In this document: positions 1 through 35,117 of the stretch, one piece after another | Layout: each line of letters begins with the position of its first letter | How positions within the stretch are numbered: position 1 is the first letter of the stretch | Assembly: GCA_001779955.1 (NCBI GenBank) | Contig: MFES01000003.1 | Coordinates: 11,348-46,464 of the forward strand | DNA: 35,117 bases | Origin: Candidatus Doudnabacteria bacterium RIFCSPHIGHO2_02_FULL_46_11 | Lineage (GTDB): Bacteria; Patescibacteriota; Doudnabacteria; UBA920; 2-02-FULL-46-11 | Direction: 5' to 3' | Notes under the pieces: generated by a model | Databases searched by the model: none | Told to the model about the DNA's origin: nothing | The model's input: only the letters and a program-made list of their open reading frames with translations | Made by a program: the position numbers and the translations under genes

Positions 1-2
1 TA

Positions 3-647
3 ACCAAGGTCATGACCGCTTTAGTATACCTCGAAGAAAATCCGAACCTAAACAAGGTTGTAACCCTGACCGAAGCGGATCAAGTGGAAGGCGCCGCCCT
101 TCTTTCGAGAACAGGCACGAAATTCCGCGCTTACGACCTTCTTAACGCCAGCCTCATGGCCTCGGCCAACAACGCCACAAACGTACTGGCCCGCGAAGGT
201 ACCGACCTCACTCTTGAACAGTTCATTGAAAAAATGAACGGCCGCGCTAAAGAGTTGGGCCTTAAGCAAACTCGCTTTGTTGAGCCAACCGGAATCAATC
301 CGGACAACCGCTCAACGCCCAAGGAGTACGCGGTAATTATAAACAAAGCCCTGGCTAATCCGATTATTCATCAGATTATGACCTCGACTTACTATGAGAT
401 TAAGCCTTTGGGCAAAGCTTCATTTCCAATAGGCACCAGCAATAAACTTCTTAAGGAACCGCAGAACTTTGAAGTCGAAGGCGGCAAAACCGGATTTACT
501 TACGGTTCAGACTACAACTTCGCCGCCAAGATGAAAAAGGGCGATACAGAAGTAACGGTTGTCGTGTTCGGTGATGAAAGTTTAAGTACGGCCATAGAAA
601 ACAGTAAAAAGCTTGCAACTGAAGCCTTGGAAAAAAGCGGCGAATAA
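3..647 (+). CDS. D-alanyl-D-alanine carboxypeptidase (peptidase S11 / PBP5-like), 5'-truncated by the window edge
   Basis: The frame is open from nt 3. The window opens inside the SxxK box (..TKVMTALV), followed by SxN (SANNA) and KTG (GKTGFT) boxes. Stop TAA at 645-647. Confidence 0.85.
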   Translation, partial: TKVMTALVYLEENPNLNKVVTLTEADQVEGAALLSRTGTKFRAYDLLNASLMASANNATNVLAREGTDLTLEQFIEKMNGRAKELGLKQTRFVEPTGINPDNRSTPKEYAVIINKALANPIIHQIMTSTYYEIKPLGKASFPIGTSNKLLKEPQNFEVEGGKTGFTYGSDYNFAAKMKKGDTEVTVVVFGDESLSTAIENSKKLATEALEKSGE

Positions 648-673
648 GCCGCTTTATGAAAATAAAAAGCGAG

Positions 674-703
674 AGGGCGCGCGGGCAGTATTCCGCGCGC
701 CCT
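674..703. terminator. GC-rich hairpin between convergent genes, with a T-run on the minus-strand side
   Basis: AGGGCGCGCGG (674-684) pairs with CCGCGCGCCCT (693-703) across an 8-nt loop. The minus-strand reading is followed by CTTTTTATT. Confidence 0.55.
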
Positions 704-708
704 TGGTT

Positions 709-954
709 TCAGCTCGCGCGCTGTTTGGGCTTTTGACGCCTCGCCCGAACAGCCCGAACGTGAAGCTTGAGAAACTGACACAGCGCCGGCCCTGACCCCA
801 TACAACAAGTCGGACAGTGGTTGAGGTGATACTGTTGCTTCAAGCTGATGGTTTCCGGTAAATTCCCGGCGCACAGCTCATCAACAAGCTCCCTAACCGG
901 CTCGCCATTACAAAGAGGTATGGCCAGCTGTGGTATAACCGTTTTCCTCTTCAT
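709..954 (-). CDS. small (81 aa) GC-rich protein with a ZAS-like H-x3-C-x2-C zinc motif (anti-sigma-factor-like), hypothetical
   Basis: ATG at 954 is preceded by GAGGGGGAAGA (strong SD). Motif ..ELCAGNLPE..YHLNHCPTCC. About 57% GC by eye, against mid-40s for neighbours. I trimmed the start from the 97-aa track ORF. Confidence 0.35.
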   Translation of the reverse strand: MKRKTVIPQLAIPLCNGEPVRELVDELCAGNLPETISLKQQYHLNHCPTCCMGSGPALCQFLKLHVRAVRARRQKPKQRAS

Positions 955-1033
955 TCTTCCCCCTCGGCTTGGGTGACCGCTCCCCCAACCGCAACAGTTC
1001 ATTAAATATACAGATTTATCCTATACTGTGTCT

Positions 1034-2302
1034 ATGGCTAAATCGATCACCATCTTAGGTATAGAAACTTCATGCGATGAAACCGCGGCGGCTGTGGTGG
1101 AATTAAAAAATAACCGCTTCCGAGTTTTAAGCAGTGCCGTAGCCTCACAGGTAGATCTGCATAAACTAACCGGCGGTGTAGTACCGGAAGTTGCCGCGCG
1201 GGAGCATGTAACAACCATAATGCCAACGATTAAGCTTGCGCTTAATCGGGCAACAATCCAAATGTCAAAATCCAAATTTCAAATAAATTCCAAAGCTCAA
1301 AATTCAAAACTTAACTCATTGGACGCAATAGCCGTAACTGCAGGCCCGGGCTTACTGCCGGCTCTTTTGGTCGGTGTTGATACAGCAAATGCCCTGTCTT
1401 TGGCTACCGGCATTCCGGCCATTCCCGTTCAACATATTACCGGACACATATACGCCAACTTCGTTGGCAAATCCGAAATCCGAAAACCTCCGCCCTGGGC
1501 GGAAAAATCTAAACGTTATCACAATGACCTCCGATCGGACAAAAATGTGATAGATGTCCGCAGAATAAAATTTCCCTTGCTTGCCCTGGTTGTCTCGGGT
1601 GGTCATTCCGAATTTATTTTGATGAAAAATTATTTGCAGTTTAAAAAACTCGGCCAAACCCTGGACGACGCGGCCGGCGAATGTTTTGATAAATGCGCCA
1701 AAATTTTAGGACTTCCGTACCCAGGCGGGCCGCAAATTTCTAAGGCAGCGCTTAATGGTAACCCGAAAGCCTTTAATTTTCCGCGGCCCCTCCTTCGCTC
1801 AAAGAGCTATGGAGGGCAAGCAAGGTTTCCGGATGGTAATTTGAATTTTTCTTTTGCCGGTTTGAAAACAGCGGTGCTTTACAAGGTCAATGACCTTGTA
1901 AAAATCAAAAATCAAAAATCAAAAATCAAAAATACAAATAAAAATTCAAAATTACCTAAACAAACAACTGCGGACCTGGCAGCTTCTGTTCAGGCGGCCA
2001 TTGTCGAAACTTTAGTTAAGAAAACCGAACGAGCCATAAAAAAAAATAAACCTAAGTCTTTTACTCTGGGCGGCGGCGTTGCTGCAAATTCGGAATTACG
2101 TAATCAATTACGTAATTTGCTAAGCGACAATTTTCCAAAGGTTAAATACTACGAAACTAAGGTAGAATACGCCACCGACAACGCGGTAATGATTGCCGCC
2201 GTCGGCGCAATGCTTGCCCGCAAAAATTTTACCAAAAAGCTCGGTGGGAAAAAACTGTCAAAATTTGTTAAGGCGAATCCACAATTAGAAATTAAACAAT
2301 AA
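1034..2302 (+). CDS. tsaD: tRNA N6-adenosine threonylcarbamoyltransferase TsaD (Kae1/Gcp family) with four in-frame insertions
   Basis: ILGIETSCDET, GGVVPE.AAREH, AVTAGPGL, LVVSGGHS, DDAAGE.FDK.AK.LGL.YPGGP, FSFAGLKTA and TDNAVMIA motifs. I chose ATG at 1034 over the GTG at 1028. Confidence 0.95.
   Translation: MAKSITILGIETSCDETAAAVVELKNNRFRVLSSAVASQVDLHKLTGGVVPEVAAREHVTTIMPTIKLALNRATIQMSKSKFQINSKAQNSKLNSLDAIAVTAGPGLLPALLVGVDTANALSLATGIPAIPVQHITGHIYANFVGKSEIRKPPPWAEKSKRYHNDLRSDKNVIDVRRIKFPLLALVVSGGHSEFILMKNYLQFKKLGQTLDDAAGECFDKCAKILGLPYPGGPQISKAALNGNPKAFNFPRPLLRSKSYGGQARFPDGNLNFSFAGLKTAVLYKVNDLVKIKNQKSKIKNTNKNSKLPKQTTADLAASVQAAIVETLVKKTERAIKKNKPKSFTLGGGVAANSELRNQLRNLLSDNFPKVKYYETKVEYATDNAVMIAAVGAMLARKNFTKKLGGKKLSKFVKANPQLEIKQ
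1516..1553. repeat. copy of the 38-bp TTATCACA..CCTCCGATCGGA..TGTGATA palindromic element, in frame inside tsaD
   Basis: Same length and spacing as the intergenic copies at 8969-9008 and 20835-20872, about 78% identical. Translated as YHNDLRSDKNVI. Confidence 0.7.
1788..1816. repeat. GC-rich hairpin of the CGCT(N)AAAG(N)CT family, in frame inside tsaD
   Basis: CCCTCC..TTCGCTCAAAGAGCTAT..GGAGGG. Compare CCTCCTCCGCTAAAGCTGGGCGG (25708-25730) and CCGCCTACGCTAAAGCTTCGGCGG (reverse complement of 6371-6394). Encodes the extra LRSKSYGGQ. Confidence 0.55.
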
Positions 2303-2324
2303 AACAGCCTCCTGCAAATGAAAA

Positions 2325-2351
2325 GGCGCGAGATCCAGGGGACCCCGCGCC
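2325..2351. terminator. hairpin between convergent tsaD and the lipoprotein gene
   Basis: GGCGCG (2325-2330) pairs with CGCGCC (2346-2351). The loop is long (15 nt), so this is only moderate. Confidence 0.35.
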
Positions 2352-2390
2352 GTTCCACACTTCAAACGCCTCCTTCAGCGTTTTCGCTTC

Positions 2391-3473
2391 TTACTTCTTG
2401 ACCGCTGGCGCCGGCGTGGCACCCACGGCCTTGGCGACGCCTGCCTTCACGCCGTTGAAGAACACCTCGCCGCGGCGCTTGAAAAAGCCGCGGATGTAAG
2501 CGTCGTTCCTTGAGGCGTGGAGCTCGGGAACAACGCTGTCCGGGTTCTCCGCCGGCCAGTTGCCGTACCAGGCGAGCATGATCGTGGTGCTGTCGAACGG
2601 GGCGATATCGCGCCGATACTCCCAGTTCAACAGGTAGCGATCCAACAACGCCCGATCCACCTGCCCCGCCAAGACACCAGCGAAAACGCCAATGCCCTGG
2701 GCCGCGACCGGTTTGGATACTGCCGGAAGGCGGTCGTACCAGGTGGCCCACTTCTGATACTTGTAAGCCACCTCCATCGCCTGGTCTTGGGCATTGACCG
2801 CCTTCATTCCCCCGATGCGCCGCAAATTGTCGCGCATCGAGATCACCACGGGCTCGAGCTTTTCGAGGGCCGGCAGATGCGGGGCATACATTGAGTCCGT
2901 CGGGATCTCGGCGGTTTCGCCGAACCTGGCTCCAGCCACCAGTCCCTCGCCCCAGACACTCCGCTCGATCTCCCATTGCACCGAGTCGGGCAGGTCCTTC
3001 ATCGCGATCTTCTCGCGGAATGTGAGCCCTTCGATCACCGCGCTGCGCTGGACGATCGTCGTGTCCGTCAGCTCGTCGCGGAACACGTCTCGGGCCACCG
3101 TGTAGCGCCCGAACTGCCAGTCCTCGCAGTGGCGATCCGTGAGCGAGTTCAGCTCGACGATCTTGTCGCGCAGCTGCTCGGAGGTCACTCGGATGAAGCA
3201 GTCACCCATCTGGAGCAGCACCGAACTGCCATCAAGCGCAACCTCGAGCACGTACTGCCGCGAGGGATAGAGCATCGCCACGGTCCCGGTTCGGTAATTC
3301 CTGAACGAAGTGTTCTCGGAAACCACGAGTCCCTTGCCCGGAGCGGGCTTGGGGATGGCTCCCGACGCCGGGACTGACTTCTCGGGCGCGGCGTCATCGC
3401 CGTTCGCTGCGCCGCAGCCCATCAAGATGATGGCCAGCGCCAACGAACCGAACAACTTGTGCATGCGTGTCAT
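2391..3473 (-). CDS. orphan lipoprotein (360 aa), high GC
   Basis: Signal peptide plus lipobox (LAIILMGC). ATG is preceded by AAGGGGGGACA. Roughly 60-65% GC by eye, with the many spurious overlapping ORFs typical of high-GC coding DNA. No family recognised. Confidence 0.7.
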   Translation of the reverse strand: MTRMHKLFGSLALAIILMGCGAANGDDAAPEKSVPASGAIPKPAPGKGLVVSENTSFRNYRTGTVAMLYPSRQYVLEVALDGSSVLLQMGDCFIRVTSEQLRDKIVELNSLTDRHCEDWQFGRYTVARDVFRDELTDTTIVQRSAVIEGLTFREKIAMKDLPDSVQWEIERSVWGEGLVAGARFGETAEIPTDSMYAPHLPALEKLEPVVISMRDNLRRIGGMKAVNAQDQAMEVAYKYQKWATWYDRLPAVSKPVAAQGIGVFAGVLAGQVDRALLDRYLLNWEYRRDIAPFDSTTIMLAWYGNWPAENPDSVVPELHASRNDAYIRGFFKRRGEVFFNGVKAGVAKAVGATPAPAVKK

Positions 3474-3707
3474 TGTCCCCCCTTTGTGATGGCGCCTGCC
3501 TCATGCAGTCGCCTTGTGTTGTGTACTTTACTTCTCCCGAATGGGCTTTAATCTGCACCCTCTTGCAAACTTAAGCCCATTTAGGAGATTTTGGGTATTT
3601 TAGCACAAATTACCTCTCTTGTCAATCATAAACCGAACTCTCTTTACTCCCTAAAAAACAAGCGGTTTTGGAGAAATTTAGCCCAGTTAATGTATACTTA
3701 AAGCAAT

Positions 3708-6284
3708 ATGGCCCAAAAAGAGCTTGCCAAGGCCTATAACCCGACCGAAGCCGAAGAACGAATATATAAACTCTGGGAAGAGTCTGGTTTTTTTAATCCC
3801 GACAACCTGCCTGACGCCAAAAAACGCGAACCTTTTACCATTATCATGCCGCCGCCCAACGCCAACGCTCCCCTCCATGTTGGCCATGCTTTGTTTTTAA
3901 CGATTGAAGATATTTTGATTCGTTTTAACCGCATGCAAGGCCGTCGCGCACTGTGGCTGCCCGGTTCAGACCATGCCGGTTTCGAGACACAGGTAGTATT
4001 CGAAAAAAAACTGGAAAAAGAAGGCCGCTCGCGATTCAAAATGGAGCGCAAGGAATTGTACAAAGAAATTTGGGATTTCGTTCAAAACAACAAACACATC
4101 AGCGAGCAAGGTATTAAGCGCATGGGATCTTCCTGCGACTGGTCGCGCAATACCTTCACTCTGGATCCAGCAATAATAGAAATCGTCTACGAAACTTTCG
4201 AGCAAATGTACAAAGACGGTTTAGTATATCGCGGCCAAAGAATTTCCAATTGGTGTATCAAGCATCAAACGAGCCTTTCTGATTTGGAAACAAAATACGA
4301 AGAACGAAGCGAGCCTCTTTACTATTTAAAGTACGGTCCTTTTACAATTGCTACGGCCAGACCCGAAACAAAGTTTGGCGATAAATATGTAGTTATGCAT
4401 CCGGAAGATAAACGATATACCCAATATAAGCACGGCGACAAAATTGAAGTTGAATGGATAAACGGAAAAATTACAGCCACAATTATAAAAGACGAAGCCA
4501 TTGACCAGGAATTCGGTACAGGGGTTATGACTATTACCCCTTGGCATGATCCGATTGACTTTGAAATTGCGCAAAGGCACGGTTTAGATAAGGAACAAAT
4601 TATTGATAAATTAGGCAGGCTTCTGCCAGTTGCTGGCGAATTTCAAGATATGAAAATAAAAGAAGCCCGCCCCTTGATTGTCGAGAAACTAAAAACTAAA
4701 AGCCTGCTCGAAAAAGTTGATGAAGATTACAAACACAACGTCCAGCTTTGCTATAAATGCAATAGCGTAATTGAACCGCAGATTATACCGCAATGGTTCG
4801 TGGCTATGACTAAGAGTTTGAAAGATGGCCGACCATCACTAAGGGATATGGCATTGCAAGCCACAGAAAACAATGAAGTGAAAATTATCCCGGAACGATT
4901 TGAAAAAGTATATACACACTGGATGCAAAATCTGCGTGATTGGGCAATAAGCCGCCAAATTGCCTGGGGCATTCCTTTTCCGGTTTGGTACTGTAATGTC
5001 GAAAGGGCAAATATGCCGCGCATACATTTTGCAGATTTTACGGTTGAGCAAGTCTTAAATGGAAAAACAAAAACTTACCGCCTAAAAAATAAAGGCCACA
5101 ACATTAGTGATAAAGTTAGACTGGTAAATAAAACTACGCAAGAAGTTTTTGGCTATGCCACTATTACCAATGTAGAAATTAAAAAAATAAAGGATATTGA
5201 TCTTAGTGATAAAGCTCATTACTCCACTTACAAAAATCTGGACGAACTGCTGGTAGCTTTCAAAAGACACTACCCGCCGGACCAAAAAATTGATGGCGAA
5301 ACAGAAAGCTACATTTACGACTACGCTTTCGAGGCGTTATCGCCGGAAAATACAAAAGACGGTTGCGGCCAAATAATAATATCCGGCGAAGCGCCTAAAA
5401 AATGTCCGGTTTGTAAAAACAAAAATTTAACGCAAGATCCTGATACTTTTGATACCTGGTTTTCATCCGGACAATGGCCGTATGCCACGCTAATGGCTCA
5501 AGGTAAAAAGGATTTCGAAACTTACTACCCTACACAAGTAATGGAAACGGGTTGGGATATTCTCTTTTTCTGGGTGGCGCGGATGATAATGTTCGGGATT
5601 TACAAAACCGGACAAAAACCTTTTAGCACAGTATTTTTGCATGGTATTGTCCGCGATAAAGATCGTCAAAAAATGAGTAAGAGTAAGGGCAATGTGGTTG
5701 ACCCTTTGGGCGTAATTGATACTTACGGTACCGATGCCTTACGCTTTGCTCTTATATTCTCTACTTCAGCCGGCACCGATATTCCATTGTCAGAAGATAA
5801 GGTAAAAGGCATGAAACACTTTGCCAATAAAGTTTGGAACATAGCCAGATTTGTGTTAACCAATCTGGAAAAATCAAAAAACAAAAAACAAAAAACAAAA
5901 TTACAACCTAAAACTGAAAACGATAAAAAAATATTAGAACAGTTGGAACAAACGATAAAGGAAGTGACGAACAATTTGGAAAACTTCCGCTTGCACGAGG
6001 CCGCCCAAAGCATTTACCAGTTTACCTGGCGCGATTTTGCCGATGTTTATATTGAAGCCAGCAAAAAACAACTGTCCAATTCCATGGAATTGGACAGTGG
6101 AAAATCCTCCGCCGCCAAGACCTCGGCGGAGCTTCGGGAAAACACGCAAAGAATTCTTCTTTACTGCCTGCAAAATATTCTGAAATTGCTCCATCCTTTT
6201 ATGCCGTTTGTCACCGAAGAAATCTGGCAACAAATGGAAAACGAACAGTTGTTAATGGTAGAAACCTGGCCCCGACTTCGCTAA
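3708..6284 (+). CDS. valS: valine--tRNA ligase (ValRS)
   Basis: HIGH box (PLHVGHAL), KMSKS box, CP1 editing-domain motifs (TARPETKFGD, GTGVMTITPWHDPIDFE), DTWFSSGQWP, and LHPFMPFVTEEIWQ in the anticodon-binding domain. Confidence 0.97.
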   Translation: MAQKELAKAYNPTEAEERIYKLWEESGFFNPDNLPDAKKREPFTIIMPPPNANAPLHVGHALFLTIEDILIRFNRMQGRRALWLPGSDHAGFETQVVFEKKLEKEGRSRFKMERKELYKEIWDFVQNNKHISEQGIKRMGSSCDWSRNTFTLDPAIIEIVYETFEQMYKDGLVYRGQRISNWCIKHQTSLSDLETKYEERSEPLYYLKYGPFTIATARPETKFGDKYVVMHPEDKRYTQYKHGDKIEVEWINGKITATIIKDEAIDQEFGTGVMTITPWHDPIDFEIAQRHGLDKEQIIDKLGRLLPVAGEFQDMKIKEARPLIVEKLKTKSLLEKVDEDYKHNVQLCYKCNSVIEPQIIPQWFVAMTKSLKDGRPSLRDMALQATENNEVKIIPERFEKVYTHWMQNLRDWAISRQIAWGIPFPVWYCNVERANMPRIHFADFTVEQVLNGKTKTYRLKNKGHNISDKVRLVNKTTQEVFGYATITNVEIKKIKDIDLSDKAHYSTYKNLDELLVAFKRHYPPDQKIDGETESYIYDYAFEALSPENTKDGCGQIIISGEAPKKCPVCKNKNLTQDPDTFDTWFSSGQWPYATLMAQGKKDFETYYPTQVMETGWDILFFWVARMIMFGIYKTGQKPFSTVFLHGIVRDKDRQKMSKSKGNVVDPLGVIDTYGTDALRFALIFSTSAGTDIPLSEDKVKGMKHFANKVWNIARFVLTNLEKSKNKKQKTKLQPKTENDKKILEQLEQTIKEVTNNLENFRLHEAAQSIYQFTWRDFADVYIEASKKQLSNSMELDSGKSSAAKTSAELRENTQRILLYCLQNILKLLHPFMPFVTEEIWQQMENEQLLMVETWPRLR
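5019..5342 (+). other. ASCH/PUA-like (YqfB-like) domain inserted within ValRS (aa ~438-545)
   Basis: IHFADFTVEQVLNGKTKTYRLKN..SDKVRLVN..VFGYATITNVEIKKIKDIDLSDKAH..NLDELLVAFKRHYPP..YIYDYAFE matches my recalled E. coli YqfB pattern ([27 protein letters not shown]..). It lies between Cys429 and Cys553. Confidence 0.6.
6073..6131. repeat. in-frame palindromic insertion in valS: a 24-bp perfect palindrome plus an 8-bp-stem GC hairpin
   Basis: TGTCCAATTCCATGGAATTGGACA (6073-6096) is a perfect palindrome. CTCCGCCG (6107-6114) pairs with CGGCGGAG (6124-6131). Encodes about 13 residues absent from E. coli ValRS at this position. Confidence 0.6.
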
Positions 6285-6343
6285 TTCAGCCTTCGTAGCC
6301 ACTTCGGCGAAGTAGGCAGCTTCGTGGGGTAAGCAAAATAAAC

Positions 6344-6415
6344 AAAAACCGCCTGCTTGCACTTCGTAGTCCGCCGAAGCTTTAGCGTAGGCGGACGAAG
6401 TAGTGGCGGTTTTTA
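6344..6415. terminator. long bidirectional terminator hairpin between convergent valS and the 814-aa gene, containing a CGCTAAAGC-family hairpin
   Basis: AAAAACCGCC ... GGCGGTTTTT encloses ACTTCGTAGTCCGCC-GAAGCTTTAGCGT-AGGCGGACGAAGT. T-runs follow on both strands. Confidence 0.6.
6369..6395. repeat. 27-nt GC hairpin GTCCGCCGAAGCTTTAGCGTAGGCGGA (identical copy at 11274-11300)
   Basis: Exact 27/27 match between the two loci. The stem is TCCGCC/GGCGGA. Confidence 0.8.
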
Positions 6416-6428
6416 TAATAGTTATAAA

Positions 6429-8873
6429 TTAGTAGGCGGGCACGCCTTGATAAAACTCCGTCCCCGCTAGACGATTAAATTGGCGCTGGGCTCGAAGGGC
6501 TTGCGCACGCAAAGCACGATATTGCTCAACTTTTTCCAGATCCTCGTCCGTCCATTGTTTAGTGCGGATGTATTCCAGATGCTCGCCCAGTTTTTGCCTA
6601 AATTCATCGGCCGTTAACTCGACCGTAAGCGCAGCGGGCGACTGTAAATTTTTTGCTATTTCCTTTACGCTTTTTTGTATTGAGCCGAGCGTGCGCTGAA
6701 GCTCTTGTTTTTGGTCTTTATGCGTTCTTAGCTTTTGATTTTTTTCGGCAATTTGGGCTTCAAGCGCCTTTTTGGCCTTTGTCCGCCTTGATTCATTAAA
6801 ATAATTTGCCTGATTTAATTCAAATTGAGCTTTCGCCAACTTGCCGTAAAGTGTGTACTGATATTCATTATCACCTCTATTACCCAGTTCCCGCTCCAGC
6901 GCATTAATTTTCTCCTGCTCCGCGTCAATGTCAATTGAAAGGCTTGAATAAACTTCATACTCCCCTTGCCATCTCCCCAAGCGAATGGTGTGTTTTACGC
7001 CTGGTTTATCCTCTCTTTCCGGTAGCGTTTCCAAAATTTGGCTAAGCGCGCCTATTTGCGCATAAAGAAAAGAATCGGTCAGTTGCCGCGCCTCGTTATT
7101 TATTCGCTCATACTCTTCGACAAAACGCGCGGTATCCATTTCCTGGCCGTCCAGCCTAGCCGGCGCGCGGCCGGCCTGTTCCAAGGTCTGTATAGCCCAC
7201 TCGGCTTCCAAACGTACAACCAGCATTTCTTTGACTTTTTCCTCTTCTTCAGTTAGCGCCTTATCTTTTTCGTTGATAGAATTTTTTAATCTATAAAGGT
7301 CGAATCTGCGTTGGCCGTGTTGATCATAAAAATCCCCAAGCGCCTGCAGGGTTTCCGGCCTTAATCTTAACCGGCCCTCTTGGGCCGCGACTTTGACCTC
7401 TTCGGCCCGAAACACCGATTCCAACATATTACTTCGCTCGTGATAATCGTAATAGACAATTTCACCAGGCTTCTTTGCTTCAATCGCCCGTAAAGCTTTA
7501 GCCTGCCAATCATCCAAAATAACGGACATCTTTCCGGCTATGGTTGCAATAAGACGGTAATTCGGGATTAAATTGACGGCCTGCTGCGCCGTTAGGTCGC
7601 CTCTCTTACTGCCTTCCAAAAAATATTTAGCCCGATCATCGTCCCTCGCAGCCTGAAGCAAGTTCCTTATTTGCAGGCCATCCGCACCCACATATCGCTC
7701 AAGTTCTTGGCCTATGTGGCTCACCTGCTGTGCTTGGAGCATCTCAAAATAGGCCAGTTGCATTTCAATGTAAAGGTTCTCGGTGTTTGCGCGCCGGCCC
7801 CAGGCTCCGGCCATCGTTCTATTATTAAGCTTATCCGCCAAAACCTGTTGCTCTTGGTACGACCAGCCAGTTGCTTCTATGGCGCTCTGGATGGCCTGGA
7901 AAACAGCGCTGTATTTTTGTTCATAAGCATTAACGGCAAGGGCCGCTTCTCTCGCTTCTTCCTTCATAGCATGCTCAATGGCGGCAATATCCGTTTTCAA
8001 GATATCAACATGCTGTTCCTGCCTTTTTTGCTCAAATTGTTGGTGAATAGCCCCGCCATAAACTTCAGCGATCATGCCCTTAACCGCCTGCGCGCCATCT
8101 GGACCCAAACTTTCTGCATCACGCAAATCTTGGTATCCCACCGTAATCTGCGACGAAGAAGAATATCGATCTTTTAGGTTCTTTTCAAAGTTGCCCCGGA
8201 AACGACCCGCGACTACAGCGTGCCTTTGTTTAATACGCTCCCTGAATTCTTGCCTTTGCGCCTCTTGCGCCTTGCCGGCCGTGGTTTGTTCGCGAAGTTC
8301 CTGAATTTGCCGATCGATTGTTTGCATCTCTGCATTCAGCCTGTCACGCACCGTGGAAAGGTCTGCCTCAAAGTCTTTTTTCTTGCCGGAAATTACAAGA
8401 TCCGGGTACCTGGCTCTTACCTGCTTCCTGGCTGTCAAACTTCGTTTCCTTTTCCAAAGCATGTCACGACCCTCATTGTCCTGTGCCTGAACGTCCTCGT
8501 GTTCAGCATTTATATGTTTAAATTCTTTGCGGCTCGGATTGTCTAAAAATTTCTTAACATCAGGATCCTGGTACGCTTCGTCAACTTTGCCTCGGGCCTC
8601 GGCAAAATCTGCACGAGACTGTTGGTCTTTTGCACCGCTAGATTCAAATTCAGTTAGCATTGCCTGAAGTTCTGCAGCCTGGGCTTCCAGGGCATCTATT
8701 TGGACTTGCAATTCCGAGTCACGGTGTGTTTCTTCCTCTCTTCGTCGCGCCAATAACAAAGCCGCCTTAGCGTCCTCTTCAGCTTGCCTTAAAACCTCCA
8801 GTCTTTGAGCTTCATCCAAGCGAGCCGCTTCAGCCGCGGCCGCCTGTCTTAACACATCTTCTTTTAGCCCCAT
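6429..8873 (-). CDS. orphan 814-aa alpha-helical/coiled-coil protein, hypothetical
   Basis: Long uninterrupted ORF with an ATG start, its own promoter and terminator. E/Q/A/R/K-rich heptad-like sequence. No signal peptide, TM segment or catalytic motif recognised. Confidence 0.8.
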   Translation of the reverse strand: MGLKEDVLRQAAAAEAARLDEAQRLEVLRQAEEDAKAALLLARRREEETHRDSELQVQIDALEAQAAELQAMLTEFESSGAKDQQSRADFAEARGKVDEAYQDPDVKKFLDNPSRKEFKHINAEHEDVQAQDNEGRDMLWKRKRSLTARKQVRARYPDLVISGKKKDFEADLSTVRDRLNAEMQTIDRQIQELREQTTAGKAQEAQRQEFRERIKQRHAVVAGRFRGNFEKNLKDRYSSSSQITVGYQDLRDAESLGPDGAQAVKGMIAEVYGGAIHQQFEQKRQEQHVDILKTDIAAIEHAMKEEAREAALAVNAYEQKYSAVFQAIQSAIEATGWSYQEQQVLADKLNNRTMAGAWGRRANTENLYIEMQLAYFEMLQAQQVSHIGQELERYVGADGLQIRNLLQAARDDDRAKYFLEGSKRGDLTAQQAVNLIPNYRLIATIAGKMSVILDDWQAKALRAIEAKKPGEIVYYDYHERSNMLESVFRAEEVKVAAQEGRLRLRPETLQALGDFYDQHGQRRFDLYRLKNSINEKDKALTEEEEKVKEMLVVRLEAEWAIQTLEQAGRAPARLDGQEMDTARFVEEYERINNEARQLTDSFLYAQIGALSQILETLPEREDKPGVKHTIRLGRWQGEYEVYSSLSIDIDAEQEKINALERELGNRGDNEYQYTLYGKLAKAQFELNQANYFNESRRTKAKKALEAQIAEKNQKLRTHKDQKQELQRTLGSIQKSVKEIAKNLQSPAALTVELTADEFRQKLGEHLEYIRTKQWTDEDLEKVEQYRALRAQALRAQRQFNRLAGTEFYQGVPAY

Positions 8874-8911
8874 AAATTTTTGCTTTTGTTTCTGACGATT
8901 ACTGTAATATT

Positions 8912-8940
8912 ATTATAGCACAACCATAAAATAAAATCAA
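8912..8940 (-). promoter_or_regulatory. sigma70-like promoter for the 814-aa gene
   Basis: Minus strand reads TTGATT, a 17-nt spacer, then TGCTATAAT (extended -10), about 35 nt upstream of the ATG. Confidence 0.5.
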
Positions 8941-8968
8941 ACCACGAATCACCGCGGGTGCGCATGAC

Positions 8969-9008
8969 TTATCACACTTTCCTCCGATCGGAGGCAATTG
9001 TGATAATA
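8969..9008. repeat. 38-40 bp nested palindromic element TTATCACACTTTCCTCCGATCGGAGGCAATTGTGATAA
   Basis: Outer arms TTATCACA/TGTGATAA and inner palindrome CCTCCGATCGGAGG. Second copy at 20835-20872, third inside tsaD. Confidence 0.75.
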
Positions 9009-9040
9009 AAAAAAACGTCCCCTACTGGGGAACGATTTTT
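9008..9040 (-). terminator. intrinsic terminator of clpP
   Basis: Minus strand reads AAAAAAATCGTTCCCC-AGTA-GGGGACG-TTTTTTTT immediately after the clpP stop. Confidence 0.65.
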
Positions 9041-9655
9041 TTATTGCGGGCTAGTCACGATTTTGTCCACTACTCCGTACTTCTTGGCTTCTTCGGCCGA
9101 CATAAAGTAGTCGCGGTCTGTGTCTTTTTCTATTTTTTTTGTGGGTTGCCCGGTATGAACCGCCAAAATTTTATTAACTTGGTTTTTAACACGTATCATT
9201 TCTTTGGTCTGAATCTCAACGTCCGTCGCCTGGCCCTGCGCGCCGCCGATTACTTGGTGAATCATCACCCGAGCATTCGGCAAAATCCAGCGCTTGCCTT
9301 TTTTGCCGGAAGCCAGAAGCACGGCCGCAGCCGAGGCCGCTTCGCCTATACAGATAGTATGAATATCAGCTTTAACAAATTGCATGGTGTCATAAATTGC
9401 CAAAGCTGCCGTAACTACCCCGCCCGGAGAATTTATGTAAATTTGAATGTCTTTGTCCGGCGTCTCGGCATCCAAAAACAAAAGCTGGGCAATAACCAAG
9501 TTGGCTACATAATCATCAATGGCATCGCCAATAAAAATTATTCGCTCTTTTAGCAAGCGCGAATAAATATCATAAGCCCGCTCGCCGGAAGGCGATTTAT
9601 CAATCACCATTGGAACGAGTTGAGAAGTTATTCTTTTGTTACCCGCATTTTTCAT
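9041..9655 (-). CDS. clpP: ATP-dependent Clp protease proteolytic subunit
   Basis: [18 protein letters not shown], catalytic context [16 protein letters not shown] preferred the ATG at 9655 to the TTG at 9679 used by the ORF track. Confidence 0.95.
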
Positions 9656-9670
9656 AAAGACGCATTTATG

Positions 9671-9825
9671 AAACCTCAAACATCAATCTTCAACCCTCAA
9701 ACAATCTTCAAACTTCAATTATCAATTCCGGAAATTGCCAGCCCGCTTGGACTTCGTCCAGGCGAAGTCTGGCGGGGGGTTTGGGGATTGAAGCTTTATT
9801 GGAGTTTGAGTGTTGAAGTTTGAAC
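9671..9825. repeat. CTTCAA/TTGAAG long-hairpin element, copy R1 (basic form)
   Basis: Left arm AAACCTCAAACATCAATCTTCAACCCTCAA, right arm TTGGAGTTTGAGTGTTGAAGTTTGAAC, GC hairpin core GACTTCG-TCCAGG-CGAAGTC. About 90% identical to 25641-25925 once two insertions are removed. Confidence 0.75.
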
Positions 9826-9827
9826 AT

Positions 9828-11171
9828 TTACTCGGTACCCCGAGTTCCCATTCCTGTATCGCTTTCGGTGTCTGCTACATTTTCCGCATCCGGTGTCATG
9901 CCTTCTGAAGCAACCACATCGGCTTCAGCCATCATCGGCTGATCGTCCGAGGCCTCATCTTGCTTGGCCTCTTCCTTGCTCTCAACCGTATCAGCGGCAT
10001 CTTTTTCTATTGTCTCGCCTTCTGTCGTTTCTTCCTCCGGCGGTGAATCGGGCGCCTCTTCTATTTCATCCGGGCTGGCCGTGGCCGCGGTTTCAGTTTC
10101 TTCCAATGCGCCGCCATCGCCCAGTTTCTCCCCGATTATATCTATTTTCCAGCCGGTAAGACGCGCGGCCAAACGCACATTCTGCCCGGCCCGACCGATA
10201 GCCAAACTCAATTGGTCTTCCAAAACTCCCACCCGGGTCTCTTTTTCATCCTCGTTAAGCTGGACGTTTATAATTTTTGCCGGAGACAAAGAATTGCTGA
10301 TAAATTTAACAGGATCGTCGGACCATTCGATAATATCCACCTTTTCTCCGCCGAGTTCGGCCATAATTGTCTGTACGCGCGTGCCGCGCTGGCCCACGCA
10401 GGCGCCGATCGGGTCAACGCCTTCCTGGTTGGAAAATACCGCGACTTTGCTGCGGGATCCGGCTTCGCGGGCAATGGCTTTAATTTCTACGGTACCGGCA
10501 TAAATTTCCGGAACTTCAAGTTCAAAAAGTCGGCGCACGATGTCGGCATGCGAACGGGAAAGTGTAATTTTCGGGCCCTTGGCCGTTGGTTCAACGTGCA
10601 AAACTAAAACCTTCAAGCGTTGGCTAATGCGGTAATTTTCACCCTTAATCTGTTCAGACGGAAACAAAACGCCCGTAGCCTTGCCCATATCCACGAGAAC
10701 GGCATTGCCTTCAAGCCGTTGAACGACGCCGTTAACAATGGTGCGTTCGCGCGACTTAAATTCAGTAAACATGGCATTGCGTTCAGCCTCGCGAAGCCTT
10801 TGCATAATAACCTGCTTGGCGGTTTGGGCGGCAATGCGGCCAAAGTGCGTGCCGTCGGCTGGAGTAATTTCGGTTCGGATCTCGCCATCCATTTCAATAT
10901 CAGGATTTATTTTCTTGCCTTCTTCAAGGGTAATGTATTTAGAAGGCTCTTTTTCCAAAAGTTCAGCATCCTCGGTTATTGTCTTTACGTCAAAAACGCG
11001 GCTGTCTAAAGTCACCGGGTCAAATTCAACTACCGGATTTTGCTCGCGGGTGGCGTAGTCTTTACGAAAAGCAGCGGCTAAAGCCACCTCAATCATTTTA
11101 ATAATTTCTTCCTTGGGTATGCCCTTTTCGTCCGCAATTTGGGTAAGGGCTAAATCAAACTCACTTGGCAT
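9828..11171 (-). CDS. nusA: transcription termination/antitermination factor NusA with an acidic C-terminal tail
   Basis: The N-terminus (ALTQIADEKGIPKEEII..ALAAAFRKDY) plus S1 and two KH regions (GACVGQRGTRVQ, AIGRAGQNVRLAARLTGWKIDI). Confidence 0.95.
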   Translation of the reverse strand: MPSEFDLALTQIADEKGIPKEEIIKMIEVALAAAFRKDYATREQNPVVEFDPVTLDSRVFDVKTITEDAELLEKEPSKYITLEEGKKINPDIEMDGEIRTEITPADGTHFGRIAAQTAKQVIMQRLREAERNAMFTEFKSRERTIVNGVVQRLEGNAVLVDMGKATGVLFPSEQIKGENYRISQRLKVLVLHVEPTAKGPKITLSRSHADIVRRLFELEVPEIYAGTVEIKAIAREAGSRSKVAVFSNQEGVDPIGACVGQRGTRVQTIMAELGGEKVDIIEWSDDPVKFISNSLSPAKIINVQLNEDEKETRVGVLEDQLSLAIGRAGQNVRLAARLTGWKIDIIGEKLGDGGALEETETAATASPDEIEEAPDSPPEEETTEGETIEKDAADTVESKEEAKQDEASDDQPMMAEADVVASEGMTPDAENVADTESDTGMGTRGTE

Positions 11172-11273
11172 GTGATAAGTTCTAATTACTAATTTATGGC
11201 GAGGCTAGAGACTTTCCGAAAAACGTCGCGCCCTACTTCATCCTTCGGATTTCGAAGGGCAAGCAGGCCGCCT

Positions 11274-11300
11274 GTCCGCCGAAGCTTTAGCGTAGGCGGA
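11274..11300. repeat. second exact copy of GTCCGCCGAAGCTTTAGCGTAGGCGGA
   Basis: 27/27 identical to 6369-6395. It sits in the yraN-nusA spacer next to another hairpin, CCTTCGGATTTCGAAGG. Confidence 0.8.
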
Positions 11301-11384
11301 AGTGAGAGGAAAAATTTCAGAAGAAATTTATTCTGTTTTTTCGAAAGGTGCTAGCCGAGTTACCATAGGGTATAAAAAAGCAAT

Positions 11385-11774
11385 TCAGTAATTATCCTGA
11401 ATCGCATCTTCTATAATATTAACACTCTGGAATTTTCCGTCAAGGGGTGATATAACCAGCGCCACATCTATGCGCATCAGGTAGTCTTGATACTTGGCAT
11501 TGTTGGCTATAAAACCTTTTATGGCCTTTAACAGGCGCTGCTGTTTTTTAAAGCCGACAGCCTCCACTGCCGGCATAAATTCTTCATTTTCCCGGGCCTT
11601 GACCTCCACAAAAACCAGCTGCTTGGCTTTGGCGGCGATTAAATCTATTTCGCCCAACTGCTTATAGCCCATGACCAAAACTTTTTGTCCGACAATCTTA
11701 AAACCTTTTTTCTTGTATTCCTCCGCAACCAGCCGTTCTCCCCAATCGCCGAACTCTTTTTTGCTCGTAGGCAT
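11385..11774 (-). CDS. yraN: YraN-family (UPF0102) endonuclease-like protein
   Basis: GEIDLIA....LVFVEVKAR motif and a size of about 129 aa. Confidence 0.85.
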   Translation of the reverse strand: MPTSKKEFGDWGERLVAEEYKKKGFKIVGQKVLVMGYKQLGEIDLIAAKAKQLVFVEVKARENEEFMPAVEAVGFKKQQRLLKAIKGFIANNAKYQDYLMRIDVALVISPLDGKFQSVNIIEDAIQDNY

Positions 11775-11777
11775 TGT

Positions 11778-12161
11778 CTATTTTAAATATTTTTGCTTGG
11801 TTTGCTGATTGTGAAAACCCGCTATTTCCTTTGAATAATCACGCACCCAGTAAATAACTAGCTTGATTAGCCAAATCGTCGCCACCAAAGCCAAAACCAC
11901 GGACCAAAACCGCCATTCCAAATAGGCCGCGCCTTCGTAGCGGAAAACCGTCCACAACAGGCCAATGAGACCATAGGTTAGGCATAGGTTTCTAAACCTA
12001 CGCACGAGCTTCCTGCTTACCGGATTCATGGTCTTCAGGAAAAGCAAGGCGACTAAAATAATTCCCAAAATTACGGCGCCGGCAGCGTCGTAAAAAAAGA
12101 TATTGTCCCAAATCTCTAAACGCAGCGGATACGGGCCAAAAAGAAATGTTTGCATATCCAT
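11778..12161 (-). CDS. small integral membrane protein (3 predicted TM helices), hypothetical
   Basis: 127-aa ORF with hydrophobic stretches. Its stop lies 3 nt upstream of the yraN start. No family recognised. Confidence 0.6.
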   Translation of the reverse strand: MDMQTFLFGPYPLRLEIWDNIFFYDAAGAVILGIILVALLFLKTMNPVSRKLVRRFRNLCLTYGLIGLLWTVFRYEGAAYLEWRFWSVVLALVATIWLIKLVIYWVRDYSKEIAGFHNQQTKQKYLK

Positions 12162-12369
12162 CCCGTATAGTTACCCCAATAAATCTTTAGGCTTTGTGTT
12201 AAAGCCTAGAAAAATATTGCTTTGTAAGTTAATGCTTAAAATAATCATATTATCTATTCTGCGGCCAAGATTTAGAAGAGTGAATTCTAGAATAAAATAC
12301 GTAATTAAATGCTTGCCCATCTTATTACATTCCACAATACCAGCAGAAGATTGGGGAAGTTATACGGGA
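12161..12369. mobile_element. MITE-like element, M-type (209 bp)
   Basis: TIRs TCCCGTATAGTTACCCCAAT / ATTGGGGAAGTTATACGGGA (17/20 complementary), flanked by TCCA/TCCA. About 70-75% identical by eye, in inverted orientation, to 30638-30990 minus its nested insert. Confidence 0.65.
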
Positions 12370-12385
12370 TCCATGGTGAGTTAAT

Positions 12386-12490
12386 TTTACAATTTTCAAT
12401 TTCTAATTTCTAAACAATGAGCCAATTTCAGAATTTCAAAATTGAGACCTTGGAAAATTGTTTGAAAATTGAAAATTAGAAATTAATAAA
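12386..12490. repeat. AT-rich low-complexity inverted repeat (imperfect long hairpin)
   Basis: Left arm TTTTACAATTTTCAATTTCTAATTTCTAAACAA, right arm TTGTTTGAAAATTGAAAATTAGAAATTAATAAA, located downstream of the methyltransferase stop. Confidence 0.5.
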
Positions 12491-13036
12491 TTACTTAATA
12501 TAGGTAACGGCATAATGATAAGAATCGGCTGGTGTTTTTCGGCCTGGCTTGAAGCCGGAGCCTGTTAAAAGATGGGCGACGTCTTCTTCCGAAAGTCTAG
12601 TTTCAGCCGGAGGCCCGAAGGCCGAGCCCTGCGGTTCCCATTCGATGACTAAAACATAACCGCCGGTTTTCAAAGCCTTAAAGGCCGACTCGATAACGGC
12701 TTTTTTGTTTGGCGCCTGGTGTAAGATATTTGCCAAAATAACAGCATCACAAGAAACGGCCGGCACAGGGCAATAATCGGCTTTTTCCAGGTCACAGCGC
12801 AAAGTGGTGATATTCCGGATTTGTTTGAGCCTGGCATCAGACATCAAGTGGCGCAAGGGGTCTTCCTGAATATCAACGGCATAAACCGAGCCCTTGTCGC
12901 CTACTATCTCGGCCGCGGCCACGGCATAAAAGCCGTTACCAGAACCAAAATCGCCAATAATCATGCCCGGCCTAAAACCGGCGCCAACCAGAACTTTATG
13001 AGGATCAATAAATCTATTACCCGGACTATAAAGCAT
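12491..13036 (-). CDS. class I SAM-dependent methyltransferase
   Basis: Motif I IGDFGSGNGFYA, followed by VYAVDI and GGYVLVIEW. Confidence 0.85.
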   Translation of the reverse strand: MLYSPGNRFIDPHKVLVGAGFRPGMIIGDFGSGNGFYAVAAAEIVGDKGSVYAVDIQEDPLRHLMSDARLKQIRNITTLRCDLEKADYCPVPAVSCDAVILANILHQAPNKKAVIESAFKALKTGGYVLVIEWEPQGSAFGPPAETRLSEEDVAHLLTGSGFKPGRKTPADSYHYAVTYIK

Positions 13037-13152
13037 ATAAATTTAAAAATCAAAAATCAAAGTTCAAAATTTAAACTTAAAAATGATAACTTCCAGAAAC
13101 AAATTTTGAATTTTTACTTGTAGTTTTGACTTTTGCATTTTGAATTTTGACA
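13037..13152. repeat. AT-rich AAAATCAAAAATC / GATTTT-type inverted repeat filling the ymdB-methyltransferase spacer
   Basis: AAAAATCAAAAATCAAAGTTCAAAATTTAAAC faces AAATTTTGAATTTTTAC..GTTTTGACTTTTGCATTTTGAATTTTGA. Confidence 0.5.
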
Positions 13153-13968
13153 TTAAAGCTTTATTATTTCATGTTCATGTTGAATACTTAGCGTCTTTTT
13201 TGTTTCAATATCAATGGTTAGCATAACATAATTTAACCAAATTTCTGGCGTTTCTGCAATCTCGTAAGTCAATTTTTCTCCGGTTAAAAATCGATTTATC
13301 GATACTTCCGATTTCATACCAAGCACCGAATCATATGGTCCATTCATGCCAACATCCGTAACATAGCCTGTACCTTTGGGTAATATTGTGGCATCGGCCG
13401 TAGGGATATGAGTATGGGTACCCAGGACTGCGCTTAATTGCCCGTCGAAGTGCCTACCCAAAGCAACCTTCTCCGAAGTAGCTTCGGCGTGAAAATCCAA
13501 AATTATAGCCGATAATTTCTCCCCTTCATATCTTTCCAAAATCTGCGGCAAAACCGTCCACGGAGAAAATTCCGAAAACCGAAAAAATACTTGGCCAACC
13601 AAATTTAAAACCAGCACTTTCCCCTTGAGTGTTTCTATGACAAGCTCGCTCCGGCCTGGCAAATCGCGCGAATAATTCGCAGGTTTTATTAGAGTCGGAT
13701 ATTTTTCAAAAATTGCGGCAACTTCCGCGTCTTCACGAACTTTATCGTGGATATGCTCGCCGGATGTAAAAACATCCACGCCCGCTTTGACCATGTCCGC
13801 GAGAGTGCTGTCGGTTACGCCTTTGCCGTGCGCCGAATTTTCGACATTGGCGATAATCAAATCCGGCCGGAACTCTTCTTTAATTTTGGGGATAATAGAA
13901 GCCACGCCCCGTCTTCCGGGCCGCCCGACAATATCACCAAAAAATACTACTTTTAATTGTTTAGCCAT
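13153..13968 (-). CDS. ymdB: YmdB-family metallophosphoesterase (2',3'-cyclic-nucleotide 2'-phosphodiesterase)
   Basis: FFGDIVGRPGR, NVENSAHGKG, DFHAEATSEKVALG, GTHTHIPTAD, ILPKGTGYVTDVGMNGPYDSVLGM. These closely track B. subtilis YmdB. Confidence 0.88.
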   Translation of the reverse strand: MAKQLKVVFFGDIVGRPGRRGVASIIPKIKEEFRPDLIIANVENSAHGKGVTDSTLADMVKAGVDVFTSGEHIHDKVREDAEVAAIFEKYPTLIKPANYSRDLPGRSELVIETLKGKVLVLNLVGQVFFRFSEFSPWTVLPQILERYEGEKLSAIILDFHAEATSEKVALGRHFDGQLSAVLGTHTHIPTADATILPKGTGYVTDVGMNGPYDSVLGMKSEVSINRFLTGEKLTYEIAETPEIWLNYVMLTIDIETKKTLSIQHEHEIIKL

Positions 13969-14006
13969 AATTCTTGGTCGTCAGTCCTAGCACCCTCAAT
14001 AGGTAA

Positions 14007-15335
14007 TTAGCTCGGTAAAAAATTTTCTTCAACCTCTTTTATCGCCTCCTCAATACCGCTCTCCTCAACAAGTTGATCTAATCTGACCATAAATCCAGAG
14101 CCAAACGCTTTATTTAATCTTTCCCATAGCTCTTTCCACTTTGGAATCCTCTCGTCTCGCGGGACATCTGTTTTATAGTTCTCGAAGTAGGCTTCAACAA
14201 AGAGATTTTCGGGAATTTGTGCTTTTTCTGCCAACAGCCTAAATAATCTTATCTCTGAATTGTATGACATTGAGGCATTTGCGCCTAGCACCCTTTGCAT
14301 TAGATAATCGGTCAATGCCTCATTAAGCCAACGGAAACGAGGAGTATATTTCTCTGCAAGAGCTGGTGAATTCGGCTCCATAGGCACAAATCGCAAACCG
14401 ATTCTTTGATGGTTGGCATCTAGCATTTCAAATTCTCCAATCCTAATATCTTCAAAGGTCAGATTGCGGCCTACAATGGTTCTGCCAGACAAAGCGTGAA
14501 ATATCTCATGAACTATGTTTGATTTTAAATCACCCACGGTATATTCGGAAATTACTATTTCATTAGCCCAGATTCTGAATTCTCCGTTTATCTCTTCAAA
14601 AGCTGAAAGTAGCGGGTCTCGCATTTTAATCGATAAGCTATCAAGTCTGGGTAATACCTCTGGCTCTAAAGGAAGAACGCCCTTTTCTATGGCTTGACTG
14701 AGGTAAGCCCTAAGTTGAGGTACAAAAGTAGCTATAACTTTATTAAATTCTGCTGACTTTTTATTAAAAATATCCAGATGATTTCCTGCGATAGCAACCA
14801 ACGCCTCAAGTGATATGAGGGAGAAATTCTGGATAAATTCTCCGTATGCTTGTTCTTTATCATCCGAAGATACTATCTTCTCATTTTTAAGGATTAGAAG
14901 TAAGGCGGAGTTGGTAAAAATTTCTTCAAATAATTTTTTAACAAAAACTGACTTTGTTTGATCTTTCGATAAATCAGTAATAACATCTCGCATTTCTTGA
15001 ATATCTTCAGATAAGTAAATTTTATCGCTCTCGATAGATTTATCCAGCTCTTCCCGCTCTGCTCTGATTAGACTATAGGCAGGATTTCCCGCTTGAATTT
15101 GTTCTGCTATTGCTAACGAGGAATCTAACCGAGATACACGTTCAAATAAACGCCCGCCAAAAACTTCAAGGCCGTGCTGGTCTTTTAGTATTTCACTTGA
15201 TAGCTCCTGGCTTTCCTTATACTCCTGGGACGCTGCATCTACTTTCTTATAAGGCTCTTCTGGATTCACAGGGCCTCTAACAGGTCCTGAATCTAGATGT
15301 CCTAAAATATGGCTTGGTTCATTTAATCGTCGCAT
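14007..15335 (-). CDS. hypothetical protein with HExxH (putative gluzincin-type zinc metallopeptidase), 442 aa
   Basis: VHEIFHAL at nt 14496-14510 and a possible third ligand in WLNEALTDY about 60 aa downstream. ATG start with its own promoter-like element. No family recognised. Confidence 0.75.
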   Translation of the reverse strand: MRRLNEPSHILGHLDSGPVRGPVNPEEPYKKVDAASQEYKESQELSSEILKDQHGLEVFGGRLFERVSRLDSSLAIAEQIQAGNPAYSLIRAEREELDKSIESDKIYLSEDIQEMRDVITDLSKDQTKSVFVKKLFEEIFTNSALLLILKNEKIVSSDDKEQAYGEFIQNFSLISLEALVAIAGNHLDIFNKKSAEFNKVIATFVPQLRAYLSQAIEKGVLPLEPEVLPRLDSLSIKMRDPLLSAFEEINGEFRIWANEIVISEYTVGDLKSNIVHEIFHALSGRTIVGRNLTFEDIRIGEFEMLDANHQRIGLRFVPMEPNSPALAEKYTPRFRWLNEALTDYLMQRVLGANASMSYNSEIRLFRLLAEKAQIPENLFVEAYFENYKTDVPRDERIPKWKELWERLNKAFGSGFMVRLDQLVEESGIEEAIKEVEENFLPS

Positions 15336-15361
15336 ATAATTTATTCGGCCTAGGCTGGCTC

Positions 15362-15390
15362 AGTGTATGGTTGAGCCTGCCCTTTGACAA
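15362..15390 (-). promoter_or_regulatory. sigma70-like promoter for the HExxH gene
   Basis: Minus strand reads TTGTCA, a 17-nt spacer, then TACACT, about 26 nt upstream of the ATG at 15335. Confidence 0.4.
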
Positions 15391-15513
15391 AAGCGTCTCG
15401 CAGGGCTCGGCTGCTTGGTTTAAAGCAAAGCTTTAAAGCCGAGACCGAGAGAGAAGCAAAGTTTTCCGCTGGAGAAAACTTATGCTGTCTTTTGGAAAAG
15501 GTGCAGGCGAAAC

Positions 15514-17058
15514 CTATCGAGCGTATTCAATAACCCGTTTTTCCCGAATAACATTTACTTTGACCTCCCCCGGATACTTCATCTCATTCTCAATGCGGTT
15601 GGCTATGTCGCGCGCCATTTTGGTCGCGGCCCAGTCATCCACTTTATCCGGCACGACAAACACCCGTACTTCGCGGCCGGCCTGAACGGCATAGGTTTTC
15701 TCAACGCCTTCAAAGCTCTTGGCGATATTTTCAAGATCTTCCAAACGCTTAACGTAATTCTCAAAAGATTCACGCCGCGCGCCCGGGCGCGAACTCGAAA
15801 TCGCGTCAGCCACGTCAACAATTGCCGCTTCAACCGACAAGTGCTCTGATTTATGCTGTCCCACGTCAGTGTCGTAATGGTGGGACTCAATGGCGTTTAT
15901 AACGCGCGGATCCAAATTGAATTTCTCCGCAATTCTCCTGCCGATCTCAACATGCGTGCCTTCAATTTCCTGATCAATGGCCTTGCCGATGTCGTGCAAT
16001 AATGCGCCCTGTTTCGTGATATTTACGTCGGCACCCAGTTCCTCGGCCATTATCGTGGCAATCTTAGCCATTTCAACCGAATGCTGAAGAATGTTTTGCC
16101 CGTAAGAAGTGCGGAACTTCAAGCGTCCGACAAGCTGAATAAGCTTTGGCGGGAAATTAATGATACCCAGTTCCTGGACCGCTTCCTCGCCGGCCTCGCG
16201 GATCATTTCGGCTACCTCGTGCTTGGTTTTTTCATAAAGCTCCTCGATGCGGGCCGGGTGTATGCGTCCGTCTTTGAGTAATTTTTCCAAAGTCAGCTTA
16301 GCCACGTGGCGCCTTAAGGAATTAAAGCCGGAAATTAAAACGGTGTCCGGCGTGTCATCAACAATAATTTCAACGCCCATCAACTGCTCAAAAGCCTTGA
16401 TGTTTCGGCCTTCCTTGCCGATAATCCTGCCTTTCATTTCTTCACTTGGCAGTTGAATGGAGGTGGTGGTCATTTCCGCAGTAACGTCAGCCGCGACTCG
16501 CTCCATGGCCTGGGTGATTAAATCGCGAGCCTTTTTATCGGCGTCCTCGCGGGCCTGGACAATTAATTTTCGGGAAAGCCCGGTTAGTTCTTCCCGAACT
16601 TTTTGTTCAGTATTTTCCAAAAGGATATTTCTCGCTTCTTCTCTCGAAAGCGCTGCCACTTTTTCCAATTTTTCAACCTGCTCCTGTTTGAGACCTTCTA
16701 TTTCCTGGCGCGTCTGATCTAAAATTTTATTTTTTTCTTCCAGGGCTTGCTTCTCTCTCTCCAGACGATCCAACTTTTGATCAAGTTCCCCTTCGCGATT
16801 CTCGATGCGTGTTTGAGAACGCAAAATCTGCTGGCGGAATTCGGCCTCCTCTTTTTTAGCCGCCTCGGTAATAGCCAGAGCTCTTCCCTTAGCCTCAAGG
16901 ATTAATTCCTTTTCTTTGGAAGAAGCGTCCTCAAGCATCCTCTGTGCCTTGTTTTCGGCGCTGTTTATTTTGGTCGCAACCTGAATTCTCCTAATAAAAT
17001 AACCAGCAATTCCGCCAAGGATTACAGCTGGTATCAGAAATAATAAATCCGAACTCAT
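15514..17058 (-). CDS. rny: ribonuclease Y
   Basis: N-terminal TM helix, coiled coil, KH (GRIIGKEGRNIKAFE) and HD domain (LLHDIGKA). Confidence 0.95.
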   Translation of the reverse strand: MSSDLLFLIPAVILGGIAGYFIRRIQVATKINSAENKAQRMLEDASSKEKELILEAKGRALAITEAAKKEEAEFRQQILRSQTRIENREGELDQKLDRLEREKQALEEKNKILDQTRQEIEGLKQEQVEKLEKVAALSREEARNILLENTEQKVREELTGLSRKLIVQAREDADKKARDLITQAMERVAADVTAEMTTTSIQLPSEEMKGRIIGKEGRNIKAFEQLMGVEIIVDDTPDTVLISGFNSLRRHVAKLTLEKLLKDGRIHPARIEELYEKTKHEVAEMIREAGEEAVQELGIINFPPKLIQLVGRLKFRTSYGQNILQHSVEMAKIATIMAEELGADVNITKQGALLHDIGKAIDQEIEGTHVEIGRRIAEKFNLDPRVINAIESHHYDTDVGQHKSEHLSVEAAIVDVADAISSSRPGARRESFENYVKRLEDLENIAKSFEGVEKTYAVQAGREVRVFVVPDKVDDWAATKMARDIANRIENEMKYPGEVKVNVIREKRVIEYAR

Positions 17059-17290
17059 AGACTAATTTCGAGTCTTTCGAGTTCGGAACTGCTAAGGTAT
17101 TGAATTTACGCGTAAAAACGCCCTATTTTAAGATATTAGGATACGTTTATATTTTTGGAATTTACAGAATTTACAAGCGAAAAGCTGTAATTTACCGGCA
17201 AACTGATCATAAAAGCGTTAAATTCAAGGAAACTCTGGCGTTCCGGGCTCGAAGATTTTCGATACTAAAAAATTAAATTAACTAATCTCA

Positions 17291-17320
17291 CTATAAAACT
17301 TGAGACCCTGTTTTGTCAAC
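17291..17320 (-). promoter_or_regulatory. candidate promoter upstream of rny (long 5' leader)
   Basis: Minus strand reads TTGACA, an 18-nt spacer, then TATAGT, just after an imperfect hairpin plus T-run that follows the DUF4105 stop. Confidence 0.35.
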
Positions 17321-17373
17321 CACGACCGCAAAAACAGGCCCGACCTGAATCTACCCGGGTCTGACCTGTAGAA

Positions 17374-18177
17374 TTAATCTTCCCTTATCTTTACCGAGAA
17401 CTCCGGGTCATCGGCATATTGCAGGGCTTTATCAGTCACCAGATATTTAGCTTTAGCTTCAAGGAAAGGCAAGTCCGTATCGATTAAACCGAGGGAATAG
17501 GCTAGCTCGTCCGCTCGGGCAGGAAAAACATACTTCAAGCTGAAAGGCACCCGTTTGGGGGCAATTTTGTTGACGTGCTCAACAATATTATTACTGCAAT
17601 TGTTGGTTAAGGTGTTGTAAAACTCCGGCTTGTCTCTTAGCTGATTTGTTCTGCCGATCATATCGAGAAAAACCGATCTAATTTTTTCGGGTGTAGTTTT
17701 TACCGGATAAATATACACTCGATCTTTTCGATAGTTAGTCCTAAGCTTTACTACGTCCCGCTCATCAGCTATGACATACATCAATTCATATTGTTTGAAC
17801 AGGCCTTTAAACGGCGAATATTTTTCTCCCTTTTCTTTTCTAATTTCGATTGAGATACTAACGAATTGATTGCCGGAAAATTCGAAGCTTAAAAAGGTGT
17901 GGCCGGCATATTGACTGTCCCCGAACGGCTCGACAATGAAATAGACTTTTTCAAGTTTTGACAGGTCAAAAGTTTTATCGTAATAGGCTGGAATATAATC
18001 GTCGGCCGAAGTGTAAGTAAAATTACGGATATTATGAATACTCGCTAAATCCCCGTTTATCTCCGCATACGGCAAAACCGCCTGATCAGTATTCCAGTCC
18101 CGATCGTTAGAAGGCTTCTTAAACAAAAATCCAACCATAACAAGCAACGCCGCTAATACTAAAATCTTAAGATACAT
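17374..18177 (-). CDS. DUF4105 (Lnb N-terminal domain-like) protein with N-terminal anchor
   Basis: SNDRDWNTDQAVLPYAEINGDLASIHNIRNFTY, GHTFLSFEF, SIEIRKEKGEKYSPFKG, YELMYVIADERD, FYNTLTNNCSNN. Confidence 0.8.
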   Translation of the reverse strand: MYLKILVLAALLVMVGFLFKKPSNDRDWNTDQAVLPYAEINGDLASIHNIRNFTYTSADDYIPAYYDKTFDLSKLEKVYFIVEPFGDSQYAGHTFLSFEFSGNQFVSISIEIRKEKGEKYSPFKGLFKQYELMYVIADERDVVKLRTNYRKDRVYIYPVKTTPEKIRSVFLDMIGRTNQLRDKPEFYNTLTNNCSNNIVEHVNKIAPKRVPFSLKYVFPARADELAYSLGLIDTDLPFLEAKAKYLVTDKALQYADDPEFSVKIRED

Positions 18178-18191
18178 ATTTTCAGTATAGC

Positions 18192-18215
18192 AAAAACGGC
18201 CTTGCGGCCGTTTTT
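18192..18215. terminator. bidirectional intrinsic terminator after the surface-protein gene
   Basis: AAAAACGGCC-TTGC-GGCCGTTTTT. Confidence 0.7.
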
Positions 18216-18222
18216 CAAATAA

Positions 18223-20139
18223 TTATTTTTTTACTTCCATTGTCGGCCCTAGCGGTAAGGCAAGATCGTGCTGATTGGCAGGTACAAGATCTTCCCACTT
18301 ATTACCCCAGGAAAGAAAGACTTCGGGTGTGGGGTGAGGATAACGTATATCTTTGCCGATATAGTAAACCGTGCCGTTATCAACTACCACCGAACCGCGC
18401 GGATGTCGCTCATTAGTATTAGTCAAAGCTGATCCCGTGCCCATGAAGGAGACATCCGCGGAAATGGCATTTGAAAACTTATAGCCAAAACCAAGAAAAG
18501 TCGAGGCTAGATTGAAGGGACGTTTGTAACCTTCATCAATATAGTAAATAGTGCCTCGATCATTAACCAAAGCCCCATCCTTAGGTGTAACTTTCTCGCC
18601 TACCATTAAGGCGCGGTCCGTCTCGGTCGCTGGCCTAACCTTATCAAAACTATAACCGCGTGATTTAAATATACCTGCGGAGTTAAAGGGCTTGCGCAAA
18701 TTATATTCTATTTTATATATTGTGCCGTTATCATTAATCAAATCCCCTTCTTTAGGCTGGACTTCGGGATTGGTGCTTTTGCCAAAAATTGTACTAAAAA
18801 CTTTAACCTCGATCGATTTACTGGATGACTTACCCAAAGAATCTGTCGCGGTGACAGTAACAATGTATGTTCCGGGGGTTTGCCAACTATGATAAATCGA
18901 ATATCCGCTCTCTATTGCTTTGCTCGCCTTGGGCGACCCATCTCCCCAATCATACGTGTAATTGATGTAATAACCAGGATTGGAAGCAGAGGATTTACCA
19001 TAAGCTATTGCATTATATAAATTACTCTGGCCCATGTTTACACTGGTCGGACCTGTAATAACAGGCTCACTTAAGGTGTAAGCGGTGCTGGCCTCTTTTA
19101 CCTTAAGGGTTAAATAACCTGCATAGCCGACCGTATCGCAAACGTTCGTCGCTGAAGTACCAATACAACCCGGATCTCTAATTACAACATAGATATTGTA
19201 AGTTCCGCCTTGAGTAGGTGTACCGATCAAAGTAAATCTGCCTTCACCTGTACCAGGAGTAAGAAGACCAGTAAGTATGCTTTTGCCGTCGCCGAAACCA
19301 ATACCCACCGGTAAAGATTGTAAAACAACATCTAACGCGCCTGGGCCGTAATAACGATAATCAAAATTGGCCAAATAATAATTACCAACCGTGGCATCGG
19401 GTAATGATGATGTCAGCGGCGTGATATTGTACTGCTGACTCGTATTCTCGTTAATTTTTATTGTGTAATATTTCGTATAAAGAAGATGACCTCCGTCTTC
19501 AAAAGTTAAACTCACCGAATAAGTGCCCGCTTGAGTAGGAGTTCCGGTTAAATATATTGCGCCGCCATACAAAATTCCTATGACTGAGCTTGGACTGCTG
19601 GCACCGCCAGTTGTAAGACCGGGAGGCAAGCCATAAAAATAAGCATTAAGAGCAATGCTTCCATTATATGCAAAATTAATTGGCGCCGAATAATATGTAC
19701 CGACTTTACCATCAGGCAAAGATTGGGTACTAATATCTACACTCGCTGGAACTCCGACAATAAAATTAAACCATTTGGTCACCTGATTTGTACCAGGACC
19801 TTCTTCTAAAGTTAAAGAAATATTATAGCTCCCCGCCTGGGTTGGCGTACCTCTTATACTTACATATTTCTGTATGCCGGGAAGTATGCCTATGGTTGTG
19901 TTAGGGCTGCTAGCGCTCCCAGTAGTAATGCCGGCGGGTAAACCAGTAAAATAAGCGTTTAAAGCATATTGGCCCTCATAGGTAAAAGTTATGTCGGTCG
20001 AATAATACTGTCCGGCCATGGCATTAGGGAGATATGTGGGAGAAATAGAGATAGCTCCGGCAGCCTGAGCGGGTTTAATAAAAATAAAACCGCTAAACAT
20101 CAGTGCGGCAATAAGCAGTTGCGAAATTAACTTTTTCAT
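18223..20139 (-). CDS. secreted repeat protein: signal peptide, 3 putative-Ig (He_PIG-like) repeats, a PKD-like domain and 3 C-terminal ~50-aa repeats
   Basis: Signal peptide MKKLISQLLIAALMFSGFIFIKPAQA. Three copies of ..GxYYS..I.F.Y.G..ALNAYF.GLP.G.TTG.ASSP...IGIL....Y..GTPTQAG.Y..SLT.E. PKD-like YDWGDGSP...GTYIVTVTATDSLG. Three copies of DNGT.YYI....R.P......F.S.GY. Confidence 0.85.
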   Translation of the reverse strand: MKKLISQLLIAALMFSGFIFIKPAQAAGAISISPTYLPNAMAGQYYSTDITFTYEGQYALNAYFTGLPAGITTGSASSPNTTIGILPGIQKYVSIRGTPTQAGSYNISLTLEEGPGTNQVTKWFNFIVGVPASVDISTQSLPDGKVGTYYSAPINFAYNGSIALNAYFYGLPPGLTTGGASSPSSVIGILYGGAIYLTGTPTQAGTYSVSLTFEDGGHLLYTKYYTIKINENTSQQYNITPLTSSLPDATVGNYYLANFDYRYYGPGALDVVLQSLPVGIGFGDGKSILTGLLTPGTGEGRFTLIGTPTQGGTYNIYVVIRDPGCIGTSATNVCDTVGYAGYLTLKVKEASTAYTLSEPVITGPTSVNMGQSNLYNAIAYGKSSASNPGYYINYTYDWGDGSPKASKAIESGYSIYHSWQTPGTYIVTVTATDSLGKSSSKSIEVKVFSTIFGKSTNPEVQPKEGDLINDNGTIYKIEYNLRKPFNSAGIFKSRGYSFDKVRPATETDRALMVGEKVTPKDGALVNDRGTIYYIDEGYKRPFNLASTFLGFGYKFSNAISADVSFMGTGSALTNTNERHPRGSVVVDNGTVYYIGKDIRYPHPTPEVFLSWGNKWEDLVPANQHDLALPLGPTMEVKK

Positions 20140-20170
20140 TATTTTAAGAAACCTTAATAATCCTATATAT

Positions 20171-20198
20171 ATTATAGCACTAGAACCCCCCCCGTCAA
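20171..20198 (-). promoter_or_regulatory. sigma70-like promoter of the surface-protein gene with a G8 (plus-strand C8) tract in the spacer
   Basis: Minus strand reads TTGACG, a 16-nt spacer that starts with seven more G, then TGCTATAAT. The C8 tract is at 20186-20193. Confidence 0.45.
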
Positions 20199-20214
20199 TG
20201 TCAAATCCCCGTGA

Positions 20215-20243
20215 TTGACACGAATATAACCGTTGTATATACT
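20215..20243 (+). promoter_or_regulatory. near-consensus sigma70 promoter of the toxin-antitoxin operon
   Basis: TTGACA (20215-20220), a 17-nt spacer, then TATACT (20238-20243). Confidence 0.55.
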
Positions 20244-20267
20244 TTAGTTATCATTAATATATTGACT

Positions 20268-20543
20268 ATGAAAACAGTTCTAAACGTAAAAACTGATGTT
20301 GAAGTGAAAAAGGAAGCGCAAAAAACCGCTAAAGAGTTAGGCGTGCCTTTAAGCATGGTGGTTAACGCCTACTTAAAGCAGTTTATTCGAGATAAAGAAC
20401 TTTCTATTTCCATAGCTCCAAGAATGACACCTGCCTTGGAGAGGATTATTGGTAGAGCCGAAAAAGACTTGCGAGCAAACCGAAACATCTCCCCCATTTT
20501 TTCCGACCCTGAAAAAATGGATGAATACTTAGGCTCATTATGA
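20268..20543 (+). CDS. type II antitoxin, RelB/DinJ family
   Basis: LNVKTDVEVKKEAQKTAKELGVPLSMVVNAYLKQFI ribbon-helix-helix pattern. ATG at 20268 chosen over the GTG at 20211. Overlaps the toxin start by 4 nt (ATGA). Confidence 0.8.
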   Translation: MKTVLNVKTDVEVKKEAQKTAKELGVPLSMVVNAYLKQFIRDKELSISIAPRMTPALERIIGRAEKDLRANRNISPIFSDPEKMDEYLGSL

Positions 20544-20800
20544 AGATAATTTTTCATAAAAACTTTGAGAAAAACTACGCGCGGCTGACCAGCGCTCAAA
20601 AAGAGAAATTTAAAAACCGGAAAAACATTTTCCTTAGCAACCAGTTTGACCCGATTTTACGAAACCATGCTCTTTCCGGTAGATATGAAGGATACCGAAG
20701 CATCAGCATTACCGGAGACCTGCGGGTAATATATATGTTGATTAATGAAACAACGGCTTTTTTCGTTGATATAGACAGCCACAGCAATCTTTACCGTTAA
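20540..20800 (+). CDS. type II toxin, YafQ/RelE-family mRNA interferase
   Basis: 86 aa. Pattern NHALSGRYEGYRSISITGDLRVIY....DIDSHSNLY is typical of YafQ/RelE toxins. Confidence 0.8.
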   Translation: MKIIFHKNFEKNYARLTSAQKEKFKNRKNIFLSNQFDPILRNHALSGRYEGYRSISITGDLRVIYMLINETTAFFVDIDSHSNLYR

Positions 20801-20834
20801 ATAACGCGTGCTGTTCTAAATCCTTTGCTGCATC

Positions 20835-20872
20835 TTATCACATTTTCCTCCGATCGGAGGTCGTTGTGATAA
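20835..20872. repeat. second intergenic copy of the TTATCACA..CCTCCGATCGGAGG..TGTGATAA palindromic element
   Basis: TTATCACATTTTCCTCCGATCGGAGGTCGTTGTGATAA. As at 8969-9008, it directly abuts an A-run and a terminator hairpin. Confidence 0.75.
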
Positions 20873-20873
20873 T

Positions 20874-20901
20874 AAAAAAGCCCGCTCATGCGGGCATTAA
20901 A
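20874..20901 (-). terminator. intrinsic terminator of rplS
   Basis: GCCCGC-TCAT-GCGGGC (20880-20895), followed on the minus strand by TTTTTT. Confidence 0.65.
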
Positions 20902-20909
20902 ATTCATAA

Positions 20910-21278
20910 CTATTTTGCGGTTTTATTCTTTCTCACTCTTGGCGCGGAACCGGCGCGCTCGCGCACATAATAGAGCTTGGCCTGCCTGACCGGCTGACTT
21001 TTTACCACTTCGATCTTTTCGATATTTGGGCTGTGCAAAGGGAAAATACGCTCTACGCCAACACCAGAAGCAATTTTTCGAACCATGAAAGTTCCGTTCA
21101 CGCCATGGCCATGTTTACGGGCAATAACCAAACCTTCAAAAATCTGTACACGCTCCCGCGTCTTGCCGGCATCACTCGTTTCCTTGATTCGCTGGTGAAC
21201 GCGAACAACGTCGCCCGGGGAAAAATCAGGTAAATCTTTTTTAAGTTTTTCAGAATTGATGCTTAAAATTCTCGGCAT
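20910..21278 (-). CDS. rplS: 50S ribosomal protein L19
   Basis: [16 protein letters not shown]....[16 protein letters not shown]-like core, [16 protein letters not shown]. Confidence 0.95.
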
Positions 21279-21313
21279 ATTGCAAATTCAAAATTTAAAA
21301 ATGAAATGTAAAA

Positions 21314-22243
21314 TTAACTTTCAATTTTCTGAAGGCTATTAAGAAAATCTTGCAGGTCGGCAGGCAATTCGCTCTCTAAATCGAGCATTGTTCCGTTTGG
21401 CAAACGAAAGGCCAACCGCTTGGCGTGAAGAAACTGCCTGGCTGGGCCCGCTTTCTTGGTTTTTTCATCTGCGCTGTAAAGGCTATCGCCTGCGACGGGG
21501 TGGCCAAGTGAAGCAAAGTGAACGCGTATCTGGTGCGTTCGGCCTGTATGCAATATTACACGAACTAAACTATAAAAGTCAATCCCGTCCGAATCCTCAA
21601 AATAACCAAGAACCCTATACTCGGTTTTGGCCGCCTTACCTTCTGCAGAAACCTCAACTCTCCTTCTTTCCGGCACGAGCCTAAGCGGTTTTTCAATCAC
21701 CCCGAACTTTGGCTCAAGCCTCCCAAAAACAAGCGTTTCATATTCTTTGGCAATCAGACGTTTTTCAAAAAGCGCCTTCCCGTATTCAAACGATTTTTCG
21801 TTCTTGGCAATAAGCATCAGCCCGGAGGTACCCTTATCCAATCTATGTATTATCCCCGGCCGAAACTCGTGGCCCAAGCCTTGTATTTGAGGATACTCTC
21901 CCAAAAGAGCATTAGCTAAGGTGCCAGTTGTAACATTGGCCCCGGGATGCACCACCAAACCCGCGGGCTTGTCTATAACCAAAAAGTCGTCGTCTTCGTA
22001 TATCTTCTTTAAGCTAATATTTTCAGCCTTTAGCTTAAACGGTTTAGTGTCAATTTCAATTTCAATGAGATTGCCCGCGGCCACGATAAAACTCGGATCA
22101 ATATTTTTTGGGCCGTTAACATAAACTTTCCCACCGAGAATTGCTCGCTTAACTTTTTCGCGCGAAACTTCGCTAATCTGCCCTTTTAAAAAAACATCCA
22201 GCCGCTGACCAGCCGCCTCTTTAGTAACTTCGAATTTAATCAT
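21314..22243 (-). CDS. rluD: RluA-family 23S rRNA pseudouridine synthase (RluD-like, with S4 domain)
   Basis: S4-like N-terminus (RLDVFL), catalytic HRLDKGTSGLMLIAKN, and TGRTHQIRVHFASLGHPVAGD. Confidence 0.9.
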   Translation of the reverse strand: MIKFEVTKEAAGQRLDVFLKGQISEVSREKVKRAILGGKVYVNGPKNIDPSFIVAAGNLIEIEIDTKPFKLKAENISLKKIYEDDDFLVIDKPAGLVVHPGANVTTGTLANALLGEYPQIQGLGHEFRPGIIHRLDKGTSGLMLIAKNEKSFEYGKALFEKRLIAKEYETLVFGRLEPKFGVIEKPLRLVPERRRVEVSAEGKAAKTEYRVLGYFEDSDGIDFYSLVRVILHTGRTHQIRVHFASLGHPVAGDSLYSADEKTKKAGPARQFLHAKRLAFRLPNGTMLDLESELPADLQDFLNSLQKIES

Positions 22244-22844
22244 CCCGCGAAATCCTTTCCGTCATATATCTGCCCTGGACTTTAACCAAAGATAAAACAG
22301 CAATCATAAGAACCAGGGCGGCCAGACCTAAAGCCCAACCAATTCTTTCTATGCGGTTGGCCCAGATTTCCCAAGCCGCTCCAGCGGCCAGACCTAAAAG
22401 TATAAGCAGACCGTTGTAAACCACGCCGGAAAAAAAGTTGTACGGTATAAAAACTCTCAAGGGCATTGATACGCTGCCGGCCAGTACCTGAGTTAGGGTG
22501 CCGATGCCTTGGGTAAATTTAATCATGACCAAAGTCTTGCGTCCGTGCTTGTTAAACAGCCATTCAACTTTCTTTATCAAAACTTCCGGCCAATGAAAAA
22601 CCCTTTGCAGCCGCTCAAACAGCTTCTTGCCGCCCAACCGGCCGACATAATAATAAAAAACGTCGGTGGCAATATCGGACAGGCTGCTTATGAGCCAGAT
22701 AACGTAACCGTTAAAAACGCCTACCCCGGCCAAAAAACCGCCGGCAATGGCGCCAACAGGACCGGCCAAGAGACATGCGGCCAAGATCGCCCAATAACCA
22801 TAGCTTTGTAAAAATATCAAAATGTTTTCTGGTAAAACCGACAT
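22236..22844 (-). CDS. DedA/VTT-domain family membrane protein (paralog 1)
   Basis: Multi-TM. About 55% identical by eye to the upstream paralog. FHWP..LIKKVEWLF.KHGRKT.VM.KF.QG. The start overlaps the paralog stop (TAATG), and the stop overlaps the rluD start by 8 nt. Confidence 0.75.
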   Translation of the reverse strand: MSVLPENILIFLQSYGYWAILAACLLAGPVGAIAGGFLAGVGVFNGYVIWLISSLSDIATDVFYYYVGRLGGKKLFERLQRVFHWPEVLIKKVEWLFNKHGRKTLVMIKFTQGIGTLTQVLAGSVSMPLRVFIPYNFFSGVVYNGLLILLGLAAGAAWEIWANRIERIGWALGLAALVLMIAVLSLVKVQGRYMTERISRDD

Positions 22845-23461
22845 TAACTAGTTTTGTTATTTTCCGCTTCCAGCTTCGCCACATACTTTTGGAAAGCATA
22901 GAAGGTAAAAATGGCAAGCAATATCAATAAAATTAGTCCGGTCACCAGCCAGGCGCCGCTGGCGATGGCTTTTGCCCAAATATTCCAGGTAGCGCCGGCC
23001 AGCATGCCGATATAAATTAAAATTGAGGCCTTGACCGCTCCGGCCAAAAGATTGGCCGTGATAAAATAACGCCTGGGCATGCGGGCAATTCCAGCCATAA
23101 CCTGGGCCGTTAGGCCAAGCCCCTGCATAAACTTGACCATAACCACGGTCTTTCGCCCATGTTTATGGAATAACCATTCGACTTTTTCTATAAGCTTGCT
23201 CGGCCAATGGAAAAAATTCTGGAGTTTCTCAAATAATCGACGGCCGCCCCTACGCCCCACTTCGTAATAAAAAATGTCCGTACCAATGTCAACGCCCAAG
23301 GCTAGTAGCCAGACATAAACTGGATTGAAAACGTGAATACCCGCTAAAAATCCCGAAGATATTGCCCCAATCGGCCCCGACAGAATAATAACTATAGCCG
23401 CGGCCCAGTAGCCGTACTGCTGTAAAAAAGCAATTATGTCAGAAGATATGAAATCGGGCAT
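22844..23461 (-). CDS. DedA/VTT-domain family membrane protein (paralog 2)
   Basis: Tandem paralog of 22236-22844. ATG at 23461 preferred over the TTG at 23491. Confidence 0.75.
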   Translation of the reverse strand: MPDFISSDIIAFLQQYGYWAAAIVIILSGPIGAISSGFLAGIHVFNPVYVWLLALGVDIGTDIFYYEVGRRGGRRLFEKLQNFFHWPSKLIEKVEWLFHKHGRKTVVMVKFMQGLGLTAQVMAGIARMPRRYFITANLLAGAVKASILIYIGMLAGATWNIWAKAIASGAWLVTGLILLILLAIFTFYAFQKYVAKLEAENNKTS

Positions 23462-23467
23462 ATTTAT

Positions 23468-23565
23468 AAAACTCCAAACTTCAACCCCCAAGCCTCAAGC
23501 TCTAACCTTCAATATCTGAAGTTTGAATTTTGAAGTTTTGTTGAAAATTGAAGTTTGAGGGTTTA
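23468..23565. repeat. CTTCAA/TTGAAG-type imperfect long hairpin in the trmD-dedA spacer
   Basis: AAACTCCAAACTTCAACCCCCAAGCCTCAAGC.. faces ..TTGAAAATTGAAGTTTGAGGGTTT. Confidence 0.5.
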
Positions 23566-23568
23566 GGA

Positions 23569-24315
23569 TTATTGCTTAACAAGCAAATCTGGTCTATTCT
23601 TTTTGGTTTTGCTAAGCGACTGCTCATCGCGCCATTTTTGAATGGCAGCATGGTTTCCGGAAAGAAGCACTTTAGGCACGCGGTATTTTTTGCCTTTCCA
23701 TTCAAAAACTTCCGGTCGGGTATAGTGAGGGTGTTCAAGCAGACGAAGTTCTTTGGCCTGCCCCTGCACCAAAGTCGCGAAGCGAGTTTTTGGTGCGAGG
23801 GAAAACGACTCGTGCAAAATTGATTCTTCCTTGCCCACCACCCCAGGCACTTGCCTTGAGACCGCATCAAGCAAAACTAAAGCCGGTAATTCTCCGCCGG
23901 TCAAAACATAGTCTCCAATCGAAATTTCCTCGTCAACTAATTTTTCAACCCTGGCGTCAAAACCTTCGTAGCGCCCGCAAAGCAAAACCAAGCGATCATA
24001 TTTCTTTGCCAAGCCTTCAACCTTCCTTTGGGTCAATAGCTTGCCCTGCGGATTAAAATTTATGATTCTAGTTTTTTTGTTTTTGCGCGGAACTAATTTT
24101 TTTAAAACGCGGGCGGCAATATCAACTTTTAAAACCATGCCCGCTCCGCCGCCATAAGGACGATCATCCACGGTTTTATGGGGGTCTGTCGCCCAATCGC
24201 GCAAATTCCAAACATTAACATCCAAAAGTTCCTTGCCTTGCGCTCGCGCGAGCAGGCTGGAGTTAAGATATGAATCAAATGCTTCCGGTAAAATAGTGAT
24301 AATATCAAACTTCAT
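23569..24315 (-). CDS. trmD: tRNA (guanine37-N1)-methyltransferase
   Basis: FDIITILPE, DDRPYGGGAGMV, LLCGRYEGFD.R, SIGDYVLTGGELPA, LEHPHYTRP, VLLSGNH..I..WR. Confidence 0.95.
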   Translation of the reverse strand: MKFDIITILPEAFDSYLNSSLLARAQGKELLDVNVWNLRDWATDPHKTVDDRPYGGGAGMVLKVDIAARVLKKLVPRKNKKTRIINFNPQGKLLTQRKVEGLAKKYDRLVLLCGRYEGFDARVEKLVDEEISIGDYVLTGGELPALVLLDAVSRQVPGVVGKEESILHESFSLAPKTRFATLVQGQAKELRLLEHPHYTRPEVFEWKGKKYRVPKVLLSGNHAAIQKWRDEQSLSKTKKNRPDLLVKQ

Positions 24316-24381
24316 AAAAAATAATCCAAAATTTATTTCCGAAATTAATCACTTTTGGATTTCAATTTTGATTTTTGATTT

Positions 24382-25632
24382 TTAATTTTCTCGTGTTATA
24401 TCGGCGCCGATGGCCTTGAGCCTTTCCTCGATTTTCTCATAGCCGCGGTCAATATGATCAATGCCGGAAATAACCGTTTGGCCTTCAGCTACCAAGGCCG
24501 CAACAAGCAGGGCCATACCCGCGCGGATATCATAACTTGTTACTTCCGTACCATGCAAAGGCGTGGGCCCGATTATCAAAGCTCGGTGCGGATCCATGAT
24601 TACGGCATTGGCGCCCATCTTATAAAGCTCGGCCAAATAACTTTGCCTGCCTTCATAAAGCCAATCATGAATCATGCTAGCCCCTTCGGACTGCGCGGCC
24701 AGCACGGCCAAAGGCGGCAGAAAGTCGCTGTTGAGCTTTGGATAAAGCCCGGATTGCAAACGCGAGGCTTTATAGGGCTCAAGCGGAGGCAAAATGTGCA
24801 GGCTGTCTTTTTCAATTTTATAATTTATATTCATTTTATTCATCTGCAATAAAAGCGCGTTTAAAGTCTCCGGATTAATGTCTCGGATAATTAAATCGCT
24901 ATGAGTGGCAGCGGCTACGGCCACAAAACTGGCAACCTCAATATCCTCGGGAATAACTGCGTGCTCTACGCTTTTGAGGGAAGTTGAACCAGTTACTTTT
25001 AGCGTGGTGCTCCCGATACCCTCAATTTGCACCCCGGCCTTAACCAAAAATTTGCAAAGGGACTCAACGTGAGGTTCCATCGCGACCAAATGCATAGTGG
25101 TAACGGCATCTATACCGGCGGCATAAATCAAAAGATTCTCGGTGGCGGTAACGCTCGGCTCGTCCATGATAAAATCGCCGCCGAGGTGTTTGCCAGCCTT
25201 AAAATTAAGCGTGCCCTTTTCCGAAACCTCCACGCCAAGAGCCTTAAAGGAATTGATATGCGCATCAAGGGGCCGGGCGCCGATTTTATCTCCTCCCGGA
25301 TGCGGCAAAGTGGCTTCGCCGAACCTTGCCAGAAGGGGCCCGGCAAATAATATGGAGGACCTAAGCGCGCGGGCTTGTTCGGTCAGCGGCTTATTTATAA
25401 TACCTTGGCTTTTAAGCAAAAGCTCGTGCTTACCGATCCATTCAAAACCGCCGCCCAGATACTGAAAAATATCAAGCGTGGTATCAACATCCTTGATGCG
25501 CGGAACATTTATAAGCCGGGCCTCGGGCACAAGAACTGAAGCGGCAATTAACGGCAAAACCGCGTTCTTGGAGCCGCTAATTTTAACTTCGCCCGATAAT
25601 GGCTGGCCCCCGTTTATAATGAATTTAGACAT
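24382..25632 (-). CDS. murA: UDP-N-acetylglucosamine 1-carboxyvinyltransferase
   Basis: GEVKISGSKNAVLPL, PGGDKIGARPLD (Asp in place of the Cys115-type residue), and a full-length EPSP-synthase-fold pattern. Confidence 0.95.
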   Translation of the reverse strand: MSKFIINGGQPLSGEVKISGSKNAVLPLIAASVLVPEARLINVPRIKDVDTTLDIFQYLGGGFEWIGKHELLLKSQGIINKPLTEQARALRSSILFAGPLLARFGEATLPHPGGDKIGARPLDAHINSFKALGVEVSEKGTLNFKAGKHLGGDFIMDEPSVTATENLLIYAAGIDAVTTMHLVAMEPHVESLCKFLVKAGVQIEGIGSTTLKVTGSTSLKSVEHAVIPEDIEVASFVAVAAATHSDLIIRDINPETLNALLLQMNKMNINYKIEKDSLHILPPLEPYKASRLQSGLYPKLNSDFLPPLAVLAAQSEGASMIHDWLYEGRQSYLAELYKMGANAVIMDPHRALIIGPTPLHGTEVTSYDIRAGMALLVAALVAEGQTVISGIDHIDRGYEKIEERLKAIGADITREN

Positions 25633-25640
25633 AGACTCTT

Positions 25641-25925
25641 AAACTTCAATCCTCAATCTTCAACCCTCAAGCAATCTTCCTGCCTGCGCCGAGGCTTCCT
25701 CCTTCGCCCCCTCCTCCGCTAAAGCTGGGCGGGCAGGCAAGGCTTCGGAGGACAGGTCGGCAGGCAGGCAAACTTCAATTATCAATTCCGGAATTGCCAG
25801 CCCGCTTGGGCTCCCGCCTGACTTCGAAAAGACGAAGTCTTGTCGGGCAGGTCGTCCAGGCGAAGTCTGGCGGGGGGTTTGAGGCTTGAAGTTTTAATGG
25901 AGTTTGAGTGTTGAAGTTTGGAGTT
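25641..25925. repeat. CTTCAA/TTGAAG long-hairpin element, copy R2, carrying two nested GC-rich palindromic insertions
   Basis: Colinear with R1 (9671-9825) except for a 90-bp insert at 25680-25769 (ends CCTGCCTGC / GCAGGCAGG) and an insert of about 40 bp near 25809-25852 (GACTTCG-AAAAGA-CGAAGTC core). Confidence 0.75.
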
Positions 25926-25955
25926 TTTGCCTTCCTATTTTATCACTTACTATAC

Positions 25956-25990
25956 TAAAACAAAACCGCCCTTATTATGTGACGGTTTTG
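25956..25990 (-). terminator. intrinsic terminator downstream of the rpsP-KH unit
   Basis: Minus strand reads CAAAACCG-TCACATAATAAGGG-CGGTTTTG-TTTT. Confidence 0.55.
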
Positions 25991-26044
25991 CCTGCCCCGT
26001 ACTAAAGCGCTGGCTTTTAGTACTGGGGTTTAGGTGCAAATTTA

Positions 26045-26187
26045 CCCGGACACCACAACAGCCATAAATTTTTTCGTAATTTGGTGTGACTTAACTAGAT
26101 TTTGCTATATAACCAGCCGACTTATTACCTGTGATTGCTAAACAAAAATTTATCGGACTGGAACACTATGGGTGTTTGGTGTACGGG
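26045..26187. mobile_element. MITE-like element, T-type copy T0 (143 bp), abutting the KH-gene stop codon
   Basis: Arms CCCGGACACCACAACA (left) and TGTTTGGTGTACGGG (right). Its right end is 1 nt from the stop codon at 26189-26191. Flanks TTTA/CTTA match imperfectly. Confidence 0.5.
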
Positions 26188-26188
26188 C

Positions 26189-26539
26189 TTAGAGATTTAT
26201 ATCCAAAGGATCGCCGGATTCTTCGTTGCTTTCTTCTCTGCGCGGAGCTTCCTGCTGATCTCGCTGTGGCCGCGTACCGTGCTCTCTTTCCGGCTCGTAA
26301 ATCTTCAGGTTGACGCGAGCTCGGTTCTTGGCGCCGACAATACGAAGCAGGGTGCGAAGAGCTTTGGCGGTCTGGCCGTTGCGGCCGATAACCTGACCAA
26401 AGTCCTGTGGATTGAGGAAAAGGGTGATAAGCACGCCCATCTCATCAACCTTGCGCTCGGTGCGAACATCCTCCGGATGGTCAACTAAGGCCTTGACCGT
26501 ATACTCGATGAACTGCTGATCGTTTTCCGTTTCTGCCAT
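26189..26539 (-). CDS. KH-domain RNA-binding protein (YlqC/UPF0109-like) with a charged C-terminal tail
   Basis: LVDHPEDV......V.I.L....D.GQVIGRNGQTAKALRTLL pattern, in its conserved position after rpsP. Confidence 0.85.
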   Translation of the reverse strand: MAETENDQQFIEYTVKALVDHPEDVRTERKVDEMGVLITLFLNPQDFGQVIGRNGQTAKALRTLLRIVGAKNRARVNLKIYEPEREHGTRPQRDQQEAPRREESNEESGDPLDINL

Positions 26540-26540
26540 A

Positions 26541-26681
26541 CCCTGTATATCAACCTCGATAATCTTAATGTCTTATAGTTCGACTTGAGATACGAGGTTA
26601 TGATTCTATTCCTACTTATGCCCGTGTAACGTTCGCTAGCCTTTAAGATTAAAGGAGAACTATCGAGGTTGCATAACGGGG
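26541..26681. mobile_element. MITE-like element, K-type (141 bp), abutting the KH-gene start codon
   Basis: TIRs CCCTGTATATCAACCTCGAT / ATCGAGGTTGCATAACGGGG, subterminal stem AATCTTAA/TTAAGATT, flanking CATA/CATA (26537-26540 and 26682-26685). Same ends and size as 30826-30967. Confidence 0.6.
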
Positions 26682-26764
26682 CATATCTTCTAAATGTTGC
26701 TTTTTAAGGACCTTCGACTAGATGGTCTCATTTCTAAAATATCACTAAACAGATTTTTCTTCAA

Positions 26765-27046
26765 CCCGCACACCATAACCGCAATATTGCTCTTCTTAAA
26801 CCATCATAGGTAATAAAATCTTGGTTAGCATAACGGATATTACAGTAATCATCGTTACACAATATCGCAATAGGTACAGGTTTATTGCGGTTTGGTGTCT
26901 GGGTCAACCCGGTACACCACAACTGCAATATCGCTTTACTATAAATCGTCGTAGGTAATGCTAGAACTTATTTCGAGAATTTACGCTAACATGAGCTATT
27001 ATCAATGGCGCAATAGGTACAGATTTATTGCTGTTTGGTGTCCGGG
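26765..27046. repeat. two tandem T-type elements (about 139 bp each, 143-bp period), each flanked by TCAA
   Basis: TCAA at 26761-26764, unit A 26765-26903, TCAA, unit B 26908-27046, TCAA at 27047-27050. Arms ACCCGCACACCATAACCGCAATA / TATTGCGGTTTGGTGTCTGGGT. The right arm of unit B encodes the last 7 codons and the stop of rpsP. Confidence 0.7.
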
Positions 27047-27441
27047 TCAACCGCTGGGGTCTCCTCCGGGGCGGGTGTTTGCTCCGCCGGAGCGGCTTCT
27101 GCAACCGGTCCGCCAGCTGGCGGATTAGTAGCTGCGGCGGGCGTAGCGGCTTCGGCTGGCTTCTCTGATTTCTTTGGCCTCCAAGCTTTAACTTTTACGC
27201 CCTCCTTCACAACTTTATTGGTTACAAACAAATTGTGAACGGTCGCACTGACTTCTACGTTCTGGCCAAGCCAATACTCAAGGCGGGCCTGATCGGAAAT
27301 CTTAAATTCTTTATTGCGCGGGTTATAGTTGCCCAGAATTTCCAGGAACTTCTTTGACGCGGCTTTTGTCTTCTGCGCCAGCACGATGCGGAATTGCGGC
27401 TGATGCTTCTTGCCTATTCTTTGCAGACGGATAATTAACAT
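27025..27441 (-). CDS. rpsP: 30S ribosomal protein S16 with an Ala/Pro-rich C-terminal extension
   Basis: MLIIRLQRIGKKHQPQFRIVLA...LGNYNP core. Confidence 0.95.
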   Translation of the reverse strand: MLIIRLQRIGKKHQPQFRIVLAQKTKAASKKFLEILGNYNPRNKEFKISDQARLEYWLGQNVEVSATVHNLFVTNKVVKEGVKVKAWRPKKSEKPAEAATPAAATNPPAGGPVAEAAPAEQTPAPEETPAVDPDTKQQ

Positions 27442-27608
27442 ACTTAATTTGATAGACTTAATACTTCTAAAATGCTTGATTATATTACAGAAATATCAAA
27501 GGGTTTGTCAATCAGCTCCTTAAATCAACTTTCAGAAGGTAAAAGTAAAAATTCATTTCAAAACTTTTAAATTTTTTAATTGTAATTTTGATTTTTGATT
27601 TTTGATTT

Positions 27609-28220
27609 TTAATTTACTCGGATGTGCCGCCAAATATACCAGACCAAACTTAAAACTATAAGAATGGCGATAGCCACGTCAAAACCGCGCAACTGTTCGT
27701 GCAGGCTTTCCCAATGAGCGCCAAGCTTCATTCCTAAAAAAGCTAAAATATAAGACCAAATAAAAGATCCGACAAAAGCCGCGAGTGTAAAAGACCAAAA
27801 CGGGGTTTTAGCTATGCCGGCCGGCACCGAAATATAGGTGCGGACAATCGGCAGCATACGGCCGATAAATGTGCTCCAGGCGCCGTATTTTTTGAAAAAT
27901 CCGTCAGCCTTGTCCAGATCACTCTTTGATATGAAAACATAATGGCCATACCGTTCGACCAAAGGCCGCCCGCCCTTGAGAGCAATAAAATAAATAACCC
28001 ACGACCCCAAAACTGAACCGATTGCGCCGGAAAGAGCAGCGCCAAAAAGAGTAAACCTGCCCTCGTGAACCAAAAAACCGGCAAAGGGCATGATTATTTC
28101 ACTTGGCAAAGGTATGGCGGCAGATTCGATGGCCATCAATACGGCAATGCCAATGTAACCAGCGGCGGAGATGGTATTGGTTACAAAATTTATTATTGGC
28201 GATAAAATAGTTTCCAACAT
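27609..28220 (-). CDS. dedA: DedA family membrane protein
   Basis: Canonical motifs ESAAIPLPSE and FIGRMLPIVRTYISVPAG. Confidence 0.9.
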   Translation of the reverse strand: MLETILSPIINFVTNTISAAGYIGIAVLMAIESAAIPLPSEIIMPFAGFLVHEGRFTLFGAALSGAIGSVLGSWVIYFIALKGGRPLVERYGHYVFISKSDLDKADGFFKKYGAWSTFIGRMLPIVRTYISVPAGIAKTPFWSFTLAAFVGSFIWSYILAFLGMKLGAHWESLHEQLRGFDVAIAILIVLSLVWYIWRHIRVN

Positions 28221-28343
28221 AAATTTTAATCCTCAAAACTCAAACTTCAATCCTCAATAAAACTTCAAACACCAAGCTTCAGTTCTGGACTTGAGATTTG
28301 ATCATTGAGGGTTCCTGGAGGCTCGAGAGTTGAAGTTTGAAGT
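28221..28343. repeat. CTTCAA/TTGAAG-type imperfect long hairpin filling the smc-dedA spacer
   Basis: AATCCTCAAAACTCAAACTTCAATCCTCAA.. faces ..TTGAGGGTTCC..GAGAGTTGAAGTTTGAAGTTT. Confidence 0.5.
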
Positions 28344-30638
28344 TTACTCTTGGGCGTAGGTCAAGGAATCATCAAATTTAATTGATAAAATTTGTGAAAC
28401 GCCGGAATCGTTCATGGTCACGCCGTAAAGCGTATGCGCCCGGCGCATGGTTTCGCGGTTGTGGGTGATGGTGATAAATTGGGTGCGATCAGAGAGCGTG
28501 CCAAGAATTTTGGCAAACCGGATGCTGTTGCTTTCATCCAAAGCCGCGTCAACTTCATCCAAAACAACAAACGGCGAAGGGTAAGCGTCTAAAAGGGCAA
28601 TCAGCAAAGCGATGGTGGTCAGCGTGCGCTCCCCGCCGGAAAGAGCGGAAATGGAAGAAAGTTTTTTACCGGGTGGTGTGGCACTAATATCAATGCCGAT
28701 TATATCCTGATTCGGCTCTATCTTCTTTTCCTGTTCTTCCTCATCCTCCTCGTCCGTGCCGTCCTCATTTTTGATTTTTGATATTTGATTTTTGATTTTC
28801 TTTAAATCGGCTTTGCCGCCGTTAAAAAGTACCCGAAAATAATCGCTGAATTTGGCTGAAATGATAGAGAAAGCTTCATTAAACTTTTCTTTGATTACAG
28901 CGTTCAATTCCTCAAGCACGGTTTCCAAATCAGTTGCGGCCGCTTCTAAATCGCGAACTTGGCCGGTGAGATAACTGTAGCGCTCCTCGGTTTCCTCGTA
29001 TTCGCGGGCAGTTTGTTCGTCCAAACCTCCAATCTGTTCAAGCTGGCGTTTGAGATAAGAAATCTGCTCATCAGCAGCGGCATCCTGAACTTGAGCGGTG
29101 CCTTTGATAATTTCCTTAAAATTAGCTCCTAAATCTTCAGTAGCGCTTCTTTCTTCCTCTTCTTGCTTTGTTTCGATGCGAGCCAGTTCAATTTTGAAAT
29201 TATTTTGTTCACTGCGTAGCCGGTTTAAATCTTGTTCTTCTTTTCTTATTTTTTTGTCGGCCTCCTGGCGCCCGCTGGTATAAGCAGATATGTTGGTTAG
29301 CTCGTTTTGCAGATCAGCCTGCAATTTATTTAGCGACTTCTCATGAACCTGAATAATCTTATCAAGTTTGTCGGCCGCTTCTTGAAAATCACTGCCGCCG
29401 GCGCCGATTTCGGCTTCGATTCGGGCAATAGCCCGGGCCAGATCCTGTTTCTGGCTGATCATTTTTTTTATCAGTTGTTTCTGATTATTTAAAAAACGAT
29501 CGCTTATCTGATTGAAGCGCGGCACCAAATCGGGCTTGGAGGAATTCAAGATATCAACAATCTCTTTAATGTCCTGCTCGGTCTCGAGGATATTTTTTTC
29601 AAAATCCTCCACTTGGCTGGAAAGTTCGGCCTGCTGACGGCGCAGATCATCGCGTCTACCATGCAGGGCGGCCAAATCTTTTTGCGGGTTCGATAAGTTT
29701 GCCCCCATTTTCACGCGTAATTCTGCCAATTCCAGCTGCAACCTTTCTTTTTGGCGCTGCTCGTTTACAATACTCTGCTGAAGCGCGGTAATAGTTTGTG
29801 AACGCTTGGTTGAATTCTGGTCGCTCTCCTCAACTGAACGGAAAAACTTTTGCACCGCGCCCTCGAGCTGTTTTATTTTTGTCTCGAGCTCATTAATCTG
29901 CCCGGTTAAATTGCTTTTATCCTTTTGCAGATTGGCAAAAATAAACAATAACCTGCCGGATAGTAAATCTTTCCACTGCTTCTCAATCTCCGATCTTTGC
30001 TCCAATTTTTTTGCCTGGCGGCGCAAGGTGCGAAGCCTAGGTTCAATTTCGGCAGTTAAAGCGCTGACTTGGGTTAAATTCTCACGCGTGGCGGTAAGCC
30101 GGCGCACGGTTTTTTGATGTTTTTCGTAAAAAGGAGCGAGCCCGGCCGCTTCTTCAATTACGCTCTTGATTTCCGCCGGCCCCTGTAATAAAAACTGATC
30201 AATTATACCCTGGCCAATAACGGTGTAACGCGATTGAGCAAAGCCGGCTTTTTCCAGAAGCTCGCTTATGTCCATAAGACGCATTTGCTCGTTGTTGATT
30301 AGGTATTCCGAGCTGCCGTCGCGGTGTAGCCGGCGGGTAATGACAACTTCAGCCGAATCCACCGGCAATTTTTTATCTTGATTGTCAAAAATCACCGAAG
30401 CATGGGCCACGGATGAACGCATCCTTTGGGCTGAACCGGCAAAAATTACATCTTCGGCTCTTTTGCCGCGAAGGAGCAGTTTGCTTTGCTCGCCCAAAAC
30501 CCAACGCACGGCATCGGAGATATTCGACTTCCCCGAGCCGTTTGGCCCGACAATAGCCGTAATCCCCGGCTGAAATGCCAGGTCAGTTTTATGAGCAAAT
30601 GATTTGAAGCCTTGTATTTCTAAACGTTTGAGGTACAT
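28344..30638 (-). CDS. smc: SMC-family chromosome partition ATPase, unusually short (764 aa), no obvious hinge
   Basis: N-terminal head (LEIQGFKSF, Walker A GPNGSGKSN) and C-terminal head (PPGKK..LSGGERTLT.IALL, Walker B FVVLDEVDAALDE, ITHNRETM). Only about 360 aa lie between the heads. Confidence 0.85.
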   Translation of the reverse strand: MYLKRLEIQGFKSFAHKTDLAFQPGITAIVGPNGSGKSNISDAVRWVLGEQSKLLLRGKRAEDVIFAGSAQRMRSSVAHASVIFDNQDKKLPVDSAEVVITRRLHRDGSSEYLINNEQMRLMDISELLEKAGFAQSRYTVIGQGIIDQFLLQGPAEIKSVIEEAAGLAPFYEKHQKTVRRLTATRENLTQVSALTAEIEPRLRTLRRQAKKLEQRSEIEKQWKDLLSGRLLFIFANLQKDKSNLTGQINELETKIKQLEGAVQKFFRSVEESDQNSTKRSQTITALQQSIVNEQRQKERLQLELAELRVKMGANLSNPQKDLAALHGRRDDLRRQQAELSSQVEDFEKNILETEQDIKEIVDILNSSKPDLVPRFNQISDRFLNNQKQLIKKMISQKQDLARAIARIEAEIGAGGSDFQEAADKLDKIIQVHEKSLNKLQADLQNELTNISAYTSGRQEADKKIRKEEQDLNRLRSEQNNFKIELARIETKQEEEERSATEDLGANFKEIIKGTAQVQDAAADEQISYLKRQLEQIGGLDEQTAREYEETEERYSYLTGQVRDLEAAATDLETVLEELNAVIKEKFNEAFSIISAKFSDYFRVLFNGGKADLKKIKNQISKIKNEDGTDEEDEEEQEKKIEPNQDIIGIDISATPPGKKLSSISALSGGERTLTTIALLIALLDAYPSPFVVLDEVDAALDESNSIRFAKILGTLSDRTQFITITHNRETMRRAHTLYGVTMNDSGVSQILSIKFDDSLTYAQE
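28768..28806. repeat. AT-rich TTTTGATTTTTGAT repeat in frame inside smc
   Basis: TTTTTGATTTTTGATATTTGATTTTTGATTTTC encodes KKIKNQISKIKNE. The same string family occurs in spacers at 24361-24381 and 27578-27608. Confidence 0.55.

Positions 30639-35117: not shown

Follow-up and report, generated by a model that had tools for sequence, protein, structure and literature searches.

The tsaD gene of Candidatus Doudnabacteria bacterium RIFCSPHIGHO2_02_FULL_46_11 appears to have taken short stretches of the repeats that populate its genome's non-coding DNA into loops where additional residues are tolerated, a reading to which we assign a probability of about 0.6. At least two of these pieces are shown to be copies of dispersed elements, namely a 38-nt REP-like palindrome and an arm of about 50 nt from a family of heptamer arrays. 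The window analysed here is the whole stretch of 35,117 nt at positions 11,348–46,464 of contig MFES01000003.1 (GCA_001779955.1); its G+C content is 45%, it encodes among other proteins RNase III and RNase Y, and its host is an uncultured groundwater bacterium of the Candidate Phyla Radiation (CPR). The tsaD gene is intact (positions 1034–2302, plus strand; 1269 nt, 422 aa) and its product matches Pfam PF00814 with E=4e-77 (259.9 bits, curated cutoff 24.8). The metal ligands H134 and H138 (His-x3-His), together with the C-terminal D382, are invariant in 119 sequences. An AlphaFold2 model reaches a pLDDT of 88.6 and a TM-score of 0.89 against the solved TsaD structures 3zet and 4ydu, with low confidence at the inserts only and a confident TsaD fold elsewhere. 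A first-pass annotation of this DNA had described an open frame with intact catalytic residues and extra segments lying in loops, and on these points it was right; the strings it quoted also lie where it put them. Taken as a whole, its observation is partly confirmed and its interpretation partly supported.

The limits of the inserts were set by alignment to the Salmonella and E. coli TsaD proteins and to 17 and 118 CPR homologs. The alignment bears out the four insertions that had been counted and adds a small fifth one, overlooked at first, near the C terminus (aa 399–405, nt 2228–2248, FTKKLGG), where the model shows a pLDDT dip at residues 401–410. Insert 1 (aa 77–91, nt 1262–1306) is MSKSKFQINSKAQNS, encoded by an unstructured tract with a CAAAnnn heptamer periodicity. 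Insert 2 (aa 146–172, nt 1469–1549) is a composite of an exact (AAATCCG)x2.4 heptamer array encoding KSEIRK (2a, 1469–1485), a perfect GC mini-hairpin with a 6-bp stem and 3-nt loop, TCCGCC-CTG-GGCGGA (2b, 1489–1503), and a copy of the 38-nt palindrome encoding YHNDLRSDKNVI (2c, 1516–1553), over which the pLDDT falls below 50 at residues 162–168. Insert 3 (aa 258–268, nt 1805–1837) reads SYGGQARFPDG, and insert 4 (aa 291–305, nt 1904–1948) is encoded within a repeat tract at 1898–1955 that consists of an (AAAAATC)x7.6 array and a tail, TACAAATAAAAATTCAAAATT; all five lie on the plus strand with the gene. At least eight extra residues are found at sites s1, s2 and s4 in 27, 36 and 37 of the 119 homologs, respectively, while the length of control stretches is constant. 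The inserts are thus shown to occupy indel hot spots common to CPR TsaDs, in low-confidence loops.

The first case of a repeat copy is the palindrome, which has the form TTATCACA-N4-CCTCCGATCGGAGG-N4-TGTGATAA. Three matches with at most three mismatches occur in the window against none expected: the one in tsaD and two intergenic copies, at 8969–9006, adjoining the clpP terminator hairpin, and at 20835–20872, adjoining that of rplS (L19). The TsaD copy has the same length, agrees at 27 of the 30 conserved positions and reaches 50.1 bits, where the best of 200 shuffles gave 26.3 (z about 15). Its closest relative is the copy at 20835 (92% identity), whose spacers it matches in reverse orientation and whose reverse frame reads YHNDLRSEENVI. 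Only one of the three forward frames of the TsaD copy is open, and this is the frame in use. Its hairpin is weakened, with a z of −2.1 compared with −5.0 and −5.1 for the intergenic copies at 8969 and 20835, as expected for an unselected relic. Beyond the window the element appears rare: a scan of 185,579 species genomes for the exact core TCACA-N4-CCTCCGATCGGAGG-N4-TGTGA came up empty, and JGI metagenomes gave a single hit (locus L001, position 4295; z −8.3), and with 9 kb of extra flank the tally stays at three copies in about 44 kb. No target-site duplication is common to the flanks of four palindrome copies, though inverted ends are present, and neither a transposase nor a RAYT (REP-associated transposase) domain was found among 28 window ORFs scanned against Pfam. 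An Rfam search at the gathering threshold matched only a tRNA.

Insert 4 provides the second case. Tandem Repeats Finder (TRF) reports period 7 at 1469–1485 (100% matches) and at 1900–1951 (7.6 copies), and the stretch 1900–1933 holds four exact units. The tract at 1898–1955 is 88% identical over 49–50 nt to two intergenic arms (13102–13150 and 27566–27615), with which it also shares a 20-nt non-tandem tail; aligned to intergenic DNA at 27442–27608 it reaches 61.9 bits, and aligned to the SMC gene 58 bits, a level attained by none of 200 shuffles (z about 14). The first of these arms belongs to an intercistronic hairpin built of two heptamer-array arms (13040–13152, minus strand; −20.5 kcal/mol, z −2.3), while the second is a single (AAAAATC)n arm (27563–27618, minus strand) that forms no hairpin (z 0.4) and begins at the stop codon of a dedA-like gene. 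Heptamer arms stand in frame in three genes of the window, the others being ValRS (5866–5920, plus strand; (AAAAAAC)x4.6 with a CAAAATTACAA tail, encoding EKSKNKKQKTKLQPKTEN; 82%) and SMC (28767–28799, minus strand; (AAAAATC)x4.7, KKIKNQISKIKN; 97%). They are always A-rich on the sense strand, and each arm tested, when turned to the T-rich orientation, has no frame free of stops. The AAAAATC unit is found at five loci within 35 kb. A 148-aa insert in ValRS was also considered as repeat DNA and rejected, as it resembles a folded domain with CxxC motifs.

It had been proposed that every loop is encoded by a recognisable intergenic repeat, which holds for the palindrome and insert 4 and fails for the other four of the six nucleotide similarities named, none of which betters its shuffled controls: insert 1 is equalled by 39, the AAATCCG tract by 37, the CCGCC hairpin, too short for significance, by 102 and insert 3 by 64 of 200 shuffles. 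Insert 1 nevertheless has period 7 by TRF, with a lag-7 segment at 1266–1314 (one of 17 window segments above the periodicity threshold, against 0.5 per shuffle), and it folds to 0 kcal/mol; being heptamer-periodic, it fits the heptamer class only. The AAATCCG unit recurs elsewhere, encoding NPKSEIR in a TsaD loop of locus L023 and appearing in the ValRS of L004. The stem of 2b is that of the site-3 mini-hairpins of L008, L009 and L091 and of window intergenic hairpins at 6370 and 11275. When gapped to the TCCGCCGAAGCTTTAGCGTAGGCGGA family, insert 3 is marginal (22/1000 shuffles reach its score), and some 24 further sites in the window give an equally good match. The CCCTCC..GGAGGG hairpin at 1788–1816 (z −2.6) overlaps insert 3 and is built partly from conserved codons.

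Site 3 differs in a further respect, as it is the site of a 30-nt double mini-hairpin in other CPR TsaDs, whose stems stay perfect through compensatory changes while the peptide varies. Distant TsaD orthologs carry a 10-aa insert at exactly this point, which partly counts against the expectation that the extra segments would be missing there; what is kept in these orthologs is a DNA or RNA double hairpin and not a peptide. A GATTTT repeat flanking the 30-nt insert was considered as a target-site duplication and rejected, as the empty site already reads DF-DF.

The inserts are specific to this lineage: none of the four occurs in the closest relatives, which share 64–69% aligned identity. At the palindrome site the orthologs P0003 and P0005 have 9–10 residues where the window has 37, and in syntenic relatives neither the inserts nor the repeat families of the window are present. 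A search of species genomes for closer TsaD relatives returned only Staskawiczbacteria-like genes that are 37–43% identical. The tsaD DNA is 100% identical in seven assemblies from at least six samples, and thus the inserts are not an assembly artefact. Look-ups with NusA and TsaD turned up these seven copies, all identical, and no allele in which an insert was missing; heptamer copy-number polymorphism was likewise absent from the seven assemblies, in which a consensus could mask minor variants.

We tentatively propose the following route by which tsaD might have acquired its extra segments. Transfer would have run from intergenic DNA into the gene, probably by template switching or gene conversion and not by a transposase. 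Insert 1 and the AAATCCG array would most likely stem from the same heptamer-amplifying process, which could be strand slippage or tandem amplification and may have started from ectopic copies. As tsaD is essential in most bacteria, selection may then have acted as a filter whose survivors have a length that is a multiple of three, no stops and the A-rich sense orientation; in the T-rich one, TGA turns up whichever frame is read. The surviving inserts would form hydrophilic loops of Lys, Asn, Gln and Ser, presumably translated, to judge from the open frame, and would be near-neutral passengers and not functional modules.

A wider survey bears on how much of this is import. Capture of repeats in frame recurs in other CPR TsaDs, where 5 of 52 inserts match their own flanks, compared with 0 of 76 control stretches. 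In a set of 45 CPR loci, TsaD shows an excess of period-7 arrays (p=2e-17), their density being 8.7 times that of other coding DNA and about twice that of intergenic DNA (896 versus 432 per Mb), with no TsaD enrichment for other periods. Retrieval bias was rejected as a source of this excess, as 79 of the 80 loci had been found through the core peptide ECFDKCAK and not through insert peptides. TsaD arrays are mostly imperfect (75–92% matches), and their lengths cluster at 28–35 nt with a few at 52–58 nt. Of 30 strong TsaD arrays in other CPR genomes, only 2 have a unit that recurs exactly in an array within their own ±10 kb flanks, and therefore most look locally born and not imported.

This gives weight to the best-placed alternative, that the A-rich tracts (insert 1, AAATCCG and insert 4) arose by local heptamer slippage, the palindrome alone being imported, and that they resemble intergenic arrays through a mutational bias common to both instead of through copying. 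Heptanucleotide repeats are the commonest long SSR class in prokaryotes, with slippage as their proposed origin (PMC4679880), nearly every TsaD array has a unit of its own, and the 28–35 and 52–58 nt lengths would fit frame-keeping steps of three units. However, intergenic arrays have the same 28–35 nt mode without any frame constraint, insert 4 and two intergenic arms share a tail that is not tandem, and five loci within 35 kb have AAAAATC as their unit. We regard birth in situ as possible, although the odds are well against it.

The density of period-7 arrays in TsaD, exceeding as it does that of intergenic DNA, means that pure tolerance of junk is not an easy explanation. We raise, as a rather unlikely reading, that some process not yet described in CPR bacteria generates discrete modules some 30 nt long, with a role at the RNA level and with tsaD as preferred host. 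Two kinds of module were seen at recurrent positions in housekeeping genes, abutting double mini-hairpins with co-varying stems and heptanucleotide arrays about 4.5 units long, and their role could lie in mRNA processing or in feedback of TsaD synthesis on t6A-dependent ANN decoding. A selected function of the inserts themselves, at the RNA or protein level, is slightly less probable still. They might be structured or periodic RNA modules for RNase III, RNase Y or a heptamer-binding protein, or disordered linkers touching partner proteins. Alternatively, as t6A is needed by the tRNAs reading ANN codons, ANN-rich tracts might render TsaD synthesis responsive to t6A status. The strong and period-specific excess in TsaD and the compensatory changes in the site-3 stems speak for such a function, as do the presence of both ribonuclease genes in the window and the share of ANN codons, 48% in arrays against 34% in whole genes and 78% in insert 4 of the window. 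Yet ANN enrichment follows trivially from A-richness, intrastrand template switching can keep stems without selection, and TsaD is not unique, as ValRS and other genes also host period-7 arrays. Furthermore, units, sites and presence of the inserts vary among close relatives, and the palindrome copy in TsaD is decaying. A mimicry of anticodon loops by the heptamers was rejected, as the units do not match YUNNUAA.

Repeats of seven nucleotides within genes are classically prone to frameshifts, and since 7 is not divisible by 3, a single unit added or lost would switch tsaD off and on in the manner of phase variation. The four exact units at 1900–1933 fit such a contingency locus, but the 1269-nt gene is identical in all seven assemblies from their six or more samples, most arrays are imperfect with several in one gene, and tsaD is essential in most bacteria; this account is highly improbable. 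Least probable of all is that these are ordinary low-complexity loops resembling intergenic DNA through composition alone, which by best local alignment against shuffles would apply to insert 1, AAATCCG, the CCGCC hairpin and insert 3 but is refuted for the palindrome and insert 4, two of the four loops, in a window whose 45% G+C means that A-rich tracts are no background property and where the period-7 structure is absent from shuffles.

The reading we prefer, capture of non-coding repeats by tsaD, displays individual features of several known systems. The parallel drawn at the outset with Rickettsia palindromic elements (RPEs) stands in outline: as summarised in PMC10969869, RPEs are likewise dispersed palindromes lying both between genes and in frame in housekeeping genes, in host ORFs that stay open, at fold-tolerant sites and with presence or absence differing among orthologs. 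It does not extend to length or to membership in RPE-1 to RPE-10. RPEs (Ogata et al. 2000) belong to defined families of about 100–150 bp with dozens per genome, whereas the TsaD element has 38 nt and three copies in about 44 kb; it is therefore RPE-like in its action but not an RPE. The host is moreover a free-living or episymbiotic CPR bacterium and not Rickettsia, and part of the TsaD inserts are tandem heptamer arrays without palindromes. Like REP and REPIN sequences (PMC3733652, PMC3116915), the element is an imperfect, hairpin-forming palindrome of 20–40 nt whose extragenic copies lie directly downstream of genes, by terminators or between convergent genes (8969, 20835 and L001 4295). 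Unlike them, it ends in TTATCACA and TGTGATAA without a GTAG or CGTC motif, no RAYT is seen in the window and its copy number appears low; and while REPs are extragenic by definition, one copy here, the only in-frame one in the 35-kb window, is presumably translated. Terminal inverted repeats are shared with miniature transposable elements (MITEs), but the target-site duplication is lacking.

The heptamer arrays recall the heptanucleotide SSRs known as cyanobacterial STRR and as the TAACTGA repeats of Beggiatoaceae (PMC4679880), which are tandem 7-nt units, mostly intergenic and near start codons, with unit-made stop codons restricting their orientation in ORFs. The CPR arrays differ in having many A-rich units instead of one, in often forming inverted pairs that give intercistronic hairpins, and in their frequent in-frame position within housekeeping genes, with tsaD strongly enriched. 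Borg tandem repeats (PMC9879509) are similarly A-rich, both intergenic and within ORFs, and encode disordered hydrophilic segments without breaking the frame, but in ORFs their unit is always divisible by three. With the 7-nt unit found here, the encoded peptide repeats every 7 aa (21 nt), and a viable array is limited to certain total lengths.

Literature searches yielded no account of repeats lying in frame in CPR genes, and in-frame capture of small repeats has so far been known mainly from Rickettsia and a few scattered MITEs. The CPR case reaches the same outcome with much smaller elements of 30–50 nt, and it involves tandem heptamers, a unit length expected to be hostile to reading frames. 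It offers a concrete explanation for the greater length and variability of CPR housekeeping proteins relative to their homologs, and annotators may consider that loops rich in Lys, Asn, Gln or Ser, or encoded by hairpins, derive from repeats. The case marks tsaD as a natural reporter for whatever process generates heptamer arrays. The excess in this gene and the mini-hairpins with co-varying stems provide testable leads to a possible function at the RNA level. At the protein level, the tryptic peptides predicted over the TsaD inserts are SEIRKPPPWAEK, YHNDLR, SDKNVIDVR, SYGGQAR and IKNTNK.

The ORF at 1034..2302 (+) encodes a TsaD of 422 aa (Pfam PF00814, E=4e-77), which aligns end to end with the Salmonella and E. 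coli proteins (337 aa). Alignment to 17, then 118, homologs from the Candidate Phyla Radiation (CPR, Patescibacteria) delimits extra residues in five places, namely insert 1 (aa 77-91, nt 1262-1306), insert 2 (aa 146-172, nt 1469-1549), insert 3 (aa 258-268, nt 1805-1837), insert 4 (aa 291-305, nt 1904-1948) and a seven-residue C-terminal insert (aa 399-405, nt 2228-2248) that was absent from the first-pass annotation. The metal ligands H134, H138 and D382 occupy invariant columns. An AlphaFold2 model calculated from the 119-sequence alignment has a mean pLDDT of 88.6, which falls only at blocks 71-90, 141-170, 251-270, 291-310 and 401-410, i.e., at the inserts, and its TM-score against solved TsaD structures is 0.89 (target-normalised). 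The initial description of about 80 extra residues held in loops, with the catalytic motifs intact, is therefore correct.

The closest homologs, which retain the gene order S11 peptidase, TsaD, ValRS, ClpP, NusA and are 64-69% identical to the window TsaD over aligned columns, are without inserts 1, 3 and 4 and carry short, unrelated sequences at site 2; the window's repeat families were not found in the intergenic DNA of their loci. Among the 119 homologs, at least eight extra residues occur at site 1 in 27, at site 2 in 36 and at site 4 in 37, and control stretches are constant in length in all. Mis-assembly is ruled out as the source of the inserts, since seven assemblies, drawn from at least six samples, give the 1269-nt gene with 100% identity; they also display no array-length polymorphism in tsaD at consensus level.

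The best-supported reading is that permissive tsaD loops took up pieces from the repertoire of non-coding repeats in the genome. It had been claimed that every loop is built from the intergenic repeat families of the window, and we compared each insert by blastn-short with the window's intergenic DNA and other coding DNA, using 200 dinucleotide-preserving shuffles per insert as the control. Two of the six named similarities survive this comparison, which the initial description had set as its own ground for refutation: the 38-nt palindrome of insert 2 (1516-1553) scores 50.1 bits, against 26.3 for the best shuffle, and insert 4 reaches 61.9 bits with 27442-27608 and 58 bits with SMC, neither element being equalled by any of the 200 shuffles. 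The other four do not, as their scores were reached by 39 (insert 1), 37 (AAATCCG tract), 102 (CCGCC-CTG-GGCGG hairpin) and 64 (insert 3) of 200 shuffles. Two pieces, the palindrome and insert 4, have demonstrably been copied.

Allowing up to three mismatches, the window contains three copies of the palindrome, TTATCACA-N4-CCTCCGATCGGAGG-N4-TGTGATAA, against an expectation of zero. In the TsaD copy the length is unchanged and 27 of the 30 specified positions agree; both of its 4-nt spacers match those of the copy at 20835, read in reverse; the reverse translation of the latter is YHNDLRSEENVI, compared with YHNDLRSDKNVI for the TsaD copy. Both intergenic copies fold well (z about -5) and are a few bases away from a terminator hairpin, that of an upstream gene (clpP; rplS). 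The TsaD copy is degraded (z -2.1). A fourth, perfect copy was located on an unrelated metagenome contig (L001), between convergent genes and directly after gatB. Scanning 185,579 species genomes for the exact core returned no match, and a further 9 kb of this organism's flanking sequence contained no more copies. The palindrome is a small REP-like family. It differs from REP elements in lacking the GTAG/CGTC end motif and from MITEs in that target-site duplication was looked for and none was found; no transposase domain was detected among the 28 window ORFs scanned.

Insert 4 belongs to the heptamer family. TRF reports 46 tandem arrays in the window, 20 of them with period 7, and 17 window segments have a lag-7 self-identity of 0.6 or more, where shuffles give 0.5 such segments each. 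Of the 17, five are coding (TsaD inserts 1 and 4, ValRS, SMC and a hypothetical gene) and 12 are intergenic. Over 49-50 nt, insert 4 shows 88% identity to two intergenic arms of heptamer array, at 13102-13150 and 27566-27615, and since both matches take in the non-tandem tail TACAAnTAAAAATTCAAAATT, the alignment argues for homology over the whole arm, not just a common unit. The same architecture recurs in ValRS at 5866-5920 (82%). The T-rich orientation of every arm has stops in all three frames, and the sense strand is A-rich in all four coding copies. Insert 1 is of the heptamer class by periodicity and is not assignable to any particular copy. The (AAATCCG)x2.4 tract found no partner in the window; elsewhere, one CPR locus (L023) has its unit in the TsaD loop, where it reads NPKSEIR, and another (L004) has it in ValRS.

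Between co-oriented genes, heptamer arrays often form inverted pairs and hence intercistronic hairpins, such as those at 9680-9827 (-53 kcal/mol, z -5.5) and 13037-13152 (z -2.3). These two, together with 23492-23568, 24316-24381 and 28221-28343, are long heptamer-armed hairpins that fill the spacers of co-oriented minus-strand genes, each from one gene's stop codon to the next gene's start; genes for RNase III and RNase Y lie in the same window. Such hairpins could serve in mRNA processing or translational coupling. At 9754-9829 and 25852-25927 lie two copies, 91% identical, of a 76-nt repeat that combines a GC hairpin (TCGTCCAGGCGAAGTCTGGCGGGGGG) with a heptamer arm; one is beside nusA and the other beside a murA-like gene.

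Insert 3 is a separate case. Six other CPR TsaDs have exactly ten extra residues at its site, between DF and DFSFSG, encoded by 30 nt that form two abutting perfect hairpins, each with a 6-bp stem and a 3-nt loop: TCCGCC-AAA-GGCGGA then CCAGCC-TCT-GGCTGG, TCTGGC-GAA-GCCAGA then CCAGGC-TCC-GCCTGG, or TCGTCC-AAA-GGACGA then CCAGCC-TAT-GGCTGG. The module lies at L007 2435-2464, L092 2492-2521, L008 2975-3004, L009 1245-1274 and L090 3617-3646, and at the same site in L091 with one mismatch in the second stem. Stem changes are two-sided and compensatory, at three positions in the first hairpin and at one in its partner, and the peptide alters with them (SAKGG, SGEAR, SSKGR). Either selection or intrastrand template switching may maintain the co-varying stems. 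The carriers are polyphyletic; in their closest neighbours the site is empty. Further in-frame copies of the double hairpin are at L048 12983 (a ValRS loop) and L045 12238 (N-terminal in another protein); at L030 5622 and L016 9329 it lies upstream of genes.

At this site, window insert 3 spans 11 codons whose peptide bears a weak likeness to that of the module (GGQARFPDGNL to SGEAR-PGSAW), and it lacks the double hairpin; its CCCTCC..GGAGGG pairing (1788-1816, z -2.6) is with conserved upstream codons. Its placing in the window's "CGCTAAAGC family" is unsupported; the gapped-alignment score to the TCCGCCGAAGCTTTAGCGTAGGCGGA hairpins (copies at 6370 and 11275) was reached by 22 of 1000 shuffles and some 24 other places in the window match equally well. 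The identical TCCGCCGAAGCTTTAGCGTAGGCGGA 26-mers themselves (6370-6395, downstream of valS, and 11275-11300, upstream of a UPF0102 gene) form the core of larger terminator-like hairpins. In insert 2, the perfect mini-hairpin TCCGCC-CTG-GGCGGA (1489-1503) has the stem of the site-3 hairpins of L008, L009 and L091. At the left edge of this insert, the semi-conserved peptide ANFVG (1454-1468) is encoded by the perfect hairpin GCCAAC-TTC-GTTGGC, and two of the window's six perfect GC-rich 6-bp/3-nt hairpins lie at the site-2 loop.

When TsaD inserts of the window and of other genomes were compared with their own flanks (60 shuffles each), five of 52 beat all 60 shuffles (window sites 2 and 4, L007 site 1, L053 site 2 and L076 site 4), as did none of 76 conserved control stretches. 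Across 86 loci, TRF finds 157 period-7 arrays, 46 of them inside tsaD, which makes up 6.9% of the DNA (p=2e-17); for all other periods the count is 42 of 765 (p=0.95). In 45 CPR loci drawn from L002-L053, L077, L084, L090, L091 and the window, period-7 arrays number 896 per Mb in tsaD, 103 in other coding DNA and 432 in intergenic DNA, a density in tsaD 8.7 times that of other coding DNA and 2 times that of intergenic DNA, with no enrichment for other periods (584, 624 and 1295 per Mb, respectively). The loci were retrieved by the core peptide ECFDKCAK, without use of insert sequences. The tsaD arrays occupy six recurrent sites, cluster at 28-35 nt in length and have an A-rich sense strand in 38 of 46 cases; such arrays also recur in ValRS and in a 715-742-aa protein. 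The arrays of other genomes mostly look locally born, because just two of 30 strong TsaD arrays have an exact unit in common with an array in their own flanks; a family common to TsaD and flanks is clearest in the window.

Beyond the two copied pieces, the same heptamer-amplifying process probably gave rise to the other inserts, and selection would have kept only outcomes that preserve frame, avoid stops and are hydrophilic. Heptanucleotide repeats are the commonest long simple-sequence repeats in prokaryotes, and stop codons limit their orientation inside ORFs (PMC4679880). The proposed parallel to Rickettsia palindromic elements holds in that the window case works alike, but the 38-nt element is not a member of that family, whose elements measure about 150 bp (PMC10969869). 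In-ORF units of Borg tandem repeats are always divisible by three, unlike those here (PMC9879509). No description of in-frame repeats in CPR was found in the literature.

Other features were noted in the window and its flank. ValRS has a 148-aa insert (4992-5435), absent from the syntenic relatives L002 and L004, which looks like a folded zinc-binding domain, not repeat DNA, as it ends in CPVC after an earlier CYKC. Two ORFs without a Pfam match, one of 360 aa, lipoprotein-like and set in a patch of 55% G+C (2391-3473), the other of 814 aa (6429-8873), may be acquired DNA, since the syntenic relatives show either no gene there or a far smaller one. On L094, from the same organism, a serine recombinase is found together with a small terminase subunit (561-3886, about 6-9 kb upstream of the window start), which suggests a prophage remnant nearby. 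Finally, a 50-nt sequence occurs twice close to the 3' end of rpsP (S16), a gene with a long C-terminal extension; the copies (26860-26909 and 27003-27052) are 143 nt apart and share 90% identity.

Follow-up and report, generated by a model that had tools for sequence, protein, structure and literature searches.

A candidate family of inverted-repeat elements inserted at host start codons in Candidatus Doudnabacteria, with a GIY-YIG nuclease gene as probable partner

The bacterial MITEs, including Correia/NEMIS of Neisseria, Nezha of cyanobacteria and MITEAba12, are short, non-coding, multi-copy sequences with terminal inverted repeats (TIRs) and target site duplications (TSDs), which form long hairpins once transcribed, lie within transcribed regions beside genes and share their ends with a protein-coding partner. 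All these features are found again in the elements described here. Among DDE elements, the IS1380-like group has a 4-5-bp duplication and CC ends. A second related group are the free-standing GIY-YIG homing endonuclease genes, i.e. the seg genes of T-even phages, which, like the coding elements described below, are small selfish nuclease genes wedged between host genes, in sense with them, dependent on host transcription and leaving the neighbouring ORFs intact. The closest solved relatives by sequence of the nuclease in question are the small GIY-YIG proteins of UPF0213 / COG2827 (PDB 1ywl, 1zg2), which are of similar size and have the same domain. Finally, the REP2 repeats of Neisseria and the upstream repeats of Borrelia are located directly upstream of genes and supply translation start signals including the ATG (PMC3184786).

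The window, i.e. the whole stretch of 35,117 nucleotides analysed in this work, belongs to Candidatus Doudnabacteria, an ultra-small bacterium of Rifle-type groundwater. A non-autonomous M-type element of 209 bp (12161..12369, minus strand) is found at the start of the gene for a 127-amino acid membrane protein (11778..12161, minus strand; N-terminus MDMQTFLFGPYPL). Its inverted ends of 17 nt (TCCCGTATA...TATACGGGA) are End A on the gene side (12161-12177), which reads TCCCGTATAGTTACCCC, and the distal End B (12353-12369), which is the reverse complement of TCCCGTATAACTTCCCC. The first-pass annotation had stated that the element begins on the start codon of the gene and that ATCCAT is present at both junctions, and this is what the sequence contains: the first base of the element, 12161, is the A of the minus-strand ATG, and ATCCAT is located at 12156-12161 and 12369-12374. 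The gene-proximal copy of the TSD (12157..12160, minus strand) is TCCA, or TGGA on the gene strand, and with element base 12161 makes up the working ATG; the distal copy (12370..12373, minus strand) is TGGA and is preceded on the gene strand by a native A at 12374. The upstream copy of the start opens a decoy mini-ORF of four codons, as had also been claimed, ATG GAT CCC GTA TAA (12360..12374, minus strand), with the stop codon within End B. The orthologues of the gene in two relatives (MDIRAF... and MSIQNF...) have the same length of 127 amino acids and the same N-terminus, do not carry the element and have upstream spacers of 78-85 bp.

The element is alignable with six other copies and has 71.5% identity over 200 nt with the M copy at smc. 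A protein product of the M element was considered and rejected, the 49-amino acid ORF called in one assembly being disrupted by indels and stop codons in the other copies. Inside the element there is a weak terminator-like hairpin with a poor U-tract. Scanning of the gene-proximal end for an outward promoter gave no convincing -10/-35 pair, and the only site detected was a native one upstream of the decoy ATG, TAGAAA-17-TAAAAT (12384..12412, minus strand), which is promoter-like by consensus match only. With 9 nt between the end of this site and the decoy ATG, the decoy AUG would sit at or within a few nucleotides of the 5' end of the mRNA.

Throughout the family the termini are 5'-TCCYGTA...TACRGGA-3', with C...G as the outermost pair in some subfamilies, and insertion duplicates 4-5 bp of target. 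At start codons the cut is at A/TGNA (the slash marking the junction): native A plus TGNA remain upstream and are followed by the first base of the element, T, and the decoy frame terminates within the inverted end (ATG NAT CCY GTA TAA). At the other side the last base of the element, A, and the duplicated TG restore the host ATG, leaving the protein unaltered. Two observations indicate that the A of the working ATG is supplied by the element, and bear out the A/TGNA type of target that had been suggested. At every site the upstream copy has T as its sixth base, irrespective of the sixth base of the gene, and in the relative L144 the upstream copy at smc is GTGTA and the gene copy ATGTA (cgTGTA/T...GGA/TGTATTT); the smc start of the relative L142 is native and reads GTG TAT TTA AAA. 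A 6-bp duplication, ATCCAT, was rejected in favour of a TSD of 4-5 bp and T...A element ends on these same two grounds and because the M-type ends align with the N-type ends one base further out. No conservation of the target beyond ATGNA was found around the insertion sites.

The same geometry had been reported for three other genes of the window, and each case was confirmed. At smc an M-type element (30638..30990, minus strand; TSD TACA at 30634-30637 and 30991-30994), in opposite orientation to the other M copies, duplicates ATGTA and gives a mini-ORF of 8 codons; it carries a nested N-type element of 142 bp (30826..30967; TSD TTTA). At the KH gene an N-type element of 141 bp with terminal bases C...G (26541..26681, minus strand; TSD CATA at 26537-26540 and 26682-26685) duplicates TATG and gives a mini-ORF of 11 codons; the KH orthologues in relatives (...TATGGCAGAA) do not have it. 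At ftsH a Q-type element of 103 bp (34900..35002, minus strand; 5-bp TSD TTTCA at 34895-34899 and 35003-35007) duplicates ATGAAA and gives a mini-ORF of 14 codons. The statement that all start-proximal elements, four out of four, sit on the ATG holds for these four genes and fails for a fifth element, of 81 bp with Q-like ends (31714..31794), which lies 14 nt upstream of the ATG of rnc and has no matching duplication; the count is thus four of five. Elsewhere in the window two tandem P-type elements (26765..27046, composed of 26765-26903 and 26908-27046, with TCAA flanking each) substitute for the final codons of the S16 gene, an array of three copies in one assembly, and a P-like element (26045..26187; flanking repeat TAA[A/G]) adjoins the KH stop codon.

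More than 25 copies, 101-353 bp in size, were recognised at different loci. Inverted ends of 16-20 nt are present in every copy, and direct repeats of 4-5 bp flank most copies, including every well-preserved one, and are absent at a few old ones (site A of L133, E79). The end motif occurs three times in the window against 0.15 expected by chance, and the orthologous sites at the 127-amino acid gene, KH and smc are vacant in relatives. Inverted ends, flanking duplications and empty sites together identify the elements as mobile, and these features, with small size and multiple copies free of a transposase ORF, are those by which MITEs are recognised. Junctions are identical in at least eight independent assemblies, and are therefore not assembly artefacts. 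Within the population assemblies no filled/empty polymorphism was seen, every copy being fixed; the sole variant is the presence of two or three tandem P copies. The family is apparently undescribed.

The same ends also bound elements of 311-314 bp with a single ORF, encoding a GIY-YIG nuclease of about 86 amino acids (Pfam PF01541, E = 3e-17), whose catalytic residues Y17, G19, R27, E30, H31 and E63 do not vary among 12 homologues. In all cases the ORF runs in the same direction as the host gene; it opens a few nucleotides past the distal end and closes 22-34 nt short of the rebuilt host ATG. In one Doudnabacteria genome three paralogues with identical ends occupy three different, non-homologous host starts. 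Identical architecture and register are found in a Roizmanbacteria genome, within an ATGA stop/start overlap, and again in a third lineage in which the element has N-type ends; GIY-YIG elements occur in two candidate phyla. The dN/dS of about 0.06, with synonymous sites near saturation and ends 100% conserved, indicates that the gene is under strong purifying selection. The 17-nt ends of the GIY-YIG partner and of the non-coding M-type are identical; similarity is confined to about 17 nt at either terminus, and the M-type interior did not arise from the GIY element by deletion. By these sequence relationships the 311-314-bp elements are probably the autonomous partners of the family, with a putative role in mobility. 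To our knowledge, an 86-amino acid GIY-YIG domain with no DNA-binding domain has not been described to perform transposition, and a transposase that escaped notice could instead mobilise the ORF in trans as cargo.

In order to evaluate the position of the insertions, copies were collected through their inverted ends or through protein homology, and not by position, over about 100-150 kb of related sequence. This census gave about 19 insertions on 15 host start codons, with M-type sites at the starts of femAB-like, murG-like, M50 protease, GT1, sugar transferase, rpmJ and 65-amino acid genes. The association of the elements with start codons is non-random. The remark that it would be hard to explain by chance is substantiated already in the window, where the probability of at least four of nine insertions near starts is 6e-4, with only native non-coding DNA (3694 nt) taken as target and a match defined as within 6 nt of a start. 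All nine start sites examined use the sole TNNA that overlaps the ATG, out of 3-12 TNNA available in the 45 nt considered, for which random choice has a probability of about 8e-8. In 102.9 kb there are 30 ATGNA sites at starts, 84 in non-coding DNA and 513 within coding sequence; the ATGNA-type insertions are all at starts (13/13, p about 3e-8 against the non-coding alternative), and none of the 84 non-coding sites away from starts is occupied. Insertion is oriented with the host gene, End A pointing towards the gene in 12 of 13 M-lineage elements. Different elements have entered one and the same duplication repeatedly (M-M', M-N', 138-Q, P-P-P), and the smc start was struck twice independently, by the M-type in the window and by an N-like element in L144. 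About a dozen copies lie off start codons: some are at the 3' ends or stop codons of genes, others are intergenic or sit inside another copy, and their TSDs are TCAA/TTGA, TTTA and CAAG. Mismatched flanks were noted at site A in L133, at the left flank of the L150 element and at E79. A degenerate scan of genome contigs for the 19-nt end motif proved too loose, giving 111 chance matches in unrelated organisms with the partner end at none of them, and viral contigs gave no match on scans for both element types.

Targeting of leaderless transcription starts was also considered and is not general, as at least five sites (smc, rpmJ, murG-like, GT1 and the methyltransferase of L152) are operon-internal stop/start junctions, which excludes a promoter-proximal explanation for the family as a whole.

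Taken together, a mobile family which rebuilds the ATG at A/TGNA, with the nuclease as mobility enzyme and with initiation signals borrowed from the host, is the reading that we consider fairly probable from the sequence comparisons. The nuclease would be the mobility enzyme and the M, N and Q elements of the window deletion-type passengers. The bias for start codons would have two sources. One is a short preferred target, T-K-N-A, joined in a fixed orientation; the other is that no other register would leave both the element and the host gene expressed. In its strongest form, put forward tentatively and at somewhat less than even confidence, this would be a new class of prokaryotic transposon, whose sole protein is the nuclease of about 86 amino acids, which inserts in fixed orientation at the A/TG of host starts, has no expression signals of its own and acts as an extra cistron that borrows host initiation and returns the ribosomes to a start completed by its own last base; the 209-bp element and the other non-coding derivatives would spread likewise and fill about a third of the eligible ATGNA starts in the window.

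The same observations may be read in a more conventional way, as ordinary MITEs moved in trans by a DDE transposase encoded elsewhere, with the GIY-YIG ORF as passenger and the start-codon pattern arising from a weak TNNA preference together with purifying selection. As the genome is compact and has no Shine-Dalgarno sites, the survivors would be those insertions which spare promoter, ATG and ORF, and copies wedged at essential signals would resist deletion; native non-coding DNA is only 10.5% of the window. Inverted ends with 4-5-bp duplications are classic for DDE elements, the TSDs of the off-start insertions fit a loose T..A target, and the single N-type case at KH, in another register (TATG) and with the ATG still kept, resembles selection more than fixed targeting. 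On the other hand, a transposase gene was seen in none of the retrieved loci with gene calls, whereas the GIY-YIG ORF is the only gene found between these ends, in three lineages, is strongly conserved by selection, and has diverged along with the ends across these lineages. Selection alone also leaves unexplained the unused upstream TNNA sites (3-12 per site). Further points against this reading are the orientation bias, which extends to the non-coding copies (10/11), and the entry of second insertions into a 4-bp duplication and not into the resident element of 200 bp. We regard this explanation as unlikely, if still worth serious consideration.

No Shine-Dalgarno motifs were found upstream of the window genes, and -10-like hexamers are enriched 4-13 nt upstream of the ATGs. 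The first-pass annotation had proposed that the folded TIR stem brings the decoy and the real ATG together, and the predicted RNA fold agrees, pairing the inverted ends as a stem in the minimum-energy structure (z = -3.3), with the decoy AUG unpaired at its 5' base and the real AUG paired at its A and U. The two ends covary in 12/12 copies, and compensatory pairs occur in three parts of the consensus fold: the terminal stem, an internal stem and a hairpin. Because the predicted stem engages part of the real AUG, the insertions may be mildly harmful and fixed by drift. Under the reading of a mobile family with borrowed initiation, the element, with no recognisable promoter or ribosome-binding site, would apparently live off the signals of the host. 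Since the host genes have no Shine-Dalgarno sites and many seem leaderless or translationally coupled, ribosomes would load at the decoy AUG or come from the upstream cistron, translate the mini-ORF or the nuclease and thereby open the terminal stem in which the real AUG is otherwise paired, and after termination start again at the rebuilt AUG.

Gating of translation by mini-ORF and hairpin is plausible as a model. That the elements are kept for it, as a domesticated regulatory module acting by occlusion which mini-ORF translation relieves, by reinitiation or by shunting, is the first-pass proposal in a strong form and appears improbable to us. Such a function would agree with the constant geometry of decoy AUG at the 5' base and real AUG at the 3' base of the stem, the fixation in all population assemblies, the orientation with the gene, the covarying ends and the internal helices conserved by compensatory changes. 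However, the end covariation is equally expected from coevolution of nuclease and ends, the housekeeping genes that host the elements (smc, ftsH, rpmJ, KH, cell-wall enzymes) are unrelated and share no regulatory need, close relatives do without the elements, and the tandem double and nested insertions resemble parasitism and not design.

Removal at the RNA level, with an intron-like or processed insert which on excision between its flanking direct repeats would give back the native mRNA and leave the DNA insertion phenotypically silent, is the least probable explanation and one to which we give hardly any credit. Intron-rich rRNA genes are a known trait of bacteria in this radiation, any in-register excision between direct repeats yields the original sequence, a U always before CCYG and a G last in ...CRGG recall the splice-site rules of group I introns, and an RNase III gene is present in the window. 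The N and P subfamilies, however, break the U/G rule, and elements of 101-209 nt with three simple helices are too small for the catalytic core of a group I or II intron. In the Rfam scan of the whole window, intron models included, one tRNA-Val was the sole match; no RNA family was found in or near the elements and no catalytic core of a self-splicing intron, which was rejected as a candidate.

If the preferred reading of a nuclease-driven mobile family is true, the family would be without precedent among transposable elements in being shown to target initiation codons and to repair them on insertion. It might also be the first case of a DNA transposon that relies on a stand-alone GIY-YIG nuclease, which would be a fifth type beside DDE, HUH, serine and tyrosine recombinases. 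The family would further be a natural experiment in start-codon choice by bacteria without Shine-Dalgarno sites, whose essential genes ftsH, smc and rpmJ withstand structured RNA of 100-350 nt between the native initiation context and the AUG. As a potential tool, a nuclease of such small size that inserts in one orientation at a short, defined site would deserve characterisation. There is a consequence for annotation, as gene callers choose differing starts around the insertions in these lineages; examples include the membrane gene called with 125 or 127 amino acids, a TTG start for ftsH and a 102-amino acid GIY call which begins at the decoy ATG.

Comparison with the known systems gives partial matches. 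Known bacterial MITEs are scattered in intergenic DNA or at simple targets such as TA, and in the searchable literature we found no report of a MITE landing on the initiation codon, rebuilding the ATG with its terminal base and keeping a fixed gene-relative orientation; the partner encoded here is a GIY-YIG nuclease and not a DDE transposase. Correia/NEMIS elements have a TA duplication and ends of 26 bp, in distinction to the TGNA, TCAA and other duplications and the unrelated ends found here. IS200/IS605-type elements have no inverted ends or duplication, carry subterminal hairpins and insert 3' of a fixed tetra- or pentanucleotide, whereas true TIRs and site-specific duplications are present here. 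Homing enzymes spread to the same allelic site via recombinational repair, have a separate DNA-binding domain and are without inverted ends or duplication, in contrast to the present elements, which have a catalytic domain of about 86 amino acids alone, inverted ends of 20 nt, duplications of 4-5 bp and several non-homologous sites per genome. The similarity to UPF0213 / COG2827 is weak (E about 0.008), these proteins being treated as ordinary chromosomal genes of unknown function, and in the literature no report was found tying them to inverted-repeat elements. REP2 supplies a whole promoter, a ribosome-binding site and the ATG and has no TIRs or duplications, while the elements described here give only the A and leave a decoy start. 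For the proposed translation, bacterial termination-reinitiation and 70S scanning (PMC9031893) offer a functional analogy limited to likeness of layout. By the same kind of analogy, the 35S leader shunt of cauliflower mosaic virus may be compared, in which a short ORF terminates where a stable stem begins and the main AUG follows just past the far side of that stem.

The M-type element at 12161-12369 (209 bp), whose host gene lies on the minus strand, reads on that strand ...gtaaaattaactcacc ATGGA|T CCCGTATAACTTCCCC ...(209-bp element)... GGGGTAACTATACGGG A|TGGA TATGCAAACA..., and its ends are inverted repeats, with TCCCGTATAGTTACCCC / TCCCGTATAACTTCCCC matched at three window sites against a chance expectation of 0.15. 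The first-pass annotation had placed ATCCAT on either side of the element and a 4-codon mini-ORF (ATG GAT CCC GTA TAA) behind the upstream, decoy ATG; both are seen in the sequence. The 127-aa membrane protein MDMQTFLFGPYPL begins at the downstream ATG. This is the genuine start, since its sole homologues (59% and 52% identical) are each 127 aa long with aligned N-termini (MSIQNF and MDIRAF) and are encoded by genes without the element, 78-85 bp 3' of the same methyltransferase gene as in the window. These relatives display the empty insertion site. Identical junctions recur in at least eight independent assemblies from Rifle-type groundwater samples, which rules out an assembly artefact.

The sixth base of the distal (upstream) copy is always T, while that of the host gene itself is T, C, A or G, and M-type ends align to those of the N type, another subfamily, one base further out (TCCTGTATA vs CCCTGTATA). 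The economical reading of these two facts is that T...A forms the element termini (C...G in N and P types) and that insertion duplicates 4-5 bp: TGGA, TGTA, TGAA or TGAAA where the copy sits on a start, TCAA/TTGA, TTTA or CAAG where it does not. With T...A ends, the A of the working ATG would be the last base of the element. In a relative (locus L144) whose SMC protein is 61% identical to that of the window, an N-like 144-bp element, of a type unlike the window's, sits on the orthologous smc start, with cgTGTA (GTG) in the upstream copy and A|TGTA in the gene copy; in another relative (L142) the smc start is uninterrupted (GTG TAT TTA AAA). This comparison shows that the A of the ATG is element-derived and that the same start codon was struck independently by a second element type. 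On a further contig (L150, 2444-2582) an N-type element whose last base is G adjoins TGCATAAT; that G, joined to TG, seemingly supplies the GTG start of the yjbQ-like gene there, and the flank on the left is mismatched.

The geometry claimed for three other window genes was found at all of them: smc (30638-30990, an M-type element with a nested 142-bp element and an 8-codon mini-ORF), the KH gene (26541-26681, 11 codons) and ftsH (34900-35002, 14 codons). The assertion that four of four start-proximal elements sit on the ATG holds for those four, and the tally becomes four of five, because an element at 31714-31794 lies 14 nt 5' of the rnc ATG without a matching duplication. Window members away from starts are a tandem pair at the S16 end, one copy at the KH stop codon and the copy nested in the smc element. 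Two tandem copies with TCAA flanks have taken the place of the S16 gene's end; its reading frame now terminates within a P-type element, with the last few residues substituted. The P-type array between S16 and KH (26761-27052) consists of two copies here and in most assemblies, and of three in scaffold_1545 (L127 17992-18141). In a relative (L143 1507-1633) a Q-like element ends 3 nt 5' of the rnc ATG (GGGA|TTCATG), the A of the start codon being the last base of the TTCA flank, a register unlike the usual one. Inside the RNase III gene, a 62-bp stretch (31264-31325) is replaced by 10 bp in one assembly (L130 3994-4003) and the gene call is shortened to 185 aa.

The window holds other repeats as well. 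A second family (9671-9829, 23469-23571, 25641-25922, 28227-28346) consists of arms rich in CTTCAA/TTGAAG arranged as inverted pairs, such as AAACTTCAATCCTCAATCTTCAACCCTCAAGC ... TTTGAGGCTTGAAGTTTTAATGGAGTTTGAG, and ends about 8 nt 5' of gene starts; two copies share a GC-rich core (9709-9822 and 25769-25920, 94-96% identical), and the family also flanks the M element in locus L138. Low-complexity AAATCAAAAATC / GATTTTTGATTT arrays (1883-1965, 5852-5940, 13028-13150, 24304-24393, 27524-27620, 28767-28811) form inverted pairs in many intergenic regions, immediately 5' of start codons. Three intergenic copies of a conserved 46-nt palindrome, CTTATCACAnTTTCCTCCGATCGGAGGnnnTTGTGATAATAAAAAA (1515-1560, 8968-9013, 20834-20879; 84-92% identical), resemble a REP-like or terminator-like hairpin family.

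The two ends of the M-type element are consistently distinct, the distal End B reading ...TATAACTTCC and the gene-proximal End A ...TATATTTACC or ...GTTACC. Insertion is oriented with the host gene, End A facing it in 12 of 13 M-lineage elements (10 of 11 for the non-coding copies alone). Both ends of a copy carry the matching variant (CCCCAAT, CCCCGAT, CCTCGAT, CCGCAAT or CCCCCAG) in 12/12 copies. The consensus fold of seven copies retains a terminal stem, an internal stem (TTCTGC/GCAGAA) and a hairpin, with compensatory changes in 7 of 29 pairs. The hairpin proposed earlier for the 5' region is borne out by prediction: the single-sequence fold, with a minimum free energy of -57.8 kcal/mol (z = -3.3), closes the inverted ends into the terminal stem, leaves the decoy AUG unpaired and pairs the A and U of the real one. 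Q and N copies have predicted folds like that of the M copy. About 25 nt before the gene-proximal end (12188-12208, minus strand) lies a hairpin, GGCTTT-AACAC-AAAGCC, kept in other M copies with compensatory changes among them and followed by TAAAGATTTAT; it scored terminator-like in a scan, and its U-tract is poor.

A loose scan of the genome collection gave chance matches only, and the census was built on metagenome contigs, where both ends were demanded and position was ignored; nine loci representing five M-type sites were retrieved, and further copies are present on those contigs and in the 10 kb past the window end. The start-codon observation is confirmed and considerably extended. Exact A|TGNA insertions are found at the starts of femAB-like, murG-like, M50 protease, GT1 glycosyltransferase and sugar transferase genes, of rpmJ (L36; canonical N-terminus MKVRASVKK) and of a 65-aa membrane ORF. 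A number of sites fall inside operons (smc 8 nt after the rnc stop, rpmJ 4 nt after the stop of an upstream ORF which is presumably infA), and two are ATGA stop/start overlaps, where the stop codon survives in the upstream copy and the start codon in the downstream one. Non-redundant sequence totalling 102.9 kb contains ATGNA at 30 starts, at 84 other non-coding positions and at 513 positions within genes, and all ATGNA-type insertions (13/13) are at starts (p ~3e-8 against the non-coding alternative). Each of nine start sites offers 3-12 TNNA sites in the 45 nt examined, and the one overlapping the ATG was used in 9/9 (~8e-8). Comparison of the targets gave no common sequence beyond ATGNA. 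The elements form a mobile inverted-repeat family that makes 4-5-bp duplications, cutting at A|TGNA of start codons and regenerating the ATG with the terminal A. Tandem pairs and arrays of different elements (M-M', M-N', 138-Q, P-P-P) have one common duplication, therefore the same 4 bp were struck repeatedly and the 200-bp resident element was not. Some 12 copies lie off starts, whether at the 3' ends of genes, on stop codons, between genes or within other copies; the start-codon preference is strong, not absolute. The earlier reading of target preference or selection is supported; two causes probably contribute to the bias, a short, oriented preference in targeting and the survival only of insertions keeping both parties expressed, two shares inseparable on these data.

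Same-ended partners encode a conserved GIY-YIG nuclease only. Five such units carry the inverted ends of the family and, as sole gene, a nuclease gene of about 86 aa, each unit inserted at a host start codon in sense orientation: L141 2428-2738, L146 1401-1711 and L150 2980-3290 (311 bp each), L152 2476-2789 (314 bp), and L154 from 2506 to the contig end. The L141 unit has M-type ends (TCCTGTATAACTTCCCCCAG...CTGGGGGTAAATATACAGGA), a tandem partner and a premature stop (72 aa), and its ORF is recognised as GIY-YIG (Pfam E = 3e-17). The closest homologues are two paralogues, 82-85% identical, under the NCBI name Candidatus Doudnabacteria RIFCSPHIGHO2_02_FULL_46_11, both in 311-bp units with L141-type ends at other loci. 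One is directly on a GH1 glycosidase gene start (ccaATGTA|T...GGA|TGCAGGAATTG -> MQELKFPNKFLWGAA); after the other come TGAA, a 145-bp MITE (miniature inverted-repeat transposable element) and a DoxX gene start. In the three 311-bp units similarity starts exactly at the T and stops exactly at the A. Two copies compared differ by 28 synonymous and 14 non-synonymous changes (dN/dS ~0.06), their ends and last 35 nt being identical, and the catalytic-motif residues are invariant across 12 homologues. The nearest solved structures are UPF0213 proteins, with weak E-values. In a more distant lineage, a Roizmanbacteria genome, a 314-bp unit (TCCCGTAGTAGAATTTTGAC...GTCAAAATTTCACTACAGGA) encoding a homologue 60% identical is inserted at the ATGA overlap between genes for a DegT-family aminotransferase and a methyltransferase. 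In a third lineage the GIY-YIG gene lies between N-type ends directly after TAATGAA, and the nuclease shares the reading frame of the decoy ATG. Every one of these ORFs runs in the direction of its host gene, starts a few nt past the distal end and stops 22-34 nt 5' of the rebuilt host ATG, and none has an evident promoter or ribosome-binding site of its own. As the nuclease is the sole gene ever found between these ends, coevolves with them in three lineages and is under selection, the odds lean slightly towards its being what mobilises the family. We know of no GIY-YIG-only transposon, and the joining chemistry for one is unexplained.

The element would be expressed from the initiation context of its host gene. 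In non-coding copies, ribosomes loading at the decoy AUG or coming from the upstream cistron would translate the mini-ORF, melting the terminal stem, then terminate and reinitiate at the adjoining rebuilt AUG. No Shine-Dalgarno-like motif was found upstream of window genes (all gene starts, e.g. 17374-18177, 1034-2302, 11385-11774), promoter -10-like hexamers are enriched 4-13 nt 5' of ATGs, and at the 127-aa gene a promoter-like site ends 9 nt 5' of the decoy ATG, all of which is consistent with this proposal. The ATG of several genes is preceded, at 5-9 nt, by the hexamer TATAMT or TAAAAT, which, with the missing Shine-Dalgarno motif, suggests leaderless or near-leaderless mRNAs in this lineage. 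Translational gating by mini-ORF and hairpin may be put forward as a coherent hypothesis.

Correia elements, REP2 repeats, IS200/IS605-type elements and introns were considered and rejected as the identity of these elements. Full-text literature, with most subscription journals outside its scope, gave no account of MITEs that target start codons, of any MITE from this bacterial radiation, or of GIY-YIG or UPF0213 genes carried on inverted-repeat elements. By every structural criterion the elements are MITEs, and conservatively they are filed as MITEs that target start codons and regenerate the ATG; that the family is a new transposon class driven by a GIY-YIG nuclease is a serious candidate reading, at slightly less than an even chance. 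The protein-coding units resemble in lifestyle the free-standing GIY-YIG homing endonuclease genes, but differ from them in having inverted ends, duplications and multiple non-allelic sites, and in having no DNA-binding domain.

Follow-up and report, generated by a model that had tools for sequence, protein, structure and literature searches.

The gene for ribosomal protein S16 (rpsP) in the window, i.e. the whole stretch of 35,117 nucleotides that was analysed, ends inside a short inverted-repeat element, here called T-type. We suggest that the T-type element is quite probably a MITE, that is, a non-autonomous cut-or-copy element of the DDE type, which inserted at rpsP and was then arrayed there. 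As read from the sequence, the original tail and stop codon of S16 are still recognisable just past the array, and the current DPDTKQQ-stop tail is encoded by the element. The features of the region are collected in Table 1.

Table 1. Position of the genes, repeat units and signals around rpsP and the KH gene, in window coordinates.
Feature	Position	Strand	Remarks
Promoter-like site upstream of rpsP	27482..27511	-	TTGACA-18-TAATAT, 10/12; consensus match only
rpsP (ribosomal protein S16), 138 aa	27025..27441	-	ORF; Pfam PF00886; 370 homologues
TCAA copy 1 (sense TTGA)	27047..27050	.	Within rpsP codons GTT GAC; proposed target-site duplication
T-type unit B, 139 bp	26908..27046	-	Sense 5' arm 27025-27046; 3' arm 26908-26930
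TCAA copy 2	26904..26907	.	Separates units A and B
T-type unit A, 139 bp	26765..26903	-	Arms 26882-26903 and 26765-26786; same orientation as B
TCAA copy 3	26761..26764	.	Distal end of the array
Displaced ancestral rpsP tail (proposed)	26745..26760	-	With one TTGA: GTT GAA GAA AAA TCT GTT TAG (V E E K S V stop)
K-type hairpin element, different family	26540..26684	-	Arms ACCCTGTATATCAACCTCGATA / TATCGAGGTTGCATAACGGGG; abuts KH start codon
KH-domain (KhpA-like) gene, 116 aa	26189..26539	-	PF13083; orthologues in relatives
T-type unit C, 143 bp	26045..26187 (with flanks 26041..26191)	-	Same orientation as A and B
Intrinsic-terminator-like hairpin and U-run of the rpsP-KH unit	25956..25989	-	AAAACCGTC..GGCGGTTTTGTTTT; from sequence comparison

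The array and the proposed displaced tail of S16

Two T-type units, A and B, lie in tandem with a start-to-start spacing of 143-145 nt, and TCAA is found at all three junctions. All four arms (4/4) fit the pattern TATTGCNGTTN{0,1}TGGTGTN{2,3}GGGT, which has no match in shuffled versions of the window. The similarity between the two units is uneven: 83% over the 48 nt at the sense 5' end (about 92% over the first 38 nt), 76% in the 3' arm and 58% in the interior, where shuffled interiors give 52%. Each unit is predicted to fold as one long hairpin (-42.2 kcal/mol, z -4.4 for A; -38.5 kcal/mol, z -2.95 for B). Tandem Repeats Finder does not report the array because the interiors of the units are too diverged. 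The only ORFs that cross T-type units are spurious, 45-56 aa long.

An earlier note on this DNA had described the arrangement as TCAA-A-TCAA-B-TCAA, with terminal inverted arms of about 22 nt, diverged interiors and a period of 143 bp. The pattern is found exactly so at 26761-27050, the shared arms and the low interior identity agree with the description, and self-comparison returns the period. The same note had called the units transposable-element-like and the C-terminus and stop codon of S16 repeat-derived. The terminal inverted repeats and the 4-bp target duplication agree with the former, and the latter is borne out by an EEKSV-stop that lies in frame after the array and resembles the tails of relatives.

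S16 has an A/P/E-rich C-terminal extension that ends in ..PAVDPDTKQQ-stop. The last codons of the gene, GTT GAC CCG GAC ACC AAA CAG CAA TAA (VDPDTKQQ-stop), are the reverse complement of TCAA and the adjoining arm of unit B. The arm itself encodes (C)CG GAC ACC AAA CAG CAA TAA, the last S16 codons and the stop, so that seven final codons and the stop are supplied by the inserted DNA, and the predicted element-encoded tail peptide is ..ETPAVDPDTKQQ. An unused near-copy, CCA GAC ACC AAA CCG CAA TAA, is carried by unit A. When B, A and one TTGA are excised in silico, rpsP reads on in frame as ..GCG GTT GAA GAA AAA TCT GTT TAG and the product ends in ..ETPAVEEKSV-stop. The S16 tails of three relatives are ..EPEPAVE-stop (P0004), ..PAEEAKSE-stop (P0003, codons GAG GAA GCT AAA TCT GAA TAA) and ..AEEKEVENV-stop (P0002). 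The end of the S16 extension is of low complexity and poorly conserved, and it is different in nearly every homologue, so that replacement of the tail would be tolerated.

T-type units are absent at these sites in all six relatives examined. The closest S16 relatives are just 67-73% identical, and the element-free orthologous sites belong to relatives at 53-73% S16 identity. The spacer between rpsP and KH measures 485 nt here (26540-27024) and 73, 74, 108 and 140 nt in four relatives (73 nt in L006, 74-140 nt in P0004, P0003 and P0002); the units and the K-type element thus inflate the junction, as the earlier note had it. Of the relatives, L047 has the full gene order SMC-DedA-rpsP-KH-MurA; in L049 an extra DUF218 gene comes after SMC-DedA-rpsP-KH, and the P0002 contig does not extend far enough to tell.

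Between the array and the KH gene lies the K-type element, which is predicted to fold as its own hairpin and has a second copy at 30825-30967. For K- and P-type elements, one arm stands directly against a start codon in all three cases that were checked.

The T-type family at other sites

Extending the arm search beyond the region of the earlier note, with looser patterns allowing three mismatches, reveals a third T-type unit, C. It begins 1 nt past the stop codon of KH, and its flanks, TAAG (26188-26191, which includes the KH stop TAA) and TAAA (26041-26044), match at three of four positions. Its predicted hairpin has -40 kcal/mol (z -4.0), and it is present at single-copy depth. In relatives, the KH end reads TAA AAACAA.. 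and is directly followed by a terminator, AAAACCGCC..GGCGGTTTTGTTTT; the orthologous terminator of the window lies downstream of unit C. The unit is absent after KH in both relatives compared there (L047, L049). Taken together, unit C and the rpsP array therefore represent at least two separate insertion sites in the operon, both at the 3' ends of cistrons.

One genome per species and the JGI metagenomes were scanned with an exact arm pattern. Most hits are chance single arms within genes (about 11/16 and about 11/22), and the match in L039, inside a threonine synthase ORF, was discarded as such. True paired-arm elements were found in two other sources. One is L041, a single copy with flanks TTTG/TTTG located just after a terminator-like hairpin; in arms and subterminal sequence it comes closest to units A and B. 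The other consists of a MAG, CAZDOL01 (deposited as 'uncultured Gammaproteobacteria'), and matching JGI contigs, where at least five loci carry elements with arms CCCCCACACCA(T)AACAGCAATA and an unrelated AT-rich interior. Their flanks are TCAA/TCAA, TTAG/TTAG, TGGG/TGGG and CTTG/CTTG/CTTG, and in L033 (10518-10700) the order is CTTG, element, CTTG, a 29-nt mini-hairpin and CTTG. One of these copies adjoins the 3' end of a tRNA-Val gene. The element in L016 is antisense to its flanking genes, and the flank duplication in L018 is ambiguous, with runs of C/G. At least six perfect 4-nt flank matches are independent, each with a chance of 1/256.

Within the operon, T-type copies sit, in the direction of transcription, at the KH stop codon and five codons upstream of the original stop of rpsP; elsewhere they are at the 3' end of a tRNA and just past a terminator.

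The arm consensus is CCC(N)(N)ACACCA(N)AACNGCAATA; the arms are imperfect and 21-24 nt long. In nine copies, folded one by one, they pair at 17-21 of 21 positions. The core ACACCAAAC / GTT(N)TGGTGT is invariant across the nine, while changes at positions 4, 5, 15 and 18 affect both arms at once. A single extra base is always present in one of the arms, which gives T-type elements a polarity.

In summary, T-type elements are 139-143 bp long and non-coding, they have terminal inverted repeats, and they are flanked by a duplication whose length is fixed at 4 bp and whose sequence varies (TCAA, TTTG, TTAG, TGGG, CTTG). They occur at two sites in the window, the rpsP tail and the KH stop, and at unrelated loci in at least two other genomes. 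The conserved arms, the free interiors and the matching but variable 4-bp flanks thus indicate a MITE mobilised by a DDE transposase. The 4-bp duplication and the CCC ends resemble those of, for example, IS1380-like elements, but no transposase candidate was found and we assign the T-type to no IS family.

No autonomous element with such arms emerged: scans of genomes, metagenomes and viral sequences with the strict exact arm pattern returned only short elements or chance single arms, and the loci examined contain no inverted arm pairs 0.7-3 kb apart. In four whole metagenomes, no contigs other than those of units A and B reach 80% similarity to the 52-nt arm region; the family is thus low-copy, and perhaps inactive, in this organism. 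A blastn search of a plasmid collection with the 48-nt arm region gave chance hits only (E around 1-10). Three single-arm matches in viral contigs lie inside coding sequence and were rejected as chance. Against Rfam 15, the window matched only a tRNA at the gathering threshold, and an E-value search of the region gave chance-level scores of 18.2 and 12.6 bits, compared with gathering scores of at least 40.

Growth of the array and alternative explanations

Identical S16 proteins are encoded on 14 contigs of aquifer, groundwater and soil metagenomes, and the two-unit form of the array is present in three assemblies. In the JGI contig L002 the order is B, TTGA, A', TTGA, A.., and A' is a chimera that has the body of A with a 3' arm of the B type. 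Since the longest exact run common to the 3' arms of A and B is at most 7 nt, a k-mer assembly loop is an unlikely source of A'. Depth was taken from Logan contigs of the metagenomes. In six metagenomes (X1-X5, X8), the unitig of the A body is 2.0-2.9 times as deep as the flanks on either side, and the body of unit B is at single-copy depth. A junction unitig specific to A' is listed in X1-X4 at a depth similar to that of the A-specific one, and in X5 and X8 a contig loops back with a period of 144 nt. From the depth and the A' junction, a typical genome would therefore carry B and two or three A-type units. The two units reported in the earlier note are what the window contains, but in most of the sampled populations the array is probably longer, and the two-unit form is probably a collapsed or minority one. 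An empty site, i.e. a presence/absence polymorphism, was found in none of eight metagenomes or five assemblies, where only copy-number variation was seen.

The earlier note had also read the pattern as successive insertions into the same 4-bp target. The only growth step that is observed does not bear this out, as the chimeric A' is recombinational and not an insertion. Judging from the make-up of A', the extra units would come from unequal recombination of a homeologous kind, or from slippage, with the 3' arms of A and B as the partners.

We suggest the following history. One copy would have inserted in the TTGA of the codons GTT GAA, five codons before the original stop of rpsP. The 5' arm of the element, read in frame, would then have replaced E-E-K-S-V-stop by D-P-D-T-K-Q-Q-stop, and the altered S16 tail could have been tolerated and fixed. 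The locus would later have turned into a tandem array, where at least one step, the recombination or slippage described above, gave rise to A' and to the variable copy number. In a separate insertion, unit C would have hit TAAA at the stop codon of KH.

It is less clear how A and B came to lie side by side. The 3' arm of A is closer to that of the L041 copy (85%) than to that of B (76%). This, together with the uneven divergence, suggests that A and B are two different members of the family that may have inserted next to each other. The alternative, which concerns the origin of A and B alone and not the nature of the element, is a single insertion, after which A, B and the rest arose by tandem duplication in place of the unit plus TCAA. 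This could come about by unequal crossing-over or slippage, or through homologous recombination that puts an excised circle back, and gene conversion or selection would have kept the arms alike while the interiors drifted. We regard this as a serious possibility, although we rate it somewhat short of even. The identical TCAA at all three junctions fits duplication as well as re-insertion, arm recombination is directly seen in A', no close T-type donor copy exists elsewhere in the four metagenomes, and L033 shows the order duplication-unit-duplication-unit-duplication in another genome. However, besides the likeness of the A arm to L041, the divergence is very uneven (83% in the 5' 48 nt, 58% in the interior, 76% in the 3' arm), and non-coding arms would not be exempt from neutral drift in place. 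The alternating layout, seen here and in L033, may be a property of the family.

The consequences for the transcript can be considered on the basis of predicted folds. No terminator-like sites occur in the spacer between rpsP and KH, and a strong promoter-like site is found only upstream of rpsP. We infer that transcription of rpsP-KH would run through the T-type elements, which would form consecutive hairpins of about -40 kcal/mol. The predicted polycistronic RNA has three independent hairpins (B, A and K); the rpsP stop codon falls within a stem, and the KH AUG directly follows the K hairpin. If Correia, ERIC and QMITE elements are taken as a guide, the likeliest effect would be none, or a modest change in mRNA stability, processing or KH expression. 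It could also be speculated that the hairpin elements seek gene boundaries and are used by the host as operon punctuation, i.e. that they are not inert MITEs, but this we consider unlikely. If it were true, T-type copies could protect mRNA 3' ends or mark processing sites, and the S16:KhpA expression ratio would be tuned by the number of units in the rpsP array.

A further step would be to regard the hairpins not as mobile DNA at all but as selected cis-acting RNA structures of the rpsP-KH operon, e.g. 3'-end stabilisers, RNase III sites or attenuators. They are very stable and independent in the predicted RNA, units A, B and C are co-oriented with transcription at cistron 3' ends, and the two-sided changes that preserve arm complementarity could reflect selection on the hairpin and not binding of a transposase. 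Still, this explanation is very unlikely, as all six relatives lack the units at these sites, L047 and L049 lack unit C, and loci unrelated to these carry homologous arms together with variable 4-bp direct flank repeats and unrelated interiors. Moreover, the stems are without G-U pairs favouring one strand, there is neither an Rfam match nor a U-run terminator, and the L016 element runs antisense to its neighbours.

The flanks differ among copies (TCAA, TTAG, TGGG, CTTG, TTTG, TAAR) and match within each copy. Such copy-specific matches indicate a duplication by staggered cuts and not a fixed target. This makes palindromes of the REPIN/REP or IS200/IS605 type, i.e. single-strand hairpins with a tyrosine (HUH) transposase and a fixed tetranucleotide, a highly improbable explanation, although the hairpin-forming inverted pair of motifs of about 22 nt, the intergenic positions at gene ends and the recurrence of TCAA at three sites resemble them. 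Nor was a RAYT or TnpA gene noticed near any copy in a non-systematic look.

The converse idea, that the ..KQQ-stop tail is ancestral to S16 here and the arms were copied from the 3' end of rpsP, has hardly any chance of being correct: a PDTKQQ-like tail without a repeat occurs in just one of about 150 homologues, the arms are found at loci unrelated to rpsP, and the ancestral-like EEKSV-stop is kept past the array. The single homologue, P0027 (Candidatus Doudnabacteria), ends in ..GVDTEQKQQ-stop (codons GTT GAC ... AAA CAG CAG TAA) and has a 73-nt spacer with no element. Its tail aligns locally to the arm with a score of 22 against 15.4 +/- 2.5 for shuffles (z about 2.6; 9/300 shuffles equal it), its 78%-identical relative has AGT TGA CAT CAG CC there in another frame, and its other close relatives end in ..GVEPQA-stop. 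That the P0027 tail might instead be a relic arm was likewise rejected, given the weak DNA match and the other frame in the relative. The earlier note had named a shared terminus without a flanking repeat as the observation that would speak against a repeat-derived tail; we read this one case as coincidence and not as a refutation.

Relation to known elements

The MITE that we propose for rpsP has its nearest counterparts in QMITE1 and QMITE2 of Coxiella burnetii. These extend into the 3' ends of functional genes over a few to about 50 bp, and an in-frame MITE provides the C-terminal 33 residues of EnhC in the Dugway strain; stable stems are discussed there as possible RNase III substrates (PMC5896051). 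The T-type element is likewise small and non-coding, with terminal inverted repeats, direct repeats and overlap with gene 3' ends. However, its host phylum and its sequence are different, a universal ribosomal protein is affected, the element supplies the stop codon itself, and it forms a tandem array of variable copy number.

The Correia/NEMIS elements of Neisseria and the enterobacterial ERIC/YPAL elements are 100-200 bp long, have terminal inverted repeats (24 bp in Correia) and a target duplication, and form long stem-loop transcripts that are co-transcribed with their neighbours, sometimes with in-frame ORF fusions (PMC2229807). T-type elements are similar in size, inverted repeats, target duplication and the long stem-loop. 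While Correia/NEMIS and ERIC/YPAL duplicate TA and exist in tens to hundreds of copies, the T-type duplicates a variable 4 bp and is low-copy: the 35 kb of the window contain at least three units, distributed over two sites. In Rickettsia, palindromic elements (RPE) are inserted in frame in genes for conserved proteins and are tolerated (PMC2229807). RPE are read through as internal peptide inserts, whereas the T-type truncates and replaces the tail and ends translation.

The layout of the array also resembles that of tandem IS dimers. In the (IS30)2, (IS21)2 and IS911 junctions, the ends are abutted with a few flank-derived bases between them. The order of end, short spacer and end is the same here, and the spacer is the target duplication (TCAA here, CTTG in L033). 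IS dimers are, however, intermediates of autonomous IS, while the chimeric A' of the T-type array points to recombination between arms.

A search of the full-text literature on MITEs together with the candidate phyla radiation gave a single paper, with incidental mention only. Capture of the 3' end of a gene by a MITE is a known phenomenon, and the case at rpsP is an ordinary, though clear, instance of it. For annotators it is a caution: repeats would account for the S16 tail, for the 485-nt spacer and for the two-unit array, which is probably under-assembled. If the T-type element is a MITE, as we think probable, it documents such a family in streamlined, uncultured groundwater bacteria (Patescibacteria/CPR-like by their S16 homologues). 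The locus would then be a before-and-after case in which a mobile element replaces the C-terminus and the stop codon of a universal ribosomal protein, and it would indicate that a MITE can seed a tandem array of variable copy number inside a core operon.

Copy number of the T-type array and a third unit

The T-type hairpin array between rpsP and the KH gene varies in unit number. In a JGI metagenome (3300002502), the locus L002 contains a chimeric extra unit A', in which the body of unit A is combined with a B-type 3' arm. In the Logan metagenome runs X1-X5 and X8, the A body (window 26770-26935) has a depth of 2-3x, and there is a contig that loops with a 144-nt period. The two units A and B of the window probably represent a collapsed or minority haplotype.

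A third copy, unit C, starts 1 nt past the stop codon of the KH gene and is flanked by TAAG/TAAA in the window sequence. It lies between the KH gene and the operon terminator, while in relatives the terminator follows directly after KH. A small, perfect-looking palindrome, CCCCGTACTAAAGCGCTGGCTTTTAGTACTGGGG, is also found between unit C and the terminator; sequence comparison shows that it is missing at the orthologous spot in relatives.

Coordinates of the repeat features (window unless a locus of another genome or metagenome, L0xx, is named)
Feature	Arms or sequence	Position
T-type unit C		26045-26187
Unit A'		within L002 3329-3685
Small palindrome	CCCCGTACTAAAGCGCTGGCTTTTAGTACTGGGG	25990-26033
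29-nt mini-hairpin	CCCCCAC(A/T)ACCTAT(A/G)(C/T)ATAGGTGTGGGGG	within L033 10518-10700; L009 ~5000-5035; L018 ~1095-1130; L046 ~5288-5315
Related-family element		L019 5289-5427
K-type hairpins, ~143-147 nt	ACCCTGTRWTAYCAACCTCGATA	26540-26684; 30825-30967
P-type hairpins	CC(C/T)GTATA(A/G)(C/T)T(T/A)CCCC(A/G)AT	12162-12374; 30639-30993
Inverted heptamer-like blocks	AAACTTCAATCCTCAA... / ...TTGAGGCTTGAAGTTT	9671-9829; 23469-23566; 25641-25927; 28228-28341
38-nt palindrome, three copies	TTATCACA..CCTCCGATCGGAGG..TGTGATAA	1516-1552; 8969-9006; 20835-20872

Related elements and a similar S16 tail

Between the 29-nt mini-hairpin of other genomes and the larger element, only the outermost arm bases are shared. 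The mini-hairpin can stand alone or be nested within full elements, and it also follows a full element in tandem, with CTTG as the flank of both. In L019, a related-family element adjoins a tRNA-Val(GAC) gene (5426-5499) at the gene's 3' end and overlaps it by 2 nt.

The S16 protein of another Candidatus Doudnabacteria genome (L006, GCA_016182875.1; 3355-3381) terminates in ..GVDTEQKQQ*. This tail superficially resembles the element-derived S16 tail of the window, yet no element is present there. In L055, the closest relative of L006, the homologous DNA is read in a different frame. The likeness is probably a coincidence.

Other repeat families of the window

The heptamer-like inverted blocks occupy several intergenic spacers, and some have a GC-rich core. 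In contigs from four metagenomes, the depth across 25650-25930 rises up to 3-10x the single-copy level, thus this is a high-copy family. The 38-nt palindrome could be a shared terminator or an operator-like site.

The first K-type copy adjoins the KH start codon and the second is nested within another element. In all three K- and P-type elements checked, i.e., the K-type at the KH gene and the P-types at SMC and at ORF 11778-12161, an arm lies directly against the ATG of a minus-strand gene. Such placement could mean that the elements preferentially target gene starts, or else that their arms act as 5' UTRs.
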